DNA of 64,000 nt from Pseudomonadota bacterium. GTDB taxonomy: Bacteria; Pseudomonadota; Alphaproteobacteria; UBA11222. The notes beneath the pieces were generated by a model that saw nothing but the letters and a program-made list of their open reading frames with translations, was not told where the DNA came from and ran no database searches. This document shows positions 1 through 64,000 of this stretch, in pieces. The translations under genes and the position numbers were made by a program. Where the stretch lies: assembly GCA_049325255.1 (NCBI GenBank), contig JBMOMW010000056.1, positions 3,137 to 67,136 of the forward strand. The letters are read 5' to 3'. How positions within the stretch are numbered: the first letter of the stretch is position 1; each line of letters begins with the position of its first letter.

Positions 1-405
1 GGATTGAAAATATTCCGTGTGCAAATTCTGTATCTGGCGATGGTCAGACAGACCAGACGGGTGCTCTACCCCGACGGCGTATTCACAGCGCATTATAATA
101 GCCGGTCGCTTCCTGACGCGACTATCAGCTCGGTGACCGGTTTTCTGTTTCTTTATCTGCTCACATTTGCCGGTTCCGGGTTAATTCTTGCTGTGCTAGG
201 CCTTGACATGACCACTGCATTTTCAGCCGCCGCCGCGACGCTGGGCAATTCTGGTCCGGGCATGGGTCCGATAGTCGGTCCGGCGGGAAATTTCTCTACC
301 CTAAGCCCGCCACAAATCTGGGTGCTGACCATTACCATGCTGCTGGGCCGGCTGGAACTGCTGACGGTCTATGTATTGTTCCTGCCCCGGTTCTGGCGGC
401 GGTAA
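1..405 (+). CDS. TrkH/KtrB-family potassium uptake protein, C-terminal fragment (5' end lies outside the window)
   Basis: The ORF runs open from the window edge. Its C-terminal sequence (GLDMTTAFSAAAATLGNSGPGMGP...LLGRLELLTVYVLF) matches my recollection of the conserved TrkH C-terminus. Confidence 0.6.
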   Translation, partial: GLKIFRVQILYLAMVRQTRRVLYPDGVFTAHYNSRSLPDATISSVTGFLFLYLLTFAGSGLILAVLGLDMTTAFSAAAATLGNSGPGMGPIVGPAGNFSTLSPPQIWVLTITMLLGRLELLTVYVLFLPRFWRR

Positions 406-483
406 TTTAATGGGCTTGCCAGCAGGCCGCTGTTTCGTATCTGATAGGCTGAAGAAATAAGCATAACGGGATGGGAGGCGCAG

Positions 484-1254
484 ATGCGGTTGGCGGACAA
501 GTCAGTATTGATCACCGGCGCGGCTTCCGGAATTGGCTGGGCCATGGCGCAGGCGATGGCCCGGGAAGGGGCGCATGTCGCCATTGCCGATATTGATCGC
601 GAAAAAGTCAAAGCGCGCGTTGCCGAACTGGGCGGCGCAGCGTTTGGCGTTACGGCGGATGTGGGCGATCTGGGCGAAATTGACCGCATGGTGTCAAGCG
701 TGGTTGCGCATTTCGGACAGCTTGACGTGATGGTCAATAATGCCGGCGTCACACGGCGCTGCGCCTTCATGGATATTGATGAGGCGTTGTGGGACCAGGT
801 GCACCGGGTCAACGCCAAGGGGGTGTTCTTCTGCCTGCAACGCGCGGCAAAGGAAATGATCCCCCGCCGGCAAGGGGTGATTATCAATACGGCCTCCATC
901 GCCGGGCGCGGCTATCCCGGCACGTCAAACGCCGCCTATGCGGCCAGCAAGGGCGCTGTCATCACCCTGACCATGCTGGCGGCGCGCGCCCTGGGCCGGT
1001 ATAATATTACCGTCAACTCGATCTGTCCCGGTGTGACCCGCACGGAACTGGCCCAGACGATTATGGAACTGCAATCGGAAAAGGAAGGCCGTTCACTTGC
1101 GGATATCGAAGCCCAGGCCGTCCAGGGCATTCCCATCGGGCGCATGAACGAGGCCTATGATATTGCCGAAATGGCGGTGTTTCTGGCATCGCCCGCAGCG
1201 CGCAACATTACCGGCCAGTCCATTAATGTGGATGGCGGTTTGATCATGATGTGA
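484..1254 (+). CDS. SDR family NAD(P)-dependent oxidoreductase
   Basis: N-terminal TGAASGIGWA Rossmann motif, NNAG motif and YAASK catalytic motif. Length 256 aa. A GGAGG-like sequence lies upstream of the ATG. Confidence 0.8.
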   Translation: MRLADKSVLITGAASGIGWAMAQAMAREGAHVAIADIDREKVKARVAELGGAAFGVTADVGDLGEIDRMVSSVVAHFGQLDVMVNNAGVTRRCAFMDIDEALWDQVHRVNAKGVFFCLQRAAKEMIPRRQGVIINTASIAGRGYPGTSNAAYAASKGAVITLTMLAARALGRYNITVNSICPGVTRTELAQTIMELQSEKEGRSLADIEAQAVQGIPIGRMNEAYDIAEMAVFLASPAARNITGQSINVDGGLIMM

Positions 1255-1297
1255 AGCGGCAAAATAGCCGTATTTTTCTAACAGGGAGGAAGCTCTG

Positions 1298-2515
1298 ATG
1301 GCGCCGAAACTTATGCTGGAGGGGATCAAGGTCCTGGATTTCACCCATGTGCTGGCGGGGCCGACCTGCACCAGGCTGATGGCGGAACTGGGGGCGGAGG
1401 TGATCAAGGTGGAATCGCTCGCCGGTGATATGGTGCGCACCATGCCCGCGCTAAAGGATGGCCGCAGCGGCTATTACATTCAGCAGAACCGGGGCAAGAA
1501 ATCGCTCTGCCTGGATTTGCGCAGCCCCAGGGCGCAGGACATTATCCATCGCCTTGTGCCGCAGATGGATGTGGTGGTGGAAAATTTCACCCCCGGCGTC
1601 ATGAAGCGCATGAACATTGACTGGCAGCGGCTGAGCAAACTCAATCCCAATCTGATCATGTGTTCAATTTCCGCCTTCGGACAAAGCGGGCCATTAAGCA
1701 GCCTGCCGGGGTTTGATTATATCGCCCAGGCCTATGCGGGCGTTATTGACATGATCGGCGAACCGGGCGGTTCGCCCTATTTCGCGGGGCTGGGGCTGGG
1801 CGACGTGTCCACCGGCGCACATGCGTTTGGCGCCGTCAGTGCGGCGCTATTTCACCGCGCGCGTGGCGGGCCGGGGCAATATCTGGATATTGCATTGCTG
1901 GACTGCCTGTTTCATTGCCATGAAATCAATGTGCAGGGCTATGATGGCAGCGGCGGCGCATTTGTGCCCAGCCGCACCGGCGCACATCACGGGGCGGTCG
2001 CCCCCATCGGCCTGTTCAAGGGAAAGGAACAATGGCTGGTGATCATCGCGCTGGGTCAGCAATGGATTAATCTTTGCCAGGTGATGGGCCGCGAAGACAT
2101 GCTGAGCGATCCGCGTTTTGCCGACAATGCGGTGCGTACCCAGAACCGTCAACTGATCGTCGACGCTATCGAAAACTGGCTGCGCAGCACCCCCAGTGAC
2201 GACGAAGCCGTGCGCATATTGCAGGAAAACCATGTGCCGGTGGCCCCGGTGTTAAGCGTGCCGCAGGCCATGGCGCATCCGCATCTGATCCAGCGTCAGA
2301 CCGTCCGCACCGTGACGGATCGCGCCTTCGGGCCGGTCAAGGTGCCGGGCATGCCGCTGAAATTTTCCGCCTTTCCCGAAACACTTGACCTGCAGGCCGA
2401 CTTTCTGGGCGAAAGCAACGCCCAGGTGCTGCGCGATTATCTCGGCATGACGGATGGCGATGTTGCCGCGCTGGTAAAGGAAGGCGTGCTGGGGTCCGAA
2501 CCGGTGCGGGGATAG
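1298..2515 (+). CDS. CaiB/BaiF family (class III) CoA-transferase
   Basis: The N-terminus (LEGIKVLDFTHVLAGPTCTRLMAELGAEVIKVE) is typical of family III CoA-transferases. About 400 aa. Likely co-transcribed with the upstream SDR gene. Confidence 0.8.
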   Translation: MAPKLMLEGIKVLDFTHVLAGPTCTRLMAELGAEVIKVESLAGDMVRTMPALKDGRSGYYIQQNRGKKSLCLDLRSPRAQDIIHRLVPQMDVVVENFTPGVMKRMNIDWQRLSKLNPNLIMCSISAFGQSGPLSSLPGFDYIAQAYAGVIDMIGEPGGSPYFAGLGLGDVSTGAHAFGAVSAALFHRARGGPGQYLDIALLDCLFHCHEINVQGYDGSGGAFVPSRTGAHHGAVAPIGLFKGKEQWLVIIALGQQWINLCQVMGREDMLSDPRFADNAVRTQNRQLIVDAIENWLRSTPSDDEAVRILQENHVPVAPVLSVPQAMAHPHLIQRQTVRTVTDRAFGPVKVPGMPLKFSAFPETLDLQADFLGESNAQVLRDYLGMTDGDVAALVKEGVLGSEPVRG

Positions 2516-2533
2516 ATCTGCGCAGCGCATGCT

Positions 2534-3811
2534 TCACTGCCGCAAGCGCCAGATCGCGGATGTGAAATAGGCCGTCATGATCACCAGCGCCAATCCGGTG
2601 GCGGGAACCAGCGGCGCCTTTACCACGCCCAGCCCGTCAATCAGCAGGCCCATGGCGAAACTGCCCAGCGGCGCGCCGCCCACATAGGCAAGCTGAAAAA
2701 TCGACAGGATGCGCCCCCGGCTTTCCGGCGGGGCCGCACCCTGCACCAGGGTGCGGCTCATAATCATGGTGACGCCCCCGGCGGCGCCCCAGATTACAGC
2801 CAGCACACACATAAAAAGCAATGACGGCGCCAGCGATATCAAACCAATCACACCGCAGCTTACGCAACTGGCCAGCAGCATCGTACGCCCCTGACGGCGC
2901 ACCGGATGCATGCGGCGCAGGACCAGCACCACCAGGGTTGTGCCAACCATAAAACTGATATTCAGCAGCGCCAGTTCCGCAGAACTGCCCCGATACACAT
3001 CGCGCACCATCAGCGGAATCTGCACCAGAAATACGCCCGTGAATAATGTCCCGATACAGAACATAAACAGCAGTATGGGCCGGATGGTTGCATTGCGCAT
3101 CGCTGCGCCAAAGCCTTCGGCAATATTGACCAGCGCCCCGCCCCCCGCTGGCAATTGTGGTTTGGCTACCGGTAATTTGCTGCTGAAAAATGCAGAGATA
3201 AATATTAGCGCGCCCTGCAACACCAGCAGTCCAAGCGCCCCGGCGGGATCGGAGGCGCCCGCACCCACCTGCCCCGCCAGCCAGCTTGCGCACCCGCCCA
3301 GCAGGAGACCGGCAATCTGACTGGCAAATTGCAGGCCCGTCATGGCGGTTATGGTATGCTGAATTTCCCCATCATCCACCAGGCTCAGCATTGCATCGCG
3401 CGCCGGCACGACAAACGCCCCGATAACGCCAATTGAAACGCTGATAAACACCAGTCCCCAATAGCTGAGATAGCCAAGCCCGATACCGCCCGCCAGTGAA
3501 AGCGGCAGTAACGCCATGACCACCTGCAAAATAATCAGATAGGTGCGCAGCTCGCGCCGGTCGGCGACGACGCCGCCCAATAAAATAATCGTCAGCATGG
3601 GCAGCATGGTCAGCATCTGCGAAAGCCCCACCAGCCACGGACTGGCGTGCAGCACCTGCGTCATCAGCCAAATGAACACCACATTCTGCACTCCGATGGC
3701 GCAGAAATACGGGCACATGCCCGCCAGATACCAGAACCGCGCAGAAACGGGGGGCTTCAGGGAAGGCGTACCGGCGGGGTTTTGTGGGGCAGTTGTGCTA
3801 TCTGGCCGCAT
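2534..3811 (-). CDS. MFS transporter
   Basis: 425-aa highly hydrophobic protein with about 12 predicted membrane spans and MFS-like loops. Confidence 0.7.
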   Translation of the reverse strand: MRPDSTTAPQNPAGTPSLKPPVSARFWYLAGMCPYFCAIGVQNVVFIWLMTQVLHASPWLVGLSQMLTMLPMLTIILLGGVVADRRELRTYLIILQVVMALLPLSLAGGIGLGYLSYWGLVFISVSIGVIGAFVVPARDAMLSLVDDGEIQHTITAMTGLQFASQIAGLLLGGCASWLAGQVGAGASDPAGALGLLVLQGALIFISAFFSSKLPVAKPQLPAGGGALVNIAEGFGAAMRNATIRPILLFMFCIGTLFTGVFLVQIPLMVRDVYRGSSAELALLNISFMVGTTLVVLVLRRMHPVRRQGRTMLLASCVSCGVIGLISLAPSLLFMCVLAVIWGAAGGVTMIMSRTLVQGAAPPESRGRILSIFQLAYVGGAPLGSFAMGLLIDGLGVVKAPLVPATGLALVIMTAYFTSAIWRLRQ

Positions 3812-3917
3812 GGCTGTGATTGGGTCACTTTATTATTGTGGAATTTGCCTCAGTTTCGCCCCATATGCAGGTTGGAATGTGCAGGCCCTACTCATAAAAA
3901 CGCAAAGGACGATATCC

Positions 3918-4337
3918 ATGAAGCTCCGGCAATTGACTATAGCGGCAGGGCTTGCTTTCGTCATGCTGCTTGGCCCGTCCCTGGCATATGCCGAAACCGC
4001 CGCAAGTGTCAAAGACATACCCCTTGATGATGCCGGTTTGCGGTCATTGGACCAGAAACATTTGCGTCTGGCGCGCAAGGCCGGGACGGTGTGTGTGCAT
4101 CTGTCGCCCGGCGGCGTGGTGCGCAATGGTTCCGCACCCATAGCCCTGGATGGCTGTAATATCAGCCAGCTTGATCATCTGGTCGCAGAACAAAAAGATC
4201 CTGCATTATCGGCCTATCACCTGGCAATCCGGCCGGGCGAACGTTATGACCAGAACCGTTCGGCGCTGTATTGGCGCACGGTCCGCACCCAGTTGCTGGC
4301 AGACCATCCGGAATTAACCATGCCAGCCAATAAATAG
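3918..4337 (+). CDS. hypothetical secreted protein (signal peptide)
   Basis: An internal ATG at 3918 is preceded by AAGGA at -9. The N-terminus (MKLRQLTIAAGLAFVMLLGPSLAYA) looks like a Sec signal peptide. The 5' part of the tracked ORF (3543..) overlaps the MFS gene and is rejected. Confidence 0.5.
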   Translation: MKLRQLTIAAGLAFVMLLGPSLAYAETAASVKDIPLDDAGLRSLDQKHLRLARKAGTVCVHLSPGGVVRNGSAPIALDGCNISQLDHLVAEQKDPALSAYHLAIRPGERYDQNRSALYWRTVRTQLLADHPELTMPANK

Positions 4338-4569
4338 ACTGGACGTTAGGGGAAATGGGTATTATACGCCGGACTCTGTAACTGATGGTGCTGTGGTGAA
4401 TATGATTTTTCTGTCCTCACGACGAAGAACGCTCATCGCGCTCGAAACCCGGGCGCGACGTTAGGCGCGCGCCACACCCTCCCCCGTCCATCTGCCAATG
4501 GACATTCAAAGCGGAAGGCGCGGTAGCGCGCTGAAGTGTTTTCATACACCTTCGCCGGGGAGTTTTATC

Positions 4570-5118
4570 ATGATCGATTATTGCTGCGAGCGGCCCGTGG
4601 ATGCGGGCCAGATTGAACATTTGCTGGACAGGGCCTTTGGGCCCGGGCGCTTTGCCAAGACCGCGTACCGGCTGCGTGAAGGGACGGATTTCATTCCCGA
4701 ACTGTCGCTGGTGGCCTGGGAAGATGGCGTCATGCGCGGCGCGCTGCGCTACTGGCCGGTCGAAATTGGTAATTTGCGCACGCCTGCCCTGTTGCTGGGC
4801 CCGCTTGCCGTGGACCCCGATCAGCGGGGCCGGGGCATTGCCCTGCGCCTGATGGAACTGTCGCTGGCGAAAGCAGCCGGGATAGGCCACAGGATTGTCG
4901 TTCTGGTGGGCGATGAACCCTATTACGCGCGCGTTGGATTTTCTGCGGCAGCCACGCGCGGCTTGCGCATGCCAGGCCCTGTTGACCCCGCCCGGCTGCT
5001 TGCCTTTGAGCTGGTTCCTGGCGCACTGGACGGCGTATCCGGCTTGATCCATAAGGCCAGTGTAGCGGGTGCAGGCGCGCAGTCCGCCCAGATGGCAAGG
5101 CTTGCCGCAGGAAGTTGA
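4570..5118 (+). CDS. GNAT family N-acetyltransferase
   Basis: Acetyl-CoA binding-like segment (LGPLAVDPDQRGRGIALRLM). About 180 aa from the MIDYC start. Confidence 0.6.
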   Translation: MIDYCCERPVDAGQIEHLLDRAFGPGRFAKTAYRLREGTDFIPELSLVAWEDGVMRGALRYWPVEIGNLRTPALLLGPLAVDPDQRGRGIALRLMELSLAKAAGIGHRIVVLVGDEPYYARVGFSAAATRGLRMPGPVDPARLLAFELVPGALDGVSGLIHKASVAGAGAQSAQMARLAAGS

Positions 5119-5145
5119 GGGCAGGCGTTGCGGCTGAACCGCGGC

Positions 5146-5901
5146 TTATATTCCGTGTCCGGAGCGTTTATCCAGTTTCGCATGCAAAATCTGATGCGTC
5201 GTGCATTCTTCCGATATCGAGCATTCACCACAGGCGAAATGCTTGGCCTTGCGCACATTGGTGAACGAAACATGGGCGCCCGTGACAATAACGCCCTGAT
5301 CTTTTATTTTTTGCAATGTGCGCGAGAAAGTTTCCAGCTCCATGCGCAACCGCGACGCGATAAGCGTCTTGGTGTAGGGCAGTTCGAACCCATGCGGATC
5401 AAAATTATACAGTACACATATCTTTTGCAGATAACAGGCCACGATCTGCGCCGCAGACATGGTGGTCAGGTGCTCTGCCTCCATTTCGGCGCCGCGCAGC
5501 CGGTCCGACAGGTCCATCATCAGATGCGCGGCTAAATTGCCAAGATCCTTCAGATGTTCGCGCAGCCATGTGATGGGGATTTCCAGCATGGACACGTCGT
5601 CCACGGCGCGCGCATTTGAGAGATGAATATTCTGACCCGAGACAATTTCGTCTGCGTTGACGCCATCCCCGGCAATCAGAATATTGCTCGTCACCTCATG
5701 TCCGTCCGGCGTTTCGCGGAAGATCTGCACACTGCCCCGGCAGATCACGTAAAAATGCGTGATGGCGTCGCCATGCATGAAAAGAAATCTGCCGCGCCTG
5801 CATTGGCCGATCCGGCTGTTGCGAATCAGGAGCGCGCCTTCTTCCTTGCTCAGATTTGAAAAAAGCGGAAGCGCCTTGAGCGTTTCGACAGCGACGGTCA
5901 T
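5146..5901 (-). CDS. Crp/Fnr family transcriptional regulator with a C-terminal Cys-containing extension
   Basis: N-terminal cNMP-binding domain and C-terminal HTH (YTKTLIASRLRMELETFSRTLQ). ATG at 5901 is preceded by GAGG. An extra C-terminal tail of about 40 aa contains CGECSISEEC. Confidence 0.75.
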   Translation of the reverse strand: MTVAVETLKALPLFSNLSKEEGALLIRNSRIGQCRRGRFLFMHGDAITHFYVICRGSVQIFRETPDGHEVTSNILIAGDGVNADEIVSGQNIHLSNARAVDDVSMLEIPITWLREHLKDLGNLAAHLMMDLSDRLRGAEMEAEHLTTMSAAQIVACYLQKICVLYNFDPHGFELPYTKTLIASRLRMELETFSRTLQKIKDQGVIVTGAHVSFTNVRKAKHFACGECSISEECTTHQILHAKLDKRSGHGI

Positions 5902-6127
5902 GTGCAACCTCAATAAAGGCGCGTCTATTAAATAAAAAGCCTGTTGATTCTAGGTGTTATTAATAAAACGGTCAATGTGCAAATATATTGCACAGGCCCG
6001 TGCACCTGTATCATTTTATGCAGGCGTTGCGGGAAAAACGGCGCCGGGATTGGTTAATTCACAGCACAACCCCCGGCCTGCCCGATCCCGAAGATCAAAC
6101 AGACCGGAATGTGCGGGAAAGCTTGTG

Positions 6128-7756
6128 TTAATTCAGCACAAAGCCTTCATAATTATGGGCCGCGACTTCGTCGCATTTGGCCTTATAGGCCGGGGCGCCA
6201 CCCGCATAGAGCAGGAAGGTGCGCTTCTTCTCCGGCATATTGATGTTGACACCCATGAACCAGCTATCGGTCTTGGTGAAAAGCGAATTCTGCGCGGACT
6301 CGGCCACATGCTCCGTCCATTCATTTTCGGCTTTTACTGTTGGCTCGATGCGCGTCAGTTTTTTGTCGCGCATATATTTCATCAGGTCTGACACCCATTC
6401 CACATTCTGTTCGATGCAGCGCGGGATATTGCAGAAAGTCGCGCCATTATGCGGGCCGACCAGGGTCAGGAAGTTGGGGAAATCATGACCGCCAATCCCC
6501 AGATAGGTGACCGGGCCATCTGCCCATTTGTCCTTGAGCTTCTTGCCGCCCACACCCGTGATATCAATCCGGGTAAATGAGCCGGTGACGGCGTCAAAGC
6601 CGGTGGCGTAAATCAGAATATCCAGCTCATGCTCCTTGTCGCTGGTCTTGACGCCTTTTTCGGTGATGGTCTCGATTGGCGTTTCGCGCAGATCAACCAG
6701 CGTCACATTGTCCTGATTGTAAACCTCGTAATAATTGGTATCCATGGGAACGCGGCGCATGCCAAAGCCATGATTTTTCGGAATCAGCTTTTCGGCAAGC
6801 ACGGGATCCTTGACCCGGCCGCGAATTTTCTTCGCCATGAATTCGGTAAGCAGCGCATTGGCCCTGGGGTCGATCATGGTGTCAACATAATTACCCAGCC
6901 ATTTTTCAAATCCGGGCCTGTTGTACAGATATTCGAAAAACGCCTCGCGTTCCTCGTCGGACACTTCAAAAACCGACTTCATGACGAAATTATGCATGAA
7001 GCCTGCGGTGGATTCCCTGCATTTTTTGAATATTTCCGGATAGTTCTCCTTGATATGGGCCATCTCATCATCCGTGATCGGAGCATTGCGCAACGGCGCG
7101 CAAAATTCCGGCGCAAGCTGGAACACGGTAAGATGCCCGGCAACCTTGGCGGCTTCCTGAATCAGCTGCACGCCGGTCGCGCCCGTGCCGATAACGCCGA
7201 CACGCTTGCCTTTCATGCCGATATCCTTGCCGCCAAAGCCTTTTTCATCTTTTGGCCAGCGCGAGGTGTGGAACGAAACGCCCTTGAATTTATCAACACC
7301 CGGAATTCTCGGCATCTGGGTTGCCGACAGCACGCCAACGGCGGTGATCAGGAACCGGGCGCGGGCGCGTTCGCCTTTTTCGGTTTCAATCTCCCATTCG
7401 TTGGCCTTCTCGTCATAGGTCGCCTTGCTGACGCGCGCGTTGAAGGTGATGTCCTTGCGCAGATCAAATTTCCTCGCGACAAGGTCCAGATATTCCATCG
7501 TGTCCGGCTGCGCCGAGAAATGCTCCTTCCAGTTCCATTCCTGCAACAGTTCCTTCGACCAGGAATAGCCATAGGTATAGCTTTCGGAATCGAAGCGGCA
7601 TCCCGGATAACGGTTCCAGTACCAGGTGCCGCCGACATCGCTGCCGTGCTCGAACACCCGCACATTCATTCCCAGTTCCCGCAGGCGGTAAAGCTGATAC
7701 ATGCCGGCAATGCCGGCCCCGATGATAATAGCGTCATATTGTGGTGTTGTGGACAT
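6128..7756 (-). CDS. Baeyer-Villiger type flavin-containing monooxygenase (cyclohexanone monooxygenase-like)
   Basis: N-terminal FAD motif GAGIAG, a WYWNRYPGCRFD BVMO-like signature and a second dinucleotide motif GTGATG. 542 aa. Confidence 0.8.
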   Translation of the reverse strand: MSTTPQYDAIIIGAGIAGMYQLYRLRELGMNVRVFEHGSDVGGTWYWNRYPGCRFDSESYTYGYSWSKELLQEWNWKEHFSAQPDTMEYLDLVARKFDLRKDITFNARVSKATYDEKANEWEIETEKGERARARFLITAVGVLSATQMPRIPGVDKFKGVSFHTSRWPKDEKGFGGKDIGMKGKRVGVIGTGATGVQLIQEAAKVAGHLTVFQLAPEFCAPLRNAPITDDEMAHIKENYPEIFKKCRESTAGFMHNFVMKSVFEVSDEEREAFFEYLYNRPGFEKWLGNYVDTMIDPRANALLTEFMAKKIRGRVKDPVLAEKLIPKNHGFGMRRVPMDTNYYEVYNQDNVTLVDLRETPIETITEKGVKTSDKEHELDILIYATGFDAVTGSFTRIDITGVGGKKLKDKWADGPVTYLGIGGHDFPNFLTLVGPHNGATFCNIPRCIEQNVEWVSDLMKYMRDKKLTRIEPTVKAENEWTEHVAESAQNSLFTKTDSWFMGVNINMPEKKRTFLLYAGGAPAYKAKCDEVAAHNYEGFVLN

Positions 7757-8099
7757 GGTCTTCCCTCATCTTCCCTGGCTAATTTTATGATTAGATCAGT
7801 ATCTATCAGGATTGCAGCGCCCTTTTCAACTGCGATAGATTAATCCAGCCTTTTCAATCAGATAAAACAAGCTTGCCCCATATGGTTTGATCTGGATCAA
7901 GCTGGATGTGACAAAATCAGCCTGCTCCGGTCATATTAACCGGCGAATCTTCTGCGCTGTAGTGTTTATGCATGGATGGTGTATTAATCAGGGCGTTTTC
8001 CGTCAAGAGCGAGTCGCTGACTTCTGCTGCGTCATTGCCACACAGCGCACGCGCCTCGCAATGACAATGGAGGGGACGTGCGAATGCAGGTTGAACAGA

Positions 8100-8912
8100 A
8101 TGTCGAATATCAAAATTGTCGTGGTGGGCGCAGCGGGCCGCATGGGGCGCACGCTGATATGTCAGGTGTCGCAAACCCCGGGCTGTGAAATTTCCGGGGC
8201 GACTGAGCCAGCGGGATCGCAATTTCTGGGCCGCGATGCGGGCGCGCTTGCGGGCATTGATCCGCTGGGTGTCGCGATTACCGATGATCCGCTGGAGCTG
8301 ATCGCCAAAGCCAATGCGGTGCTGGATTTTACATCACCCGCCGCCGCCGTTGAACATGCCGCGCTGTGCGCGCAGGCCCGCATCGTGCATGTGATCGGCA
8401 CGACCGGATTTGAGGCGGAACACGAAGCCGCCATTGCCGCCGCCGCACGCCACGCCACCATCATCAAGGCGGGCAATATGTCGCTCGGCGTCAATCTGCT
8501 GGCGCAACTGACCAAGCAGGTGGCGAAACTGCTGGATACGGCCTTCGATATTGAAATTCTGGAAATGCACCATCGCCACAAGGTGGATGCGCCATCGGGC
8601 ACCGCATTGCTGCTGGGCGCGGCGGCAGCCGAGGGACGCGGCGTAAAACTGTCCGATGTCGCCGCGCGCGGGCGCGACGGCATAACCGGCGCGCGCAAGA
8701 CAGGCGATATCGGTTTTGCGGTATTGCGCGGCGGCGGCGTGGTTGGCGAACATAGCGTACTGTTCGCCGCAGATGATGAAATCATCGAACTGCGGCACCA
8801 CGCATCGGACCGTTCGATCTTTGCGCGCGGCGCGGTTGCCGCCGCAAAATGGGGCCAGGGCAAGCGGCCCGGACTTTATTCCATGGCCGATGTGCTGGGT
8901 TTTGCCGGATAA
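8100..8912 (+). CDS. dapB: 4-hydroxy-tetrahydrodipicolinate reductase
   Basis: N-terminal [17 protein letters not shown](P)-binding motif and [18 protein letters not shown] catalytic motif. Start chosen at MSNIKIV. Confidence 0.9.
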
Positions 8913-9550
8913 ATCGCAAGGTGCGGCGCGCCCGCTGCGGCGCATTTCGCCACAGATTTCATGACATTGTCTGCGGTAATGCCGACGCCAACCGGGCAGC
9001 CTGCAAGCCGCAACGCGCGCGCGGTCCAGACATTGCAGGTTCTGAATAGATGGAAGTTTTCGCTGCCCGCAAAAAACCGGCTGTCGCCATACAGGCCCTG
9101 CCCCATGCGTTTGACGTTGCCATCTGCATCGCGTTCATAGGCGTCTGAAATATATCGCATGATCTGCGCCATGGCGGGTGCATCCAGCCGTAAGCCGATC
9201 ACCTCGCTATTGGGAAATTTCGCCGTGACCTGCCCGTTAAAGCCCACAAGATGCAGCACACTGGAACCAGGCCAGAGCGCCGCGCCCAGGGCCTGCAATA
9301 GGCTTGGGTCACGGGTCTGGTAAAATTCCCGCTGGCCCCAGCCAACTTCCAGATATTCCCCCGGTGGCGCCTGGCGGTGTTCGGGCCATAGCCCATCTGG
9401 AATATCACCGCGCCGGATTACAAGACCCGTATGCCAGCCATGATGAACCACATAAAGCGTGGCGGCATGCAGGGGCGCTGTCATGAGAATCTGGGGCAGC
9501 AAGAGTGTGATCGCAAAAAAGCGCAGGAAAAGGGGAGATGTTTTTGTCAT
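8876..9550 (-). CDS. DUF2459/TIGR02117-like conserved hypothetical protein with signal peptide
   Basis: N-terminal signal peptide ([29 protein letters not shown]). About 225 aa. Family assignment is from memory of an alphaproteobacterial conserved hypothetical family. Alternative start at 9568. Confidence 0.5.
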
Positions 9551-9557
9551 GCCCTTG

Positions 9558-9755
9558 CTTTGCCACACCCATCTAGCTTTGCCACACCCATATTGTCATT
9601 GCCCGGCTTGTCCGGGTAATCGTCCTCGGGCCGGTCAGGGCCGGTTCCGGGGGCCACGCACGAATGCCTCCCACGAATGCCTCCATTGTATCTGGATTGT
9701 CCGAATAAATCGGGCAATGACAATGTGGGGGTGGACAATGACAATGTGGGGGTGG
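9558..9755. repeat. large imperfect palindrome with internal tandem duplications in a divergent promoter region
   Basis: Left arm: CTTTGCCACACCCAT twice (9558-9592) then ATTGTCATTGCCCG. Right arm: CGGGCAATGACAATGTGGGGGTGG then ACAATGACAATGTGGGGGTGG. The arms are reverse complements of each other. The centre carries CACGAATGCCTCC twice. Confidence 0.6.
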
Positions 9756-9892
9756 ATAGGTATCAAACTGATCCCAAAACGCCCAACAGATAACACCAAA
9801 TCCGACCGTAATGACGCAAGTCGATTTATGTTGAACTTATTGCTGAGTGGTGGCTCAATAAGGCAAAGAAATTAACAGGGGAGAGACAGGGC

Positions 9893-10675
9893 ATGGCGGT
9901 TAGCGAAAAATCGGCGCGGGTGGGTGACGCGACGCTGAAATATCTGGAGGGGGGCAGCGGTGCGCCGTTGCTGGTGCTGCATGGGGAACTGGGCTTTCCC
10001 GGCTGGACCGACGCCTATGAGCAATTATCGAAAACCCGCAAACTGATCATCCCATTTCATCCGGGTTTTGGCGTGGGTGATCGTATTGACTGGATCATGA
10101 ACATGCGCGATCAGGCGTGTTTTTATTCGCGCTTTCTACAGGAACAGTCGCTAAACCCTATCGACGTGTTGGGCTTTTCGATAGGCGGCTGGATCGCTGC
10201 GGAAATGGCGGTGAATAATGCGGCGCAGTTCAAACATATGGCGCTGGTGGCGCCGTTTGGCGTGCGCCCGCCATCAGGTGAAATCCGCGATCTGTTTGCG
10301 ACACCGACGCAGAACTATATCGACGCCAGCATGTTTGATCCCGTCGGGGCGCCGGAGCTTTCCAAACTGTATGGCGAACCGGGCGCGAAGCAATATGAAA
10401 TGTGGGAAGACGCCCGTGCCGAATCGGCACGTCTGGCCTGGGCGCCCTATATGTTCAATCCCAGCCTGCCGCATCTGTTACAAGGCGTAAAAGGCCTGCC
10501 GACACTTATTCTGTGGGGCAAGGATGACAAGATCATCCCGCCCAGCGCCGCCGATGTGTACGCGACCGCGATTGCGGGCGCAAAGGTGGAACTGTTCGAC
10601 AAATGCGGCCACATGCCGGAAATCGAAAAGAAAGACCAGTTTCTTGCCAAGCTAACCGCGTTTCTCGCGCAATAG
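9893..10675 (+). CDS. alpha/beta fold hydrolase
   Basis: Nucleophile elbow GFSIGG and an HGELG stretch. 260 aa. Likely catalytic His near the C-terminus (GHMPEIE). Confidence 0.75.
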   Translation: MAVSEKSARVGDATLKYLEGGSGAPLLVLHGELGFPGWTDAYEQLSKTRKLIIPFHPGFGVGDRIDWIMNMRDQACFYSRFLQEQSLNPIDVLGFSIGGWIAAEMAVNNAAQFKHMALVAPFGVRPPSGEIRDLFATPTQNYIDASMFDPVGAPELSKLYGEPGAKQYEMWEDARAESARLAWAPYMFNPSLPHLLQGVKGLPTLILWGKDDKIIPPSAADVYATAIAGAKVELFDKCGHMPEIEKKDQFLAKLTAFLAQ

Positions 10676-10693
10676 CCAGATAGGGAGACCATC

Positions 10694-12001
10694 ATGCATA
10701 TCGGAACTTTTACAGAGCGTCCTTACGCCAGCCTTGCCGAAAACGAAGTTTATCGTAACGCCAGTTTCTTTGGCGTATCCAACAAACATTTCGATCCAAA
10801 GGTGGGCGCGGATCTGTATCATCGCTATCTGGATCAGAATGTGGCGGCGGAAGATCTGGGCTTTGACGTGATCATGCTGAACGAGCATCACGCCAATCCG
10901 TTCACCATGGGCGCGGTGATGGATGTCGAAGCAGCCATTCTGGCGGCGCGCACCAAGCGGGTAAAGATTGCGCTGATGGGCAATCCGCTGCCGATCACAG
11001 ACCCGCTGCGCCTCGCCGAAGAACTGGCGACCATCGACATGATTTCGCGCGGGCGTCTGGTTGCAGGCTGGGTGCGCGGCGCGGGCTCCGAACAGATCGC
11101 CAATAATGTCAACCCCGCCTATAATCGCGAGCGTTTCAACGAAGCGCATGATTTCATTCAGCAGGCCTGGACGCGGCCCGGGCCTTGGCGTTATGAGGGC
11201 AAGCATTATCATTACCGGCATGTCAATCCGTGGCAAAAGCCCTATCAGCAACCGGTTCCGGAATGCTGGATCCCCGGCCTGGTCAGCCCGGAAACCGTGA
11301 TCTGGTGCGCGCAACACCGCTATCCTTATCTGGCGCTGGCAACGTTTCTGGAGCCGACCATGGAAATGTGGGACATGTATGCCGACGAGGCGGAACGCCA
11401 GGGCTATCAGGCCGGGCCGGAAAATTTTGGCTATCTGCAAAAAATCGTGGTCGCCGAAACCGAAGAAAAAGCCCAGGAACTGGGGCATGCCTGGCTCTAT
11501 GGCGGCGGCCAGCCGGCCTTTGCGCGCCCGGAATGGATGTTCCCGTCCGGCTATAACAGCAAGGCGGCGACGGCGCGCCTGGCCAAGGCCTTCACCAATC
11601 CCGAAACCGGCGATGTGGCGCTGGCCGCTGCGACCTATAGCGAAAATATCGATGTCGAGGCAGCCAGGCGCGCCACCCTGGCAACCTATCAGGGCTTCCA
11701 GGACAGCAACCAGTTTATCATCGGCACCCCGAAATCCGTGCTGCCCAAACTGCGTCATGTCATGGAAACGATCCGCCCCGGCATTTTCATCTGCTGGCAC
11801 ATCGAAGGCGGCGCGGTCAGTCAGGAAGACGCCATGACCAGCCTGCGGCTGCTTGGCACGCAGGTGCTGCCCGAAATGCGTAAATACGCCAAGGAACTGG
11901 GCCTTACCAGCCCCGACGAAGTAAAACCCGGCTCGCGCCCGCTGCCCGCCAGCGGCAAGCGCCTGCCGGTCGTTGGCAAGGTTAGCCGCGCAGCGGAATA
12001 G
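10694..12001 (+). CDS. LLM class flavin-dependent oxidoreductase (luciferase-like monooxygenase)
   Basis: 435 aa with an N-terminal TIM-barrel LLM signature (DVIMLNEHHANPF). Confidence 0.8.
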   Translation: MHIGTFTERPYASLAENEVYRNASFFGVSNKHFDPKVGADLYHRYLDQNVAAEDLGFDVIMLNEHHANPFTMGAVMDVEAAILAARTKRVKIALMGNPLPITDPLRLAEELATIDMISRGRLVAGWVRGAGSEQIANNVNPAYNRERFNEAHDFIQQAWTRPGPWRYEGKHYHYRHVNPWQKPYQQPVPECWIPGLVSPETVIWCAQHRYPYLALATFLEPTMEMWDMYADEAERQGYQAGPENFGYLQKIVVAETEEKAQELGHAWLYGGGQPAFARPEWMFPSGYNSKAATARLAKAFTNPETGDVALAAATYSENIDVEAARRATLATYQGFQDSNQFIIGTPKSVLPKLRHVMETIRPGIFICWHIEGGAVSQEDAMTSLRLLGTQVLPEMRKYAKELGLTSPDEVKPGSRPLPASGKRLPVVGKVSRAAE

Positions 12002-12035
12002 AGGAGTTTAGCCGGCGCGGGCCATGGACCGCCCC

Positions 12036-12422
12036 CTATTCCGCGTCGCGTAACATCTCCGCAAGCTGAATTTTATTCTTCACCCCAAGCTTGCGATAGA
12101 TGATGGTGAGGTAATAGCGTATGGTTGCCGGTGATAAATCCATCAGCCGGGCGATTGCCTTGAAACTTAATCCGCCCACGGAATAATTGGCAACCTTCGT
12201 CTGTTGCTCGCTCACCTGATCGGCCAAAAGCTTGCTGCGCCCCTGAATTAGCGGCATGTGCTGGCGCAGGGCAATTTTTGGCGGCAATATGATGGCGTCA
12301 TGGTACAGAACAAGCAGCAGGCCGCTGAACTGCGCGATAAATTCTGCTGCGGCGGGAGCTTCCATGTTTCGCATTACTGATTTTAATTTTTGTGAAACAC
12401 ACGCGTAATCTTTCTCTGTCAT
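12036..12422 (-). CDS. LuxR-family HTH transcriptional regulator (solo, no autoinducer-binding or receiver domain)
   Basis: C-terminal LuxR/GerE HTH (LSFKAIARLMDLSPATIRYYLTIIYRKLGVKNKIQLAEM). Only 128 aa. Confidence 0.7.
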   Translation of the reverse strand: MTEKDYACVSQKLKSVMRNMEAPAAAEFIAQFSGLLLVLYHDAIILPPKIALRQHMPLIQGRSKLLADQVSEQQTKVANYSVGGLSFKAIARLMDLSPATIRYYLTIIYRKLGVKNKIQLAEMLRDAE

Positions 12423-12598
12423 TTTTCAGCCCCGGACTATTTGATTCGAAATAGCCTGGTTAATTCTAACAAGCGCATCTGCCAGTATCGCATTTTACTT
12501 ATTTCCCGCAACTATGTGCGCTGCGTCACTGTTTATTGGAGCGCTGCATGGTTAACTGATCTTCACCACGACACGAATATCAACCAATTCCGGGGGAA

Positions 12599-12820
12599 AT
12601 GAAAATGAAAACCATTCTGCAACAGACGATCATAATCGGCGCAGTATTGTTTGGCGCAAACGCGCAGGCGGCGGGTTTCGCCACCACCGTTGCGGATCCC
12701 AGGGCCGCTATCTGCTCCGGCGTGAATGGCAGCGGGCAAAGCGCACAGGCCGAGAGAAAAACCTGTGGCGCGGGGGGCAATGCCATATCCCAGCCTACGC
12801 TGCGCGGGACGGCTTCCTGA
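12599..12820 (+). CDS. small secreted Cys-containing peptide (hypothetical)
   Basis: 73 aa. N-terminal signal peptide (MKMKTILQQTIIIGAVLFGANAQA). The mature part has 2 Cys. The ATG is preceded by GGGGGA. Confidence 0.3.
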   Translation: MKMKTILQQTIIIGAVLFGANAQAAGFATTVADPRAAICSGVNGSGQSAQAERKTCGAGGNAISQPTLRGTAS

Positions 12821-12858
12821 CCGGAGATCGCCGACGCTGCCGGCATTGACGTCTGATG

Positions 12859-13290
12859 TCAGCCCGAAGTGATATAGGCCTTCAGCGCCTCGGCTTCGGC
12901 GATCTGTTCTGCGAGGCGGCTTTTCACCACGTCGCCAATGGAGACGATGCCCAGCAGCTTGCGGTTTTCCACCACCGGCAGATGCCGGAAACGGCCACGG
13001 GTCATGCGTTCCATCACCGAATGCAGCGTGTCGCCGGGAGTGCAGGTTTCAATGTCCCGGGTCATCAGGTCGCGCACCCGGCAGTGCAGCACCGCGCCTG
13101 CTTCGCGCGCCAGGCCATGCAGCAGATCGCGTTCGGAAAGGATGCCGAGAATTTCGCCGTTCCCGGCCCGCACCAGCACCGAACCGATGCCGCGTTTTGA
13201 GAGTGTCCTCGCCGCTGATAGGGCCGAATCCTCCGGCCCGACGGAAATGACCTCACCCCCCTTGTCCCTCAAGATGTCGGCTACAAACAT
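12859..13290 (-). CDS. CBS domain-containing protein
   Basis: Two CBS-like repeats (VGPEDSALSAARTL...GSVLV and VMERMTRGRFRHLPVVEN). 143 aa. Confidence 0.75.
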   Translation of the reverse strand: MFVADILRDKGGEVISVGPEDSALSAARTLSKRGIGSVLVRAGNGEILGILSERDLLHGLAREAGAVLHCRVRDLMTRDIETCTPGDTLHSVMERMTRGRFRHLPVVENRKLLGIVSIGDVVKSRLAEQIAEAEALKAYITSG

Positions 13291-13408
13291 GTGCGCCTCC
13301 TGTCATTGTGGTCAGGTTTATCAGGCCGTTTACACTGGCCCAACGCTACGATCATGCGCCTGTTTGCGCAGTCTGACAAGGGGTGGAAATAGGACTGAAC
13401 CGGACGAT

Positions 13409-14233
13409 CTACAGCAGGTTCAGCCGGGAATGTTCGCGCGCCAGAAAGGCCCCGGACCAGGTGGTGCGCACTTCCGCCTCCAGCTCATCCAGAAAGCGGT
13501 CTTCATGTTCGGGATCATGGTGAAAGATCGCCAGGCTTTTGACATTGGCGGCCCTGCACAGGCGCACCCCTTCCTGCCAGGTGGAATGGCCCCAGCCGAT
13601 CTTGCCCGGAAATTCCTTGTCCGTATAGGTGCTGTCGTAAATCACCAGATCGGCGCCTTCTATCAGCGCCAGAATGTTCTGGTCCGGCTTGCCAATCACA
13701 TGCTCGGTGTCGGTAACATAGCACACCGATTTGCCGCGATGTTCAATGCGATATCCGGTCGCCCCGTCCGGGTGGTTCAGCAGGGCAGTTTTGATATTGA
13801 TACGCGGGCTCAGCGCAAAACTTTCACCCGCCTTGAAATCCGTATAGTTGACTTTGGCGTTCATGACCTCAAGCGGCACCGGGAAAAACGGATGCGTCAT
13901 CTGGCCGGAAAATACATTGCGGATAGTGAGATCGCTGCGCAGATGCCCGGCCATGATTTCAAATTCATATTCGGGATGAAATGCAGGCGCGAAGAACGGA
14001 AACCCGCTGATATGATCCCAGTGCGTGTGCGACATCAGAATAGTAGCGCGTTTGATGTTTTTTTTCAGCAGCCAGTGACCCAGATTACGCATGCCGGTGC
14101 CGGCGTCGAAAATAATCCGTTCGCCGCCGCAGGAAATTTCCAGGCAGCTTGTATTGCCGCCATATTGAATATGGTTGGCGCCGGGGCACGCAATGCTGCC
14201 GCGAACCCCCCAGAATTTTACCTTAAACGCCAT
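13409..14233 (-). CDS. MBL-fold metallo-hydrolase
   Basis: HxHxDH metal motif (SHTHWDHISG) plus downstream His and Asp residues. 274 aa. Confidence 0.75.
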   Translation of the reverse strand: MAFKVKFWGVRGSIACPGANHIQYGGNTSCLEISCGGERIIFDAGTGMRNLGHWLLKKNIKRATILMSHTHWDHISGFPFFAPAFHPEYEFEIMAGHLRSDLTIRNVFSGQMTHPFFPVPLEVMNAKVNYTDFKAGESFALSPRINIKTALLNHPDGATGYRIEHRGKSVCYVTDTEHVIGKPDQNILALIEGADLVIYDSTYTDKEFPGKIGWGHSTWQEGVRLCRAANVKSLAIFHHDPEHEDRFLDELEAEVRTTWSGAFLAREHSRLNLL

Positions 14234-14647
14234 GTCATAATCCCTGCCTGTTGTCCGCCAAAAAGACCCGCGTCACGAAGACGACGGCCGATGGCATAAC
14301 CACGCCAACCCGCCACGCCGGAGCCACGCTAGGTAAAAACAGCTTATAATCAAACACTTAACTAAAGGCGCGCTGATAGTGTGCCGCGATTCGGCGATGT
14401 AATATCAATAATTAATATCTGTTTAACAATCGCTTAACAATTTATTCCGGTTTCGGCTATAGGGGCCAGTTATATTTGGATTCAACCAGCATATTTGTGA
14501 CGGGCGTCACAATTTGTCCCGGAATGGACCCGTAAAACATCTTGCCCTATTGCGTGTGCGTGCCATTGTAGGGTGGCGATGATTTAACGGTTTGCGATAT
14601 AATGATTTATGCGTACGGGAATAACCAGATATGACTGAAATCCAGAT

Positions 14648-16114
14648 ATGACCGAAATTAAGGGGGTGCGCGGGCGGATTTATCCGGTGATCCTGTCCGG
14701 GGGGTCGGGCAGCCGCCTGTGGCCTGTGTCGCGCAGTCAGCATCCCAAGCAGCTTCAGCCGTTGATATCGGGCCATACCATGATACAGGAAACCGCCCTG
14801 CGGTTTGGCGACGCCAGCCGCTTTCCCGGCCCCGTAATCATTTGCAATCACGAACACCGCTTTATTATCGCCGAGCAATTGCGTGAAGCCGGAATTCCCC
14901 CCAGCCTGCAAATTCTGGAACCTGTGGGGCGCAACACGGCGCCTGCTGCGGCCGTGGCGGCCTTATGCCTGCAGGCGCGCGATGCGGAGGCCATTTTGCT
15001 GCTGATGCCCGCTGATCATGCGATTGCGGATCTGGATGCGTTTACCAAGGCCATTGAAACGGGCGCCGTGGCGGCGCGGGCAGGCCATCTCGTCACATTC
15101 GGAATAAAACCGGATAAACCCGAAACCGGTTTTGGTTATCTGAAACAGGGGCCAAAAATTTCTGGTTTTGAGGACGCGATAGCGCCGCACAAGGTTGATC
15201 GCTTTGTGGAAAAACCGGATCTGGCGACGGCAGAAGATTATCTGAAGTCCGGGGAATATTTCTGGAACAGCGGCATCTTCATGTTCAAGGCTGGCCTGTT
15301 TCTGGAGACGCTGGGCCGTTTGCGCCCCGCCATGCTGGAGGCCTGCCGCGCAGCGGTCACCAGAGGCAAGCATGATCTGGATTTTTTCCGGCTGGATGCG
15401 GGCGCATTCAGTGCATGTGAATCCGATTCCATCGATTATGCGGTTATGGAACATGCCGACAATGTGGCTATGGTTCCCGTGGATATGGGGTGGAGCGATG
15501 TGGGGTCGTGGGCGTCATTGTGGGAAATCGGTGAAAAGGACGCCCACAATAATCTGCTGCAGGGTGATGTCATCGCCAGCGGTTCGCGCGACAGTTATAT
15601 TCGCTCCGAAAGCCGGCTGGTCACCGCCATTGGCGTGGAAAATCTGGTGATCATCGAAACCACGGATGCGGTGCTGGTGGCGCCGCGTGACCAGACCCAA
15701 CTGGTCAAGGAAATGGTGGACGAACTTAAATTGCGCAACCGCGATGAACATGCCACCCATCGCCGGGTATACCGGCCCTGGGGTTTTTATGAAGGTATTG
15801 GCGAAGGCGACCGGCATCAGGTCAAACATCTGATGGTGAAACCGGGCGGAAAACTTTCCCTGCAAATGCACCACCACCGCGCCGAACATTGGGTCGTGGT
15901 CAGCGGCACGGCGCGTGTAACCCGCGACGATGAAATTGTTCTGCTGGCGGAAAACGAATCCATCTATCTGCCGCTGGGCTGCCGCCATCGCCTGGAAAAT
16001 CCCGGCAAGCTGCCGCTTAGCGTTATCGAGGTGCAGTCAGGCGGCTATCTTGGCGAAGACGATATCGTACGCTTCGAAGATGTCTATCAGCGCGAAGACA
16101 AAGCCGCCGAGTAA
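14648..16114 (+). CDS. manC: mannose-1-phosphate guanylyltransferase / mannose-6-phosphate isomerase (type II PMI-GMP)
   Basis: N-terminal nucleotidyltransferase motif (PVILSGGSGSRLWP) and a C-terminal cupin PMI domain. 488 aa. Confidence 0.85.
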   Translation: MTEIKGVRGRIYPVILSGGSGSRLWPVSRSQHPKQLQPLISGHTMIQETALRFGDASRFPGPVIICNHEHRFIIAEQLREAGIPPSLQILEPVGRNTAPAAAVAALCLQARDAEAILLLMPADHAIADLDAFTKAIETGAVAARAGHLVTFGIKPDKPETGFGYLKQGPKISGFEDAIAPHKVDRFVEKPDLATAEDYLKSGEYFWNSGIFMFKAGLFLETLGRLRPAMLEACRAAVTRGKHDLDFFRLDAGAFSACESDSIDYAVMEHADNVAMVPVDMGWSDVGSWASLWEIGEKDAHNNLLQGDVIASGSRDSYIRSESRLVTAIGVENLVIIETTDAVLVAPRDQTQLVKEMVDELKLRNRDEHATHRRVYRPWGFYEGIGEGDRHQVKHLMVKPGGKLSLQMHHHRAEHWVVVSGTARVTRDDEIVLLAENESIYLPLGCRHRLENPGKLPLSVIEVQSGGYLGEDDIVRFEDVYQREDKAAE

Positions 16115-16135
16115 GCGGTTTTGTCTCTGTGAAAT

Positions 16136-17353
<1,218 letters not shown>

Positions 17354-17359
17354 CTATTG

Positions 17360-17530
17360 AGCAATTTTTTTGTTAAGTTTAACGCCAGACCAGTCCTCGG
17401 CCTGTCACCCCGGATTTATTCCGGGGTCCAGGAGCCACACGCAAAGGCCTGAGTTTGTTACCCTGGACCCCGCAACAAGTGCCCCCGGGACCGGCCTTGG
17501 CCGGCCCGAGGACAAGCTCGGTGACACCGG
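17360..17530. other. GC-rich nested inverted-repeat intergenic element (candidate structured RNA or REP-like element)
   Basis: Contains the hairpin CCCCGGATTTATTCCGGGG and the inverted pair GGGGTCCAGG / CCTGGACCCC. Imperfect terminal inverted repeats AGTCCTCGGCC / GGCCCGAGGACAAG. Lies between aatA and the carbonic anhydrase gene. Confidence 0.4.
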
Positions 17531-17613
17531 GGGTGTGGATTGTATCAATAACTAATTGAGTCACAACATCAAGTATAAAGCGGTGCGCAACCTGGCTATG
17601 CCGTGCGAGTGCC

Positions 17614-18243
17614 CTATAAAATCTTTTCGAACTGATTGCCCTGTGAGCGCCAGCGCAGCTCGCCGCTGGCAATAGAGAACCAGGCCCCATGCAGGCGCAC
17701 GCGCCCTGCATCCACCGCCGCCTGCAAAAATGGAAAGCTGCGCAGATTTTGCAGCGAGTGCCCAATGGCGCCAAACTCCAGCGCCTGCTGCAATGTGGCT
17801 GCGTCTGCGTTGGGATTGTCCGCCAGGACTTTATTCCGGGTTTCGGATATCATATCCACCCAGGGGGCTATAAACTGGCCAACCGGCCGGGCGGACAGGC
17901 TGGCGGCAATGCCCCCGCACAGGCCATGGCCCATGATCACAATGTCCTTCACCTTCAGATGCTCAACGGCAAACTCTATCGCTGCCGATGTGCCATGATA
18001 GCCGCCATTTTGTTCATAAGGCGGCACCAGATTGGCCACATTGCGGACCACAAACAGCTCCCCCGGTCCGGCGCTGAAGATGGTCGCAGGGTCAACCCGG
18101 CTGTCGGCGCAGGCTATCATCATGACTTGCGGGGTTTGGCCCTGTGCCAGGCGGCGGTATAATGCGGCCTGTTCGGCCAGATGCGCATCCTTGAATTGGC
18201 GGTAGCCGTCCAGAAGCAGATCAGGGATCGTCATTTTGCTCAT
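17614..18243 (-). CDS. can: beta-class carbonic anhydrase
   Basis: Zinc ligands in CADSRV and HGLCGG motifs. 209 aa. Confidence 0.85.
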   Translation of the reverse strand: MSKMTIPDLLLDGYRQFKDAHLAEQAALYRRLAQGQTPQVMMIACADSRVDPATIFSAGPGELFVVRNVANLVPPYEQNGGYHGTSAAIEFAVEHLKVKDIVIMGHGLCGGIAASLSARPVGQFIAPWVDMISETRNKVLADNPNADAATLQQALEFGAIGHSLQNLRSFPFLQAAVDAGRVRLHGAWFSIASGELRWRSQGNQFEKIL

Positions 18244-18342
18244 TAAGCCCTTAATGGTTGCAACAGGGGGGTGCCGTAACGGGGCGGGTATGCTATACGC
18301 TAGGTTGGCGCTCCCGCCTACCCCTGTAATTAAACTGTGAAT

Positions 18343-18513
18343 ATGAAAAATCCAGACAATTCCAGCCGGAACATCACCAGCAAAACGGACCGCGAATCCC
18401 GTCAGGCCGAGGCCTTGCGCGCCAATCTGCGCCGCCGTAAAGCTTTTGCTGGTAAAACGGTCCCCTTATCTGAGGCAGATAAGGAGCAAAAACCGGAGAA
18501 ACCCAATGGATAG
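18343..18513 (+). CDS. small basic protein, possibly DUF4169-like (below the length cutoff of the ORF track)
   Basis: By-eye translation gives 56 aa: [56 protein letters not shown]. Lysine/arginine-rich, sits immediately upstream of murA. Family assignment from memory only. Confidence 0.3.
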
Positions 18514-19780
18514 GCTGGTTATGCGCGGCGGCAGGCCGCTTTCGGGCAAAATCGCCATCAGCGGCGCCAAAAACGCCGCCCTGCCATTGATGACAGCCAC
18601 GCTGCTGACCCCGGATCCGCTGACCCTGCGCAACATTCCCGATCTGGCCGATATTACCACCCTAAGCGAGGTTTTGAGCGAGCATGGCGCGGAGATCACC
18701 CTGCGCAAGCAGGACGGCGCGCGCATTTTGACCCTGAGCACGCCTGAAATCACCAGTTCCATCGCCCCTTATGATCTGGTGCGCAAAATGCGCGCCAGTA
18801 TTCTGGTGCTGGGGCCGTTGCTGGCCCGCCATGGTCAGGCGCGGGTGTCGCTGCCGGGCGGTTGCGCCATTGGCACACGGCCCGTCGATCTGCACCTGAA
18901 GGGGCTGGAGGCCATGGGTGCGAAGATCGAACTGGATCAGGGCTATGTCAACGCCAAGGCGCCAAAGGGTCTGCAGGGCGCCAATTTCCGTTTTCCCATC
19001 GTGTCTGTGGGGGCGACCGAAAATCTGCTGATGGCGGCAGCCCTTGCAAACGGCGAAACCGTGCTGGAAAATGCGGCGCGTGAACCCGAAATCGGCGATC
19101 TGGCCCGCTGCCTTATCGCCATGGGCGCGAAGATAGAAGGGGCGGGAACGGAAACCATCCGCATCCGGGGCGTCGCCAGACTGCATGGCGCGGATCATAT
19201 CGTGCTGCCGGACCGGATCGAGGCTGGCACCTATGCGCTGGCGGCGGCGGCAACGGGCGGCGATGTGCTGCTGACCCAGACCAGTCCGTATACGCTGGGC
19301 GCACTGCTGGAGCTGCTCGTCCTGGCAGGCGCGCAGATTGACAGCACCGAAGACACATTGCGCGTCCGGCGCGATCCGTCCCGCCGGTTGAAAGGCGTGG
19401 ACGCCATGACCGCGCCCTTTCCGGGATTCGCCACCGATCTGCAGGCGCAGTTCATGGCCTGCATGATTACCGCTGACGGCGCATCGATGATCAGCGAAAC
19501 CATTTTCGAAAACCGCTTCATGCATGTGCCGGAACTGATGCGCATGGGGGCCAATATCAATCTGCATGGCGGCACGGCATTGGTGCGCGGTGTGGATGTG
19601 TTACGTGGCGCGCCGGTGATGGCGACGGATTTGCGCGCCTCGGTCAGTCTGGTGATAGCCGGCCTGACAGCGCTGGATGAAACCACCGTCAATCGGGTAT
19701 ATCATCTGGATCGCGGCTATGAGCGGATTGAGGCCAAGCTCAGCGCCTGTGGCGCCGATATCAGCCGTATCCGGGACTAG
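18506..19780 (+). CDS. murA: UDP-N-acetylglucosamine 1-carboxyvinyltransferase
   Basis: N-terminus ([29 protein letters not shown]) fits MurA. Catalytic Cys loop present ([15 protein letters not shown]). 424 aa. Confidence 0.9.
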
Positions 19781-19795
19781 ATCATTGGAGCTGAC

Positions 19796-20245
19796 GTGCA
19801 AAAACCGCTGAAACTGACCGCTTTGGACGTGGAAGATCTGGCGGTGATTTCCGCCTGTCTGCAGGATGCAATCGGGCGGGTTGCCGATACGGCCTATGAA
19901 CCGAAACGGCGGCGCTTCGCCATTCTGTTCAACCGCTTCCGCTGGGAAAATGAAGCGGCGCCAAGTCTGGGTGGGGTGTTGGGCCTGCGCACACCGGAAC
20001 GGGTGCGCTGTGCGGTGCATTTCGATGGGGTCACATCTGTGCGTCACCGCAACATAAATCAGGCCAATCCCGAACAGTTGCTGGACCTGCTGGCCATTCA
20101 GGCGCAGGAACAGCGCGACGGCACGGTGCGCATACAGCTATTATTCGCCGGGGGGCCTGAAATGCTGCTGGAAGCGGAATGCGTGGATGGCTATCTTGAA
20201 GACCTCAGCCAGCCATGGCCAGCATCCGGGCGGCCGGAACATTAA
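19796..20245 (+). CDS. DUF2948 family protein
   Basis: Conserved alphaproteobacterial gene between murA and hisD. 149 aa. Confidence 0.7.
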   Translation: MQKPLKLTALDVEDLAVISACLQDAIGRVADTAYEPKRRRFAILFNRFRWENEAAPSLGGVLGLRTPERVRCAVHFDGVTSVRHRNINQANPEQLLDLLAIQAQEQRDGTVRIQLLFAGGPEMLLEAECVDGYLEDLSQPWPASGRPEH

Positions 20246-20280
20246 AGTATGCTCATTTTTGATGGAAACCTGACCCATTT

Positions 20281-20389
20281 TTCGTCATTGCGAGGCGCGG
20301 AACGCGCCGTGGCAATCCAGAGTCTCATAAGAAAGCCCGAGTTTGTGACTCTGGATCGCCACGCCGCTTTGCGGCTCGCGATGACGGCG
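20281..20389. repeat. roughly 105-bp palindromic intergenic repeat element, copy A
   Basis: TTCGTCATTGCGAGGCGCGGAACGCGCCGTGGCAATCCAGAGTC ... GACTCTGGATCGCCACGCCGCTTTGCGGCTCGCGATGACGGCG. About 85% identical to the copy at 61916-62015. Confidence 0.7.
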
Positions 20390-20416
20390 TAGGGAAAATA
20401 CTGATCGGACCATGCC

Positions 20417-21721
20417 ATGCCAGTAAGGCTGAATAGCAGCGCCGCAGGCTTTGAGGATGCGTTTCTGGCGCTGCTTGGCGCCAAGCGTGAAACATCAGAA
20501 GACGTTAATCACACCGTCGCAGGCATTCTTGCGGATGTGGCTTTGCGGGGCGATGCGGCGTTGCTGGAATATACCGCGCGCTTTGACCGTCTGACGGCGC
20601 AGCCAGCGCAGCTTGCCTTTAGTGCGGCGGAAATTGACGCGGCCATTGCCGCCTGTGACCGTCCCACGCTCGATGCGCTGGAACTGGCGGCGGCGCGGAT
20701 CGAGGCCTATCACCGCCGTCAACTGCCGCATGATGATCTGTACACGGATGATATCGGGGTGCGGCTTGGCCATCGCTGGACATCTCTGGGCGCGGTGGGC
20801 ATGTATGTGCCCGGCGGCACCGCGTCCTATCCCAGCTCGGTGCTGATGAACGCCATCCCGGCCAGGGTGGCGGGCGTGGCCCGCCGCGTCATGGTCATGC
20901 CTACACCTGATGGTAAATTCAATCCGCTGACCCTGGCGGCGGCGCGTCTTGCGGGGGTGCATGAAATTTACCGCATCGGCGGCGCGCAGGCGGTGGCGGC
21001 ACTGGCCTATGGCACCGCGAGCATCAAATCCGTCGATAAAATCACCGGTCCCGGCAACGCCTGGGTGGCGGCCGCCAAGCGCCAGATATTTGGCGCCGTT
21101 GGCATTGACATGGTTGCAGGGCCTTCGGAAATTCTGGTGGTGGCGGACGGGGCCAATGATCCGGCCTGGATCGCCGCCGACCTGCTGTCCCAGGCTGAAC
21201 ATGACGTCAGTGCGCAATCCATCCTGCTGACCGATGACGCCGCCTTTGCCGATGCGGTGGCGGCCGCGATCGCCGTGCATCTGCAAACCCTTCCGCGCGC
21301 CGCCATTGCCGCGCAAAGCTGGGATGCGAATGGCGCCATCATCCTTGTACAGAATATGGATGATGCGCCGCCCCTGATTGACCGCATCGCGCCCGAACAT
21401 CTGCAATTGGCGGTGCATGATCCCGAAGCATTAATGGCGAAGGTGCGCAATGCCGGGGCGATCTTCCTGGGCCGTCACACGCCCGAAGCCATTGGCGATT
21501 ATATTGCAGGGCCCAACCATGTGCTGCCCACGGCGCGCGCGGCGCGCTACGCCTCGGGCCTGTCAGTGCTCGATTTCATGAAACGCACCACCATCATCGG
21601 TTGCACGGCTGAGGCGCTGGCGGCGCTGGCGCCTGCGGCCGCCACGCTTGCATCAAGCGAAGGACTGGAGGCGCATGGGCGTTCCATCTCCATCCGCCTC
21701 AATGCGCGCGGTCAAACATGA
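20417..21721 (+). CDS. hisD: histidinol dehydrogenase
   Basis: 434 aa. Conserved HisD segments (YVPGGTASYPSSVLM and SQAEHD). Confidence 0.9.
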   Translation: MPVRLNSSAAGFEDAFLALLGAKRETSEDVNHTVAGILADVALRGDAALLEYTARFDRLTAQPAQLAFSAAEIDAAIAACDRPTLDALELAAARIEAYHRRQLPHDDLYTDDIGVRLGHRWTSLGAVGMYVPGGTASYPSSVLMNAIPARVAGVARRVMVMPTPDGKFNPLTLAAARLAGVHEIYRIGGAQAVAALAYGTASIKSVDKITGPGNAWVAAAKRQIFGAVGIDMVAGPSEILVVADGANDPAWIAADLLSQAEHDVSAQSILLTDDAAFADAVAAAIAVHLQTLPRAAIAAQSWDANGAIILVQNMDDAPPLIDRIAPEHLQLAVHDPEALMAKVRNAGAIFLGRHTPEAIGDYIAGPNHVLPTARAARYASGLSVLDFMKRTTIIGCTAEALAALAPAAATLASSEGLEAHGRSISIRLNARGQT

Positions 21722-22209
21722 ACGTGCAGGAACAGGCCGCGCCAACGCACAAGGTCATCGACATTGTGCTGGACGAAGCCAATATTGTGCGTCTCAACGC
21801 GGACATAGATCACGAACGCCGCGTGGCGATTTTTGATCTGCTCGAAGATAATTTTTTTGAGCCGGTGGGCAGCCCGCATGGCCCGTACCGCCTGCATCTG
21901 CTGATCGCCGATAACCGCCTGGTGTTTGATGTGCGGCGCGAAGACGATAGCGCGCTTGGCAAGGTGATGCTGGCGCTGTCGCCATTCCGGCGCATCGTGA
22001 AAGATTATTTCGCGATCTGTGACAGCTATTTTGACGCCATCAAGCATGCGCCGCCATCGCAGATCGAAGCCATCGATATGGGGCGGCGCGGCCTGCACAA
22101 TGACGGGGCGGAACTGCTGCGCGAACGCCTCGCCGGCAAGATCGAGATTGATGACAATACGTCGCGGCGGCTGTTCACGCTGATCTGTGTACTGCATATC
22201 CGGGCCTGA
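21718..22209 (+). CDS. UPF0262 family protein
   Basis: Conserved alphaproteobacterial gene downstream of hisD. 4-nt overlap (ATGA) with hisD. Confidence 0.7.
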   Translation: MNVQEQAAPTHKVIDIVLDEANIVRLNADIDHERRVAIFDLLEDNFFEPVGSPHGPYRLHLLIADNRLVFDVRREDDSALGKVMLALSPFRRIVKDYFAICDSYFDAIKHAPPSQIEAIDMGRRGLHNDGAELLRERLAGKIEIDDNTSRRLFTLICVLHIRA

Positions 22210-22265
22210 CGCACATGAACGGCGCGCCGCCCGATACAGCGCCCGGCCCGTTCGCACCCGCGCAG

Positions 22266-22700
22266 ATGCCGTCGGCGGTGCTGTTTTCGTGCAACTTTAA
22301 TTCCGTGCGCTCGCCCATGGCCGAAGCGCTGATGAAATATCTGTACGGCCATATCGTCTATGTGGATTCAGCGGGCGTGCGCGCACAGCCGCTCGATCCG
22401 TTCGTCGTCGAAGTGCTGGATGAAATCGGCATCGACATCGCCAAACACAAACCCAAGACTTTTGACGATCTGGAAGACACCTCGTTTGATCTGGTGATCA
22501 CCCTGACGCCCGAGGCGCAGCACCGCGCGATGGAAATGACCCGCACCATGTCCGTCGATGTGGAATATTGGCCCACCCCCGACCCGACGGCGGCCACCGG
22601 CAGCCGCGACCAGATGCTCGACGCCTACCGCCAGGTCCGCGACCGCCTGATGGCCAAAATCAAGGACCGCTTCGGGCCGCTGGCCCCCGCGAAGGGGTGA
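22266..22700 (+). CDS. low molecular weight phosphotyrosine protein phosphatase / ArsC-like
   Basis: P-loop CX5R (VLFSCNFNSVRS) close to the N-terminus. Start chosen at MPSAVLF. Confidence 0.75.
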   Translation: MPSAVLFSCNFNSVRSPMAEALMKYLYGHIVYVDSAGVRAQPLDPFVVEVLDEIGIDIAKHKPKTFDDLEDTSFDLVITLTPEAQHRAMEMTRTMSVDVEYWPTPDPTAATGSRDQMLDAYRQVRDRLMAKIKDRFGPLAPAKG

Positions 22701-22863
22701 GGGCACACCGTAAGAAGGGCGGCATTCGCTTTTATATCAACACGGTGCGGTAGCTTGGTATTGCGGTGGTTGTCGGCGGCGTGATACATGCTGTGCGCGT
22801 TCCGGATTTACCGGGAAAGGTGGCAATATAGTTAGCTTCAATTCGTGGCACCGCATACGGGCT

Positions 22864-23220
22864 TTGTCTAAAGGTTGGCGTGTTCATCAAGGCCGCGATC
22901 CTGAAAAGGAGTTGCGCCTCTTGCAGGGTCGTTTTCGTGCTGTACGCCGCCGCCACGACCGCGCGATAAAACTCCGTCACTTCTATCATTCCGCCAAAGT
23001 TCCGGTGCTGGTTGCCATAGGCCTATCAATCCTGATATCCGGACTAATGAGTTTAAGTCCGTTTCCTCCGATGGTTCTACTGAAACACATTGCTGCCTTT
23101 CCCAACTGCGATGCAGCCCGCGCACTTGGTTTAGCCCCTTCAAACAAGGGAGAGCCAGGGTATTGGCCCCAACACGATGAGGACAGGGACGGCAAGGCCT
23201 GCGAACTGTGGCGACACTGA
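22864..23220 (+). CDS. Excalibur calcium-binding domain membrane protein
   Basis: C-terminal Excalibur motif (NCDAARALGLAPSNKGEPGYWPQHDEDRDGKACE), preceded by one membrane span. TTG start is uncertain. Local GC is lower than in flanking genes. Confidence 0.45.
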   Translation: MSKGWRVHQGRDPEKELRLLQGRFRAVRRRHDRAIKLRHFYHSAKVPVLVAIGLSILISGLMSLSPFPPMVLLKHIAAFPNCDAARALGLAPSNKGEPGYWPQHDEDRDGKACELWRH

Positions 23221-23257
23221 TCGCGGATTTTATGGCTGATGTGAAAGGAGCCACAAA

Positions 23258-23635
23258 ATGAAAGAGCGTGTCCTGCATGTAAAAGTGGGCGAACCACTGG
23301 AGTCCAATATGGCCCGGGCTGTGCAAACCCTGGAAGCCTTGCAGCGCGGTAAGACGCCCGCACCCTATTTTGCCGTTGGATTTTCGGATATGGGCCAGCT
23401 TCTGGCTGTCTTCACCCCGCGCCGTTGGGGCCTGCTTGGCGCCCTGCGTGAGGACGGCCCGATGCGCATTGCCGAACTCGCCCGGCGTCTGAAACGTGAT
23501 TACAAGAACGTCTATGGTGACGTGGAAAGGCTGATTGAATGGGGCGCTGTTGAGAAAGACGAAAAGGGCTGTGTGCACGCGCCTTATTCAGAGATCATCG
23601 TGGATGTGCGTCTGCCAGGGAGCCGGGTCGCCTGA
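23258..23635 (+). CDS. putative winged-helix transcriptional regulator (antitoxin-like)
   Basis: 125 aa. HTH-like segment (MRIAELARRLKRDYKNVYGDVERLIEWGAV). Strong RBS AAAGGAG. Family uncertain. Confidence 0.45.
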   Translation: MKERVLHVKVGEPLESNMARAVQTLEALQRGKTPAPYFAVGFSDMGQLLAVFTPRRWGLLGALREDGPMRIAELARRLKRDYKNVYGDVERLIEWGAVEKDEKGCVHAPYSEIIVDVRLPGSRVA

Positions 23636-23776
23636 TTTTTCAAATCATAATAGGCCTTGTTTATCCCAAAAAAACTCCCCGATTTCCATTGCCCGGCAGG
23701 ATTACCTTGATTTTTCCGCCGATTTTTGCTTTCTGCCAGTTCACATCCATTTGCATGGAGAAAGTTTGGGAGATGC

Positions 23777-23995
23777 ATGGCTAAAGAAGAACTGATCGAG
23801 ATGCCTGGCGCGGTGAGCGAACTGCTGCCCAACGCCACGTTCAAGGTTATACTGGAAAATGGGCACGAGATCATCGCCCACGCTGCGGGCAAGATGCGTA
23901 AAAACCGCATTCGCGTGCTGGCGGGGGATCAGGTGCTGGTGGAAATGACGCCCTATGATCTGACCAAGGGCCGCATCACCTACCGCTTCAAATAA
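23777..23995 (+). CDS. infA: translation initiation factor IF-1
   Basis: 72 aa ([72 protein letters not shown]). Near-identical to my recollection of bacterial IF-1. Confidence 0.9.
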
Positions 23996-24022
23996 CGCAC
24001 CGGCACAGGCGTCACGCATCCG

Positions 24023-24604
24023 ATGCCGCAACATCCATATTTGGTACTTGCCAGCGCCTCACCGCGCCGCCGCGATCTGCTGGCGCAGATCGGCGTCATC
24101 CCTGATCTGACCGACGCCGCCGATCTGGATGAAACCCCGCAGCGGGGCGAATTGCCGCGCCGGCTTGTGGCGCGCCTGTCGCTCGCCAAGGCGCAACTGG
24201 TGCATGCGCGTCATCCGGGCTGCCTTGTTCTCGCCGCCGACACGGTGGTGGCCTGCGGGCGGCGCATCCTGCCCAAGGCCGAAACGGAACCTCAGGCGCG
24301 CCAATGCCTGGAACTGCTGTCGGGCCGCCAGCATCAGGTTCTCACCGGGATTTCCCTGATCGATGGCGAGGGTGTGTTGCGCCAGCGCGCCGTGGTGACG
24401 CGCGTGGCTTTCCGGCGGCTGCACAGCGATGAAATTGCACATTATCTGGCGCTCGGCGAATGGCGCGGCAAGGCGGGCGGTTACGCCATTCAGGGCTATG
24501 CGGATTGCTTTGTGCGCAGCCTGAACGGCGGCTACAGCAATGTGGTGGGCCTGCCTTTGCTGGAAACGGCGCACCTGCTGCGGGCCGCGAAATACCTGAT
24601 TTAA
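24023..24604 (+). CDS. maf: Maf-like nucleoside triphosphate pyrophosphatase
   Basis: N-terminus (LVLASASPRRRDLLAQIG) and C-terminal GLPL motif. 193 aa. Confidence 0.85.
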   Translation: MPQHPYLVLASASPRRRDLLAQIGVIPDLTDAADLDETPQRGELPRRLVARLSLAKAQLVHARHPGCLVLAADTVVACGRRILPKAETEPQARQCLELLSGRQHQVLTGISLIDGEGVLRQRAVVTRVAFRRLHSDEIAHYLALGEWRGKAGGYAIQGYADCFVRSLNGGYSNVVGLPLLETAHLLRAAKYLI

Positions 24605-24658
24605 TACCGCGTATTTAATGATATCCTGGCTGGCCTAAGGATAATTGGAACATGGCGC

Positions 24659-26209
24659 ATGGATGAAGTCCTGAACGAAGAAGTGCTGATCAATGCCGGT
24701 ATCGGCGAAACCCGCATTGCGACCGTCGTCGATGGCCGGCTGGATCAGTTAATATTGGAACGCGCCCGATCAGCCGAACAGGGCCGTTCCGGGCATAGCC
24801 TGCTGGGCAATATTTATCTGGGCCGGGTGCAGCGTGTCTTGCCGGGCATGCAGGCGGCCTTTGTTGAGGTCGGCCTGAAACGCGCCGGTTTCCTCGGCGC
24901 GCGTGAGGCGCGCTGCCTGAGCGAACTGCCCAGCTTCAGGGAAGAAGCCTTGCCCCCCATCAGCCAATGCGTCACCGAAGGTCAGGCCCTGCTGGTGCAG
25001 GTGGTGAAAGACCCGATCCGCGACAAGGGCGCCCGCCTGTCTGCGAATGTCACTTTGCCGGGGCGCCTTCTGGTGCTGGTGCCCAATCAGGACGGCGTGG
25101 CCCTGTCGCGCCGCATTGAAGATGAAGCGGAGCGCGCCCGCCTGACGCAGATCTGTGAAGCCATGATCGCGCGCATGAAACAGATCAATGCCGATACGGC
25201 GGGCGCCAATTCCGGCAACAGGCCGATCAGGACTGGCGGCTATATTGTGCGCACGGCCGCCATCGGCGCGCATCTGAGCGAGCTGGAGGTGGACGCCACG
25301 CGCCTCAATGATCTGTGGCGCGACATTGAAAAAATCCGTCTGGCCGCGCAACCCGCCACCTGTGTCTATTACGATATTGATCCGGTTAAAAAGGCGCTGC
25401 GCGATTGTGTGGGTGTCAATACAAAACGTGTGCTGATCGATGACGCCGAAGCCTATGCGGTGGCGCGGCGCTATTGCGATGAAACCATGCCGGAAATGTT
25501 GCCCCGGCTGGAACGCTATCAGGGCCCCGGCGCGCTGTTTGACCTGTTCGGGGTGGAAGATGATTTGCGCACTGCGCTCGATCCTATTGTTCCTCTGCGA
25601 TCCGGCGGGTATGTGGTGATCGAAACCACCGAGGCGCTGACGGCGATCGACATCAATTCCGGCAGCTACACCGAGGCGACGGGTCTGGAAGAAACCAGCG
25701 TGCGCACCAATCTGGAAGCGGCGGAAGAAATCTGCCGGCAACTGAAACTGCGTGGTATTGGCGGCGTCATCGTCATTGATTTCATTCATATGAGCAGCGC
25801 CGAAAATATCGCGCGCGTGCTAAATGTGCTGCATACGGGTCTGGCCAATGACCGCACCCCCACGCAGATTTCCGGCATGTCGGAATTTGGCCTGGTGGAA
25901 ATGACCCGCAAGCGCATCCGTGAACCGCTTGCCCGTCTGCTGTCGGAAGATTGCGGCGCCTGCGGCGGCATCGGGCGCAATCGCTCCGTAGTGGCCATTG
26001 GCAATGAAATTCTGCGCCATATTGAACGCGAAAGCGCCGCCAAACCCGGCCGCCAGATCAGGGTCAGCGCCGCAGGCGACATTGCCGCCTGGCTGCGCGA
26101 TAGCGAGGATGACCTGCTGGGCCGCCTGACCCGCCGCCTGGGGGTTTCCGTCACGATTGAGGCGCGCCCCGGTTTTCCACGCGAACGCCACGAAATATCG
26201 GTGGGCTAA
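24659..26209 (+). CDS. rng: ribonuclease E/G family protein (RNase G-like)
   Basis: N-terminal S1 domain (GNIYLGRVQRVLPGMQAAFVEVG) and catalytic DNase I-like region (GGYVVIETTEALTAIDINSG). 516 aa. Confidence 0.85.
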   Translation: MDEVLNEEVLINAGIGETRIATVVDGRLDQLILERARSAEQGRSGHSLLGNIYLGRVQRVLPGMQAAFVEVGLKRAGFLGAREARCLSELPSFREEALPPISQCVTEGQALLVQVVKDPIRDKGARLSANVTLPGRLLVLVPNQDGVALSRRIEDEAERARLTQICEAMIARMKQINADTAGANSGNRPIRTGGYIVRTAAIGAHLSELEVDATRLNDLWRDIEKIRLAAQPATCVYYDIDPVKKALRDCVGVNTKRVLIDDAEAYAVARRYCDETMPEMLPRLERYQGPGALFDLFGVEDDLRTALDPIVPLRSGGYVVIETTEALTAIDINSGSYTEATGLEETSVRTNLEAAEEICRQLKLRGIGGVIVIDFIHMSSAENIARVLNVLHTGLANDRTPTQISGMSEFGLVEMTRKRIREPLARLLSEDCGACGGIGRNRSVVAIGNEILRHIERESAAKPGRQIRVSAAGDIAAWLRDSEDDLLGRLTRRLGVSVTIEARPGFPRERHEISVG

Positions 26210-26284
26210 CCCCGCAACTGGACATTGCGGTCAAAGTTTCCTATAACCGCGCCGCCTGTCACTTTTCCTTCATGACGGATGCAT

Positions 26285-26360
<76 letters not shown>

Positions 26361-26367
26361 CCTCCTT

Positions 26368-26388
26368 CCCTGTCCGGCCCGGACAGGG
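26368..26388. terminator. perfect hairpin shared by two convergent tRNA genes (bidirectional terminator-like)
   Basis: CCCTGTCCG GCC CGGACAGGG: a 9-bp GC-rich stem with a 3-nt loop, exactly between tRNA-Phe (+) and tRNA-Ser (-). No U-tract. Confidence 0.4.
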
Positions 26389-26395
26389 CGTAGGG

Positions 26396-26485
26396 TGGCG
26401 GAGAGGGTGGGATTCGAACCCACGAGACAGTTTCCCGCCTACACGCTTTCCAAGCGTGCGCCATCGACCACTCGGCCACCTCTCC
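26396..26485 (-). tRNA. tRNA-Ser (anticodon GGA), class II with long variable arm, CCA encoded
   Basis: The reverse complement reads GGAGAGGTGGCCGAGTGGTCGATGGCGCACGCTTGGAAAGCGTGTAGGCGGGAAACTGTCTCGTGGGTTCGAATCCCACCCTCTCCGCCA. Anticodon loop is TTGGAAA. Confidence 0.85.
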
Positions 26486-26651
26486 TCAGCGTTCATAATC
26501 GTCATGGCTACGATCAGGCGCGGCGGCACTATAGCGGGGATGCGCACGGAAGCAACCCGGCATTACGCCAGAATGTTTTTTTCCACAATCGGCGGTAACA
26601 TTTGGACTATTCTGGCCGAATGGGCTTGATGGCACAGGCAAGGGGACAATT

Positions 26652-26996
26652 ATGAGCGCTATTTTCAGGCATTGGCGTATTGTTTTGCGCCTTATTGGGG
26701 CGCTGGCGCTGGCCTTTGCTGCGCTGATGCTGCTGTCCGATCTGCACATCACCGGCGGCGGGCTGGACTATCGCCCTGCGGCGCTGGGGGAAGTTTGGCA
26801 CTACTGGCATGCGCCCAGCCTTAATCTGTTACAGGCGATTGTGGAACGCTATGTGTTGCCGCAATTATGGAGCTATGTGCTGCTGCCATTGCTGCTGGCC
26901 CCGGCCTGGATCGTGACGGCGGCCAAGGGCATTATTTTAGTGGCGCTCAGTCATGTCCGCATCTCCGCCCACAAGGCCGCCAGCCCTTCGCGGTAA
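26652..26996 (+). CDS. hypothetical small membrane protein
   Basis: 114 aa with three hydrophobic segments. Its 3' end overlaps the convergent SDR gene by about 45 nt. Confidence 0.4.
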   Translation: MSAIFRHWRIVLRLIGALALAFAALMLLSDLHITGGGLDYRPAALGEVWHYWHAPSLNLLQAIVERYVLPQLWSYVLLPLLLAPAWIVTAAKGIILVALSHVRISAHKAASPSR

Positions 26997-27811
26997 GTGG
27001 GATAGGCCAGCTGCACGCCCAGCTCGCGTTTGATGCGGTCATTGCGCACCCGCCGGTTGTTCCTGTAAAAACTGCGCGCCATGGGGCTGAGATCCGCCTC
27101 GGCCAGCGGGATCAGCGGCGGCGCCGGCACGCCCGCCAGTGCGCAGGCATAGGCTGTGACATCCGCACCCGCCGCCGGTTCATCATCACAGACATTATAA
27201 ATGGCGCCGGGATTGGGCTTTGCGATGGATGCCTGCAACACGGTGGCGATATCTTCGACATGTATGCGCGAGAAAAGCTGTCCCGGCGCATCAATCCGTC
27301 TTGCGGTTCCCGCCAGCGCATTCACCAGCGCATTGCGCCCCGGTCCGTAAATGCCCGCCAGCCGGAAAATATGCAGCGGCAAGCCGTGTGCGCGATGCAG
27401 CGCCTGCCAGCCGGCCTCCGCCTGCGCGCGCCAGGTGCTGCGTCCGGGGCCGGGTTGCACGGGCGTGTCCTCATCCACCGCGCCGCCGCCATGATCGCCA
27501 TATACACCCGTGGTGGACAGATATCCCACCCAGGCAAATTGCCCTGCGCGGCGCGCCAGGCTTTCGCCCGCCGCGCGCAACACCGGGTCGCCTTGCGCAT
27601 CGGGGGGAATGCTGATCAGCAGATGCGTTGTCCCCTCCAGCCAGGCATCCGCAAAGGGATGCTGGGGACCAAAAGTCTTGATCTGCGGGTCATTGACTGG
27701 GGTGCGGTTGGCGCCCATCACGGCAAAGCCGTCACGCCGCAGCCACGCGGCCAGAACTTTGGCGCTATAGCCAAGACCAAAACAGAAAAGCGCACTTGCA
27801 GGGACAGTCAT
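26951..27811 (-). CDS. NAD(P)-dependent epimerase/dehydratase-like SDR (atypical)
   Basis: 286 aa from the MTVPAS start. Rossmann-like N-terminus (FCFGLGYSAKVLAAWL). The upstream 56 codons of the tracked ORF are rejected. Confidence 0.6.
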   Translation of the reverse strand: MTVPASALFCFGLGYSAKVLAAWLRRDGFAVMGANRTPVNDPQIKTFGPQHPFADAWLEGTTHLLISIPPDAQGDPVLRAAGESLARRAGQFAWVGYLSTTGVYGDHGGGAVDEDTPVQPGPGRSTWRAQAEAGWQALHRAHGLPLHIFRLAGIYGPGRNALVNALAGTARRIDAPGQLFSRIHVEDIATVLQASIAKPNPGAIYNVCDDEPAAGADVTAYACALAGVPAPPLIPLAEADLSPMARSFYRNNRRVRNDRIKRELGVQLAYPTYREGLAALWAEMRT

Positions 27812-27830
27812 AGGATGACTATTTAGGCCC

Positions 27831-28625
27831 ATGCAGCACATACCACAAGCAGCTCTCGTTCTGGCGGCATTATTGGCGGCGGCGTCCGTGCGCCCCGTCA
27901 TTTCACAGGTAAACGCGGCGCAGGTAAATGCGACAGAAGCCGCGCAATATCGCGCCTGCCTGGGAAAAACCGAAACCAATCCGGACGCCGCCTATGACGA
28001 TGCGCTGGTTTGGCGTGACCGGGGCGGCGGCGTTCCGGCGCAGCACTGCGCGGCGGTGGCGCTTGTCGCATTGGGCAAATATGCCGAGGCCGCGACGCGC
28101 CTTGCGGCATTGGCCGAAACGCCGGGCGGACGCGCCATGGCGCCGGCATTGCTGGGGCAGGCGGGCAATGCCTGGCTGCTGGGGGATTTTCCCTCTAACG
28201 CCATTAGCGTGTTAAGCGCTGCGTTAAGTGCGGGATCAAAAGAACTGGCGCCGCTGGAAGAGGCGGATTTGCGCATTGACCGGGCGCGCGCAATGGCGGC
28301 ACTGGAACGCTGGGGCGAAGCCCAGTCCGATTTAAGCAAGGCGCTGTCGCTTGATCCCGAACGCGCGGACGCCTATCTGTTTCGCGCAACCGCCCGGCGC
28401 ATGGAAAACAAACTTGATCTGGCGCTGGAGGATTTGCAGCTTGCGCTGGCGCTGGGTCAAAAAAACCCGGCGGCATTGCTGGAACGCGGCATTGTGTATC
28501 GGCTGAAACAACAACCCGATCTGGCGCGCAAGGACTGGCTGGCGGTGCTGGCGCTTGAACCCGAAGGTAAGGCCGCCGACGCCGCGCGCGCAAATCTGGA
28601 AAAGCTGGATATGAAGGCGGAGTAA
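27831..28625 (+). CDS. tetratricopeptide-repeat protein with signal peptide
   Basis: N-terminal signal peptide followed by several TPR-like Ala/Leu-rich repeats. 264 aa. Confidence 0.65.
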   Translation: MQHIPQAALVLAALLAAASVRPVISQVNAAQVNATEAAQYRACLGKTETNPDAAYDDALVWRDRGGGVPAQHCAAVALVALGKYAEAATRLAALAETPGGRAMAPALLGQAGNAWLLGDFPSNAISVLSAALSAGSKELAPLEEADLRIDRARAMAALERWGEAQSDLSKALSLDPERADAYLFRATARRMENKLDLALEDLQLALALGQKNPAALLERGIVYRLKQQPDLARKDWLAVLALEPEGKAADAARANLEKLDMKAE

Positions 28626-28626
28626 A

Positions 28627-29748
28627 TTATTCCCATTCCGCGCGGACGGCGGGATCGGTTTCATGCCCAAGGGTTTGCGCGCGTAATGGCGCAATCATTT
28701 CCGCAGGCGCCAATTGCCGGATCGCCCACACCGCCATGGCGCGCACCAGCGGTGACGCATCCTTCAGCAGGGGTGTGATAACTGATAGCAGCGCGCCATC
28801 ACCGCTATTGCCCGCCGCAATCAGGCAATTGCGTATAAACCGGTCGCGTCCGGTGCGCTTGACCGGCGATCCGGAAAAACGCAACCGGAACGCCGCATCA
28901 TCCAGACGCAACAGCTCCGCCAGGGTGTTTTCTGATATATCCGTAGACGGATGAAATGCCGTTTCGCGCGCCTGTTGCGCCCATTTGTTCCATGGGCACA
29001 CCGACAGGCAATCATCGCAGCCATAAACCCGGTTACCCATGGCGGCGCGAAATTCGCGGTCAATATGCCCTTTATGTTCAATGGTCAGATAGGAAATGCA
29101 GCGCCGCGCGTCCAGCATGCCCGGGCCGGGAAACGCCTGGGTCGGGCAAATATCCAGACACGCCCGGCAGGAACCGCAATGGTCTCGCTCCGGCGTATCA
29201 AGCGGCAGCCGCAGTTCCGTAAAGATCGCCCCCAGAAACAGCCACGATCCAAATTCCTTTGATACCAGATTGGTGTGCTTGCCCTGCCAGCCCAGCCCAG
29301 CACGCGCTGCCAGCGGTTTTTCCATCACCGGCGCCGTATCGACAAACACCTTTACGCCCGCGCCGGATTCGCGATGCAGCCAGCGGGCAACCTGTTTCAA
29401 CCGCCGCTTGATCAGATCATGATAATCGCGCCCATGCGCATAACAGGAAATATTGGCATTACTCCGTAAACGGAGTTTCTCCATCGGGTTTTCATCCGGG
29501 CCATAATTCATGCCCAGCATAATGACGCTCTGCACTTGCGGCCACAGCACAGATGGATCGGCGCGCCGGTCAGCTTTCGCCGCCAGCCAGTCCATGTCGC
29601 CATGGCGGCCCAGATTTAGAAATTCCTGGAGCCGCGTGCTGGCTGTACCCAGACCGTCCGGCGCAGAAATGCCGATGGCGTCAAAGCCCGCAGCAGCCGC
29701 CTGCGCCTGCAAGGCTGATTTCAGTGCAGACCCGTCCGCGCCGTTCAA
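28627..29748 (-). CDS. queG: epoxyqueuosine reductase
   Basis: Two 4Fe-4S ferredoxin motifs (CGSCRACLDICPTQAF and CDDCLSVCPWNKWA) and C-terminal HEAT-like repeats. The ORF runs upstream into the GST gene, so the real start is probably the TTG at 29748, but this is uncertain. Confidence 0.75.
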   Translation of the reverse strand: MNGADGSALKSALQAQAAAAGFDAIGISAPDGLGTASTRLQEFLNLGRHGDMDWLAAKADRRADPSVLWPQVQSVIMLGMNYGPDENPMEKLRLRSNANISCYAHGRDYHDLIKRRLKQVARWLHRESGAGVKVFVDTAPVMEKPLAARAGLGWQGKHTNLVSKEFGSWLFLGAIFTELRLPLDTPERDHCGSCRACLDICPTQAFPGPGMLDARRCISYLTIEHKGHIDREFRAAMGNRVYGCDDCLSVCPWNKWAQQARETAFHPSTDISENTLAELLRLDDAAFRLRFSGSPVKRTGRDRFIRNCLIAAGNSGDGALLSVITPLLKDASPLVRAMAVWAIRQLAPAEMIAPLRAQTLGHETDPAVRAEWE

Positions 29749-30419
29749 AAATCCAGATCCAGATAATGCGCAGGCGGTGTAAGCCCTGCGACACGATCCG
29801 CCAGAATGGGGCGAAAACTTGGCCGCGATTTTACCGGCGCATACCATTCCTTGACGGCCGGGAAATCATCCCACGGCACCGCGCCCAGATAATCCAGGCA
29901 CGATAATTGCGCCGCCGCCGTAATGTCGGCCAGTCCAAATTCCTCGCCCGCCAGCCAGCGCCGCCGCTCCACCAGCCAGGCAATATAATTCATATGCACC
30001 CGCAAATTGGCCTGACCGGCGCGGATCGTGTCGCCAGAGGGATTGGACGGCTGGCTGGTCAGCCGTTTGTTCACTTTTTCATACAGAATATATGCGGTGA
30101 CTTCGCGCTGAAATTTATGGTCAAACCAGGCGATCAATCGCCGTGTCTCGGCGCGCGATGCGGGGTCAAAGCCCATCAGGCGGCGGTCCGGATAAGCCTC
30201 GTCCAGATATTCACAGATCACCTGGCTGTCGGAGATCACCAGCCGCTCGCCTTCCTCGACCAGCACCGGCACCTCGGCGGCGGGGTTCAGGGCCAGAAAT
30301 TCCGGCCGCCGCTCCCACGGCAACTCCGTGCGCAATTCAAAGCCCAGGCCTTTCTCGGCCAGGGCGATACGCACTTTTCGGCAAAATGGCGAAAGCGGGA
30401 TATGATATAAACGGCGCAT
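29745..30419 (-). CDS. glutathione S-transferase
   Basis: N-terminal thioredoxin-like GST domain (MRRLYHIPLSPFCRKVRIALAEKGL). 224 aa. Confidence 0.8.
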   Translation of the reverse strand: MRRLYHIPLSPFCRKVRIALAEKGLGFELRTELPWERRPEFLALNPAAEVPVLVEEGERLVISDSQVICEYLDEAYPDRRLMGFDPASRAETRRLIAWFDHKFQREVTAYILYEKVNKRLTSQPSNPSGDTIRAGQANLRVHMNYIAWLVERRRWLAGEEFGLADITAAAQLSCLDYLGAVPWDDFPAVKEWYAPVKSRPSFRPILADRVAGLTPPAHYLDLDF

Positions 30420-30537
30420 TGACAGATTGTAGATTAATTTTCGCCAAGATCAAAACAACAAGGCCACTATTTTACTGTTGTCGACCCGGACGCAGTGCTA
30501 TGTGCCGGTTACTGTAAATAGAAGCGGGGTTGCGGGC

Positions 30538-31338
30538 GTGCCGATTTTGCATCTTGTTGTGCTGGCCATTGTGCAGGGCATTACCGAGTTTTTTCCGATT
30601 TCATCTTCGGCGCATCTGATTTTAACGCCTAAGATAATGGGCTGGGTGGATCAGGGCCCGCTAATCGATCTGGCGGTCCATGTAGGTACGCTGCTGGCGG
30701 TGGTGCTGTATTTTCGCGCCGAGATGTGGCGCATGACGCTGGGGGGCCTCTCGCTGTTGCGCGGGCGCTACAACGAGGACGCCAAGCTGTTCCTGCTGAT
30801 CAGCCTAGCCAGCATTCCGGCCTTTGTGGCCGGCGCGCTGATTGTCAAGCTGGGCGGCAGCGAGGCGATGCGCAATGTCGAACTGATCGGTTGGACGACG
30901 CTGATCTTTGGCGTGCTGCTCTATCTGGCTGACCAGTATGGCAGGCATCTGCACCGGCTGGAACATGTCAATTATTTGAATGCGGCGCTTATCGGCCTGG
31001 CCCAGGCCATGGCGCTGGTGCCGGGCGTCAGCCGTTCCGGCAGCACCATGACGGCGGCGCGCTTCCTGGGTATGGAACGCGCCGAGGCCGCGCGCTTTTC
31101 GTTTTTGATGTCGATCCCGGTCACCATGGCGGCGGGCGGCATGGGGGCGCTGGAAATCATCCAGAGCGGCGAACTGGAACTTCAAACCAATGCGCTGATC
31201 TCCGGCACGGTGGCGTTTTTTACGGCCCTGTTCGCCATAACGGTCCTGATCCGCTGGCTGCAAGCCTCCAGCTTTACGCCCTTCGTCGTGTACCGCATGC
31301 TATTAGGCGCGGGCCTGCTGATCTGGACATATTTCTAG
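30538..31338 (+). CDS. uppP: undecaprenyl-diphosphate phosphatase
   Basis: Motifs QGITEFFPISSSAHL and PGVSRSGSTM. GTG start chosen at VPILHL. The ATG at 30478 is probably too far upstream. Confidence 0.85.
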   Translation: MPILHLVVLAIVQGITEFFPISSSAHLILTPKIMGWVDQGPLIDLAVHVGTLLAVVLYFRAEMWRMTLGGLSLLRGRYNEDAKLFLLISLASIPAFVAGALIVKLGGSEAMRNVELIGWTTLIFGVLLYLADQYGRHLHRLEHVNYLNAALIGLAQAMALVPGVSRSGSTMTAARFLGMERAEAARFSFLMSIPVTMAAGGMGALEIIQSGELELQTNALISGTVAFFTALFAITVLIRWLQASSFTPFVVYRMLLGAGLLIWTYF

Positions 31339-32288
31339 GCCGGTTTGCTGGCTTCGAACTGGCCGGTGCGGCGGTAGCGGTACAGATAGCTGGGCAGCAC
31401 CACTTCTGCGGATGTGGGCTGGGTAACGCCCAGATCCTTCAGCGTCAGCGCGCCTTCGGAGACGATATTATCCGTTTCCAGCAGGCGCACCTGATCCACT
31501 GTCAGCAGCGGATTGGGAAGGATTTGCAGCAGCGCCGCCTGAATGCGTGCGGCAAAAAACGGCAAAGGCAGCAATAGCCGCCGCCGCCCGGTCTGTTCCA
31601 GCACCATCTCCATGACCTGTTTCATGGTGTAAATGTGCGGCCCGCCAAGTTCGTAGGTCTTGCCATCGGTTGTGGTATCATCCAGCGCGCGCACAATGGC
31701 GTTGGCGACATCCGTGACATAGACGGGTTGAAACTTTGTATGGCCGCCGCCGATCAGCGGCAGGGCCGGAAGCAGGCGCGCCAAACCAGCGAAGCGGTTG
31801 AAAAAATCATCTTCCGGTCCAAACACCACGGATGGCCGGATAATCGTGGCGGCGGGGAAATGTTCGCGCACGGCTGCTTCGCCTGCCGCCTTGCTGCGCG
31901 CATAGCTTGAAGAGGACGCCGCATCCGCGCCGATGGCCGATACATGCACCAGCTTGCGCACGCCTGCGGCCGAAGCTGCGCGTGCGATGGCTCCGGCCCC
32001 TTCCGCCTGCACCCGTTTGAATTTCTGCGGCCCGCTTTCATGCAGAATGCCGACCAGATTGATCACCCTGTCGGCCCCGCGCATCGCCTGTTTGATCGAG
32101 CTTTCATAGCGGATATTGGCCTGTACCGGCTCGATCTGTCCGGCATCGCCCATGGGCTTGAGATAGCCCGCCAGATTTGGCTGGCGCACCGCCGCGCGCA
32201 CCCGCGCGCCGCGCTTGGCCAGTGCACGGATGACGTGGCGGCCAATAAAGCCGGAGCCGCCAAAAACGGTGATCAGTTCATTCGCCAT
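31335..32288 (-). CDS. complex I NDUFA9-like NAD(P)H-binding protein (atypical SDR)
   Basis: N-terminus (ITVFGGSGFIGRHVIRAL). 317 aa. Confidence 0.7.
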   Translation of the reverse strand: MANELITVFGGSGFIGRHVIRALAKRGARVRAAVRQPNLAGYLKPMGDAGQIEPVQANIRYESSIKQAMRGADRVINLVGILHESGPQKFKRVQAEGAGAIARAASAAGVRKLVHVSAIGADAASSSSYARSKAAGEAAVREHFPAATIIRPSVVFGPEDDFFNRFAGLARLLPALPLIGGGHTKFQPVYVTDVANAIVRALDDTTTDGKTYELGGPHIYTMKQVMEMVLEQTGRRRLLLPLPFFAARIQAALLQILPNPLLTVDQVRLLETDNIVSEGALTLKDLGVTQPTSAEVVLPSYLYRYRRTGQFEASKPA

Positions 32289-32408
32289 CGGGTCATCTCG
32301 CCTGTTGCATGCGGTTGAATCAGCCCTTTTAACCTAATCCACCAGTGCAGGTATAGCATTGAATAATGCACTATTTTCCACGAAGCGCACAAATAATCCC
32401 AAATAATC

Positions 32409-32438
32409 TTTGACATTCCGGCCCTGCATGGCTACCTC
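32409..32438 (+). promoter_or_regulatory. candidate sigma-70 promoter for tRNA-Leu
   Basis: TTGACA (32409-32414), an 18-nt spacer, then TACCTC. Lies about 25 nt upstream of the tRNA 5' end. Confidence 0.3.
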
Positions 32439-32461
32439 AACGCCTCTACTGCCCCTAATGT

Positions 32462-32549
32462 GCCCAGGTGGCGGAATTGGTAGACGCACTAGCTTCAGGT
32501 GCTAGCGCTCGCAAGGGCGTGGAAGTTCGAGTCTTCTCCTGGGCACCAC
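32462..32549 (+). tRNA. tRNA-Leu (anticodon CAG), class II, CCA encoded
   Basis: GCCCAGGTGGCGGAATTGGTAGACGC...CTTCAGGT anticodon loop...long variable arm...GTTCGAGTC...CCTGGGCACCA. Confidence 0.9.
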
Positions 32550-32674
32550 CCTACGCCCTGTGGGCTTCGGGTGGCAAAGCCACCCGGAACCGCATCTTGG
32601 GCGTGGGAGTGTCGCCCGAAGCTCAACTTTAGTGAGCGTAGGGGGACTGGTTCGGTTCAACTAAGGCGTCGCAC

Positions 32675-33286
32675 ATGAATGTTGATCTGCATATTGGCGA
32701 TCTGCCGGATAATATCTCTTTCGGGAATTGCGTCGCCATCGACACCGAAACCATGGGCTTGAACCCCCATCGCGATCGGCTGTGCCTGGTGCAGCTTTCG
32801 GCGGGCGACGGCACGGCGCATCTGGTGCGCTTTAATCTGGGCGATTATAACGCCCCCAATCTGGTGCGCCTGCTGGCCGACAAAAATGTGATCAAACTGT
32901 TTCATTTCGCCCGCTTTGATGTGGCCATGCTGAAACATTATCTGGGCGCGGACACCGCACCCATCTATTGCACCAAGATCGCCTCAAAGCTGGTGCGCAC
33001 CTATACCGACCGCCACGGCCTGCGCGATGTGGTCAAGGATCTGCTGGGCCACGAGGTTTCCAAACAGCAGCAAAGCTCGGACTGGGGCGACCCGAACCTG
33101 AACGAGGCGCAGTTGAAATATGCTGCATCCGATGTGCTGCACCTGCACGCGCTAAAAGCCAGACTGGACGACATGCTGGCCCGCGAAGGCCGCACCGCCA
33201 TGGCCAAGGCCTGCTTCGACTTCCTGCCGGTGCGCGCGGAACTTGATCTGCTCGGCTGGCCGGAAATGGATATTTTTTCACATTAA
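32675..33286 (+). CDS. 3'-5' exonuclease, small RNase D-like (DEDDy family)
   Basis: Exo I motif (AIDTETMGL), Exo II (LFHFARFD) and Exo III (YAASDVLHLH). 203 aa. Its last about 50 nt are duplicated after the R-M islet. Confidence 0.75.
   Translation: MNVDLHIGDLPDNISFGNCVAIDTETMGLNPHRDRLCLVQLSAGDGTAHLVRFNLGDYNAPNLVRLLADKNVIKLFHFARFDVAMLKHYLGADTAPIYCTKIASKLVRTYTDRHGLRDVVKDLLGHEVSKQQQSSDWGDPNLNEAQLKYAASDVLHLHALKARLDDMLAREGRTAMAKACFDFLPVRAELDLLGWPEMDIFSH
33230..33285 (+). repeat. direct repeat DR-L flanking the R-M islet (the 3' end of the exonuclease gene)
   Basis: GTGCGCGCGGAACTTGATCTGCTCGGCTGGCCGGAAATGGATATTTTTTCACATTA. Repeated at 35513-35566 with a 2-nt indel and one substitution. Confidence 0.85.
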
Positions 33287-33306
33287 CGGGATAGGGAAGC
33301 AGGTTT

Positions 33307-33702
33307 TCACTTGAGAAACCTGGATAGTGTATTCCGCAACACATTAGGCTCCCTGGTCTCGCATTCCCAAATCGTCAACACCTCCCAACCCGCCTCCGCC
33401 AGCGCCACGCGCGTTGCGCCATCCCGGGCCCTGTTGCGCGCAATCTTGGCTTGCCAGTAATCACGATTGGTTTTGGGTGTCCGCGCCCCCCGGCGGCAGT
33501 CATGACCATGCCAGAAACAGCCATGCACAAAGATGACCTTGCGCCGGGATGCGAAAACCAGATCGGGTTTCCCCGCAAGGTCTTTACGGTGCAGCCGGTA
33601 GCGGCAGCCCATGGCGAAGGCCATGCGGCGCACGGCCATCTCCGGTGCTGTGTCTTTGCTTTTCACCGCCTGCATCGTCCGGCGCCGCACGAGGTCAGTC
33701 AT
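33307..33702 (-). CDS. vsr: very short patch repair endonuclease
   Basis: Conserved FVHGCFWHGH motif and TIWECE. 131 aa. 4-nt overlap with the upstream endonuclease gene. Confidence 0.85.
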   Translation of the reverse strand: MTDLVRRRTMQAVKSKDTAPEMAVRRMAFAMGCRYRLHRKDLAGKPDLVFASRRKVIFVHGCFWHGHDCRRGARTPKTNRDYWQAKIARNRARDGATRVALAEAGWEVLTIWECETREPNVLRNTLSRFLK

Positions 33703-34268
33703 TCACCTTCTTCGTCTGAGCCGAGTCCAAGCATAACGGAGTGGTATTTCGACAAACGCGCAAAATGCGCATCCATAGCTGCGGCTATCTGGTTGGAATT
33801 TTTAACTACGAGAAAATGACCAACGATTTGTGCGTAGTGGTCCGCCTGACGCGGTAAACGAAGCTCTACGGTCTTTTTTTCAGCAATTTCATCGTCGCTC
33901 ATAACCTGCACTATTTTTGATGGTTCAGGAACGCGGGTTACTGAAACCGGTTGTAATGGAACTGTGCCATTCATCAAACGTGAATGAGGGTTGAAGTGAT
34001 GAAAAAGCATTGCTTCAAGCGGGTTCATTTCAGCCTTATCCATCACTGGATATTCCCAAACAAAAGCAATTTCCCAAACATCTATTTGTCGATTGGCAAT
34101 TACGTCTGAGCGCGCGGAAGTGAGATGACGTTGAACCCGCTGCCTGATTCCGTCACTTGACTGCCCAACATATACGGGGGTGTTGTCCAAATCGCAAAGC
34201 ACATATACGCCGATCTGCGATGTCAGCGTTCTTACCGCGTTCCTCCTAAAGGCAAAACCTTTAGCCAT
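33699..34268 (-). CDS. GIY-YIG nuclease, putative type II restriction endonuclease (Eco29kI-like family)
   Basis: GIY-YIG core (GVYVLCDLDNTPVYVGQS...IRQRVQRH). Sandwiched between the m5C methyltransferase gene and vsr in one operon. Confidence 0.6.
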   Translation of the reverse strand: MAKGFAFRRNAVRTLTSQIGVYVLCDLDNTPVYVGQSSDGIRQRVQRHLTSARSDVIANRQIDVWEIAFVWEYPVMDKAEMNPLEAMLFHHFNPHSRLMNGTVPLQPVSVTRVPEPSKIVQVMSDDEIAEKKTVELRLPRQADHYAQIVGHFLVVKNSNQIAAAMDAHFARLSKYHSVMLGLGSDEEGE

Positions 34269-34269
34269 G

Positions 34270-35418
34270 TCATGCGGCCCGCTGGTTGCCGTTAACCCGA
34301 TATGAGATTATGGGTTCAAATATACGCTCTGTCAGATACCGCACCACGGGAACAGCAACGCCGTCGCCGGTCAGATGATAGGCTTCGTTATAATTCGTGG
34401 GCAGTTTGTATGCCTCCGGCAGCCCCATAAGGCGGGCTGTTTCCCGGCTCGAAATAAGTCTCGATTTTACAGACTTTCCATCAACGACCATAATAAGTTG
34501 GCGGCTGGATCCACCTCCAGGTGTCCGCAAACAGCCCGCCATATTATCAAACCTGACTTCCGCACGCTGCACTTTGTGGCCTTTTTCATCAGGTCGCGTA
34601 CGCTTGTAAATTGTTCCTACAATACGGCCATTTGCCGCTTTAGCTTTCTCCACTTTCGCTATGTTCGCGGCACTCATCATAGCAAGTAACCGCCGTGTCT
34701 CATCTGCGCTATGCCAGTGTGCACCCACAGGCTGATCCTCAATTATATCCTCAAACCGGGTATTGCGTATTGGAGGTGTGGCCATAGCCCACCAAATCCA
34801 ATTTTTCTTGACGAGGGTCGCCAATTCTCCATAAGCCTTTCTAAGCGCATTCGTATGCCATAGGGGAGATGGGCTAAGGCTAATCAGATGGCGCGGCACG
34901 TCAAGATCGCCGCGAACCGCAATGATAAACAGCCGGGGGCGGGATTGGGGAACGAAAAGCGCCGCATCAATAATGACAGCGCCGCAACGATATCCGGCAT
35001 GCGCAAGTGCAGAACAAATGGCGGCGAAATCCTTGCCACCATGCGAGGTGAGCGTTCCACAAACATTCTCGATAGCGATGATTCGGGGCGCGCGGCCCTC
35101 ATTACCCAACACCTGTATCAGTTCCCAGAACGGCCAGAACATTCCCGACCGATCACCCTTCAGCCCTGCGCCGCCGCCAGCAAGCGACAAATCCTGGCAA
35201 GGAAACGACGCCCAGGCCAGATCGCTTTGGCCGGGCAATTCCTGCGCCTTCAGAGCGCGAACATCCGCCGTTTTCAGAATGCCGTCATCGCCCCAGTTCT
35301 GGCGATATATACGGCTTTTCTTATGGTCGAAATCATTGGCGAACAGGCAGTTCCACCCGGGCCCAAGTCCCATTCGCGCCATGCCGCCGCCAGCAAAAAA
35401 TTCATAAAATTTACCCAT
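34270..35418 (-). CDS. DNA (cytosine-5)-methyltransferase
   Basis: Motif I (FAGGGMARMG), motif IV (FPCQDLSLAG), motif VI (ENVCG) and a C-terminal LTGDGVAVPVV. Start chosen at MGKFYEFFAGGG. Confidence 0.85.
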   Translation of the reverse strand: MGKFYEFFAGGGMARMGLGPGWNCLFANDFDHKKSRIYRQNWGDDGILKTADVRALKAQELPGQSDLAWASFPCQDLSLAGGGAGLKGDRSGMFWPFWELIQVLGNEGRAPRIIAIENVCGTLTSHGGKDFAAICSALAHAGYRCGAVIIDAALFVPQSRPRLFIIAVRGDLDVPRHLISLSPSPLWHTNALRKAYGELATLVKKNWIWWAMATPPIRNTRFEDIIEDQPVGAHWHSADETRRLLAMMSAANIAKVEKAKAANGRIVGTIYKRTRPDEKGHKVQRAEVRFDNMAGCLRTPGGGSSRQLIMVVDGKSVKSRLISSRETARLMGLPEAYKLPTNYNEAYHLTGDGVAVPVVRYLTERIFEPIISYRVNGNQRAA

Positions 35419-35512
35419 GGCCGTGATTCTGACATGATGCCTGGTTATCGTCAACATTATGTTCTTTTATTGTTCTAAATTTGACTGGTTTTTATGGTGC
35501 GATACAGAGGGG

Positions 35513-35566
35513 GTGCGCGGAACTTGATCTGCTCGGCTGGCCGGAAATGGATATTTTTTCGCATTA
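35513..35566 (+). repeat. direct repeat DR-R flanking the R-M islet
   Basis: GTGCGCGGAACTTGATCTGCTCGGCTGGCCGGAAATGGATATTTTTTCGCATTA. Would encode the same C-terminal peptide (...ELDLLGWPEMDIFSH) as the exonuclease gene end. Confidence 0.85.
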
Positions 35567-35626
35567 GTGTATGATTCGGTTTGATCAGACTGCGAGTGCA
35601 GCTTTACCCGATATGGGAAACCGATC

Positions 35627-36640
35627 TTGAGTGTAGAAAAGACAGTGCCTGAACAACTCCCTGCGCCTGCCCATTCCCCGGAACTGGCGGCGGCGCGCCG
35701 GGTGCTGGAAACCGGGGCGCGGGCGTTAGTGTCCATGGCCGAAAGGCTGGATGGGGCATTTATTACGGCGCTGGATATACTGGGCGCGGTCAGGGGCCGG
35801 GTGATCGTTACGGGTATGGGCAAGAGCGGCCATATCGCCCGCAAGATCGCCGCCACATTCGCTTCCACTGGCACGCCTGCGCAATTCATTCATCCGGCCG
35901 AGGCCAGCCATGGCGATCTGGGCATGATCACCCGGGCTGACGCCTGCCTGATGCTGTCCAATTCCGGCGAGACGCCAGAGCTGGGTGACATCATCGCACA
36001 TACGCGGCGTTTCGCCATTCCGCTGATCGGGATAGCGCGCAATCCAGACAGTACGCTGCTGCGCGCGGCGGATGTGGCGCTGGTATTGCCGCCAGCGCCG
36101 GAAGCCTGTCCGATGGGATTGGCGCCGACGACTTCGACGACCGCCTCACTGGCGCTGGGCGATGCGCTGGCGGTGGCGCTGATGGAGCGCAAGGGGTTTT
36201 CCGCTGATGATTTCAGGCTGCTGCATCCGGGCGGGCAGATCGGTAAATCCCTGTTGCGCGTGGGGGACATTATGCATACGGGCGACGCCGTGCCGCTGGC
36301 GCATCTGGATATGCCGATGAGCGAAGTGCTGATGGTGATGACCCAGCAACGCTTTGGCTGCGCCGGAATTATTGCGGATGATGGCAATCTGGCGGGCATT
36401 ATCACTGATGGGGATTTGCGCCGTCAAACCATCACCGGGGATCTGCTGCAAAAAACTGCGGCGCAGGTCATGACCAAAACCCCCAAAACCATTCATCAGG
36501 GTGCGCTTGCCGCCGAGGCGCTGGGATTGATGGCGGATAAAATCACCTGTCTGTTTGTCACTGCGGAATCTGCAACCGTTCCGCAGCCGCCCATTGGCAT
36601 TGTGCATATTCATGACTGCTTGCGGGCGGGCGTTATTTGA
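35627..36640 (+). CDS. kpsF: KpsF/GutQ family arabinose-5-phosphate isomerase
   Basis: SIS domain (VIVTGMGKSGHIARK) and tandem C-terminal CBS domains. TTG start as in the track. Confidence 0.8.
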   Translation: MSVEKTVPEQLPAPAHSPELAAARRVLETGARALVSMAERLDGAFITALDILGAVRGRVIVTGMGKSGHIARKIAATFASTGTPAQFIHPAEASHGDLGMITRADACLMLSNSGETPELGDIIAHTRRFAIPLIGIARNPDSTLLRAADVALVLPPAPEACPMGLAPTTSTTASLALGDALAVALMERKGFSADDFRLLHPGGQIGKSLLRVGDIMHTGDAVPLAHLDMPMSEVLMVMTQQRFGCAGIIADDGNLAGIITDGDLRRQTITGDLLQKTAAQVMTKTPKTIHQGALAAEALGLMADKITCLFVTAESATVPQPPIGIVHIHDCLRAGVI

Positions 36641-37302
36641 TGGCGAACACGATTACCGGCGGCCCGCAGGACTGGCATCGCGCGCGCCCCCTGCCAGGCA
36701 GTGGCGAGGAGCCCCGCCGGCGTCTGATCATGCGGCTGGTGAAATTTGTGCTGCCTGCGGTTGCACTGATTTTTCTGGCGCTGATGGTCGCGTGGCCCCG
36801 GCTGTTCCGGGAAGAAAGCAAGTTCGAACTGACCACTTCCGAAATATCTGCAGTAAAAGACGATTTGCGCATGAGCAGCCCACGCTTTACCGGGATGAGC
36901 GCAGATAACCGTCCTTATAGGGTCACGGCCGATGCCGCCGTGCAGGATTTGAACGATCATGAACTGGTGCGGCTGGAGGCGTTGCAGGCCGATCTTTCCA
37001 TGACAGATGGATCCTGGCTTTCGGTCAACGCCAAAAACGGGCTGATGCATAATGGCCTGCAAACCCTGCAACTGGACGGACAGATCGAGGCTTATTCCGA
37101 TTTCGGTTATGCATTCTATACGCAAAGCGCACGGATCGATTTGAAGGCAGGTTCTTTATATTCGGATCAACCTGTCCGGCTACAGGGCCCATACGGCCAT
37201 CTGCGCGCCAAAACCATGCGCGCCACAGAACAGGGGCAGCGGTTGCATTTTGCAGGCGATGTCAAAGTCATTATCTTTCCACGATCCGGTGGGGCCGGAT
37301 GA
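36637..37302 (+). CDS. lptC: LPS export ABC transporter periplasmic protein
   Basis: Single N-terminal membrane anchor then OstA-like fold. Position between kpsF and lptA is the canonical cluster order. Confidence 0.7.
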   Translation: MMANTITGGPQDWHRARPLPGSGEEPRRRLIMRLVKFVLPAVALIFLALMVAWPRLFREESKFELTTSEISAVKDDLRMSSPRFTGMSADNRPYRVTADAAVQDLNDHELVRLEALQADLSMTDGSWLSVNAKNGLMHNGLQTLQLDGQIEAYSDFGYAFYTQSARIDLKAGSLYSDQPVRLQGPYGHLRAKTMRATEQGQRLHFAGDVKVIIFPRSGGAG

Positions 37303-37853
37303 TGGGAGCTTTCACCATGCGATTTTTTTATGTCCTGTGCGTGATGTGTGCGCTGCTGACGTCCGGCGCCGCGCCAGTTGATGCGCAGGAGGCCAAAAGT
37401 TCAGCCGGGCTGGATTTCAAGCATGATTCATCCCAGCCGATTGAAATTACCGCCGACACGCTGGATGTGGCGCAGGCGGATCAGACGGCAATTTTTTCTG
37501 GCAATGTCGTGGCGATACAGGGTGAATTGCGGCTAGGTTCTGATAATCTGCGGGTTTATTATCGGGGTGGTGACGCGCGCACGGCGGCGCAGGGTGCGAT
37601 TTCCAAGCTGGACGCCATCGGCGCCGTCGCGGTCAGTTCACCCCGTGAAACCGCAACCAGTGAATGGGCGGTCTATGATGTGGATACGGGCCAGATTACG
37701 CTGGGTGGAAATGTGGTGCTGACGCGGGGTGAAAATGTGTTGCGGGGTGAACAACTGGTGATTGATCTGGAAAGCGGGCAAAGCCGTATCGTGGGCAAAC
37801 AGGGTAATGGCGGGCGCGTCAAAGGCCTGTTCGTGCCGAACAAGAAGCCATAG
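37299..37853 (+). CDS. lptA: lipopolysaccharide transport periplasmic protein
   Basis: Signal peptide and OstA-like N-terminal domain (ITADTLDV...AIFSGNVV). 184 aa. Confidence 0.75.
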   Translation: MMGAFTMRFFYVLCVMCALLTSGAAPVDAQEAKSSAGLDFKHDSSQPIEITADTLDVAQADQTAIFSGNVVAIQGELRLGSDNLRVYYRGGDARTAAQGAISKLDAIGAVAVSSPRETATSEWAVYDVDTGQITLGGNVVLTRGENVLRGEQLVIDLESGQSRIVGKQGNGGRVKGLFVPNKKP

Positions 37854-37872
37854 TGAGATTAAGGGTGCAGCG

Positions 37873-38658
37873 ATGACACACGCCAATCAGGCAGAAAAAG
37901 AAAACCCGGCAGGCGGCCCGCGTCTGGTGCTGGAAAATTCGGGTCTGGTGGTTGACCGGATCGGCAAGGGTTTCAATAAACGCCCTGTGGTGCGCGGGGT
38001 CAGCCTGAACTTGCAGCGCGGCGAAGTGGTTGGTCTGCTGGGGCCCAACGGGGCGGGTAAAACCACCTGTTTTTATATGATTACCGGACTTATTCCTGTG
38101 GATTATGGGGTGATCACCCTGGATGGGCACGATATCACCCAACTGCCAATGTACCGCCGCGCGCGGCTTGGCATTGGCTATCTGCCGCAGGAAGCCTCGA
38201 TCTTTCGGGGCCTGACTGTCGAGATGAATATTCGCGCCGTGGTCGAAATGGTCGAATCCGACGTGTCCCGCCGCGAGGCGATTGTGGATGATCTGCTGGG
38301 GGAATTTTCCATCACCCATCTGCGCCGCACCCCGGCGCTGGCGCTTTCGGGTGGCGAGCGCCGCCGGGTGGAAATTGCCCGCGCATTGGCCACCCGTCCG
38401 GCCTTTATGCTGCTGGACGAACCCTTTGCGGGCATTGACCCTATTGCAATTGGGGATATTCGCGAGCTTGTCGGGCATATCAAGGCGCGCGGCATCGGGG
38501 TTCTGATTACCGATCATAATGTGCGTGAAACCCTGGACCTGATCGACCGGGCCTATATTATCCATGAAGGACAGGTACTTATGGAAGGCCGCCCGGATGA
38601 GATCGTCGGCAATGCAGATGTCCGGCGGGTTTATTTGGGCGATCGCTTCAGCCTTTAA
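37873..38658 (+). CDS. lptB: LPS export ABC transporter ATP-binding protein
   Basis: Walker A (GPNGAGKTT), ABC signature (LSGGERRRVEIARAL) and Walker B (LLLDEPFAG). Start chosen at MTHANQ. Confidence 0.9.
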   Translation: MTHANQAEKENPAGGPRLVLENSGLVVDRIGKGFNKRPVVRGVSLNLQRGEVVGLLGPNGAGKTTCFYMITGLIPVDYGVITLDGHDITQLPMYRRARLGIGYLPQEASIFRGLTVEMNIRAVVEMVESDVSRREAIVDDLLGEFSITHLRRTPALALSGGERRRVEIARALATRPAFMLLDEPFAGIDPIAIGDIRELVGHIKARGIGVLITDHNVRETLDLIDRAYIIHEGQVLMEGRPDEIVGNADVRRVYLGDRFSL

Positions 38659-38736
38659 CCTATTGAAACCATTACTGCCTATTCTTATGCTGGAAGCATA
38701 TGCAAGAATCGGTACAACAGGGCTGTATAGGTCACC

Positions 38737-40260
38737 ATGGCACTTTCGCCGCGTTTAGATATCAGGCAAAGCCAGGGGTTGGTGATGACCCCCCAATTGC
38801 AGCAGGCGATCAAGCTGCTGCAAATGTCAAATTTTGAGCTTGAAGCCTATGTGGAGGGGGAGTTGGAACGTAATCCTCTCCTGGAGCGCGACGAATCTGC
38901 CCACAAGCCAGATGCGGTCGAGCGGCCCTCTGAAGAGACGGTCTATTCCGAAGGGCCTGAGAACGACCTGCAATTGCGCGATGACACCTCTCTGGTATCC
39001 GCCACAGACAGTCTGGATACGGATTATGACAATCTGTATGACGGCGATAGCGGGGCCGACCGGGCAACGGCTGATCAAAGCGAGCCCCCCTTTAATTCCG
39101 ACTGGGCCAGCGCCGGCACAGGTGGCGGCAGCTTTCAGGAAAACGAATATAATCTCGAAGATCGTATTTCCGCACAGGTCAGCCTGCGCGACCATCTGCT
39201 CGGGCAACTGCATCTGGGTGTTCGCGATCCCCGCGCCCGGGTGCTTGGCGCGCAGATCATCGATATGCTGGATGAGGCAGGCTATCTTGTTGAAACGCTG
39301 GAACGGATCGCTGCGCGTCAGGGGGCGGCGCTTGCCGATGTGGAGGCGGTGCTTAAAATTCTGCAGGGATTTGATCCGACCGGCGTATGCGCACGCAATC
39401 TTGCGGAATGTCTGGCGCTGCAATTGCGTGAACGCAACCGGCTGGATCCGGCCATGCAGTTATTGCTGGAAAATCTGCCGCTGCTGGCGCGCCATGACCG
39501 CGCGGGCCTGATAAAAATCTGCGGCGTTGACGCAGAAGACCTCACCGACATGATTGCGGAAATCAAGGCGCTGGATCCCAAGCCGGGCCTGACCTTTGGC
39601 TTTGAGCCCGCGCAACCGGTGGTGCCGGATGTATTTGTGCGCAGAGGCGCCGATGGCGCCTGGATGGTGGAGCTGAACAACGCCACGCTGCCAAAAGTGC
39701 TGATCAATTCGCAATATTGCGCGCGCGTCGTGAAACAGAAAATCAGTTCGCAGGACAAGGCCTATATTTCAGAATGTCTGAGCAATGCCAACTGGCTGGT
39801 AAAAAGTCTGGAACAGCGCGCCCGCACCATTCTGAAAGTGTCTGCTGAACTGGTGCGTCAGCAGGAAGGATTTTTCGAACATGGCGTGTCACATCTCAAG
39901 CCGCTAAATCTGCGCACCATTGCAGATGCGATTGAAATGCACGAATCCACCGTCAGCCGCGTAACCGCAAATAAATATATCGCCACCCATCGCGGCGTCT
40001 ATGATATGAAATATTTCTTCACGGCGTCCATTGCGTCCAGCGAAGGCGGCGACGCGCATTCCGCCGCAGCCGTGCGTCACAAGATCAAGGCGCTAATCGA
40101 CGCCGAACTCCCCGGTAAAATTTTGTCCGATGACAGGCTGGTGGTTTTGTTGCGCGAATCGGGAATGGACATTGCGCGGCGGACAGTGGCGAAATATCGC
40201 GAAGCCCTGCGGATTCCCTCGTCTGTCGAACGCCGCCGCGCGAAACAGATGCGCGCTTAA
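38737..40260 (+). CDS. rpoN: RNA polymerase sigma-54 factor
   Basis: N-terminal region I (QSQGLVMTPQLQQAIKLLQMSNFEL). C-terminal RpoN box (ARRTVAKYRE) and HTH. 507 aa. Confidence 0.9.
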   Translation: MALSPRLDIRQSQGLVMTPQLQQAIKLLQMSNFELEAYVEGELERNPLLERDESAHKPDAVERPSEETVYSEGPENDLQLRDDTSLVSATDSLDTDYDNLYDGDSGADRATADQSEPPFNSDWASAGTGGGSFQENEYNLEDRISAQVSLRDHLLGQLHLGVRDPRARVLGAQIIDMLDEAGYLVETLERIAARQGAALADVEAVLKILQGFDPTGVCARNLAECLALQLRERNRLDPAMQLLLENLPLLARHDRAGLIKICGVDAEDLTDMIAEIKALDPKPGLTFGFEPAQPVVPDVFVRRGADGAWMVELNNATLPKVLINSQYCARVVKQKISSQDKAYISECLSNANWLVKSLEQRARTILKVSAELVRQQEGFFEHGVSHLKPLNLRTIADAIEMHESTVSRVTANKYIATHRGVYDMKYFFTASIASSEGGDAHSAAAVRHKIKALIDAELPGKILSDDRLVVLLRESGMDIARRTVAKYREALRIPSSVERRRAKQMRA

Positions 40261-40465
40261 ACTATCAATAATATCATGTAGTTAACCTGAAATTTGCTTT
40301 CGTGGGCAAAACGCGCTATCCGGTGGGATCTTATGCGGATAATTTGGAGAAATGCTGCTGGGGTTTTTGAACTGTAGCGCCTTTCAACAGCAACTTTACA
40401 CCGGCTGACTGGACACCAGGTTTTGACCTGCATGTTCGCAGCCGAGATGTTAAGGATAGAAATTT

Positions 40466-40933
40466 ATGTCGCTTGCGGATATTTTGAAGCCTGAAGGGAT
40501 AATCGCCAATCTGAAGGCGCGGGGCAAAAAGCAGGCATTGCAGGAGCTTAGCGCTGTCGCCAGCAAGTTGTGCGGATTCGAGGCGCAGCATATTCTCGAT
40601 AAATTGCTGCAGCGTGAACGCCTTGGCACCACCGGCGTCGGGCAGGGCATCGCCATCCCGCACGCCAAGTTCGCCGAAGCCGACAAGGTTGTAGGCCTGT
40701 TCGCAAGACTGGAACAGCCGATTGATTTTGAATCCATCGATGACCGTCCGGTGGATTTGATTTTTCTGCTGATCGCACCCGAAGCCGGTGGCGCAGAACA
40801 TCTGCGTACGCTTGCCCGCGTATCGCGGCTGTTGCGCAATCAGGAACTGTGCACAAAGCTGCGCGGCTCGCGTGAGCGCGCCGCATTATATGCGCTGCTC
40901 ACGGAACCAACGGCGTCCTCTTCTGCGGCTTAA
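40466..40933 (+). CDS. ptsN: PTS IIA-like nitrogen regulatory protein
   Basis: EIIA-Ntr active-site His region (GTTGVGQGIAIPHAK). 155 aa. Confidence 0.85.
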   Translation: MSLADILKPEGIIANLKARGKKQALQELSAVASKLCGFEAQHILDKLLQRERLGTTGVGQGIAIPHAKFAEADKVVGLFARLEQPIDFESIDDRPVDLIFLLIAPEAGGAEHLRTLARVSRLLRNQELCTKLRGSRERAALYALLTEPTASSSAA

Positions 40934-41847
40934 GCTGCGGGCGTCTTCAACTCGCTTTGCAGGAATTGCAGCGTCTGATCCCGGTCGCCCACGCCCAGCA
41001 ATGTGCAGTTCAGATCGGTGACGCCAATATCGCGCAGGCGGCGGATGGTTGCGCTGATTTCTTTTTCGCTGCCAACACAGGCAAAATCGCTTGGGCCAGC
41101 GGCGCCTTCCTTGTCCAGCATGGCGCGGTAGGATTTCAGAGTGCCGTACATTTTCAGTCCACGCTCCAGACGTTCGCGCACTGCCTCCTTGTCCGCAACA
41201 AGTGCGAACGGCATGCCCGCGACAATGCGCGGCGCGGGTTTGCCCGCCTCGATCGCAGCCTTGCTGATTTTCGGGATGATGTGTGTTTCCAGCGTCTTTG
41301 GGCCGGTCATCCAGGTGATTGTGCCATCCGCATAAGTTCCCGCCAGCTTTAACATCACGTCGCCAAGTGCGGCCACCACGACGGGCACGCCTTTGGATTC
41401 CGACACAGTGATCATGGCGTTGGTTTTATACAGATCACCCGAGAACTGCACTTTTTCATTGCGCACAGCGGGCATCAGAACCTGCAAATATTCGCGCATA
41501 TGGCGGGCAGGCCGGTCATAGGACATGCCCAATGCGCCTTCAATGATCGGCTGATGCGACAGGCCGATGCCCAGTGTGAAGCGCCCGTTGGAGGCTGCCT
41601 GCACGGTTGCGGCTTCCTGCGCCATGGTCAGCGGGTGACGCGGATAGGTAGGCACGACCGCCGTGCCAAGCTTGATGCGGCTGGTTTCACGCCCGATCAG
41701 CGCCATCGACATCATGGCGTCCAGGCCGAACATGCTGGCGATCCACAGGCTGTCAAAGCCCATTTGCTCGATCTTTTTGGCCTGGGCGATCATGCCGTCA
41801 ATGGTGCCTTCCGGCCCGATGCCTGCTGTGTTAATGCCTATTTTCAT
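40930..41847 (-). CDS. LLM class flavin-dependent (F420-dependent-like) oxidoreductase
   Basis: Start chosen at MKIGINT, with a GGAGA RBS. TIM-barrel LLM segments. Confidence 0.75.
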   Translation of the reverse strand: MKIGINTAGIGPEGTIDGMIAQAKKIEQMGFDSLWIASMFGLDAMMSMALIGRETSRIKLGTAVVPTYPRHPLTMAQEAATVQAASNGRFTLGIGLSHQPIIEGALGMSYDRPARHMREYLQVLMPAVRNEKVQFSGDLYKTNAMITVSESKGVPVVVAALGDVMLKLAGTYADGTITWMTGPKTLETHIIPKISKAAIEAGKPAPRIVAGMPFALVADKEAVRERLERGLKMYGTLKSYRAMLDKEGAAGPSDFACVGSEKEISATIRRLRDIGVTDLNCTLLGVGDRDQTLQFLQSELKTPAA

Positions 41848-41866
41848 CGTTCGTTCTCCCTGATTG

Positions 41867-42646
41867 TTATTTTCTGTGTTTGGCCCAGGCCCGCACGGCT
41901 TTGCCGAAGGCCTGGAAAATTGCCGCATAGGCGGGGTTTTCACTGGCCCGCCATTCCGGATGCCACTGTACACCAAGTGCAAAGCCCGGCGCACCGTCAA
42001 TCGACACCGCCTCGATGGTGCCGTCCGGCGCTACGGCTTCCACCTGCAGGCCTTGCGCCAGCCGGTCGATGCCCTGATTATGCACCGAATTGACCTTGAA
42101 CTTCGCCGCGCCGATGATGCGCGCAAGATGGGTTTTCGCCAGCACGGTAATGTCATGCGCCGGTTCGTAGCGCCGTTCGGGCGTTGCCGCCGGGTTTTCC
42201 ATATGCCCGTTCAGATGATTATGGCGCCCCGGCAGCTCCTGCACGAATTGGTGCAGGGTGCCGCCAAGGGCGACATTCATTTCCTGCATGCCCCGGCACA
42301 CCGCCAGCAGGGGGACGCCCTTTTTCACGGCGGCGCGAATCAGCGGCAGTGTCAGTGCGTCACGTTGCGGATCAGCGTGATTGTCAGCGCGCGGCGGTGG
42401 CCCGCCATAATTTTCCGGCGCGACATTGGACGGCGAACCGGGCAGAAAAACGCCATCCACCGCCGCCAGAATTTGCGCAATATCCAGCGGTTCGCGTGTA
42501 ACCGGGATCAGCAGCGGCACGGCGCCCGCCACATCGCGCACGGCGTTGATATATTTTTCGCCAACCGCATGAAACGGCATATCGCCGATTATCCGGTAAT
42601 CGCATGGAACCCCAACAATCGGGGGGCGTTTTTTGGATCGCGGCAT
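41867..42646 (-). CDS. gamma-glutamyl-GABA hydrolase family class I glutamine amidotransferase (PuuD-like)
   Basis: Catalytic Cys (LLAVCRGMQ) and His region (VQWHPE). 259 aa. Confidence 0.75.
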   Translation of the reverse strand: MPRSKKRPPIVGVPCDYRIIGDMPFHAVGEKYINAVRDVAGAVPLLIPVTREPLDIAQILAAVDGVFLPGSPSNVAPENYGGPPPRADNHADPQRDALTLPLIRAAVKKGVPLLAVCRGMQEMNVALGGTLHQFVQELPGRHNHLNGHMENPAATPERRYEPAHDITVLAKTHLARIIGAAKFKVNSVHNQGIDRLAQGLQVEAVAPDGTIEAVSIDGAPGFALGVQWHPEWRASENPAYAAIFQAFGKAVRAWAKHRK

Positions 42647-42669
42647 GGTGCGTGTCTTGTCGTTGCGAT

Positions 42670-43335
42670 TCAGCGTTTATTCTGCGAACCGGGTGCGGGA
42701 TCAAGCAGGATGAATAATTTCGGGTCCAGTGGCCCGGTGGCGCGGATATCACTTAGACCGATCTGCGTGGTCAGCCCTTGCGCATCGATTACCACCCATT
42801 GCCGCAGTTCGATATTTGCATCGCCACGATCCAGAAATGTCAGCGTGATCTCGCCTTTTTCCGGGGCTTTCGGATCGCGCAGTTTGACGCGCAACAGTCC
42901 GGTATCACGCTTTACCGCAACCACTTCACGCTCTGATCCCAATTTTACCTTGTCCGCCAATATCGGGCTGAGCGGGGTGGAGCCAATCGGATAGCGGTCA
43001 ATCATCGCGTCCGCACCCTCGCGCACGGCAACGGATGTGCCATCGGCAATGATCAGCAAATCCTCGGGCGGCGCATATTCAAAGCGCATGCGTCCGGGAC
43101 GGTTGAGAAAGAATTTGCCCCGGCTGACCGCGCCATCGGGTGCGATCTGCATAAAACCCGCCTGCAACCGGTCAAGCTGGTTGAGATAGGTGTTTACCCG
43201 GGCAAGATCGGCGCGTTGCTGTGTGTTCAGACCCGCCAGCGGGTCGCCCTGGCCCCATGCAGGGGCATGCGCGAACGCGCCCATGAATAGGAGCGGTGTA
43301 ATGAGCGGTAAAAAACGGCGAAGAAAAAAAGACAT
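42670..43335 (-). CDS. LolA-like outer-membrane lipoprotein carrier protein
   Basis: Signal peptide (MSFFLRRFLPLITPLLFMGAFAHA). About 220 aa. Weak family resemblance. Confidence 0.5.
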   Translation of the reverse strand: MSFFLRRFLPLITPLLFMGAFAHAPAWGQGDPLAGLNTQQRADLARVNTYLNQLDRLQAGFMQIAPDGAVSRGKFFLNRPGRMRFEYAPPEDLLIIADGTSVAVREGADAMIDRYPIGSTPLSPILADKVKLGSEREVVAVKRDTGLLRVKLRDPKAPEKGEITLTFLDRGDANIELRQWVVIDAQGLTTQIGLSDIRATGPLDPKLFILLDPAPGSQNKR

Positions 43336-43416
43336 TACGCTTTCTAACGCAATAAGCACCGGGAGTGCACCAGTTAGTTCAGCCCGCCGCTTATATGTGC
43401 ATACGCAGACGCCCCT

Positions 43417-44088
43417 TCAATGCCCGGCGGAAGCATGGGCTTCGTGCTGGGGCCTATAGGCTATGCGCCGGATCAGAAAATCACTGGAATCCGTGGTGAT
43501 CAGCCCTGGCTCAATTTCCAGACCACTTTCCGTGACATAGGGGGTTGCGAACATTTCCAGCCGGTCAAAGGGTTCGCGGGTTGTAATCACGATCTGATGC
43601 GTCCCGCCGGCCGTTTCCGGTAAAAACAGGCCCTGCCCAATCTCAAGCCTGCCGCGATAGGCCCGCCATCCGCCACGCTCATGATAAACGGTACCGGCCT
43701 GCTCTGCTTCGCCACGATAAAAATATGTCACATCCACGTCCGCCCGCATAACAGGCTGATCAAAGACGATGATAATCTGTTCAGAATGGTTCTGCACCGG
43801 ATCAAATCCGGTTTCCGCCTTGATGGCTGGCGCGCTGGCCTGCGCGCCCGCCGCGCCAATCCCGTCACGGTGCCTGCCGACAGCTACAGCGCTGGGCGAA
43901 TTATCCCCGACATTCTGCGCCAGGATGTGCAGTCCGGCATCGATGGCGGACAGATCGTCCCCCATCTCTACATTTATCCATGCGGCGTCGCGCACAGGTC
44001 TGAGATTGGCTGACGAAGATTGCGCAAATGCTGCGTCTGTACATAACATTGAAACTAGGAAGATAAACCTGGCAGCGTAACCCGTCAT
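43417..44088 (-). CDS. hypothetical secreted protein
   Basis: Signal peptide (MTGYAARFIFLVSMLCTDAAFA). 223 aa. No motif recognised. Confidence 0.45.
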   Translation of the reverse strand: MTGYAARFIFLVSMLCTDAAFAQSSSANLRPVRDAAWINVEMGDDLSAIDAGLHILAQNVGDNSPSAVAVGRHRDGIGAAGAQASAPAIKAETGFDPVQNHSEQIIIVFDQPVMRADVDVTYFYRGEAEQAGTVYHERGGWRAYRGRLEIGQGLFLPETAGGTHQIVITTREPFDRLEMFATPYVTESGLEIEPGLITTDSSDFLIRRIAYRPQHEAHASAGH

Positions 44089-44228
44089 GTCCGGCTCCTG
44101 CTTCTATTCGTTAATTTTTCCCTGTGCCCAGGATTACAGCATGGTTAATTCGTCTTGTCCAAGATAATTACATGCCACCTTTGCGTGTGGTAGGAATGGG
44201 GGAATAATATCCAGCAGGGAGAAATAAA

Positions 44229-45218
44229 ATGCGGGCGATGATGGTGCGGGAAAACAGTCTTGATATGTCAGTGATGAAACTGGAAGAAGTGGAACTGCCG
44301 CCGCCCGGCGAAAAGGAAGTCCGGGTGCGCATTCGCGCGGCGTCAACACAGTTTCCCGACATTCTGATGATCCAGAAAAAATATCAGTATCAGCCGCCAC
44401 TGCCCTATATTCCGGGTACGGAGTTTGCCGGCGACGTGGTGGCGCTGGGCGAAGGGGTCACGCAATGGAAAATTGGTGATGCCGTGGTGGCGGGCATGCT
44501 GACCGGGGGCGGTTTCGCCGATGAGGTGAATGTCTATGAAGGCAGTTTGCGCCGCAAGCCAACGCCGCTCAGCTATGGCCAGGCATGCTCGTTCCGCTCC
44601 GCCTATCTGACGGCGCAGGTCTCGCTGATCCGGCGTGGCGAATTACAGCCGGGCGAAACCCTGCTGGTGCATGGCGCGGCAGGCGGTGTGGGGCTGGCCG
44701 CCGTTGAAGTGGGCAAGATGCTGGGCGCGACCGTTATCGGCACCGGCAGCACCGATGCCAAGCTGGCCGTGGTCACAAAATACGGCGCCGATCATGTGAT
44801 CAATTACGGCGCGGATTTCAAAAAGGGCTTTCGCGAAAAAGTGAAGGAACTCACAGGCGGCAATGGCGCCGATGTGATTTATGATCCGGTGGGCGGCGAT
44901 GTGTTCGATGAATCCGTGCGCTGCATCAACTGGGGCGGACGGTTGCTGATCATCGGTTTTACGTCGGGGCGTATTCCATCCGCGCCCGTAAATATGCCGC
45001 TGATCAAGGGCTTTTCCATTGTCGGCGTGCGCGCTGGTGAATATGGCCGCAAGGATCCGCAAAAGGGCCGCGAGAATATCGCCATGGTCGATCAGTGGGC
45101 GGAAGAAGGCAAGATCAACCCCTATGTCTGCGCCGAAGTGCCTCTGGAACGCGCCCATGAGGCCCTGGCCATGATCCAGGACCGCACAGTGGTCGGGCGC
45201 GTTGTGGTGGTGATGTAG
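44229..45218 (+). CDS. NADPH:quinone oxidoreductase / zinc-type alcohol dehydrogenase superfamily (MDR)
   Basis: Nucleotide-binding motif (LVHGAAGGVGLAAVEVGKMLGA). 329 aa. Strong RBS GGGAGA. Confidence 0.8.
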   Translation: MRAMMVRENSLDMSVMKLEEVELPPPGEKEVRVRIRAASTQFPDILMIQKKYQYQPPLPYIPGTEFAGDVVALGEGVTQWKIGDAVVAGMLTGGGFADEVNVYEGSLRRKPTPLSYGQACSFRSAYLTAQVSLIRRGELQPGETLLVHGAAGGVGLAAVEVGKMLGATVIGTGSTDAKLAVVTKYGADHVINYGADFKKGFREKVKELTGGNGADVIYDPVGGDVFDESVRCINWGGRLLIIGFTSGRIPSAPVNMPLIKGFSIVGVRAGEYGRKDPQKGRENIAMVDQWAEEGKINPYVCAEVPLERAHEALAMIQDRTVVGRVVVVM

Positions 45219-45221
45219 GGC

Positions 45222-46715
45222 CTATTTTCCGTCTTTTTTGGCGGGGGCTTCGTCAGCCAGTTTCACGGCGACAAAGCGCAGGTCGCCGCCGCGATAGAGC
45301 AGCAGAAGGACGGATTTCTTTCCGGCCTTCTTTGCTTCAGCGACTTTGTCCTTTACCTCTTGCGGGGAACGCACTTCCTGCTGCGCCACCTCGACGATCA
45401 CATCGCCGGGGCGCACGCCTTTTTCGCGTGAGGGACCCGCATCATCAACGGCAACGACGGCGACGCCGTTGACATCGGCGCCAACCTCAAATTGCTCGCG
45501 CAGCAAGGCGCTCAGGGGGGCCAGCAACAGGCCCAAATCATTGACCTCCGTGCCTGTGGGCTGTTCGCTGGAGGGTTTGCCGCCGGTTTCCCCGTTGGCG
45601 GCTGATTTTTCAAACTCCTCCAGGCGGCCCAGCACAACGCGGAAGCTCTTTTCCTTGCCGTCACGCCATACGATGACATCGGATTCCTTGCCAACCGCCG
45701 TTTCCGCCACAATGCGGGGCAGATCGCTCATTTCCGGAACGGGCTGACCATTAAAGCGGATGATAACGTCGCCTGCTTTAATGCCGGCAACGGCTGCGGG
45801 GCCGCCCGGCGTGACTTCTGCAATCAGCGCGCCGCCTGGTTTCAGCATGCCAAAACTTTCCGCCAGTTCATCTGTGACCGATTGAATGCGCACGCCCAGC
45901 CAGCCGCGGCGTGTTTCGCCAAACTCCTGCAGTTGCGTGACCACATTGCTGACAATGTCGGATGGTATCGCAAAGCCAATACCGATCGAGCCGCCCGAAG
46001 GCGAAATGATGGCCGTATTCACGCCGATCACTGCGCCATCCATGTCAAACAGCGGGCCACCGGAATTGCCGCGATTAATGGCCGCATCCGTTTGCAGGAA
46101 GGAATCATAGGGACCGGAATTGATATTGCGGTTTTGCGCCGAAATAATACCCGCCGATACAGAACCTCCAAGTCCAAACGGATTGCCGATTGCCAGCACC
46201 CAGTCGCCCACGCGCATTTTCGATGAAGCGCCAAACTTTACAAATGGCAGGGGTTTTTTGGCTTCTACCTTCAGTACTGCAAGATCGGTTTTCATGTCAC
46301 GGCCGATAACTTTTGCCGGGAATTGCGTACCGTCGCTTAAATTCACGCTGATTTCGTCGGCTTTGCCAATGACGTGGTTATTGGTCACGACAATCCCGGA
46401 TGGATCAATAATAAAGCCGGAACCAAGTGAGGAAACCTTGCGGGCCAGGCCTTTTTCACCCTGTTGATCGAAAAAGTCCTTGAACAGATCCTCGAACGGC
46501 GAACCAGGCGGGAATTGCGGCATTTCATTCGCTTCCGGCCCCTGCACCGTTTGTGAAGTGGCGACGTTGACCACTGCGGGTGACAGGCGCGCCGCCAGAT
46601 CGGCAAAGCTGTCCGGGGCTGAACGCGCATGGACGGCGCCGGGCATCGCAAAATTTGCGGCGAATATCAATGCCGCCGCTACGCTGAACATCCGACCAAA
46701 TGACCGCATCTGCAT
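45222..46715 (-). CDS. degP: Do-family serine endoprotease DegP/HtrA
   Basis: Signal peptide. Catalytic triad context (TNNHV...D...GNSGGPL) and two PDZ domains. Start chosen at MQMRSF with an AAAGGA RBS. Confidence 0.85.
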   Translation of the reverse strand: MQMRSFGRMFSVAAALIFAANFAMPGAVHARSAPDSFADLAARLSPAVVNVATSQTVQGPEANEMPQFPPGSPFEDLFKDFFDQQGEKGLARKVSSLGSGFIIDPSGIVVTNNHVIGKADEISVNLSDGTQFPAKVIGRDMKTDLAVLKVEAKKPLPFVKFGASSKMRVGDWVLAIGNPFGLGGSVSAGIISAQNRNINSGPYDSFLQTDAAINRGNSGGPLFDMDGAVIGVNTAIISPSGGSIGIGFAIPSDIVSNVVTQLQEFGETRRGWLGVRIQSVTDELAESFGMLKPGGALIAEVTPGGPAAVAGIKAGDVIIRFNGQPVPEMSDLPRIVAETAVGKESDVIVWRDGKEKSFRVVLGRLEEFEKSAANGETGGKPSSEQPTGTEVNDLGLLLAPLSALLREQFEVGADVNGVAVVAVDDAGPSREKGVRPGDVIVEVAQQEVRSPQEVKDKVAEAKKAGKKSVLLLLYRGGDLRFVAVKLADEAPAKKDGK

Positions 46716-46813
46716 ATTCATAATCCTTTTAACTGCCATCGCTTACCAAGCCCGCCGCACATATTTAGTTCCTGAATAAGGAAAAAGTGCGGCGTGATTC
46801 AGGTTGTTTGTGT

Positions 46814-47701
46814 TTATCGTGTTCCCGCCGCGCTGCCCTTGCCGCTCAAATCAATGAAGTAGCGGAAAAATTCACTGTCTGGCGACAGCACCATTGTGGT
46901 GTCGGCGGGCTTGAAAGCTTCCTGATAGGCGCGCATGGAACGGTAGAAAGCGAAAAACTCCGGGTCCTTGCCAACCGCATCGGCAAAGATACGGTTACGT
47001 TCGCCATCGCCCTTACCGCGCGTGATTTCCGCATCGCGCTTGGCTTCGGCCAGCAGCACGGTTTTGTCACGGTCCGCGCGTGAACGGATACGCTGGGCAA
47101 TTTCCGCACCCTGGGCGCGCGCCTCTCGCGCTTCACGCTCCCGCTCGGTCTGCATGCGGCGGTAGATTGCCTGGCTGTTGGCCTCGGGCAGATCGGCCCG
47201 TCTTATGCGGACATCCACAATTTCGATACCGAATTGCGCGGCTTCGTGATTCACCCGGTCGCGGATCAAATTCATCAGCGCCGCACGTTCACCAGACAGA
47301 ATTGCGAAAAAAGTTTCCTTGCCCAGCACCTGCCGCAAGCCTGCATTCAGCAGCGTGGAAAGCCGTGCGTCCACACCCGCCAGCGTCACCACCGTCTGGC
47401 GGAATTTCAGCGGATCGGTAATGCGAAAGCGCGCAAAGGCGTCCACCACCAGGCGTTTCTGGTCCGATGCAATGACTTCCGCCTCGGGAATGTCATAGTC
47501 CAGAATGCGTTTGTCAAAGAAGATCACGTTCTGCACAAAGGGCAGTTTCCAGTTAAGTCCCGGCTCGCTGACCACGCGCCTGGGATCGCCAAATTGCAGC
47601 ACCAGCGCCTGTTCGGTCTGGTGCACGGTAAACAGGGTTGAATATGCCAGCATCACCAAGGCGCCGGCGGCGATCAGCAGAAGCGGAAGGCTTTTATTCA
47701 T
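46814..47701 (-). CDS. hflC: protease modulator HflC
   Basis: N-terminal membrane anchor and SPFH domain. Immediately downstream of hflK with a 4-nt overlap. Confidence 0.85.
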   Translation of the reverse strand: MNKSLPLLLIAAGALVMLAYSTLFTVHQTEQALVLQFGDPRRVVSEPGLNWKLPFVQNVIFFDKRILDYDIPEAEVIASDQKRLVVDAFARFRITDPLKFRQTVVTLAGVDARLSTLLNAGLRQVLGKETFFAILSGERAALMNLIRDRVNHEAAQFGIEIVDVRIRRADLPEANSQAIYRRMQTEREREAREARAQGAEIAQRIRSRADRDKTVLLAEAKRDAEITRGKGDGERNRIFADAVGKDPEFFAFYRSMRAYQEAFKPADTTMVLSPDSEFFRYFIDLSGKGSAAGTR

Positions 47702-48861
47702 TGTGCTTCTCCCGTCTGGTTTTTATTTTTCAATTCCGGCAGGGGCAGATAGGGCACCATGCCGCTGCCTTTGGGATCGGTGATCACAATCTTGTTCATG
47801 CCGGCCAGCACCTTCTCCATGGTTTCCAGATAGATGCGCTTTTGCGTTACATCTTTGGCTTTGACATATTGGTCATGGACCGCTGTAAAGCGTTGCGCGT
47901 CACCATTGGCCTCTGCGATGGTCTGTTGCATATAGGCTTGGGCATCCTGCTCGATTTGCGCGGCCTCACCACGGGCGCGGGGGATAATGTCATTGGCATA
48001 GGCTTCGGCCTCGTTGCGCTGGCGTTCCAGATCGGCGCGCGCCGCCTGCACGTCGCGGAAGGCGTCAATCACCGCGATGGGGGGGTCGACTTTCTGCAAC
48101 TGCACCTGACTGATTTGTATGCCCGCATTGTAACTGTCCAGCACCTGCTGGGTCAGCAACACCACGTCCTGTTCGATCTGGCTGCGCGCTTCGGTCAGGA
48201 TCGGGGTGATCTGCATGCGGCCAATGACTTCGCGCATGGCGCTTTGCGCGACGGATTTCACGTTTTCCGGCGCATTGGCCATATTGAACAGAAATTTTTC
48301 TGCATCGCTGATGCGCCAGAACACTGAAAAATCCACATCGACGATATTTTCATCGCCCGTCAGCATCAGGCTTTCCTGTGGCACGTCCTGGGTGCGGTCG
48401 GGATTGCGCACATCGGTGAACGGGCGAAAGCCCACATCGACCCGGTTGACGTTCGTCACCGGCGGCGTCAGCACCGTTTCTATCGGGTATGGCAGATGAT
48501 AATTCAGCCCGGGCTGGGTAATTTCGGAAAATTTGCCAAAGCGCAGCACAACGCCCTGCTGGTCGGTTTTTACCGTATAAAAGCCGGTCGCCAGCCACAG
48601 CCCACCCAGCAGGATTGCAATCAGACCCAGGCCGTTGCCGCCAATCTTGCCACCGGGGAACAGATTTTGCAGCCGCTCCTGCGCCTGGCGCAGCATGGCC
48701 TCGATGTCGGGGGGCTGTTGTCCGCCACCAGGTCCACCGCCGCCCCAGGGGCCACGGGGGCCTTGCGGGCCGCGCGGGCCACCGCCATCGCCGCCGCCGG
48801 GCCGCTTGCCCCAGGGCCCGCGATTTCCGGAATCACCGTTTCCGTCATTATTCCAGGGCAT
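47698..48861 (-). CDS. hflK: FtsH protease activity modulator HflK
   Basis: Gly/Pro-rich N-terminus, one membrane span, then an SPFH domain. Confidence 0.85.
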   Translation of the reverse strand: MPWNNDGNGDSGNRGPWGKRPGGGDGGGPRGPQGPRGPWGGGGPGGGQQPPDIEAMLRQAQERLQNLFPGGKIGGNGLGLIAILLGGLWLATGFYTVKTDQQGVVLRFGKFSEITQPGLNYHLPYPIETVLTPPVTNVNRVDVGFRPFTDVRNPDRTQDVPQESLMLTGDENIVDVDFSVFWRISDAEKFLFNMANAPENVKSVAQSAMREVIGRMQITPILTEARSQIEQDVVLLTQQVLDSYNAGIQISQVQLQKVDPPIAVIDAFRDVQAARADLERQRNEAEAYANDIIPRARGEAAQIEQDAQAYMQQTIAEANGDAQRFTAVHDQYVKAKDVTQKRIYLETMEKVLAGMNKIVITDPKGSGMVPYLPLPELKNKNQTGEAQ

Positions 48862-49019
48862 AGGCGTTGCGCTCCACTGTTCTGATCCAGGCTCGTATTG
48901 GCTTTAAGACTAATGCGGGTTATATGACAGACATGCCAGCTACGCAATCGCATCACAGGTCTAAGTGGCGCTTGATTGTGCGAATTTCAACAAGACCGAT
49001 AGGATAATAGGTACATCAC

Positions 49020-50192
49020 ATGCCTGATCGCGCGCAAATCCTGCAAGCCCTGTCCCGGGTCATTGACCCCGACAAGGGGGCCGATGTGGTCAGCCTTGAC
49101 ATGGTGCAGGGGCTGGTCATCAAAAACGGCGAAGTGGGCTTTTCACTGGAAGTCTCGCCCAGCGAGGGTGCGGCCAGGGAACCGCTGCGCATGGCCTGTA
49201 TTGATGCGGTGCGCGTGCTGCCGGGTGTCACTAAAGTTGCCGTTGTGCTGACCGCGCACCGTGACAGCCCCTCACGCGCCGCCCCGAAGCCGCAGGCGCA
49301 TCATCATGATCATGCGCCGGGTCATAATCACACCCACGCCCCCAGGCCGGCCGTGAAACAGGCGGCGAAAGCAGGCGAAAAACAGACCATTCCCGGCATC
49401 AAGGCGATCATTGCGGTCGCCAGCGGCAAGGGCGGCGTCGGGAAATCCACCACCGCCGTCAATCTGGCGCTGGCGCTGGCGGGCCTTGGGCGCAAGGTCG
49501 GGCTGCTGGATGCGGATATTTACGGGCCGTCGATCCCGCGCATGCTGGGCCTGAAAGGCAAACCATCGACCACGGACGGGCACAAGCTGCTGCCGATGCA
49601 GAATTACGGCGTCAAATGCATGTCGATCGGCTTTCTGGTGGATGAGGACACACCCATGATCTGGCGCGGCCCGATGGTGATGAGCGCGCTGACCCAGATG
49701 CTGAACGATGTGGCGTGGGGCGAGCTGGATATACTGGTGGTTGACATGCCGCCCGGCACCGGCGATGCGCAACTGACACTGGTTCAGAAGGTACCGCTGG
49801 CGGGCGCGATCATTGTCTCGACGCCACAGGAAATCGCGCTGATCGATGCGCGGCGCGGCCTGAAAATGTTCGAGACCACCCATGTGCCGATCCTGGGCGT
49901 GATCGAAAATATGAGCTATTTCGTCAGCCCCGAAAGCGGCGAGAAGCATTATATTTTTGGCCAGGGCGGCGCGCGCGCAACGGCCGAAAAGTATGGCTGC
50001 GACTTTCTGGGCGAAGTGCCGCTGCATCAGTCCATCCGCGAAACCTCGGACGCAGGTACGCCCATTGTCATCAGCGCCCCCGCCAGCGCGCAAGCCCTGA
50101 TCTATCGCGACATTGCCGAACTGGTGGCGCACAAGCTCGACGCCGCCAGAAACGCGCCGGGCCGCGTCGCGCCGCGGATAGTGATTGAGTGA
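49020..50192 (+). CDS. apbC: Mrp/NBP35/ApbC iron-sulfur cluster carrier ATPase
   Basis: N-terminal DUF59-like domain. Deviant Walker A (GKGGVGKST) and the CxxC pair. His-rich linker. Confidence 0.85.
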   Translation: MPDRAQILQALSRVIDPDKGADVVSLDMVQGLVIKNGEVGFSLEVSPSEGAAREPLRMACIDAVRVLPGVTKVAVVLTAHRDSPSRAAPKPQAHHHDHAPGHNHTHAPRPAVKQAAKAGEKQTIPGIKAIIAVASGKGGVGKSTTAVNLALALAGLGRKVGLLDADIYGPSIPRMLGLKGKPSTTDGHKLLPMQNYGVKCMSIGFLVDEDTPMIWRGPMVMSALTQMLNDVAWGELDILVVDMPPGTGDAQLTLVQKVPLAGAIIVSTPQEIALIDARRGLKMFETTHVPILGVIENMSYFVSPESGEKHYIFGQGGARATAEKYGCDFLGEVPLHQSIRETSDAGTPIVISAPASAQALIYRDIAELVAHKLDAARNAPGRVAPRIVIE

Positions 50193-50210
50193 AGAGGGCT
50201 TGCAGCCCCC

Positions 50211-51884
50211 TCACATATTCGGATAGTTCGGCCCGCCCGCGCCCTCTGGCACGGTCCAGTTGATATTCTGGGCCGGGTCCTTGATGTCGCAGGTTTTGCA
50301 ATGCACGCAATTCTGCGCATTGATCTGAAAGCGCGGATTGGAACCATCCGCGTCGCGCAGCACCTCATACACGCCGGCCGGGCAATAGCGCTGCGCAGGC
50401 TCATCATATATCGGCAGGTTTTTGGCGATCGGAATTGACGGATCGCGGAGAACCAGATGGCAGGGCTGGTCTTCCTCATGATTGGTGGCCGACAGAAACA
50501 CCGAACTGGGCTTGTCGAACGACAGCACCCCGTCGGGCCTTGGATAAGCGATGGGTTTGAATTTCGCGGCGGGCTTTAGGGCGGCATGATCGGGCTTGCC
50601 ATGTTTCAGCGTGAACGGCAGGCCAATGCGCAGCGCGTTCATCCACAGATCCAGGCCGAAAAAACCCATGCCGGGAATAAGGCCGAAGCGCGACCATAGC
50701 GGCTTGGCGTTGCGCACCTTGTACAGGTCCTTATAGACCCAGCTATCGCGATAGGCCTGTTCATAGGTGGCGGGTTCATCGTGGCTGCGCCCCGTCTGCA
50801 CGGCGGCGAACACGGCTTCGGCGCCCAGCATGCCGGTTTTCATGGCATTGTGGCTGCCCTTGATGCGCGGCACATTGACAAAGCCAGCCGAACAGCCGAT
50901 CAGCGCGCCGCCGGGAAAGGTCAGTTTCGGCACCGATTGCAGGCCGCCCTCGGTAATGGCCCGCGCGCCATAGGCCACGCGCCGCCCGCCCGCCAGCATG
51001 TCCGCGATCACCGGGTGATGTTTGAGGCGCTGCAATTCATCGAACGGCGAGACATAGGGATTGGCGTAATTCAGATGCACGACAAAGCCGATGCTGATCT
51101 GGTTGTTCTCCATGTGATAGAGAAACGTGCCGCCGCCGGTGCTGTTGCCCAGCGGCCAGCCGAAACTGTGCATCACCAGCCCCGGCTTGTGCTTGGCCGG
51201 ATCGATGTCCCAGATTTCCTTGACGCCGATGCCGAATTTCTGAAAATCGCTGTCCTTGTCGAGCTGGTATTTCTGAATGAGTTGCTTGGCCAATGATCCG
51301 CGCACGCCTTCCGCGATCAGCGTATATTTGCCGCGCAGCTCCAGCCCCGGCGTATAGCTGTCCTTGCGCTTGCCGTCCTTAGCGATGCCCATATCGCCGG
51401 TGGCGACGCCGCGCACCGAACCATCGTCAGTGTACAGAACTTCTGCCGCCGCAAAGCCCGGATAAATCTCCGCTCCCAGCGCCTCGGCCTGTTGCCCCAG
51501 CCAGCGGCAGACATTGCCGAGGCTGACGACGTAATTGCCATGATTGTTCAACATTGGCGGCAGCAGAAAATTCGGAATGCGTAAGCTGCCCGCCGGGCCG
51601 AACACGTAAAACCGGTCATCGATCACCGGCGTGTTGAGCGGCGCGCCCATCGCCTTCCAGTCGGGGAACAGCTCATTCATTGCAATCGGGTCCATCACCG
51701 CGCCCGACAGAATATGCGCGCCGATCTCGGAGCCTTTTTCCAGAACGCAGACGGAAATTTCCTGGCCGGTTTCGATGGCGAGCTGGCGCAGGCGGATGGC
51801 GGCGCTGAGCCCGGCGGGCCCGCCGCCGACGATCACCACGTCATATTCCATGAATTCGCGTTCTGTTGCTGCTGTGCCGCTCAT
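50211..51884 (-). CDS. electron-transfer flavoprotein:ubiquinone oxidoreductase
   Basis: N-terminal FAD motif (VVIVGGGPAGLSAA) and C-terminal 4Fe-4S ferredoxin motif (CVHCKTCDIKDP). ATG at 51884 with an AAGGA RBS. Confidence 0.85.
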   Translation of the reverse strand: MSGTAATEREFMEYDVVIVGGGPAGLSAAIRLRQLAIETGQEISVCVLEKGSEIGAHILSGAVMDPIAMNELFPDWKAMGAPLNTPVIDDRFYVFGPAGSLRIPNFLLPPMLNNHGNYVVSLGNVCRWLGQQAEALGAEIYPGFAAAEVLYTDDGSVRGVATGDMGIAKDGKRKDSYTPGLELRGKYTLIAEGVRGSLAKQLIQKYQLDKDSDFQKFGIGVKEIWDIDPAKHKPGLVMHSFGWPLGNSTGGGTFLYHMENNQISIGFVVHLNYANPYVSPFDELQRLKHHPVIADMLAGGRRVAYGARAITEGGLQSVPKLTFPGGALIGCSAGFVNVPRIKGSHNAMKTGMLGAEAVFAAVQTGRSHDEPATYEQAYRDSWVYKDLYKVRNAKPLWSRFGLIPGMGFFGLDLWMNALRIGLPFTLKHGKPDHAALKPAAKFKPIAYPRPDGVLSFDKPSSVFLSATNHEEDQPCHLVLRDPSIPIAKNLPIYDEPAQRYCPAGVYEVLRDADGSNPRFQINAQNCVHCKTCDIKDPAQNINWTVPEGAGGPNYPNM

Positions 51885-52019
51885 GTTTTGTCCTTGTCCT
51901 GCTTCTCGGTCCTTTATATCGTTTCTAGAGTCTAATGGGTCTGAATTGAAGCAATTTCTCCCCCGCCATTTTCCATCACGTATCTTGACTATATTCCCTC
52001 CATGGAATATATCCCCTGT

Positions 52020-52379
52020 ATGGAATGGCAAGTTCTCGCTGACGAGGAGTTTGCGGCATGGTTTGAAAGACAGCCAATTGGCCTTCAGGATGAAATCCTG
52101 ATCAATCGCAATCTTCTCAAACAATACGGCCCGAAGCTTGGCCGGCCGCGTGTTGATACCGTCAAAGGCTCGAAGTTTACCAACATGAAGGAACTTCGTA
52201 TCCAATGGAAAGGCCAGCCGTGGCGCATATTGTTCGCCTTCAATCCCAAGCGCCGCAGCATCTTATTGCCTGGCGGTAATAAGCAGGGCAATAGGCGCTG
52301 GTACGATAAAAACATTCCCATCGCGGATGCGCGATTTGAACAACACCTAAAGAGCATGGAGAAAAACAATGGCCATTGA
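52020..52379 (+). CDS. higB: type II toxin, RelE/ParE superfamily, HigB/Gp49-like
   Basis: About 120 aa. The sequence (WFERQPIGLQDEILINRNLLKQYGPKLGRPRVDTVKGSKFTNMKELRI...RILFAFNPKRRSILLPGGNKQG) matches my recollection of Gp49-like toxins. Lies upstream of, and overlapping, an XRE antitoxin gene. Confidence 0.7.
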   Translation: MEWQVLADEEFAAWFERQPIGLQDEILINRNLLKQYGPKLGRPRVDTVKGSKFTNMKELRIQWKGQPWRILFAFNPKRRSILLPGGNKQGNRRWYDKNIPIADARFEQHLKSMEKNNGH

Positions 52380-52686
52380 TTTTGATAATTTTATCAAGTC
52401 GCTGCCGAAAAAGCGGCAGGCGGAAATTGCAAAACGCAGCGCAGAACTCATTGCGGAGGAAGCAACCCTTCAGGAAATCCGCAAGGCGCAACGCCGCAGC
52501 CAGGCGAAGGTGGCGAAGACATTGCAGATCAATCAGGCGGCGGTGTCCAAAATCGAAAGCCGGACGGACATGTATGTCAGCACACTGCGCTCTTATATCG
52601 AAGCGATGGGCGGCAGCCTGGAGATTATCGCCAAATTCCCCGGCAGCCCGCCGGTGCATATTTCGCAGTTTAAGGAGCTGGAATAG
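52369..52686 (+). CDS. higA: XRE-family HTH antitoxin (HigA-like)
   Basis: 105 aa. HTH (TLQEIRKAQRRSQAKVAKTLQINQAAVSKIESRTDM). 11-nt overlap with the toxin gene. Confidence 0.7.
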   Translation: MAIDFDNFIKSLPKKRQAEIAKRSAELIAEEATLQEIRKAQRRSQAKVAKTLQINQAAVSKIESRTDMYVSTLRSYIEAMGGSLEIIAKFPGSPPVHISQFKELE

Positions 52687-53274
52687 TTACTTGTAAAACT
52701 CCAACTTTGCTCCATGTGAACCCATTCCAAAGGTAAATAAATATTCCTTTGGGGCGGGACGTGCTTCATGGAGTTTCTTTAGTACCCTCTCAACATCCTC
52801 TCGTACGCGTTTGGCAAAGTCAGCGGTTCGAATTTTTGTCTCCCAATCTAAAAGTAGTCGTTCACCAAGATGATCATACAGCTTGTCGTTAATATCACGT
52901 AAGTAGGAATCTTTGATCGTTCTGGATTTGCCATGTGCAATTGAATCTCTGAATGTAAATAACTCAGAGATAGTACTGCGTGGCCTTTTACCTTGTGGAA
53001 AATCCACTTTCAACTCTTCGCAAAGCAAAGCAAATTTTGCCAGGGGCGGAAGCCTTTCTATGTCATTCCAGCAAGAAAAAATCTTCTCTCCGGTATGGTT
53101 CAGATACGCCTCGAAAGTAAAAGCAGTTAATATTACACTCGAAAGAAACTGCCATGACGATGCTTCGGATTCGCATAATCCTTTTTCGAGGACACAAGAT
53201 GACGCATGCCAAAGTTCAGAGTAGGTGTGAACCGTTCGCTCTTTTGTTACCGAGGCTTTTTTGGGTTTAGTCAT
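52687..53274 (-). CDS. hypothetical protein (about 195 aa) in a low-GC islet
   Basis: No recognisable motif. By eye, GC roughly 40-45% against about 62% in the flanks. Convergent with and abutting higA. Adjacent to tRNA-Thr. Confidence 0.45.
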   Translation of the reverse strand: MTKPKKASVTKERTVHTYSELWHASSCVLEKGLCESEASSWQFLSSVILTAFTFEAYLNHTGEKIFSCWNDIERLPPLAKFALLCEELKVDFPQGKRPRSTISELFTFRDSIAHGKSRTIKDSYLRDINDKLYDHLGERLLLDWETKIRTADFAKRVREDVERVLKKLHEARPAPKEYLFTFGMGSHGAKLEFYK

Positions 53275-53296
53275 ATCTTCGAAAACCCGCAGAAAA

Positions 53297-53373
53297 TGGT
53301 GCCGCCTGCGTGACTCGAACACGCGACCCCCGCATTACGAATGCGATGCTCTACCAGCTGAGCTAAGGCGGCC
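53297..53373 (-). tRNA. tRNA-Thr (anticodon CGU), CCA encoded
   Basis: The reverse complement reads GGCCGCCTTAGCTCAGCTGGTAGAGCATCGCATTCGTAATGCGGGGGTCGCGTGTTCGAGTCACGCAGGCGGCACCA. Confidence 0.85.
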
Positions 53374-53398
53374 TGATTGGTTCCGTTAACGTGCTCTA

Positions 53399-54727
53399 TC
53401 AAACCGGAGCGGCATGCGCAAGCAATCCCGTATCCCGGGAAATTTCTCCCGATGGCGTTTTCCCCGTGGCGAGCCATTTTATGCTGTCAAATTCGCCACA
53501 GGACGGGCATTGCATGCGCCATGCCGGAGCCTGTTTGCCGCAGGCCTGACACTGCCAGGCGGGATCGGGCGTGGCCAGCGGTGCGCGGGCCAGCCACTTT
53601 TGGGCTTCGGGTGCGCCCATGCCTTGCGTCTGGGCCAGTTGCGCCATCAGTGTGCAGACACGCTGACTGGCGTCTGAACCGGACAGCGGGTTCAGCAATT
53701 CACGCGCGCGCGCGGTTTCGCCTGCCGCCAGGGCGGCCTCGGCCCCCAGCAACCGGCTTTCTGTATGTTCAGGATTTGCCGCAATCAGCCGGCGCATCCG
53801 CACCACCCGTTGGGCGGGTGTTTCAGTGGGGATCAGCGCGGCATAGGCCACCGCCAGATCAGGATGCGGGGCCTGCGCCCAGGCCTTTTCCAGCAATCGC
53901 GCCGCCTTGTCCGGCTTGCCGGACTGGGCCAGCAACTTTGCGGCCAGAATGGCGGCGGGGGTCAGATCGGGCGCGCCTTTCAGGGCGGTCTGTGCGGATG
54001 CCAGGGCCTGCATGTCGGCCCCCTGTTCCAGCGCCTGACAGGCTTCGGCATAGGCCAGAAGGGCCTGACGGCGGGTGCGTTCGGGCCTGGTGATCAGTTT
54101 GGTCTGAACGGCGCGGCCAAGGGTTTCGCGCGCCTGCGGCCAGGCCCCGGCGGCGCATTCAATTTCGAATTTATGGCGGATCAGCCACGGACTTTTGGGT
54201 TGCAGTTTCATGGCCCGGTCCACCAGCCGTCCGGCATAATCCCTGTCGCCCTGCCGCATGGCTTGGGCCAGCAGGCCGCGCAGGCCCAGAAATTCGGTTT
54301 CGGGCGCCGCCAGCATGGATTGAAAATAGCCCCGCGCCGCCGGTTCATCGCCGCGCAGTTCTGCGGCCTGGGCCTGCATCAATAACGAAAGCGGCGCGCC
54401 ATGCAGCAGCCGGGCGGCGCGCGCGGCATAGCGTTTGGCGTCATTCGCATTGCCCGCCGCAATCGCCGTCATGCCACGGGTCAGCGCGTCAATGCCGCTA
54501 TTCTGGCGCGTGAGTTGCCCATGCGCCCCGCGCCAGCGGTCATAAACCCAGAATGGCAGGCGCAGCAGCGCATATAACAAAATTCCAATCGTCAGCAGCA
54601 GCGCAATGCTGCTTTCAATGCGATAGCCCTGCCAGTCCAGCTCCAGCCGGCCGGGATTATCCGCAAGCCACGCAACGGCGGCGGCAATCACCACCAGAAG
54701 GATAAACGGCCGCAGCAGCCGGATCAT
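53399..54727 (-). CDS. hemY: heme biosynthesis protein HemY (TPR membrane protein with C-terminal zinc ribbon)
   Basis: N-terminal membrane spans, TPR repeats and a C-terminal CQACG...CPSCG. Position downstream of hemC-hemD-hemX. Start at 54727 avoids overlap with the upstream gene. Confidence 0.75.
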   Translation of the reverse strand: MIRLLRPFILLVVIAAAVAWLADNPGRLELDWQGYRIESSIALLLTIGILLYALLRLPFWVYDRWRGAHGQLTRQNSGIDALTRGMTAIAAGNANDAKRYAARAARLLHGAPLSLLMQAQAAELRGDEPAARGYFQSMLAAPETEFLGLRGLLAQAMRQGDRDYAGRLVDRAMKLQPKSPWLIRHKFEIECAAGAWPQARETLGRAVQTKLITRPERTRRQALLAYAEACQALEQGADMQALASAQTALKGAPDLTPAAILAAKLLAQSGKPDKAARLLEKAWAQAPHPDLAVAYAALIPTETPAQRVVRMRRLIAANPEHTESRLLGAEAALAAGETARARELLNPLSGSDASQRVCTLMAQLAQTQGMGAPEAQKWLARAPLATPDPAWQCQACGKQAPAWRMQCPSCGEFDSIKWLATGKTPSGEISRDTGLLAHAAPV

Positions 54728-54734
54728 CGGTGAT

Positions 54735-55787
54735 CTATTCTCCCGCATTTTCAACAGGCGTCACAGGCGTGGAAGTTGCCGCTTCATTCAGCCGCTGGGT
54801 TAATGTTGCGCTCAGTTGCGCCAGTGCCTGCTCCGCCGCCAGCCGCGCGCGGGCATCGCTCAGCCAGGGCGCCGCCGCCTTTGCTGCTGCATCCTCCAAT
54901 TCCCCCAGTTCTTTCACAGCCGCGTCCAGATCGCCTTCTTCAAGACGCATCTGCGCGCGGGCCACACGCGATGGGGCGTCCAGGCCTTCGCGCTCGCCCA
55001 GCGGGCGGATCATGACCAATGACATGACAAGGGCATAGATGCGGCCAGCCCAGCCCGGCGCAACATCTGATGCGGCATCGGCGCGCACAATGGCCGCCGC
55101 TGCCGTATTAAAGCGCGCCAGCAGAATGGCGCGTGCCGGAATACCGGTTGTGGCGCGGGTGCGTAATTGCGCAATCGACGGATCGGGTTGGGCGGCATCC
55201 AGTAATTTGTCCAGACTTTCCAGTTCCACCGCAAACGGCCCTGAACCATTTAGCGCGCGTTCCAGTTCGCGCAGGCCCAGCGCATAGGAAATGCGTTTTG
55301 CGTCGCCGCCCAATGGCTGCGCCGCCTGAATGGCTTCCAGCGCGGCAAGGCGCGCATTTAATGCGGTCATGGCGGTGTGGATCGCATCCAGGCTGCCGGA
55401 TATTGTGCGCACCACGCCATCCAGTTGCGATATGGCGCCAGCATCAGCAGGGTTTGCGGGAACCGCTGCTGCGAATTTAAGCTGTTCGAATTCCGTTTCC
55501 AGCGCTGCCAGCCGTGTTGTCACCTGCGCCAGTGCATTGGCAACGGGTACAGTGATCTCACGTTCCATGGTCGCTGTAACCGCAGCTTGCGGCCCCGCAG
55601 GCAGGGGCAACGCCGCCGATTGCGGCGGCAGATCCAATATGGGTTGGGAAATTTGCCGCAAGGACCACCAGCCCCACGCGCCAGCCAGTACAATGCCGGC
55701 GGCAAGCAGGCCAAGCGCGATCCGCCGCAATGATGCGCGCCAGCCAGTTGACGGATGTGCTTCTAGTTTTTCCAATGCTTCCTGCAT
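54735..55787 (-). CDS. HemX-like / COG4223 mitofilin-family membrane protein
   Basis: One membrane span followed by a long Ala-rich coiled coil. Located between hemD and hemY. Confidence 0.5.
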   Translation of the reverse strand: MQEALEKLEAHPSTGWRASLRRIALGLLAAGIVLAGAWGWWSLRQISQPILDLPPQSAALPLPAGPQAAVTATMEREITVPVANALAQVTTRLAALETEFEQLKFAAAVPANPADAGAISQLDGVVRTISGSLDAIHTAMTALNARLAALEAIQAAQPLGGDAKRISYALGLRELERALNGSGPFAVELESLDKLLDAAQPDPSIAQLRTRATTGIPARAILLARFNTAAAAIVRADAASDVAPGWAGRIYALVMSLVMIRPLGEREGLDAPSRVARAQMRLEEGDLDAAVKELGELEDAAAKAAAPWLSDARARLAAEQALAQLSATLTQRLNEAATSTPVTPVENAGE

Positions 55788-55800
55788 CACTCTGTTCAAT

Positions 55801-56505
55801 TCACTGCGCCAGCAAGGCAAGCATTGCAGACTGCGATGGCGCGTCTGCAACTTTCACCGTCCGCCACGGAAGTTTATCCGCCACTTCGGCAACGGCTTCA
55901 CTCAGGCAGAGTGCGCGGATGCGGCGGCAGGCTTCGGTCAGGCGGTTTTCAATAATCAGATCGGTAAAAATCTGCGCTGTCCGGGGCGAATAAAACAATA
56001 CGCCATCCAGTTCACCGTTGCTGAAATGGGCAATGGTGGGTTCGCTCAGGCGCGTGGCTGGTTCGGATTCGTACAGACGGACGCGAAAGACGTTGAAGTT
56101 TTCCTTTTGCAGCAGATCCTTCAGTTCCCGCGCCACGACGGTTCCTGAAATATGCATTAAAATGCCCTCTTCGGGCTTTAGGGACGCCGCGACCAGTTGC
56201 GCGAGGGATATGACATCGCCGCCTGCGGCAAATACCTTGCGAAAGCCCATGTCGCGGGCAATGGCCGCACTGGCTTCGCCGACCGTGAATACGGGCACAC
56301 GCCGGTTCAGAGAAATATCTGAAAAGGCGCGCACGCCGTTGGCGCTGCTGAACAAAAGCGCCTGCACACCCTCGGTATCCAGCAGCACGTCATCGAACGG
56401 GGTGATACGCAACATTGAATCGATCAATGCGTCATGCCCAAGCGCGCGCACCGCCTCGGCCAGCGGTTCGGCGTCTTCTTCGGGCCGGGTGATCAGATAC
56501 CGCAT
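55801..56505 (-). CDS. hemD: uroporphyrinogen-III synthase
   Basis: About 235 aa from MRYLITRPEED, with an AGGAAG RBS. HemD fold-like segments (LLFSSANGVRAF). Confidence 0.75.
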   Translation of the reverse strand: MRYLITRPEEDAEPLAEAVRALGHDALIDSMLRITPFDDVLLDTEGVQALLFSSANGVRAFSDISLNRRVPVFTVGEASAAIARDMGFRKVFAAGGDVISLAQLVAASLKPEEGILMHISGTVVARELKDLLQKENFNVFRVRLYESEPATRLSEPTIAHFSNGELDGVLFYSPRTAQIFTDLIIENRLTEACRRIRALCLSEAVAEVADKLPWRTVKVADAPSQSAMLALLAQ

Positions 56506-56518
56506 GTCATCTTCCTTT

Positions 56519-57463
56519 TTATGGTAAGGCCGTGAAAAAATCATCGCCGCCGCGCATGCGCAACTCCACCCCCGCATCAAAGCCCATCCGGGACGCATCG
56601 GCAAGACTACCATCACGCACCGCCTCAAACAATTGTGTACCGTCGGGTTTGACGATCTGCCCGCGCAGATGCAGCTTTCCGTCGGGCATGATCTGCGCCA
56701 GCGCCGCTATGGGGGTGCGGCACGACCCATCCAGCGCCGCCAGAAACGCCCGTTCGGCCCGCACACAATATTCCGTTGGCGGATGATTTAGCGGGGCCAG
56801 CAGGCGCGCGGCGGGCGCGTCATTGATGCGTGCTTCGATTCCGATTGCGCCCTGCGCCACGGCGGGCAACATTTCGTCCGGCAGTATAACAGACATGGTG
56901 ATACCGGCCAGGCCAAGCCGCTTTAATCCGGCCAGCGCCAGCAGGGTGGCGTCCACCTCGCCCGCATCCAGTTTGGCCAGCCGTGTTTCAACATTGCCGC
57001 GAAATGGCGCCACCCGCAGATCCGGGCGCAGGCGCAACAGCAGGGCCTGACGGCGCAGCGAAGAAGTGCCCACGCGCGCCCCCATTGGCAACTCCTTTAT
57101 TGACGCCGCCTTCGGGCTGATCAGGACATCGCATGGGTCTTCGCGTTGCAGCAGGCAGACAATCGCCAATCCATCGGGCAGCATGGTGGGCATGTCCTTC
57201 ATGGAATGCACGGCAATGTCGATATGGCGCGCCAGCAGGGCTTCTTCTATTTCCTTGGTGAACAGGCCCTTGCCGCCGATCTCCGATAGCGGGCGGTCCT
57301 GCACCCTGTCACCGGTGGTGCGGATGACCTGAATTTCCACCTGTGCGGCGCTCAGCCCCGGATGGGCGGCCAGCAGGCGCGCACGGGTTTCTTCCGCCTG
57401 CGCCAATGCCAGCGGGCTGCCCCGCGTGCCAATCCGGACCGGCAATTGCAGCGCATCAAGCAT
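56519..57463 (-). CDS. hemC: hydroxymethylbilane synthase (porphobilinogen deaminase)
   Basis: N-terminus (RIGTRGSPLALAQA) and the cofactor Cys region (GSCRTPIAA). 314 aa. Confidence 0.9.
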   Translation of the reverse strand: MLDALQLPVRIGTRGSPLALAQAEETRARLLAAHPGLSAAQVEIQVIRTTGDRVQDRPLSEIGGKGLFTKEIEEALLARHIDIAVHSMKDMPTMLPDGLAIVCLLQREDPCDVLISPKAASIKELPMGARVGTSSLRRQALLLRLRPDLRVAPFRGNVETRLAKLDAGEVDATLLALAGLKRLGLAGITMSVILPDEMLPAVAQGAIGIEARINDAPAARLLAPLNHPPTEYCVRAERAFLAALDGSCRTPIAALAQIMPDGKLHLRGQIVKPDGTQLFEAVRDGSLADASRMGFDAGVELRMRGGDDFFTALP

Positions 57464-57564
57464 AAAAATCTCTGGCTCCTGAACAGGCGGCGAAAAATCA
57501 TGTTATAAGCCGGTTGTTCCGGCAAATACAGACCGCCGGTTTTCTCATAAAAGTTACGTCCTGT

Positions 57565-58623
57565 ATGCACCTTAAACCGCTTACGCTGCTTGGTATTGAG
57601 ACCAGTTGCGATGAAACCGCCGCAGCGGTCATTCGCGGGCATCCAGACCTGCCGCGCGAAATTCTGTCCGATCTGGTGTTGAGCCAGTTTGACGCGCACC
57701 GTCCCTATGGCGGCGTGGTGCCCGAAATTGCGGCGCGCGCGCATATATTGACGCTGGACCGGCTGATTGCGGCCGCCATTGAAAAGGCCGGGTGTGGCTG
57801 GGAAGGGCTGGACGGGGTGGCGGCTACGGCGGGCCCGGGGCTGATCGGCGGGGTCATGGTGGGGCTGGTGACCGGTAAAGCGATTGCGGCGGCGCGCAAT
57901 ATTCCGCTGGTGGCGGTGAATCATCTGGAGGGGCATGCGCTGTCGGTGCGTCTGGTGCAGCCGGTGGCGTTTCCCTATCTGTTGCTGCTGGTGTCGGGCG
58001 GGCATTGCCAGATACTGGATGTGCGCGGGGTGGGCGATTATGTGCGTCTTGGCGGCAGTCTGGACGATGCGGCTGGTGAAGCGTTCGACAAGACCGCCAA
58101 GCTGCTGGGGCTGGGCTATCCGGGTGGTCCAGCGGTGGAACAGGCGGCATTGCGCGGCAATCCAAAACGCTTTGCCCTGCCACGGCCCATGCTGGGGCGG
58201 TCAGGATGTGATTTTTCATTTTCCGGGCTGAAAACGGCGGTGCGGCATATGACCGCCGGGCTTGGTGTTTTGACGGATCAGGACCGGGCCGATATGGCCG
58301 CCAGCTTTCAGGCCGCCACAGCCGATGTCATGATTGATCGTTGCCGAAATGCGATGGCGATGTTTCGGGAAACCCATGGTGCGGGGCTGGCGCACACGCT
58401 GGTTGTCGCGGGCGGTGTTGCCGCCAATCAGGCGCTACGCGGTGCATTAAGTGCGCTGTGCGATCAGCAGGATTTTATGCTGGCCACGCCGCCGCTGCGC
58501 CTGTGCACCGACAATGCCGCGATGATCGGCTGGGCCGGGATCGAGCGCCTGGCTCTGGGCCTTAATGGCCCATTGGGCGACCCATTGGACATTCCGGCGC
58601 GCGCCCGCTGGCCGCTTAATTAA
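57565..58623 (+). CDS. tsaD: tRNA N6-adenosine threonylcarbamoyltransferase
   Basis: N-terminus ([14 protein letters not shown]) and His motif (VNHLEGHAL). Start chosen at MHLKPL. The track's TTG at 57514 is possible. Confidence 0.9.
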
Positions 58624-59086
58624 AGCGCTGCAATTGCGCGCGCAGTTCGCCCTCGGGATGCGCCTGGGTGCGCACCACCAGATACCATTTACCGGTTGAA
58701 AGTGCCGCCAGCTGATCCGGGCGGATCACGGTTTTACCGGACATCAAATTATTGCGGCCCAGATCGCCCCAATTATTGCCCAGATCGATTTGCAGGGGGG
58801 CGCTTTCACCGGGGCTCGCTGGCCCGTGCATCTGCACGGCTACGGGCGGGCTATCCAGATCATAAAAGCTTACGATCCAGGACATTTGTTCGCCCATGAC
58901 GGCAAGCTGCACACTGCCCAGGCCGCCGGTTTCGACGGGCGGCGCCAGATTATTGCCGCGTAATACGCCATTATAACGTTCGGGTTCCGCCAGTGCCGGC
59001 TGGCCCAGCCGGATAAGTATCAGGAGCAGGAGGCAGACTGTACCAGGCAGCCTCCTATTGATGGCGGTCAGCATGGTGTTCCTCAC
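58616..59086 (-). CDS. CHRD domain-containing secreted protein
   Basis: Signal peptide. C-terminal part ([18 protein letters not shown]) is typical of CHRD domains. 156 aa. Confidence 0.6.
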
Positions 59087-59185
59087 ATCGTTCGTTTCTT
59101 TTATTTATTGGAGGACAGCATGACGCGATTTCATATGCGCTGCAAGGGGCGCTTTCTGGGCCGGAATTGTCTCAGGTAAGACGTT

Positions 59186-59470
59186 TCAGGAATGCTCCCT
59201 GAGCCAGTCTTTCAGTGCCGCGTCGATGCGGGTCTGCCAGCCAGCGCCGGTGGCGCGGAACCGCTGCACCACGTCACGCGACAGGCGGATGGTGATGCGT
59301 TCCTTGGTGACGGCGGCAATGGGCCTGCCGCCAACGCGCAAAAATGGCTTAACCTGTTCCCATTCTTCGTCGGTATAGGGCATGGCATCCGGGTCTGACA
59401 TGGCCGCCGCCGTGATGGCGGCGTCTTCTTCGGGGGTGTTGTAGATATGGTCTGGCCTAAGTTTCGGCAT
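59186..59470 (-). CDS. brnA: BrnA antitoxin (ribbon-helix-helix, DUF4415-like)
   Basis: About 95 aa from MPKLRPD. Overlaps the upstream brnT gene by 14 nt. C-terminal RHH-like region (ITIRLSRDVVQRFRATG). Confidence 0.65.
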   Translation of the reverse strand: MPKLRPDHIYNTPEEDAAITAAAMSDPDAMPYTDEEWEQVKPFLRVGGRPIAAVTKERITIRLSRDVVQRFRATGAGWQTRIDAALKDWLREHS

Positions 59471-59726
59471 AATGTCTTTCCTCTTTATCGTTGGCCTTGC
59501 GCAAGGTAATGATGCGCCGCGTAGCGCCACGATCAACATAGGCCACAAAGTATAATCGCTGCCGGATATAGCCAATTGCACTCATTCTCAGCTCACCATA
59601 ATTGCGCCTTGTATCTAGCCAAATCACAGCCGTTTCCCAGGCAAGACCGCCCGCCTCGGCCAGAGATACGCCATGCTTTACTACATTGGAGGCATCCTTG
59701 GCGGGATCGAAGATAATCTCCAGCAT
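59457..59726 (-). CDS. brnT: BrnT family toxin (DUF497)
   Basis: About 90 aa. N-terminus (MLEIIFDPAKDASNVVKHGVSLAEA) matches the FxWDxxKxxxNxxKHGVxFxEA pattern. Confidence 0.7.
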   Translation of the reverse strand: MLEIIFDPAKDASNVVKHGVSLAEAGGLAWETAVIWLDTRRNYGELRMSAIGYIRQRLYFVAYVDRGATRRIITLRKANDKEERHYAET

Positions 59727-59783
59727 TATTGTGCATACACCATTGGAGGATATCAAGCATTATTGTGCATACACAATCCCGGC

Positions 59784-60980
59784 CTAATTCACCACGCCCC
59801 CCGCGCGCAGTTTTTCGATGGCGGCGGTGTCATAGCCCAGTTCGCCCAGCACCTCGGATGTGTGCTGGCCGGGTTCGGGCATGGGGCGTTTGGGGATGAT
59901 GGCTTCGCCGTTGAAGCGCACGGGGGAGGCGATGCCTTTTACCGTGCCGCCTTGCCCGTCCGGCACGTCGATGAACGCGCCGGAGGCATGCGCCTGGGGA
60001 TCATTCACCACCTGGCTGGGATGCAGCACGGGGGCCCAGACCAGATCGGCGTCGTCGAAAATTTTGCCCCATTCGGCCAGGGTGCGTTTGGCAATGGCCT
60101 CGTCGAACATTTTCACCATGACGGCGGCGTTTTCCTTGCGGTCGATGGGCGTTTTGAAGCGCGGATCATCCAGAATTTCCGGGTGTCCCACCACTTTGCA
60201 GATATCGCCAAAATCGGTTTTGTTGCCGCGCGGGATCAGCATCAGCCATTCGCCATCAGACGTTTTATAGAAATTGCGGGTGGCTTCATCGGCGCGTTCG
60301 CGCGGCGGGGTCGATGACAGCTTGCCGAAATGCATCTGTGTGGCCATGTCGGAGGCCAGCGCGAAAATACCGGTGCGCAACAGCGAAGTTTCGACGAGCA
60401 TGCCCCGGCCAGAGCGGTCGCGCGCATAAAGCGCGGCCAGAATGCCGCTGACCGTGGTGATGCCGGTGATATGATCGCCCACGGCGGCGCGCAGCGGGAT
60501 CGGATCGGCCCCCTTGGGCGCGATCATGCGCGCGAGGCCCGAGCGCGCCCAGAACGCCACAATGTCAAAACCGGGGCGGTTGGTTTCCTCGCCCTGTAAT
60601 CCGTAGCCAGTGACGCTGGCATAAATCAGCCGGGGGTTTGCAGCAGAAATGGTTTCATAATCCAGCCCCGCGCGTTGCAGGGCGGCGGGGCGCACATTGG
60701 TGATAAACACATCTGCGGATGCGATCATTTCGCGCACGATTTTTGCGCCCGCCGCATCGCGGATATTGACCGCCACGCCGCGCTTGCCGCGATTATCAAA
60801 CGCGAACATCGGATTACCGGTCAGTTTGTTGCGCGAAACGCCCTGAAACGCCTTGCGCACGGGATCGCCGCCAAGCTCTTCGATCTTGATGACATCGGCC
60901 CCCCAATCGGAGAGCACCATGGCGGCGGACGGCGCCGCCATATAGGTTGCCAGTTCAACGACTTTTACGCCTTCAAGCAT
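59784..60980 (-). CDS. CaiB/BaiF family (class III) CoA-transferase
   Basis: N-terminus (MLEGVKVVELATYMAAPSAAMVLSDWGADVIKIE). 398 aa. Confidence 0.8.
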   Translation of the reverse strand: MLEGVKVVELATYMAAPSAAMVLSDWGADVIKIEELGGDPVRKAFQGVSRNKLTGNPMFAFDNRGKRGVAVNIRDAAGAKIVREMIASADVFITNVRPAALQRAGLDYETISAANPRLIYASVTGYGLQGEETNRPGFDIVAFWARSGLARMIAPKGADPIPLRAAVGDHITGITTVSGILAALYARDRSGRGMLVETSLLRTGIFALASDMATQMHFGKLSSTPPRERADEATRNFYKTSDGEWLMLIPRGNKTDFGDICKVVGHPEILDDPRFKTPIDRKENAAVMVKMFDEAIAKRTLAEWGKIFDDADLVWAPVLHPSQVVNDPQAHASGAFIDVPDGQGGTVKGIASPVRFNGEAIIPKRPMPEPGQHTSEVLGELGYDTAAIEKLRAGGVVN

Positions 60981-60994
60981 CTGCTGTTCCTTTC

Positions 60995-61423
60995 TTATTT
61001 TTTATTCATCAGTACGCGGTCATACAGCTCATACAGGGCAAAGCCGCTGAACATCGCCAAAACAAAAATGATCGCCTCGCTGCGCCCCAGCGCCAGCACC
61101 GCCAGCGCCGGGCCGGGGCACAGGCCCGCAATGCCCCAGCCAATGCCGAACAGGCCGCCACCAAGGATCAGCCGCGCATCCAGATCGGTGCGCGTGGGAA
61201 CCTGAAACGCATCCGCCAATACAGGGCGCGGACGGCGTAACACCAGGCGATATCCAATGGCGGCAACGCCCGCGCCACCACCCATGACAAAGGCCAGGCT
61301 GGGGTCCCAATTGCCCGCCAGATCAAGGAATGAAAGAACTTTGGCGGGGTTCACCATCTGCGCAATGGTCAGGCCAATGCCGAATATTATGCCAACTGCA
61401 AAGGCGGAAATAATTTTGTTCAT
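60995..61423 (-). CDS. YeeE/YedE family membrane protein (second half-gene of a split pair)
   Basis: 142 aa, four hydrophobic segments, GLCPG motif. Start chosen at MNKIISAF. Confidence 0.6.
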   Translation of the reverse strand: MNKIISAFAVGIIFGIGLTIAQMVNPAKVLSFLDLAGNWDPSLAFVMGGGAGVAAIGYRLVLRRPRPVLADAFQVPTRTDLDARLILGGGLFGIGWGIAGLCPGPALAVLALGRSEAIIFVLAMFSGFALYELYDRVLMNKK

Positions 61424-61424
61424 G

Positions 61425-61853
61425 TCACGCCCCCAGCAGATGACGGATGATATAAACCGTCGCAAATCCGCTGAACATGAACGCCACTGTTGCCACCATT
61501 GAACGCACCGACAGACGCGAGACGCCACACACCCCATGACCACTGGTGCAACCACCGCCCAGCCGCGTGCCGAAACCCACAATCAGGCCAGCCGCCGCCA
61601 GCGCAAATGGCAATGAAACTGGAAACTGAATATCGGGCAACTGCCCACCCAGCGCCTTATAGACCAGCGGCCCGCAAATCAGCCCCAGCACAAAGGCCAG
61701 CCGCCATTGCCAATCGCCTGCAACCGGCACAATCAGCCCGCCCGCAATACCGCTGATACCCGCAATGCGGCCATTCAGCAGCATGAACAAAACCGCCGAC
61801 AGGCCGATCAGACTGCCGCCTATGAATGCGCTGATAGGGGTGAAATTTTCCAT
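61425..61853 (-). CDS. YeeE/YedE family membrane protein (first half-gene, with GCTSGHG motif)
   Basis: 142 aa. The conserved Cys motif [12 protein letters not shown] is typical of the YeeE/YedE (DUF395) sulfur-compound transporter family. Confidence 0.65.
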
Positions 61854-61915
61854 TTGTTACTTCCTCTAATCAAAATAATTTCAGACCATAATAATTTCAG
61901 ACCGGGGGCGCGCAC

Positions 61916-62015
61916 TTCGTCATTGCGAGCGAAGCGCGGCAATCCAGAGTCGCAAACACAGGCCTTTGCGTGAGACTCTGGATCGCCACGCCGCTTCGCG
62001 GCTCGCGATGACGCA
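61916..62015. repeat. roughly 100-bp palindromic intergenic repeat element, copy B
   Basis: TTCGTCATTGCGAGCGAAGCGCGGCAATCCAGAGTC ... GAGACTCTGGATCGCCACGCCGCTTCGCGGCTCGCGATGACGCA. Same family as 20281-20389. Confidence 0.7.
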
Positions 62016-62020
62016 TTAAG

Positions 62021-62887
62021 CTACGCCATCACCCCGGCCAGTTTCGCAATGCCGTCAAGACGGATTTTGAATTCGTCCAGCCCGCGCCCGCCCACCATAT
62101 GCACCACCTGTTCAACACCTGCATCTTCATAGCGTTTGAAACGATCGGCATCGCGCGCAGGGGCGTTCGGCATCACATAGATTTTGACATCCTTGCGTTT
62201 GCGTCCGGCATTGGCCAGCAATTCATCCAGGCGCTTCAGTTTGGCGGGCATATCCTCCGGCATCAGGCTGGCGCCTATCCAGCCCTGGCCGATATCGGCC
62301 ACCCGCTTTAACGCCGGTTCGCTTTCCCCGCCAAAGAAGATCGGCGGATGCGGTTTTTGCACCGGCTTTGGGTTTTGCAGGCTGGGCGGCAGGGTGAACA
62401 GTTTGCCCTTATGCTGCGACACCTCATCACACCAAAGGGTCTTCATCACCTCAATACATTCGCGGGTGCGTGTGCCACGATCGGCAAAGGGAATGCCCAG
62501 CGCGTCAAATTCTTCTTTCAGCCAGCCGACGCCGACGCCGAGATTAAGCCGTCCGCCGGAAAGATAATCCACATCCGATACGGCCTTGGCGGTGTAGACC
62601 GGCTGGCGTTGCGGCACCAGGGCGATGGCGGTGCCGATGCGGATGCGCTTGGTGTGCGCGGCCAAAAAGGCCAGCGCGATAAACGGGTCCAGCATGCCAT
62701 GGCGAAAGCCGGTGATCTTGCCATCTTCCGAATAGGGATAGCGCGAGGCATATTCCTCAAAAAACAATACATGTTCGGGTACCCAGAGGGCGGCAAAGCC
62801 GCGCTCCTCGATGGCCTGGCCCATGGCTGCTATCTGATCTGGCGGCGTTGCGCCGCTGGTGCTGCAAAAAATACCGACCTCAACCAT
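62021..62887 (-). CDS. LLM class F420-dependent-like oxidoreductase (TIGR03619-like)
   Basis: TIM-barrel LLM fold. Motifs WVPEH and GVGVGW. Start chosen at MVEVGIF. Confidence 0.7.
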   Translation of the reverse strand: MVEVGIFCSTSGATPPDQIAAMGQAIEERGFAALWVPEHVLFFEEYASRYPYSEDGKITGFRHGMLDPFIALAFLAAHTKRIRIGTAIALVPQRQPVYTAKAVSDVDYLSGGRLNLGVGVGWLKEEFDALGIPFADRGTRTRECIEVMKTLWCDEVSQHKGKLFTLPPSLQNPKPVQKPHPPIFFGGESEPALKRVADIGQGWIGASLMPEDMPAKLKRLDELLANAGRKRKDVKIYVMPNAPARDADRFKRYEDAGVEQVVHMVGGRGLDEFKIRLDGIAKLAGVMA

Positions 62888-62975
62888 GCTTGTCTCCATT
62901 TAGTGTTATTTTGATTAAGTGTACGGCGCTGTGCTAGCCTTACGCAACCATAAGCCACATATCAGGGAGGCGAAC

Positions 62976-63818
62976 ATGCAGTACGGCATTTCCATGTTTC
63001 CAACGGATTACTCCATTACCCCCGCCGATCTGGCGGTTGCCGCCGAAGCGCGCGGCATAGAATCCATCTGGTTCCCGGAACATTCGCATATTCCCGTGTC
63101 GCGCAAATCACCCTGGCCGGGCGGGCCGGAGCTGCCCAAACCCTATTATGATGTGATGGATCCATTTGTGGCGCTGGCCACCGCCGCCGCCGTGACGAAA
63201 AAGATCAAGCTGGCGACGGGCATCTGCCTGGTGATCCAGCGCGATCCGATCCAGACCGCCAAGCAGATATGCAGCCTGGACACGCTGTCCGGCGGGCGCT
63301 TTCTGTTTGGTGTCGGGGCGGGATGGAATGCCGAGGAAATGGCCGATCATGGCACAAAATTTGAGGAACGCATGGATGTGATGCGCGAACGCATCGCGGC
63401 GATCAAGCTGATCTGCTCCAAGAGCAAGCCGGAATATCATGGCAAGCATGTGAACTTCGAGCCGTTCATGACCTGGCCGAAAACCGTGCAGAAACCGCAC
63501 CCGCCGGTGCTGGTGGGCGGCGGCTATCCGCATGGCGCGCGGCGTGCGGCGGAATATGGCGATGGCTGGATGCCGATAACCGGGCGCGGCGACATCATCG
63601 CCGCCATTCCGAAATTCCGCCAGATGGTGGCCGAAAACGACCGTGACCCGGATTCGGTTGAAATCACCGTATTTGGCGTTGCGCCGGACGCCGAAAAAAT
63701 CAAACCCTATGGCGATGCGGGTGCGAAACGGGTGATTTTCGGGCTGCCGTCAGAAGGGGCCGATACAATCATGCCGCTGCTCGATAAGATGGCCGAAGTC
63801 ATGCGGAAGGCAAACTGA
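62976..63818 (+). CDS. LLM class F420-dependent-like oxidoreductase (paralog)
   Basis: Motifs WFPEH and GVGAGW. About 280 aa from MQYGISMF. Confidence 0.7.
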   Translation: MQYGISMFPTDYSITPADLAVAAEARGIESIWFPEHSHIPVSRKSPWPGGPELPKPYYDVMDPFVALATAAAVTKKIKLATGICLVIQRDPIQTAKQICSLDTLSGGRFLFGVGAGWNAEEMADHGTKFEERMDVMRERIAAIKLICSKSKPEYHGKHVNFEPFMTWPKTVQKPHPPVLVGGGYPHGARRAAEYGDGWMPITGRGDIIAAIPKFRQMVAENDRDPDSVEITVFGVAPDAEKIKPYGDAGAKRVIFGLPSEGADTIMPLLDKMAEVMRKAN

Positions 63819-63828
63819 GGAACACAAA

Positions 63829-64000
63829 ATGCAGCTAGGAAAATTAGGCGTCTGGCAGTTTACCGATGGCATGACGGCGGCCGAAGCGGCGGCGTTCGCC
63901 CAACGGGTTGAAAAATGGGGCTATGGCGCGCTGTGGATTCCCGAAGCCACCGGGCGCGAGCCGTTCGCCCATGCGGCCTGGCTGCTGGCCAACACCAAAA
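63829..64000 (+). CDS. LLM class oxidoreductase, N-terminal fragment (continues beyond the window)
   Basis: ATG preceded by a GAGG RBS. N-terminus (MQLGKLGVWQFTDGM...GYGALWIPEATGREPF) is LLM-like. Third tandem paralog. Confidence 0.55.
   Translation, partial: MQLGKLGVWQFTDGMTAAEAAAFAQRVEKWGYGALWIPEATGREPFAHAAWLLANTK

Follow-up and report, generated by a model that had tools for sequence, protein, structure and literature searches.

Two recently inserted, intergenic inverted dimers of CGTC-tagged REP units as likely recognition sites of an Ssn-type nuclease

Two palindromic elements in intergenic regions

The stretch of DNA analysed here (64 kb; the window), from an uncultured alphaproteobacterium, contains two related palindromic elements, copies A and B, which are listed with their components in Table 1. 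Copy A (104 nt) lies between a gene encoding a DUF2948 protein (stop at 20245) and hisD (start at 20417); the Pfam names of its neighbours were taken from orthologous loci. Copy B (96 nt) lies between the stop of a gene encoding an LLM oxidoreductase and the start of a YeeE-like gene. Both copies start with CGTCATTGCGAG and end with CTCGCGATGACG, they begin 37 nt and 7 nt past a stop codon, respectively, and the genes flanking each of them are co-directional. An earlier note on this DNA, made from the letters alone, had reported two palindromes at these places, the first of them in the murA-DUF2948/hisD intergenic region, with arms about 85% identical between the copies. Both locations and the gene context are correct, and a repeat finder linked the copies at 82% identity over 79 nt in direct orientation (D1) and at 80% as inverted arms (I1). 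The ORF running across copy B (61707..61973), which had been called spurious, is indeed so, and translates the element as ...SSLRAKRGNPESQTQAFA.

Rfam at gathering thresholds identified four tRNAs in the window and nothing else, and in E-value mode copy A returned only miRNA-precursor hairpins far below threshold. Six-frame peptides of the elements had no match in Pfam or NCBIfam, blastn of copy A against plasmids gave weak partial matches only, and literature searches with the element DNA strings and the spurious peptides found nothing relevant. The DUF2948 protein of the window had no exact match on record. Among the other repeats of the window, the 50-nt inverted repeat I2 results from 2 tRNA genes, at 26285-26357 (+) and 26399-26485 (-), which lie about 40 nt apart, and a 57-nt direct repeat of 95% identity (D4; 33229-33285 and 35510-35566, 2.3 kb apart) is unrelated to the elements described here.

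Table 1. Coordinates of the repeat elements, their parts, and the blocks that contain them
Feature	Position in window	Strand	Evidence
Copy A, inverted dimer of two CGTC-tagged REP units; tags outward, CCA tails inward	20283..20386	.	Sequence; folding z -7.8/-7.7; empty orthologous site in four relatives
Copy A, left unit: CGTC / ATTGC GAG GCGCG-GAA-CGCGC CGTG GCAAT / CCA	20283..20319	+	Fold of the arm alone
Copy A, spacer: GAGTC + 22 nt + GACTC; ends prolong inter-arm pairing	20320..20351	.	
Copy A, right unit (minus-strand reading): CGTC / ATCGC GAG CCGC-AAA-GCGG CGTG GCGAT / CCA	20352..20386	-	Fold of the arm alone
Inserted block at site A: 40 nt AT-rich filler + dimer + 5 nt	20243..20391	.	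Alignment with L194, L195, L196, L197
Copy B, inverted dimer of CGTC-tagged REP units	61918..62013	.	Orthologous junction without it in L200, L201, L203
Copy B, left unit	61918-61946	+	
Copy B, spacer	61947-61978		
Copy B, right unit	61979-62013	-	
Whole intergenic block at site B, LLM oxidoreductase stop to YeeE-like start	61854..62020	.	
Different CGTC-class unit, TGTC ACCCCGGA TTTAT TCCGGGGT CCAG, inside a composite at ~17337-17555	17403..17431	+	Sole window match to the published SRM pattern
CGTC-class dimer, TGTC ATTGCCCGG CTTGT CCGGGTAAT ... ATTGTCCGAATAAATCGGGCAAT GACA, nested in duplicated CCACACCCAT / ATGTGGGGGTGG flanks	9594..9722	.	Repeat finder (I3), folding
Solo or remnant unit, CGTC ATTGC CACACAGCGCACGCGCCTC GCAAT GACA, upstream of dapB	8030..8066	.	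Full decaying dimer in relative L086

A very large and widespread repeat family

As the window holds just two full copies, one could read the elements as chance palindromes, or as a local segmental duplication with no family behind it, the latter having been named in the earlier note as grounds for abandoning a repeat family. The flanks of A and B could not be aligned in a four-way alignment of both strands, so the pair is not a segmental duplication, and 6 C/TGTC-tagged hairpins with a CC tail occur in the window, compared with 0.22 expected from dinucleotide shuffles. Above all, there are hundreds of copies elsewhere, in relatives as well as in other taxa. A pattern of two termini spaced 60-90 nt apart matched 73 stretches in IMG/VR, and a narrower one (the outer terminus plus GGCRATCCAGAGTC) matched at least 119 stretches in the genome collection. 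These copies refute the reading as chance or local duplication, to which we assign next to no probability.

The family is very large and widespread. At least 233 elements were extracted, of which at least 207 are distinct. Most of the matches listed belong to Alphaproteobacteria (Sphingomonadales, Bradyrhizobium, Methylocystis, and many MAGs), while some of the listed matches come from MAGs labelled Bdellovibrionales, Nitrospinota, Thiobacillus, Bacteroidota, and others. The statement in the earlier note that a very similar palindrome recurs in other proteobacterial genomes, where it is mis-translated into short ORFs, was thus borne out in both respects, since spurious peptides recurred as well.

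Across these elements, the outer and inner stems are conserved, while the mini-hairpins and spacers vary, and the commonest form is a heterodimer whose side segments measure 15 and 9 nt. Gene contexts assigned with a crude gene caller, which left 84 elements unclassified, were co-directional in 82 cases, convergent in 23, and divergent in 7, with a median distance of 29 nt from the stop codon. The repeats often bracket single genes in repeat-dense regions. The matches in IMG/VR are mostly alphaproteobacterial gene-transfer-agent (GTA)-like clusters: many of the element-bearing “viral” contigs (L001-L073) carry genes for an HK97 capsid, a prohead protease, DUF2460, and BR0599, with dimers bracketing single structural genes, such as a 398-aa gene in L024, L032, L056, and L065. 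When the ORFs beside the 233 elements were clustered in search of a cognate transposase, no transposase recurred; the recurrent neighbors were GTA and phage structural genes instead, because of this origin of the IMG/VR matches.

Each arm is a tagged stem-loop of its own

From the outside in, each arm contains CGTC, ATYGC, GAG, a short variable hairpin, CGYG, GCRAT, and CCA, in that order. In the resulting unit, the CGTC tag and the CCA tail stay unpaired. ATYGC pairs with GCRAT as a 5-bp stem, GAG and CGYG form an internal loop, and the mini-hairpin above it varies (GCGCG-GAA-CGCGC, CCGC-AAA-GCGG, or only GC-GAA-GC), with apical loops of 3 nt (GAA, AAA). In both A and B, two units are joined by a 32-nt spacer, which starts with GAGTC and ends with GACTC. 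All four A/B arms, when folded alone, left CGTC and CCA unpaired, paired ATYGC with GCRAT, and formed the mini-hairpin; for copy A, the left unit reached -16.8 kcal/mol, with tag and tail unpaired, and the right unit -16.2 kcal/mol.

We compared 60 distinct arms of 35 nt from the family. The CGTC tag, with which all four A/B arms start, is invariant among them, and the first two stem pairs are A-T and T-A in 60 out of 60, in a stem of 5 bp, an internal loop, and a further 4-6 bp. CCA follows the stem in all four A/B arms, and its invariance among the 60 is not independent evidence, as it was demanded by the pattern that collected them. The third stem pair (7/30) is U-A in 37 arms, C-G in 20, and another combination in 3, and four pairs of the apical mini-hairpin show double-sided changes. 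The covariation score was reached by none of 500 shuffles, and structures slid by 1-3 columns scored far lower.

The complete elements also fold into very stable hairpins. Copy A reached -66.9 and -62.7 kcal/mol on its two strands, and copy B -55.9 and -60.6 kcal/mol, with z-scores of -6.2 to -7.8 relative to dinucleotide shuffles, none of which (0/200) folded as well. The two arms of a copy are not equivalent, however: the left arm reads ATTGC...GCAAT, the right arm ATCGC...GCGAT, and the side hairpins differ as well. Pairing is therefore perfect within an arm, but includes T-G and A-C across arms. Together with the covariation within arms, this indicates self-folding of each arm. What is conserved is a pair of tagged stem-loops in facing orientation, rather than one long hairpin. 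Of the structural description in the earlier note, an imperfect palindrome remains; “near-perfect” was an overstatement, given that the arms consistently differ and each pairs better with itself, and the long hairpin is not the structure that is conserved.

Membership of the CGTC-tagged REP superfamily

Repeats of this kind have been described as the CGTC-tagged REP superfamily, with four families (Di Nocera, De Gregorio, Rocco 2013, BMC Genomics 14:522; PMC3733652). In that survey, they are defined by an unpaired CGTC (or TGTC/CCTC) tag, a stem that opens with A-T and T-A pairs, and a short CCA tail. They are reported there as mostly inverted dimers with spacers of 20-100 bp, which are often conserved, and as mainly alphaproteobacterial, located downstream of ORFs between co-directional or convergent genes, and without a dedicated flanking transposase. 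Neisseria dRS3 and Rickettsia RPE-4 and RPE-6 are included as members. Copies A and B share the tag, the first two pairs, the tail, the inverted dimer with a conserved spacer (here 32 nt), and the position after stop codons, and their repeat type likewise occurs mainly in Alphaproteobacteria, downstream of ORFs, with no flanking transposase. Membership of A and B, as inverted dimers of CGTC-tagged REPs, is therefore secure on account of tag, first pairs, tail, dimer, and position.

There are differences as well. The published families have a continuous stem of 8-9 bp and a loop of 4-5 nt, whereas the stem of A/B arms is interrupted (5 bp, internal loop, 4-6 bp) and their loop is 3 nt, outside that loop range. 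Also unlike the published families, an A/B-type dimer usually has different mini-hairpins in its two arms. For Bradyrhizobium CGTC-1, the survey itself notes units whose loops differ in length and composition.

Several other repeats of the window belong to the same class (Table 1). The composite at 17337-17555 consists of a TGTC-ACCCCGGA unit, a spacer of the A/B type, a degenerate partner, and a GTCCTCGGGCCGG...CCGGCCCGAGGAC module, which is also present at 9622-9654 (I5, 91% complementary). At 9555-9760, the TGTC-ATTGCCCGG dimer lies inside directly duplicated flanks, with GCTTTGCCACACCCAT twice on the left and GACAATGTGGGGGTGG twice on the right. Similar CCCC(A/T)CC / GG(T/A)GGGG flanks accompany many dimers in a related MAG, and the duplicated flanks recall the “target palindromes” reported for CGTC dimers of Halothiobacillus.

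The spacer of A and B is found in combination with other stems. Its family also occurs at 17432-17467 and in MAG G04_MAG_00026, and a 22-nt core (CACGCAAAGGCCTGWGTTTGTG) is conserved across dimers with different REP stems (window positions 20320-20351, 61947-61978, and 17432-17467, and L076-L192). Relative to the asymmetry of the arms, this core occurs in both orientations, approximately 6 versus 5 times in the G04 lineage, and the spacer of copy B is inverted relative to that of copy A. This suggests a frequent flip-flop of the spacer between the inverted arms.

Filled and empty sites in relatives

The insertion sites of both copies could be compared with those in relatives. One relative (L194, GCA_040960765.1) is 96.8% identical to the window at the nucleotide level over 3.2 kb around murA-hisD. 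In this relative, as in three more distant ones, 12 nt separate the DUF2948 stop from the hisD start, compared to 171 nt in the window. The additional block falls inside the last four DUF2948 codons and brings a new TAA stop, by which these four codons are lost: relatives end in ...RPEHWDKE, and the window in ...RPEH. Insertion of copy A thus cut a real gene short by four codons. At site B, the gap between the LLM oxidoreductase and YeeE-like genes is 2, 4, and 14 nt in relatives whose LLM oxidoreductases are 91%, 86%, and 81% identical, respectively, and 167 nt in the window. When read on the minus strand, the block at this site has 7 nt before the dimer, which is followed by 62 nt of AT-rich filler; the filler includes a GAGGAAG ribosome-binding site and a tandem duplication (GGTCTGAAATTATT x2). 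The filler beyond the dimer amounts to 40-62 nt of unrelated DNA at the two sites. Alignment of filled and empty sites revealed no target-site duplication at site A, and none was found in the corresponding comparison at site B. These comparisons show that copies A and B are recent insertions.

Homologous recombination with a divergent donor was considered as the source of copy A and rejected, as no divergent tract surrounds the block. Over 230 nt on its left side, the block is not accompanied by any rise in divergence from L194. To its right, 11 differences are found in the first 150 nt, compared with 2-3 per 150 nt beyond, and approximately 6 of the 11 lie within the first ~15 nt past the block. 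This pattern, with no raised divergence on the left and raised divergence only in the first 150 nt on the right, argues against the import of a divergent allele. Separately, murA has 29 differences from L194 in the 300 nt of 19113-19412, where most bins have 0-5 per 150 nt (8 at 19563-19862). These differences resemble a short tract of recombination, which is unrelated to the insertion at 20243.

Other sites vary among relatives too. The composite at 17337-17555 is missing from L194. Upstream of dapB, the window has a solo unit of 37 nt at a site where L086 (MAG G04_MAG_00026), which is 83-90% identical to window positions 3041-8929, has a full decaying dimer (5069-5200). The latter carries an internal 15-nt duplication and a mutated right terminus, and five tandem GCAGGATCGAACAC copies lie just downstream of it. 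The occurrence of empty and filled, and of solo and full, sites among relatives implies that the elements are gained and lost on a short time scale.

These insertions, each a dimer with 40-62 nt of filler placed without duplication into a tight junction, do not look like classical transposition. A MITE, i.e., an internally deleted IS that has terminal inverted repeats and depends on the transposase of a full-length relative for its movement, would share the palindromic outline, the size of ~100 bp, and the conserved 12-bp termini. Such an origin is nevertheless highly improbable: both filled sites lack a target-site duplication, the inserted blocks extend 40-62 nt past the “termini” on one side, no IS with such ends is found among the neighbors, and the arms covary internally as hairpins. 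The elements had been likened to REP and MITE sequences in the earlier note; we retain the REP half of that comparison, in the form of CGTC-tagged REP dimers, and drop the MITE half, given the missing target-site duplication and the absence of a related IS.

Association with genes for Ssn nucleases

A candidate protein partner is offered by work on Neisseria, in which the NTS (CGTCATTCCCGCGMAVGCGGGAATCYRG) has to be single-stranded to be bound and cut by the 94-aa GIY-YIG protein SsnA, and only one of its strands serves as substrate. NTS flank the gene for SsnA, related motifs flank Ssn homologues across bacteria, and transformation by DNA that carries NTS is lowered by SsnA (Nat Commun 2025, 16:2388; PMC11893778). 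NTS and the related motifs (SRM) have several features in common with the repeats described here: the CGTCAT... tag, the hairpin, the CC(A/G) tail, and the presence of repeats on both sides of a gene for a small single-domain GIY-YIG protein (cd10448-like). The published SRM search pattern, HGTCWYN(0-2)YYVSBRHN(0-5)WNVSBRGN(0-2)RNCYNB, matched the NTS control and none of the four A/B arms; in the window it matched only 17403-17431.

By tblastn and ORF screens, no GIY-YIG or ssn gene was detected in the window (64 kb), nor in loci from its closest relatives; both ORF screens, which were based on regular expressions, missed genuine genes that tblastn later found. To retrieve annotated genes from plasmid and chromid records, a GIY-YIG probe was used, and solely for this step. 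The genes obtained are bracketed by two CGTC dimers in Azospirillum lipoferum and by C/TGTC-ACCCCGGG units in Sphingobium, and lie amid many NTS in N. gonorrhoeae. When the retrieved proteins were compared by tblastn with all element-bearing loci, two ssn genes were found, in L147 and L028. The gene in L028 is bracketed by CGTC/TGTC-ACCCCGGA units, the type found at 17403 in the window, which also brackets an ssn gene in L206.

The ssn gene in L147 (alphaproteobacterial MAG ASF_7; 6669-6956) lies between two dimers of the ATYGCGAG type, at 6507-6604 and 6987-7116, which are located 65 nt upstream and 31 nt downstream of it. The left arm of copy A (38 nt) is identical to an arm beside ssn in L147 (dimer 6507-6604) and in L300. 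Homologues of the L147 Ssn with 76-86% identity were found in four other gene contexts, with units or dimers of the ATYGCGAG type 13-55 nt away, and on both sides in three of the four. Repeats of this type thus flank ssn genes encoding GIY-YIG proteins of ~95 aa in five contexts (L147, L290, L294, L298, and L300). The protein of this clade matches Pfam PF01541 and is 52% identical to the N. gonorrhoeae homologue; it carries the motif REKxIKAG, where the clade of the studied SsnA carries REKxLKKW.

The repeat type also follows the clade of the nuclease in its density. Around the ssn genes of the four further contexts, ATYGCGAG-type units occur at 2.34 per kb, compared with 0.08 in the window, 0.00 in 33.5 kb of orthologous loci of its relatives, and 0.01 in 184 kb around 80 metagenomic ssn genes of the Azospirillum/Sinorhizobium/Neisseria-like clade, which were found with a profile built on three Ssn proteins. 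In 76 of these 80 loci, ATTCCCGC/ATCCCCGC units are present instead. The densities and stem types per clade indicate that nuclease clade and repeat stem go together, as cognate pairs would. The bracketing of ssn genes by repeats is an association, not proof of recognition.

One further locus, L276, first appeared to have an ssn gene beside a ATTGCGAG dimer, and was discarded as such, since it actually contains an ssn paralogue disrupted by such an insertion. Its two tandem ssn paralogues (900-1360) differ in that the first is split after about its ninth codon by a block of ~170 nt, which consists of a ATTGCGAG-type dimer and unrelated DNA and is similar to the A/B blocks. Both paralogues are then followed by GTCATTCCGGGG-type dimers with a mini-hairpin in each arm.

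The arrangement resembles that of REPINs moved in trans by a RAYT (HUH/Y1 transposase), as known from Pseudomonas and E. coli. As in REPINs and E. coli BIMEs, two inverted REP hairpins and a spacer make up the unit, which is intergenic, present in high copy number, and recently gained without target duplication; further parallels are a domesticated nuclease gene, present in single copy between its own repeats, and, as predicted here, recognition of a single-stranded hairpin. That A and B are themselves such REPINs is nonetheless very unlikely. The tag is CGTC, not GTAG; PMC3733652 reports that CGTC repeats were not found to flank any RAYT gene; a tblastn search with RayT of E. coli found nothing in the window or in 1.3 Mb of element-bearing loci; and the clustered neighboring ORFs included no recurrent transposase. 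A weak RayT match in L083 lies inside a 520-aa ORF and does not represent a RAYT gene. Rather, the gene that is bracketed by ATYGCGAG repeats encodes a GIY-YIG nuclease, which, in contrast to the HUH/Y1 transposase, forms no covalent intermediate.

DNA rather than RNA as the site of action

The elements could also act at the level of RNA, by protecting mRNA 3' ends or by attenuating read-through into hisD or the YeeE-like gene, as has been proposed for E. coli REPs; in this view, such an effect would be what keeps them in place. Their position is consistent with this idea, as A and B follow stop codons at 37 and 7 nt between co-directional genes, the family has its median at 29 nt, and few contexts are divergent. 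The folds are of high stability, transcription of CGTC REPs is argued for in PMC3733652, and 3'UTR effects of E. coli REPs are reported in a 2026 preprint. Several results nevertheless speak against a strand-specific role as RNA. G-U is not in excess on the sense strand (88, versus 84 A-C; p = 0.82), and the arm with the long side segment has no preferred orientation relative to transcription (42 versus 31). No terminator-like site (a hairpin followed by a T-run, on either strand) and no sigma-70-like promoter was found at A or B, and no Rfam family covers the elements. What covariation preserves is the hairpin of each individual arm, with a fixed unpaired tag, and SsnA is inactive on RNA (PMC11893778). 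In addition, the absence of A and B from relatives at 97% identity implies that they have no conserved regulatory role at their sites. We therefore regard a function in RNA as unlikely. An incidental effect on the RNA of neighboring genes is plausible, but is not what the conservation reflects. In the earlier note it was suggested that the elements, if transcribed, could form a long hairpin; the evidence points to single-stranded DNA and Ssn, and away from an RNA hairpin or terminator.

Proposed mode of action

In the reading that we consider probable, copies A and B are inverted pairs of CGTC-tagged REPs, which are non-coding, act as single-stranded DNA, are likely recognition sites of Ssn, and were recently inserted. 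In single-stranded DNA, each half of a dimer would fold on itself and expose CGTC and CCA. By analogy to the Neisseria system, this tagged hairpin would most likely be recognized by a GIY-YIG Ssn nuclease of ~95 aa, encoded once elsewhere in the genome. Ssn may then bind the hairpin and, on the strand with the CGTC...CCA reading, cut the single-stranded DNA a few nucleotides to the 5' side of the tag. As the tags of a dimer point outward, two cuts are predicted just outside the element, one on each strand, which would bracket it. Binding and cleavage of the repeats by Ssn are predicted here from the Neisseria biochemistry together with the association of gene and repeat. The effect on the cell, drawn from the literature, might be a restriction or modulation of recombination with single-stranded DNA.

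As for their arrival, both copies came as blocks of ~150-165 nt, consisting of dimer and filler, which entered tight junctions without target-site duplication. The filler DNA and the missing duplication do not follow from any known mechanism of GIY-YIG enzymes. A tentative extension, which we put forward with considerable reservation, is that ATYGCGAG dimers and the REKxIKAG Ssn form a distinct cognate pair that the SRM pattern misses, and that copies may arise by a route not known from transposons, in which Ssn nicks single-stranded DNA beside the hairpins and fragments that are released or stalled, each a dimer with some adjacent DNA, are captured at breaks or replication gaps. Such nicking and capture would explain the insertions of 150-165 nt with filler, the lack of duplication, the junctions of 2-14 nt, and the flipping of the spacer.

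Implications

Elements of the kind of A and B have been described before, and their likely protein partner was published in 2025. New here are the filled and empty sites at 97% identity, the covariation within arms, and the assignment of this very common repeat type to a specific Ssn clade, which the published motif fails to capture. The window provides clean pairs of filled and empty sites for CGTC REPs at this level of identity. For annotation, the elements should be masked, as they create spurious ORFs such as 61707..61973. Finally, our results point to one specific Ssn clade as the candidate partner of the CGTCATTGCGAG repeats, which are very common in Alphaproteobacteria. Biochemical confirmation of this pairing would add a new specificity to the site-specific single-stranded-DNA nucleases, and would offer a tractable system for studying how CGTC repeats multiply.

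Follow-up and report, generated by a model that had tools for sequence, protein, structure and literature searches.

A 64,000-nt stretch of DNA (the window) was analyzed, in which three genes, all on the minus strand and encoding an m5C methyltransferase, a GIY-YIG nuclease and Vsr, lie between an exonuclease gene and kpsF. They form an insert that is bracketed by two copies of a direct repeat, and the features of the locus are listed below by window coordinate.

32675..33286, plus strand: exonuclease target gene, encoding a 203-aa DEDD-type 3'-5' exonuclease, RNase D-like, without HRDC domain (PF01612, E 1.6e-37)
33229..33285: left repeat copy, comprising the last 18 exonuclease codons plus two of the three stop-codon bases (end TCA CAT TA)
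33286..33306: left junction and insert-specific spacer, A CGGGATAGGGAAGCAGGTTT
33307..33702, minus strand: vsr, very-short-patch T:G mismatch endonuclease, 131 aa (Pfam Vsr, E 3.5e-30; PADLOC Vsr, E 1.9e-24)
33699..34268, minus strand: GIY-YIG nuclease, candidate restriction endonuclease, 189 aa (PF01541, 32.3 bits, cut-off 22.6)
34270..35421, open reading frame to 35457, minus strand: m5C methyltransferase (PF00145, E 5.9e-45; PADLOC MTase_II, E 2.4e-107)
35422..35509: insert-specific, AT-rich, non-coding leader 5' of the methyltransferase gene, and right junction
35510..35566: right repeat copy, leading on through the TAG stop codon and exonuclease-kpsF spacer of the native locus
35567..36640, plus strand: native downstream DNA, with a 60-bp spacer and kpsF/kdsD (35627-36640; NCBIfam KdsD/KpsF), then lptC, lptA, lptB and rpoN

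Domain matches above cut-off bear out the three gene assignments of the original prediction, with TIGR00675 (141.6 bits, cut-off 100.65) and TIGR00632 (149.8 bits, cut-off 97.85) identifying the methyltransferase and Vsr, respectively. The methyltransferase displays motifs I, IV, VI and VIII (FFAGGGM, SFPCQDLS, ENV and QSRPRLF). Its true start is probably Met13 at 35421, yielding a protein of 383 aa, because homology to a related cassette in another organism (L162) starts there. Upstream, the leader (35422..35509) has no homology to empty sites, and a promoter-like site is present on the minus strand at 35454-35426. A single nucleotide separates the methyltransferase stop from the GIY-YIG start, and the GIY-YIG stop and vsr start overlap by 4 nt. 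The predicted GC heterogeneity was likewise confirmed: GC content is lowest in the GIY-YIG gene (46.7%), intermediate in the methyltransferase gene (53.7%) and highest in vsr (61.1%), compared with 58.4% for the window. The idea that GC3 marks vsr as an older resident is weakened by the same GC pattern in the related cassettes L162 and L163. A match of the methyltransferase to PADLOC DruM2 (E 3.7e-165) arises through methyltransferase homology only and Druantia type II was rejected; DruE, DruF and DruG are absent beside the methyltransferase gene, the insert consisting of three genes, none of them large. Exact-sequence look-ups of the 383-aa methyltransferase and of the exonuclease protein returned no match.

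Domain model, fold and the catalytic residues Y, Y, R, E and N place the 189-aa protein in the GIY-YIG nuclease superfamily. It comprises a catalytic core (approximately residues 20-100) and a C-terminal three-helix domain, and residues Y22, Y33, G35, R44, H48, E85 and N100 are invariant across 54 homologues. The AF2 model (pLDDT 86.7) yields the UvrC N-terminal domain (nearest) and I-TevI as best fold matches, and the best sequence matches are repair nucleases, namely the UvrC N-terminal domain and Cho. The proposed resemblance to Eco29kI/Cfr42I was rejected at family level, since sequence similarity to these enzymes does not extend beyond the shared fold. More than 2000 homologues belong to the family. 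No characterized member was found in PDB, Pfam, NCBIfam or the PADLOC restriction-enzyme models, nor did literature searches on this GIY-YIG/Dcm/Vsr family yield one. Fusions that reveal a partner of the nuclease (“Rosetta stone”) were not observed, all representatives being 313 aa or shorter.

The direct repeat spans 57 nt with three mismatches and contains a perfect core of 46 nt (33234-33279 and 35515-35560), which occurs exactly twice in the 64,000-nt window, with zero matches expected (100 shuffles). Repeat spacing is 2281 bp, for an insert of ~2.2 kb. The third stop base in the left copy context is an A (33286) compared with the native G, and the exonuclease reading frame is intact despite the insertion; the right copy keeps its coding potential (AELDLLGWPEMDIFSH followed by a stop). 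Mismatches between the copies are all located at the insert-proximal ends, and both copies have TTT in common where the nearest relative (L001) carries TTC. An independently assembled Logan contig of 2295 bp (L171) corresponds to window positions 33250-35544 at 100% identity; as it begins within the left repeat core and finishes within the right one, both junctions are real. Inverted repeats were found neither at the insert ends nor as a core within the 57-nt repeat. Integrase, transposase and prophage genes are absent in or near the cassette, with the region from 29.7 to 40.3 kb otherwise containing housekeeping genes only. Near-identical direct repeats bracketing three co-directional genes, with neither a recombinase nor terminal inverted repeats, had thus been anticipated correctly.

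Comparison with related genomes agrees with the earlier view of this islet as inserted DNA. Exonuclease orthologues in eight relatives (L001-L008) are 90-98% identical and have conserved neighbors. Seven of nine close relatives (L001, L002, L004-L008) harbor an empty site, in which the repeated sequence is present once and the exonuclease stop TAG is followed by 40-120 bp and kpsF, and the downstream gene order of the window is collinear with theirs; L003 and L009 have other genes downstream of the exonuclease stop codon. The three cassette genes are encoded at 0 of 67 exonuclease loci, and at none of these loci is the gene end duplicated or other cargo bounded by it; recurrent integration at this position was rejected on these 67 loci. 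Targeting of a tRNA gene was also rejected: tRNA-Leu(CAG) (32462-32548) precedes the exonuclease gene, falls outside the repeat and keeps its position in empty alleles. A second occupied allele, on a contig of another metagenome (L080), has a left junction and spacer identical to those of the window. Relative to L080 and L164, nucleotide divergence of the window is 1.3-2.6% in the methyltransferase and GIY-YIG genes but 8-10.5% in vsr and 9.5% in the exonuclease gene. This mosaic divergence shows a later exchange of the methyltransferase-nuclease part only.

Beyond this locus, an m5C methyltransferase of one subfamily adjoins the GIY-YIG gene in nearly all of 87 loci, with Vsr being optional. 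All partner methyltransferases share one alignable target-recognition motif; a mismatch between methyltransferase recognition domain and nuclease was considered, and the shared motif gave no argument against a cognate pair. The same three-gene cassette, at 76% nucleotide identity, is found after moaE in L162, where homology to the window ends at the ORF ends and the repeat is absent. Flanking repeats were detected only in the window and in L085 among ~60 loci scanned, and the repeat of L085 is a different sequence, ~220 bp of another methyltransferase gene. The closest GIY-YIG homologues (72-81% identity; L068, L074, L082, L086 and L088) reside in four-gene operons of the order methyltransferase-RE285-GIY-YIG-Vsr. 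RE285, a separate protein of 285 aa, aligns along its entire length with a PADLOC Type II restriction-enzyme model (E 3.6e-144), and has no match in Pfam, NCBIfam or PDB. Its presence in the operons of relatives, which the original prediction did not mention, makes it less safe to assume that restriction is the task of the GIY-YIG protein. The caution voiced in the original prediction, that sequence alone does not establish this role, was justified.

Restriction-modification (R-M) insertion with long target duplication is a class defined apart from site-specific recombination, with published criteria being R and M genes in the insert, a size below 20 kb, a repeat longer than 30 bp and no mobile-element genes (PMC2853133). 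Compared with the criteria of Furuta et al. 2010, the locus displays a single-copy alignment in relatives, a repeat >30 bp, an insert <20 kb and no mobile-element genes; the M component is clear, and R is the candidate GIY-YIG nuclease, while relatives carry a separate restriction-enzyme-model protein. Judged from these sequence features, the cassette would belong to this known, recombinase-free entry class. The repeat derives from the target, because homologous cassettes elsewhere lack it. The 2.2-kb unit entered inside the exonuclease stop codon, after TA, and ~57 bp of target was duplicated, leaving the exonuclease gene as well as the region upstream of kpsF intact. Spread among relatives would be explained most simply by host homologous recombination, either through allelic replacement via the flanking genes or through excision between the two repeats and subsequent Campbell-type re-entry of a circle with one repeat copy. 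Homologous recombination alone leaves the original event that made the duplication unexplained. The explanation as a whole, namely a recombinase-free three-gene unit with a 57-bp target duplication, a candidate Type II restriction role and spread by homologous recombination, is proposed with moderate confidence.

Two other modes of entry were weighed against this account. The initial suggestion, site-specific integration into the 3' end of a gene, would involve a recombinase encoded elsewhere for which the end of the exonuclease gene serves as att site, with the element bringing its own copy. The repeat indeed spans the 3' end of a gene, whose reading frame it restores, and differences at the insert-side ends are as in a crossover between element copy and host copy, but the same end pattern is equally expected of RecA-dependent recombination. 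Moreover, no integrase is encoded in or near the cassette, the repeat lacks an inverted-repeat core, the site is reused at 0 of 67 exonuclease loci, and absence of the repeat from the cassette in L162 and from ~58 other loci led us to reject it as an element-carried att site; this suggestion was not borne out and is highly improbable. Alternatively, the duplication might have been made in place, through staggered breaks ~57 bp apart, perhaps initiated by the cassette nuclease, that were filled in after a linear cassette had joined. This is the original idea behind the term “long target duplication” (PMC2853133), and TTT in both copies compared with TTC in L001 as well as the long flanking duplication of L085 at a different target would agree with it. 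However, no such mechanism has been demonstrated experimentally (PMC2853133), repeat differences cluster beside the insert rather than being scattered, and most family members are found without duplication, making this route extremely unlikely.

In the favored explanation, the methyltransferase would methylate one short GC-rich site, the GIY-YIG protein would cut that site when unmethylated, which would make it a Type II restriction enzyme from an uncharacterized family, and Vsr would repair T:G mismatches resulting from m5C deamination. A restriction role of the GIY-YIG protein is likely but unproven; it is suggested because a methyltransferase adjoins the gene in nearly all 87 loci and the catalytic residues are invariant, and because the GIY-YIG gene takes the position that RE285 has in plasmid methyltransferase-RE285-Vsr operons. 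Another interpretation, which we consider possible but rather unlikely, is that restriction is not the function of the GIY-YIG protein and that the methyltransferase is accompanied by a repair or accessory module of two nucleases, Vsr and a UvrC-like GIY-YIG protein. The cassette would then in effect be an orphan unit of Dcm-Vsr type, derived from a methyltransferase-RE285-GIY-YIG-Vsr operon by loss of the true restriction gene. The position of RE285 between methyltransferase and GIY-YIG genes in the nearest relatives speaks for it, as do the overlapping pairs in these four-gene operons (methyltransferase with RE285, GIY-YIG with Vsr), the best sequence and fold matches being repair nucleases, a Kozakia plasmid in which RE285 is frameshifted and the GIY-YIG gene intact, and two loci (L083 and L084) that harbor Vsr-GIY-YIG without a methyltransferase within ~3 kb. 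The nuclease is also consistently more conserved than its methyltransferase (for instance 81% versus 67% and 68% versus 55%), which is unusual for a restriction enzyme, and a marine clade vertically retains its methyltransferase-GIY-YIG pair beside ispG in the manner of dcm-vsr. Yet the one constant partner of GIY-YIG is the methyltransferase and not Vsr, which is missing from the pair of this clade, and Vsr in turn occurs without GIY-YIG in the plasmid methyltransferase-RE285-Vsr operons; most loci have no further nuclease candidate adjoining the methyltransferase-GIY-YIG pair.

Site depletion bears on the same question. In the marine clade, which keeps the pair at one locus, GGCGCC is found 8 times compared with 79 expected. 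C-to-T products are not overrepresented there, a pattern that favors selection through cleavage over decay by mutation and argues against a mere accessory role. In host DNA of the window, CCGCGG occurs 4 times compared with 33 expected and is the most depleted hexamer, with 0 sites in the insert. Depletion thereby nominates CCGCGG (window) and GGCGCC (marine clade) as candidate target sites, and other systems in the same genomes could be the source of these avoidance signals. Finally, the GIY-YIG protein might be a UvrC-like incision nuclease carried by m5C methyltransferases, which would perform dual incision together with Vsr at deamination-derived T:G and replace Vsr where it is absent, as in the marine clade; we regard this as decidedly doubtful. 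If true, it would describe a new, self-contained module for repair of m5C damage that travels with its methyltransferase. If the favored restriction role holds, the protein would represent a GIY-YIG restriction lineage of its own, the third after Eco29kI/Cfr42I and Hpy188I. Either way, the analysis flags a widespread, uncharacterized GIY-YIG nuclease family tied to one m5C methyltransferase subfamily, for which a restriction or an accessory/repair role is testable. The locus itself provides a clean case of R-M-type gene mobility without recombinase in an uncultured alphaproteobacterial lineage, with empty alleles, occupied alleles and the exact target duplication all documented for one site.

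Among known systems, R-M units with long target duplication (Nobusato et al. 2000; Furuta, Abe and Kobayashi 2010, NAR 38:2428, PMC2853133) are similarly small units without mobility genes, flanked by a direct repeat of >30 bp that is single copy in insert-free genomes, and with a GC content unlike that of the host; the repeat overlaps a gene 3' end here, as in the 46-bp cases of Haemophilus influenzae (PMC2853133). The present example differs in its host, an uncultured freshwater-type alphaproteobacterium, in a cargo that includes Vsr and a GIY-YIG nuclease of uncharacterized family and candidate role, and in its mosaic divergence with exchange of the methyltransferase-nuclease part.

The GIY-YIG Type II enzymes Eco29kI, Cfr42I and DraR1 (CCGC/GG, with m5C or m4C methyltransferases) share with the present nuclease a GIY-YIG core with the full set of key residues, small size (189 aa here, ~214 aa there) and pairing with a cytosine methyltransferase of ~380 aa; that their target is also the most depleted hexamer of the window is a hint only. 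Some CCGCGG systems listed in REBASE include Vsr (PMC10855626). Unlike these enzymes, to which it has no detectable sequence similarity, the present nuclease carries a separate C-terminal helical domain instead of core insertions, and the gene order is M then R. With E. coli dcm-vsr and other m5C methyltransferase-Vsr pairs the unit shares linkage of a methyltransferase to Vsr through overlapping genes, the accepted role of Vsr being repair of deamination damage, whereas here a GIY-YIG gene is placed between the two and the unit is an insert rather than a core gene pair. The nuclease core is best matched, in sequence and fold, by the UvrC N-terminal domain and Cho, the 3' incision nucleases of nucleotide excision repair. 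In contrast to UvrC and Cho, the present protein is a stand-alone polypeptide of 189 aa without UvrB-binding, EndoV-like and helix-hairpin-helix domains, and is linked to a DNA methyltransferase in nearly all loci.

The cassette consists of three tightly packed minus-strand genes enclosed by a direct repeat, of which the left copy forms the end of a resident exonuclease gene.

Features of the cassette and its flanks (window positions)
32675-33286: DEDD 3'-5' exonuclease gene, 203 aa (PF01612), its end being the left repeat copy
33229-33285: direct repeat, left copy, 57 nt, 3 mismatches between copies
33307-33702, minus strand: vsr, above the curated family cut-off
33699-34268, minus strand: GIY-YIG gene, above the curated family cut-off
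34270-35457, minus strand: cytosine-5 methyltransferase ORF, above the curated family cut-off
35510-35566: direct repeat, right copy, 57 nt

The repeat core, GCGCGGAACTTGATCTGCTCGGCTGGCCGGAAATGGATATTTTTTC, spans 46 nt without mismatch between copies and occurs exactly twice in the 64 kb, with 0 matches in 100 shuffles. A single nucleotide separates the methyltransferase stop from the GIY-YIG start, and the end of the GIY-YIG gene shares 4 nt with the beginning of vsr. The methyltransferase likely starts at Met13 (35421), since homology to the same cassette in another organism (L162) begins there. GC content is 46.7% in the GIY-YIG gene, 53.7% in the methyltransferase gene and 61.1% in vsr, compared with 58.4% for the window. 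Neither a recombinase gene nor terminal inverted repeats were found at the cassette. The original prediction thus holds for the direct repeats, the three gene assignments, the heterogeneous GC and the lack of mobility features. Beyond the right copy, the sequence continues into the native spacer, followed by kpsF/kdsD, lptC, lptA, lptB and rpoN.

Scanning the exonuclease protein against one genome per species yielded 67 loci, none of which encodes the three cassette genes. The eight closest belong to uncultured alphaproteobacterial MAGs (90–98% protein identity) and share the upstream gene with the window. Seven of these (L001, L002, L004-L008) have kpsF 40–120 bp beyond the exonuclease stop TAG, providing the empty sites with a single gene end that had been proposed as a check. 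Junction alignment assigns the right copy and everything downstream to empty-site sequence (TCG CAT TAG TGTATGATTCGG...), and the left copy and everything upstream to the native exonuclease gene. Insert-specific DNA starts with the third stop-codon base (TA/A CGGGATAGGG) and ends at ...ACAGAGGGGGT/GCGCGG (slashes mark the junctions). L080, a 1332-bp contig from another metagenome, shares the left junction of the window. Nucleotide divergence from the window in the exonuclease segment is 9.5% for L080, similar to the 8–11% for the empty-site loci L001 and L002; therefore, occupied and empty alleles coexist among species-level relatives. Synteny is lost directly after the exonuclease stop codon in L003 (6610-12609; exonuclease 96% identical) and L009; polysaccharide-type genes (encoding dehydratase-like, asparagine-synthase-like, TPR and AAA proteins) replace kpsF in L003, and its exonuclease gene end is not duplicated. 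A tRNA-Leu(CAG) gene (32462-32548) precedes the exonuclease gene by 126 bp and was ruled out as insertion target, as it lies outside the repeat and its spacing is conserved in empty-site relatives.

A public run that was assembled independently (Logan SRR32167792) contains a 2295-bp contig, L171, identical to window 33250-35544, which starts within the left and ends within the right repeat core. Hence both junctions are real and no artefact of the assembly behind the window. L171 comprises exactly the cassette, its two ends having 14 nt in common; a k-mer assembler is expected to produce just this from an insert between repeats, and a circular or tandem form would agree with it equally well.

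Homologues of the GIY-YIG protein number more than 2000, and 87 loci carrying one were gathered. In L162, the same three-gene cassette is located after moaE, its nucleotide homology to the window is limited to the ORFs (35419-33313), and no repeat flanks it. Among approximately 60 loci with enough flanking DNA, flanking direct repeats were detected only in the window, serving as positive control, and in L085. The latter repeat differs in sequence, spanning ~220 bp that correspond to the opening ~55 codons of a different m5C methyltransferase gene. Its copies (69-289 and 2317-2530), both truncated methyltransferase gene fragments, surround a methyltransferase-GIY-YIG cassette and include one 132-nt block with 128 matches. 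In none of the exonuclease loci is the end of the gene present twice. Judging from these comparisons, the repeat is a duplicated target and not part of the element. Together, L162, the repeat scan and the exonuclease loci argue against an element-borne att site reused by a trans-acting integrase, so that the proposed site-specific integration by machinery supplied in trans is unsupported and improbable.

All differences between the repeat copies adjoin the insert, leaving the 46-nt centre identical: the left copy ends in TCA CAT TAA versus TCG CAT TAG in the right copy, which itself starts with GGGGTGCGCGG versus native GGTGCGCGCGG. Such a pattern is expected from recombination within an identical core, where incoming DNA would carry a slightly diverged exonuclease gene end that would recombine with the resident copy. 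It fits a proposed cycle of excision by repeat-repeat recombination, transfer and re-entry via homologous recombination (PMC2853133). In-place duplication with silent changes afterwards may account for the same copies. Nucleotide divergence shows that the cassette has certainly undergone recombination. Relative to the occupied alleles L080 and L164, it amounts to 1.3–2.6% in the methyltransferase and GIY-YIG genes, 8–10.5% in vsr and 9.5% in the exonuclease gene, which points to recent exchange of the methyltransferase-nuclease segment only; vsr and the backbone of the exchanging lineages are much older than this shared segment. Divergence breaks near the GIY/vsr boundary, at about 33690-33820 (window 33307-34425 compared).

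Seven residues of the GIY-YIG nuclease (Y22, Y33, G35, R44, H48, E85 and N100) are invariant in 54 homologues. In its AlphaFold model (pLDDT 86.7), an N-terminal helix precedes the GIY-YIG core (residues 20-100), and three helices make up a C-terminal domain. The UvrC N-terminal domain was the sole hit when solved structures were searched by sequence (E 0.08 for the single sequence, 0.015 for the profile), and Foldseek likewise ranked UvrC first; the earlier designation as Eco29kI/Cfr42I-like is therefore valid at superfamily level only and does not extend to closer kinship. The family is compact: at a threshold of E 1e-30 it comprises 57 cluster representatives, none longer than 313 aa and none fused to a methyltransferase or Vsr. 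Public annotation of its members reads only "GIY-YIG nuclease family protein", and a literature search for the family found no paper.

Gene context leads us to favor, with some reservation, a true restriction enzyme. In nearly all loci the GIY-YIG gene adjoins an m5C methyltransferase of one subfamily, whose members have a common recognition-domain motif (RTR..Q.AE.RFD.IAGCLRT..GGSSRQ) even at 32–39% overall identity, and Vsr is frequent yet optional. A marine Rhodobacterales-like clade, in which IspG is 91–100% identical, harbors the methyltransferase-GIY-YIG pair at a single locus adjacent to ispG, with Vsr absent. On plasmids, the same methyltransferase subfamily occurs in [CopG]-M-RE285-Vsr operons, RE285 being a 285-aa protein, and the window GIY-YIG gene stands exactly at the RE285 position. 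Adjacency, optional Vsr, the marine pair and this position all count for a restriction enzyme. An accessory or repair nuclease, which we regard as rather unlikely, draws on RE285 itself, a full-length match to the PADLOC Type II restriction-enzyme model PDLC03501 (E 3.6e-144). RE285 accompanies the GIY-YIG gene in the closest relatives of the window (L068, L074, L082, L086, L088), in L103, in Sphingomonas pMEA05 and in a Kozakia plasmid, where RE285 is frameshifted; in RE285-bearing operons, M overlaps RE285 and GIY overlaps Vsr, as two separate pairs. Moreover, the nuclease is more conserved than the methyltransferase throughout, which is unusual for restriction enzymes, and in one locus pair (L083, L084) Vsr-GIY adjoins an IS element, and the surrounding ~3 kb contains no methyltransferase.

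Some details of these loci may be added. The marine pair lies at about 3860-5540 in metagenome contigs L107-L148 (methyltransferase 55–100%, GIY-YIG protein 68–100% identical). The RE285 gene is placed between methyltransferase and GIY-YIG gene in L068 (4144-5001) and L074 (4125-4982) and likewise in L082, L086, L088, L103 and plasmids CM003356 and NZ_CP014678; searches of Pfam, NCBIfam and PDB gave no RE285 match. The GIY-YIG gene of the Kozakia plasmid is intact beside the frameshifted RE285. Vsr-GIY spans 523-1656 in L083 and 2960-4093 in L084; the GIY-YIG gene is intact there, with 72% identity to that of the window, and a transposase-like ORF lies downstream.

Palindrome depletion offers hints only on specificity. 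CCGCGG is the most depleted hexamer palindrome in the host DNA of the window (outside 33286-35509), with 4 sites (5139, 16177, 45904 and 50172) versus 33 expected and none within the insert. It is less depleted in empty-site relatives (26 observed, 60 expected); six plasmids with RE285-type systems contain 22 versus 111 expected, and deplete many palindromes. GGCGCC is depleted ~tenfold in every species sampled of the marine clade (8 observed, 79 expected; Rhodobacterales controls 44 and 65). No excess of its C-to-T products was seen in this clade, pointing to selection and not deamination decay. Other systems in those genomes could also cause the depletion signals.

Furuta et al. (2010) described restriction-modification units of <20 kb that contain no mobility genes and lie between repeats of >30 bp, with a single copy where genomes lack the insert (PMC2853133). 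Published Haemophilus influenzae cases have 46-bp repeats overlapping gene 3' ends (PMC2853133). The cassette matches this class definition, with the GIY-YIG protein as candidate restriction enzyme, and its methyltransferase-nuclease-Vsr cargo is a known general type of arrangement, REBASE-listed CCGCGG systems with Vsr being mentioned in PMC10855626. New here are the host lineage and the question of what role the widespread GIY-YIG nuclease family has; the structure, real and well documented, is not categorically new and belongs to a class of restriction-modification gene mobility that is already known.

Follow-up and report, generated by a model that had tools for sequence, protein, structure and literature searches.

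The islet between a tRNA-Thr(CGT) gene and the gene for ETF-ubiquinone oxidoreductase (ETF-QO), in the window analysed here (the whole stretch of 64,000 nt), is strain-specific and a composite of two unrelated modules. We consider it probable that one of them, a gene for a 195-aa protein with a divergent HEPN domain, comes from a family of integron cassettes, and that the other is a separate HigB/HigA toxin-antitoxin pair (HigBA). Two unrelated modules of a selfish or defence type would thus abut stop codon to stop codon: a type II HigB(Gp49)/HigA(XRE) operon attached on the ETF-QO side, and a single gene that would need no partner (Table 1).

Table 1. Features of the islet and its immediate surroundings (positions in the window)
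Feature	Position	Strand	Remarks
Islet	51885-53296		1,412 bp; between tRNA-Thr(CGT) and ETF-QO gene
tRNA-Thr(CGT)	53297..53372	-	ARAGORN; 3' end is the exact islet boundary
Leader	53275..53296	-	22 nt, TTTTCTGCGGGTTTTCGAAGAT, from tRNA CCA end to ATG
195-aa ORF	52687..53274	-	ATG at 53274; putative solo HEPN-domain protein, predicted RNase
R109-D-S-I-A-H114 codons (Rx4H motif)	52933..52950	-	Read from sequence
E55 codon of 195-aa ORF	53110-53112
higA	52369..52686	+	XRE/HTH_37 antitoxin, 105 aa; Pfam HTH_37
higB	52020..52379	+	Gp49-type toxin (RelE/ParE superfamily), 119 aa; Pfam Gp49
AT-rich intergenic region	51885..52019	.	43% GC; ETF-QO start to higB
ETF-ubiquinone oxidoreductase gene	50211..51884	-	Context, not cargo; putatively recombinant allele adjoining the islet

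All features named in a preliminary description of this DNA were recovered at the same coordinates. The start of the 195-aa ORF is the same Met in all homologs of the alignment, and an alternative GTG at 53322 would extend the ORF into the tRNA. It is convergent with higA, with 0 nt between the two stop codons (52686/52687).

The base composition of the islet differs from that of its surroundings. The GC content of the 195-aa ORF, previously put by eye at about 40-45%, is 42.0% when computed exactly, a value that no other 588-nt window of the 64 kb falls below and that lies about 4.2 sd under the mean (sd 3.9), with 0.05% of windows equally low. GC amounts to 49.7% in higB, 53.8% in higA and 46.7% over the entire islet, vs 60.4% in ETF-QO, 64.7% in the hemY-like gene and 58.4% in the full window. 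Low GC is also a property of the family: at 40 of 41 loci the gene is poorer in GC than the DNA around it, and it keeps to about 40-42% in hosts of 52-69%.

Horizontal acquisition at this locus, which had been proposed from base composition and the neighbouring tRNA, is borne out by empty sites in relatives. Two sister genomes with flanks about 95-96% identical in nucleotides (L049 and L050) carry neither module, and the site is likewise without either in the more distant L053/L054; the order in all of these is hemY, tRNA-Thr, 80-190 nt and ETF-QO. Blastn homology between the window and L049/L050/L053 stops at 53297/53292, that is, at the tRNA 3' end, and the second break relative to the sister genomes falls at the ETF-QO start.

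The 195-aa family and its integron cassettes

Homolog count and dN/dS indicate that the 195-aa ORF is a real gene. A total of 373 homologs share 53-76% identity with its product, the family, spread over many phyla, forms 1,629 clusters at 50% identity, and dN/dS is 0.10 between the window and L001 and 0.30 between the window and L047. The family has no Pfam, NCBIfam or PADLOC model; searches for a name gave no match in PADLOC or NCBIfam and one chance-level match in PHROGs (E 0.33), and the 195-aa protein matched no family of PADLOC-DB v2 at E up to 1. A phage collection held no family match and a plasmid collection one distant match.

The products of most integron cassettes have no known function, and many have recently been shown to be compact single-gene anti-phage systems. 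Relatives of the 195-aa gene are found in this setting. With a covariance model, attC sites were detected directly flanking the family gene in at least 11 loci (L005, L006, L008, L010, L012, L015, L018, L021, L027, L042 and L045). Cassette arrays are present in L006 (19 attC-like repeats), L021 (at least 19), L027 and L005, and in L021 the cassettes adjoin an integron integrase (TIGR02249, 446 bits vs a cut-off of 265). RNAalifold returned no structure for the attC alignment, so the R-box/L-box structure was set up manually and checked by counting pairs, giving 94% paired positions and compensatory changes in four of six L-box pairs. The core site found upstream, which is complementary to the inverse core of the same cassette, is enriched (P about 6e-7). 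The cassette unit consists of the core-site remnant TTAGGG, a leader of 10-20 nt, the ORF and the attC, with the stop codon inside the R'' box. In L045, a lone cassette with its attC lies between two ABC-transporter genes. These features suggest that the family is typically a single-gene integron cassette, and that one cassette may, in many genomes, make up the entire mobile unit.

The window itself has no cassette array and no integron integrase. The covariance model detected no attC over its full length, and a search of 51000-54000 with filters off gave none either (best 5.9 bits, E 1.3). Neither was an attC remnant found in L001, in L047 or near HigBA in L058. The window copy therefore appears to be a cassette gene that persists without attC and away from any integron; its subclade would have lost the site, with the gene becoming fixed behind tRNA-Thr(CGT).

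The family travels without a conserved partner. All-against-all BLAST of the ORFs within 4 kb on each side revealed no neighbour common to more than 2 of 40 loci, and tblastn of the family loci with HigB, HigA, BrnT, BrnA, a TIR protein, integrase, transposase and methylase found nothing recurrent. A PADLOC scan of ten neighbours gave one match, a TIR protein, and a Pfam scan of six further neighbours gave none. An overlapping antisense gene was also considered, in the form of a 103-aa ORF present in the window and in L047, and was rejected as it is not kept in frame or length across the family. Family neighbourhoods are without demonstrable enrichment for known defence genes. The islet had been described as a typical defence-islet context, a view that homologs of the 195-aa gene do not support, as they occupy integron cassette arrays or idiosyncratic settings, not classic defence islands.

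What would such a cassette do? From the analogy to characterised HEPN proteins, we propose that its protein is most likely a metal-independent endoribonuclease acting as a dimer which, once expressed or triggered, would cleave RNA of the cell or of a phage and thereby halt growth. It may plausibly serve in defence or growth arrest. The gene could instead be a plain addiction or selfish element, a leaky RNase that stabilises arrays or islets and has no part in phage defence. Integron arrays are indeed stabilised by toxin modules (bioRxiv 10.1101/2024.07.02.601686), and the family gene spreads widely with low GC and adjoins other addiction modules. However, a lone toxin without an antidote gene cannot give classical post-segregational killing, and the family has neither a partner gene nor a conserved antisense ORF. 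Moreover, the one single-gene HEPN-like integron cassette to have been tested, Esos of V. cholerae, which is likened to the family here by description only, has been found experimentally to protect against phage through growth arrest or cell death (bioRxiv 10.1101/2024.07.02.601686). We regard the addiction reading as unlikely.

A probable HEPN assignment of the 195-aa protein

The 195-aa protein, in which no recognisable motif had been noticed, contains the sequence FRDSIAHG and with it an Rx4H motif. HEPN domains are defined by Rx4-6H with N, D or H directly after the Arg; within their alpha-helical bundle this motif closes core helix 3 and opens the loop that leads to helix 4, and helix 2 bears a conserved acidic residue, typically within Ex3[KR] (Anantharaman et al. 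2013, PMC3710099). Among 50 divergent members of the family (27-53% identity), only R109, H114, E55, N59 and G62 do not vary. An alignment of 32 close homologs likewise keeps R109 and H114 without exception, and in at least 90% of these homologs residue 110, directly after the Arg, is N; in the window copy it is D. An AlphaFold (AF2) model of the protein (pLDDT 92.3) has a helix spanning residues 99-113 that ends at the Rx4H motif, with A113 as its last residue and H114 as the first of the loop, and places E55 in the helix of residues 39-65, the presumed helix 2. The motif around E55 is E-A-Y-L-N, that is, Ex3N vs the usual HEPN Ex3[KR].

Profile searches point in the same direction at sub-threshold scores. 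Pfam HEPN_RiboL-PSP was matched by 20 of the 50 members (best E 6e-5) and HEPN_MAE_28990 by 19 of the 50, all below the gathering score, and single matches were obtained to the Swt1, Cthe2314 and pEK499_p136 HEPN families and, in the close-homolog set, to Apea. Non-HEPN Pfam families were each matched by at most 2 of the 50 members and at most 5 of the 32 close homologs. The window protein scores 16.5 bits against PF18737 (cut-off 26.8) and 13.6 against PF18735 (cut-off 28.4), and no Pfam HEPN match reaches the gathering score for the window protein, the 50 members or the close homologs. In a Foldseek search of the PDB, the highest-probability matches were HepT HEPN toxins (0.87-0.90), with E-values that are not significant; all matches had E of at least 0.4, and the HEPN fold matches reached query-normalised TM values of 0.41-0.43. 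When the two family profiles were searched against PDB sequences, they returned only a chance-level match to a designed protein (E 7.6), and Foldseek against viral structures gave no meaningful match.

Taken together, motif and model suggest that the 195-aa protein is a divergent HEPN-type predicted RNase, which we hold to be probable as part of the overall explanation. It could also be a helical protein with no catalytic kinship to HEPN, for instance one that regulates, binds nucleotides or acts in immunity or anti-defence; the likeness to HEPN would then be superficial and the R...H pair would have another role. Such a protein would account for the lack of any HEPN match at a curated threshold and for the weak Foldseek matches, among which the vinculin tail and designed helical bundles have E-values similar to those of HEPN folds; in addition, some HEPN domains are themselves non-catalytic binders (PMC3710099). 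Nevertheless, the residues invariant among the 50 members appear to correspond to the HEPN catalytic set at the expected structural positions, and the weak Pfam matches cluster on six HEPN families and almost nothing else, which makes the unrelated-protein reading quite improbable.

The HEPN-type reading bears on two functions suggested earlier. An Abi-like single-gene effector remains a reasonable interpretation of what is predicted to be a solo RNase of the HEPN type. No Abi family (Abi_2, Abi_C) is among the Pfam matches. The immunity protein offered as the other option is without support. More broadly, a large unannotated cassette family of 1,629 clusters can now be placed, by motif and structural model, in the HEPN RNase superfamily as a predicted member, and the five invariant residues are identified as those to mutate. 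With this assignment and these residues, the family could enter defence screens at little cost and as a clearly delimited candidate.

HigBA, the tRNA locus and a probable route into the window

The second module was correctly recognised from the outset as a toxin-first, overlapping HigB/HigA-type pair. Both domains score over their curated thresholds, the overlap being 11 nt. The higB product matches Pfam Gp49 (E=8e-20, 71.1 bits vs a cut-off of 23.9) and a PHROG toxin (1.9e-17), and an identical protein carries the NCBI name RelE/ParE family toxin. The higA product matches HTH_37 (E=4e-7, 30.2 bits vs a cut-off of 27) and shares 86% identity with its counterpart in the L058 pair. Positions 51207-52686 are collinear with L058 at 82% nucleotide identity, and HigBA there stands beside ETF-QO without the HEPN gene. 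The intergenic stretch 51885..52019 is conserved with L058 and is therefore counted as part of the HigBA module; it presumably holds the HigBA promoter and operator, and a consensus promoter scan of the islet found no site. Given the lack of an attC remnant near HigBA, a scheme in which the islet consists of two former cassettes was rejected for this pair. HigBA appears from these comparisons to be an ordinary type II toxin-antitoxin pair, unrelated to the 195-aa gene.

The islet had been presented as one unit, which does not hold, as HigBA occurs alone beside ETF-QO (L058) and the HEPN gene alone beside tRNA-Thr (L047/L048 and L001). The same observations bear on the idea that the 195-aa protein is a toxin or third component of a system with HigBA, in which HigA might neutralise or repress it. 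In favour of such a system, the convergent genes are immediately juxtaposed with no spacer, and in L004 a homolog has a BrnT/BrnA pair just upstream of it. However, HigB and HigA are in none of the other family loci, HigBA is without the HEPN gene in L058/L059, the HEPN gene is without HigBA in L047, L001 and all cassette loci, and cassettes have room for one ORF only. We consider a joint system very improbable.

We return to two independent modules, and to the place that the HEPN gene has taken up. It lies 22 nt downstream of tRNA-Thr(CGT) on the same strand in the window, in L047/L048 and in L001, three of about 45 family loci, and a CCA-TTTTCTGCGG stretch accompanies it in all three. Fragments of the tRNA-Thr 3' end stand on both sides of the HEPN block in L001. 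Between the tRNA and the ORF, neither a promoter nor a terminator consensus was found. Since the gene is fixed so closely behind a same-strand tRNA, its transcription probably occurs by read-through from the tRNA/hemY unit. A reading of the protein as a vertically inherited, non-mobile housekeeping or RNA-processing factor tied to tRNA-Thr (maturation or quality control) might draw on this co-orientation and on the hemX-hemY-tRNA-Thr-gene order shared with the related genome L047, but it is scarcely credible and largely refuted by the empty sites in the closest sister genomes, with the tRNA linkage confined to these few loci, the gene far lower in GC than its hosts, a dS between the window and L047 of 0.56 that is half of the 1.15 of the adjacent hemY, and most copies apparently being integron cassettes.

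How the composite reached this strain is suggested by ETF-QO. The gene is 86% identical in nucleotides to that of L049, vs 95.6-96.0% on either side, and its dS is 0.61 vs 0.157 for hemY. By this divergence, the ETF-QO allele next to the islet seems itself to be foreign, which argues for import by homologous recombination and not for site-specific insertion in this strain. The mosaic pattern suggests that the islet probably entered with the foreign ETF-QO allele from a carrier relative.

It is tempting to speculate further that the family is a widespread single-protein anti-phage or growth-arrest RNase stockpiled by integrons, of which one subclade escaped and was hard-wired behind tRNA-Thr(CGT). 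Perhaps the tRNA promoter then replaces Pc, coupling toxin dosage to tRNA transcription, and perhaps the tRNA 3' fragment serves as a portable homology or att site. We offer this broader scenario as a tentative and rather doubtful one.

Comparison with known systems

The HigBA pair agrees with the known HigB/HigA arrangement (Gp49/PF05973 toxin and XRE HTH antitoxin) and has nothing unusual about it; both the pair and the inference of horizontal transfer are routine. Like tRNA-targeted islands, the islet begins exactly at a tRNA 3' end, at a site that is empty in relatives. Unlike them, the window contains neither an integrase gene nor a distal att-type copy of the tRNA 3' end. Loot et al. (2024), as cited in PMC12614218, describe how cassettes insert at non-classical attG sites. 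With integrase, distal repeat and attC all absent from the window, neither tRNA-island nor attG insertion is demonstrable for the window copy.

The best Foldseek probability belongs to HepT/MntA (HEPN/MNT, type VII; PDB 7bxo, 6m6w, 7ae6), whose HepT toxins are small HEPN RNases and, like the 195-aa protein, have an Rx4H motif. In contrast to these, the 195-aa protein has no MNT partner or conserved neighbour and is 60 residues longer.

The nearest HEPN families are RiboL-PSP-HEPN (PF18735) and MAE_28990 (PF18737), which are distantly allied to AbiD/AbiF (PMC3710099). They resemble the 195-aa protein in an Rx4H motif that closes core helix 3 and has N or D next after the Arg, an acidic residue that in the 195-aa protein falls in the presumed helix 2, the all-alpha core and an association with mobile, conflict-type elements. 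The 195-aa protein differs in its scores below the gathering thresholds, in Ex3N instead of Ex3[KR], and in additional beta-strands at the N- and C-termini and helical inserts, and it is neither fused to L-PSP nor found in ParB/methylase operons, both of which have been described for those families.

Closest in lifestyle are the 'integron cassette HEPN' family represented by PDB 3jrt (PMC3710099) and Esos. The 3jrt structure is not among the 50 Foldseek matches listed, and PDB sequence searches also gave no link to it; the comparison of the family with Esos is by description, not by sequence. All three share a small single-ORF cassette, a HEPN-like domain as the only domain, and residence in chromosomal integron arrays. 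The 3jrt family and Esos are cassettes, whereas the window copy, lacking attC, no longer is, and it would provide a natural example of a cassette gene that survives outside an integron, beside a tRNA.

Probable HEPN identity of the 195-aa protein

A total of 373 full-length homologs share 53-76% identity with the 195-aa protein encoded beside tRNA-Thr, and an exhaustive profile search extends its family to 1,629 clusters at 50% identity, annotated throughout as 'hypothetical' and with no Pfam domain. Searches of PADLOC, NCBIfam and PHROGs with the protein also gave no meaningful match. Since dN/dS is 0.10 between the window and L001 and 0.30 between the window and L047, two other loci with a copy, the gene is under purifying selection. 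A conserved antisense ORF was considered as well, and is absent across the family.

Among 32 close homologs, R109, A113, H114 and G115 show no variation and N110 almost none, and E55, N59, G62, R109 and H114 are the only invariant residues across 50 representatives at 27-53% identity. The AlphaFold model (pLDDT 92.3, pTM 0.84) has beta-strands at residues 6-13 and 185-192 and helices at 17-34, 39-65, 77-88, 99-113, 130-137 and 152-171, with R109 in the final turn of helix 99-113, H114 as the first loop residue and E55 in the second helix. The published description of the HEPN active site includes a polar N, D or H after the Arg and a conserved acidic residue in helix 2 (PMC3710099), and the residue placement predicted by the model fits it, with Ex3N in place of the typical Ex3[KR] in helix 2.

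When family members were scanned singly against Pfam (the 50 representatives and the 32 close homologs), HEPN_RiboL-PSP matched 20 of the 50 (best E 6e-5) and HEPN_MAE_28990 matched 19, all below the gathering score. Single sub-gathering matches fell to the Swt1, Cthe2314 and pEK499_p136 HEPN families and, in the close-homolog set, one to Apea. Non-HEPN families each matched at most two of the 50, and UCR_UQCRX_QCR9 weakly matched five of the 32 close homologs. A Foldseek search of the PDB with the model returned no significant match; the highest-probability matches, themselves not significant, were HepT HEPN toxins (probability 0.87-0.90; TM 0.54-0.60 normalised to target), and 3jrt, the PDB entry for the integron-cassette HEPN family, was not among the matches listed. 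Taken together, the conserved residues, their placement in the model, the concentration of weak Pfam matches in HEPN families and the HepT fold matches make it very probable that the protein is a divergent HEPN domain. It is possible that it is instead a non-catalytic helical protein, a reading consistent with none of its HEPN matches being statistically significant. As a HEPN domain, the protein may be expected to share the RNase chemistry of its superfamily.

The family as an integron cassette

No neighbouring ORF is common to more than two of 40 family loci. In many copies, GTTAGGG or a close variant of it stands 10-20 nt ahead of the ATG, and CCCTAAC contains the stop codon; an imperfect palindrome comes next and ends in GTTAGGC. 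The upstream core remnant is complementary to the cassette's own inverse core (e.g., GTTAGGG and CCCTAAC), and in 12 of 37 loci, versus an expected 5.7%, GTTRRR lies no more than 35 nt before the start codon (P ~6e-7). One locus, L006, contains 19 attC-like repeats at a spacing of 330-970 bp. In an alignment of 16 attC sequences from six loci, which formed the basis of a covariance model, 94% of cells in the R-box/L-box structure are paired and four of six L-box pairs show compensatory changes; none of 500 shuffles reached the observed pairing values. The covariance model places attC sites directly next to the gene, on both sides in L005, L006, L008, L021 and L027 and on one side in L010, L015, L018 and L042; it also gives a weak match in L012 and a site in L045.

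A genuine integron integrase, scoring 446 bits for TIGR02249 (cut-off 265), is encoded in L021 as well, where it points away from a long chromosomal integron array (5180-16585) with at least 19 attC sites. L006 (1-9983) is likewise a long chromosomal array, in which one cassette encodes a TIR/ThsB-like protein, and nearly all of the small ORFs in both arrays are without a Pfam domain. The family is typically an integron cassette, and hence a solo gene. Its members come from Alpha-, Beta-, Gamma- and Deltaproteobacteria, Nitrospirota, Campylobacterales, Acidobacteriota, Planctomycetota and Verrucomicrobiota, whereas searches of plasmid and phage records yielded next to none (one distant plasmid match, no phage match). 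In 40 of 41 loci the gene is lower in GC than the flanking sequence. In L045, a lone family cassette (6001-6661; ORF plus attC at 6589-6661, E 0.03) lies between FecCD permease and ABC ATPase genes, and looks like an insertion outside any integron, inside an operon. Cassette insertion outside integrons is possible (Loot et al. 2024, as cited in PMC12614218). No attC was found at the window, L047 or L001 copies; the window copy is a stranded derivative of the cassette family.

A simple hairpin-based attC detector matched the window once, ~70 nt downstream of tRNA-Leu at 32621-32687; this site went unconfirmed by the covariance model and is probably an ordinary terminator-like hairpin. A second low-GC islet (33229-35566; minimum 44% GC) lies ~0.8 kb from tRNA-Leu(CAG). 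Together, its Vsr, GIY-YIG and C5 methylase genes make up a compact type II restriction-modification unit. On either side of this unit lies a 57-nt direct repeat (33229-33285 and 35510-35566; 95% identity), a duplication of the 3' end of the 203-aa exonuclease-like ORF that precedes the unit.

Composition and origin of the islet

Features of the two low-GC islets and their surroundings in the window
Feature	Position	Strand	GC (%)	Remarks
hemY-like gene	53399-54754	-	64.7	preceded by hemX-like gene in minus-strand order
tRNA-Thr(CGT)	53297-53372	-		directly after hemY-like gene in minus-strand order
195-aa ORF	52687-53274	-	42.0	ATG 22 nt past tRNA CCA end
XRE/HTH_37 antitoxin (higA)	52369-52686	+	53.8	Pfam HTH_37 30.2 bits (cut-off 27)
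Gp49/HigB-type toxin (higB), 119 aa	52020-52379	+	49.7	Pfam Gp49 71.1 bits (cut-off 23.9)
Islet	51885-53296		46.7	
ETF-QO gene	start at 51884	-	60.4	
C5 cytosine DNA methylase	34270-35457	-		
GIY-YIG nuclease	33699-34268	-		
Vsr endonuclease	33307-33702	-		
Whole window			58.4	

The preliminary description had proposed a toxin-first, overlapping HigB/HigA-type pair and a low-GC 195-aa ORF. Both hold: the Gp49 and HTH_37 matches exceed their Pfam cut-offs, and exact computation gives the ORF 42.0% GC against 58.4% for the window, the lowest value among all 588-nt windows of the 64 kb (sd 3.9). The two toxin-antitoxin genes overlap by 11 nt, and the stop codons of higA and the convergent ORF touch (52686/52687). 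The higB product matches a toxin in PHROGs, and an identical 119-aa protein at NCBI is named a RelE/ParE-family toxin. Across the overlap of the higB stop and higA start (52362-52383) runs a near-perfect palindrome, AAAAACAATGGCCATTGATTTT, which could be a chance feature or could serve in regulation or translational coupling.

Sister genomes were retrieved by scanning metagenomes with the hemY-like protein as query. The closest, L049 and L050, share 95-96% identity with the window on either side of the islet and read hemY, tRNA-Thr, ~190 or ~80 nt, and ETF-QO, without the 195-aa gene or HigBA; the site is likewise empty in the more distant L053 and L054. Because sister homology ends at 53297/53292 (the tRNA 3' end) and restarts at 51865-51897 (the ETF-QO start), the islet comprises 51885-53296 (1,412 bp). 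It is a strain-specific insertion, and the empty sister sites confirm the proposed horizontal acquisition at a tRNA locus.

The adjoining ETF-QO gene (50205-51865) is a foreign, recombinant allele: it has 86% nucleotide identity to L049, against 95.6-96.0% for both flanks, and its dS is 0.61 versus 0.157 for hemY. The ETF-QO protein has more in common with the L053 lineage (96% aa), a more distant one. No integrase, repeat of the tRNA 3' end or attC was found within the window. The simplest reading is that a ~3 kb tract of ETF-QO plus islet would have been imported by homologous recombination from a relative already carrying it.

The islet itself is a composite. L058 and L059 carry ETF-QO (90.5% aa), the same AT-rich intergenic region, HigB (78%) and HigA (86%), collinear with window 51207-52686 at 82% nucleotide identity; homology stops exactly at the higA stop, followed by an aldo-keto reductase gene, without the tRNA or the 195-aa gene. 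Conversely, the more distant relative L047/L048 (hemY 58% aa identity, GC ~69%) reads hemX, hemY, tRNA-Thr and 195-aa gene (72% aa, gene GC ~41%) without HigBA, and its homology to the window stops at the 195-aa gene's stop codon. L001 holds a 76% identical copy of the protein in an unrelated context. As these loci carry one without the other, HigBA goes with ETF-QO and the 195-aa gene with the tRNA, and the two are independent modules and chance neighbours; their independent distributions contradict a functional link between them.

In all three tRNA-linked loci with the gene (window, L047/L048 and L001), CCA-TTTTCTGCGG comes after the tRNA sequence. The tRNA and the 195-aa ORF lie 22 nt apart on the same strand, and neither a promoter nor a terminator consensus was found between them. 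In L001, a 23-nt tRNA-Thr 3' fragment (5266-5288) directly precedes the HEPN gene, a 5' fragment (4851-4903) and an intact gene (5038-5114) lie in the same cluster, and a 52-nt 3' half (6523-6574) lies one further ORF beyond the HEPN gene; these pieces (4851-6574) suggest repeated integration at that tRNA. In the sister genome L051 (7338-7592; hemY flanks 95% identical), tRNA-Thr is cut after 49 nt and a second, different tRNA-Thr follows 130 nt onward, then unrelated housekeeping genes in place of ETF-QO; this arrangement reflects either rearrangement at this same tRNA or a chimeric assembly. Three observations contradict a housekeeping or tRNA-processing role for the 195-aa gene: the site is empty in sister genomes, few loci (3 of ~45) show tRNA linkage, and the window-L047 dS of 0.56 is half the 1.15 of adjacent hemY.

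Proposed action and precedent

The 195-aa ORF is conserved, selected and self-contained, with a HEPN catalytic constellation, and its family is mobile as a single-ORF cassette. We postulate that the protein acts as a metal-independent endoribonuclease, probably in dimeric form, that would arrest growth by cutting RNA once abundant or triggered. Integron copies may be kept silent by their distance from the Pc promoter, and the window copy would be expressed, if at all, through read-through from the tRNA/hemY unit. Of the 'defence islet at a tRNA' first envisaged, horizontal transfer stands; the point of interest lies instead in the 195-aa gene belonging to a large HEPN family that is unnamed and carried on cassettes.

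Descriptions of HEPN proteins from cassettes date back to 2013, and reports of integron cassettes serving as defence reservoirs to 2024. Among Vibrio cholerae integron cassettes tested, some are single-gene anti-phage systems, and one of these, Esos, has a HEPN-like domain alone; the commonest known systems in cassettes are TA modules (bioRxiv 10.1101/2024.07.02.601686). By description rather than by sequence comparison, Esos resembles the present family in being a single-gene, HEPN-like integron cassette.
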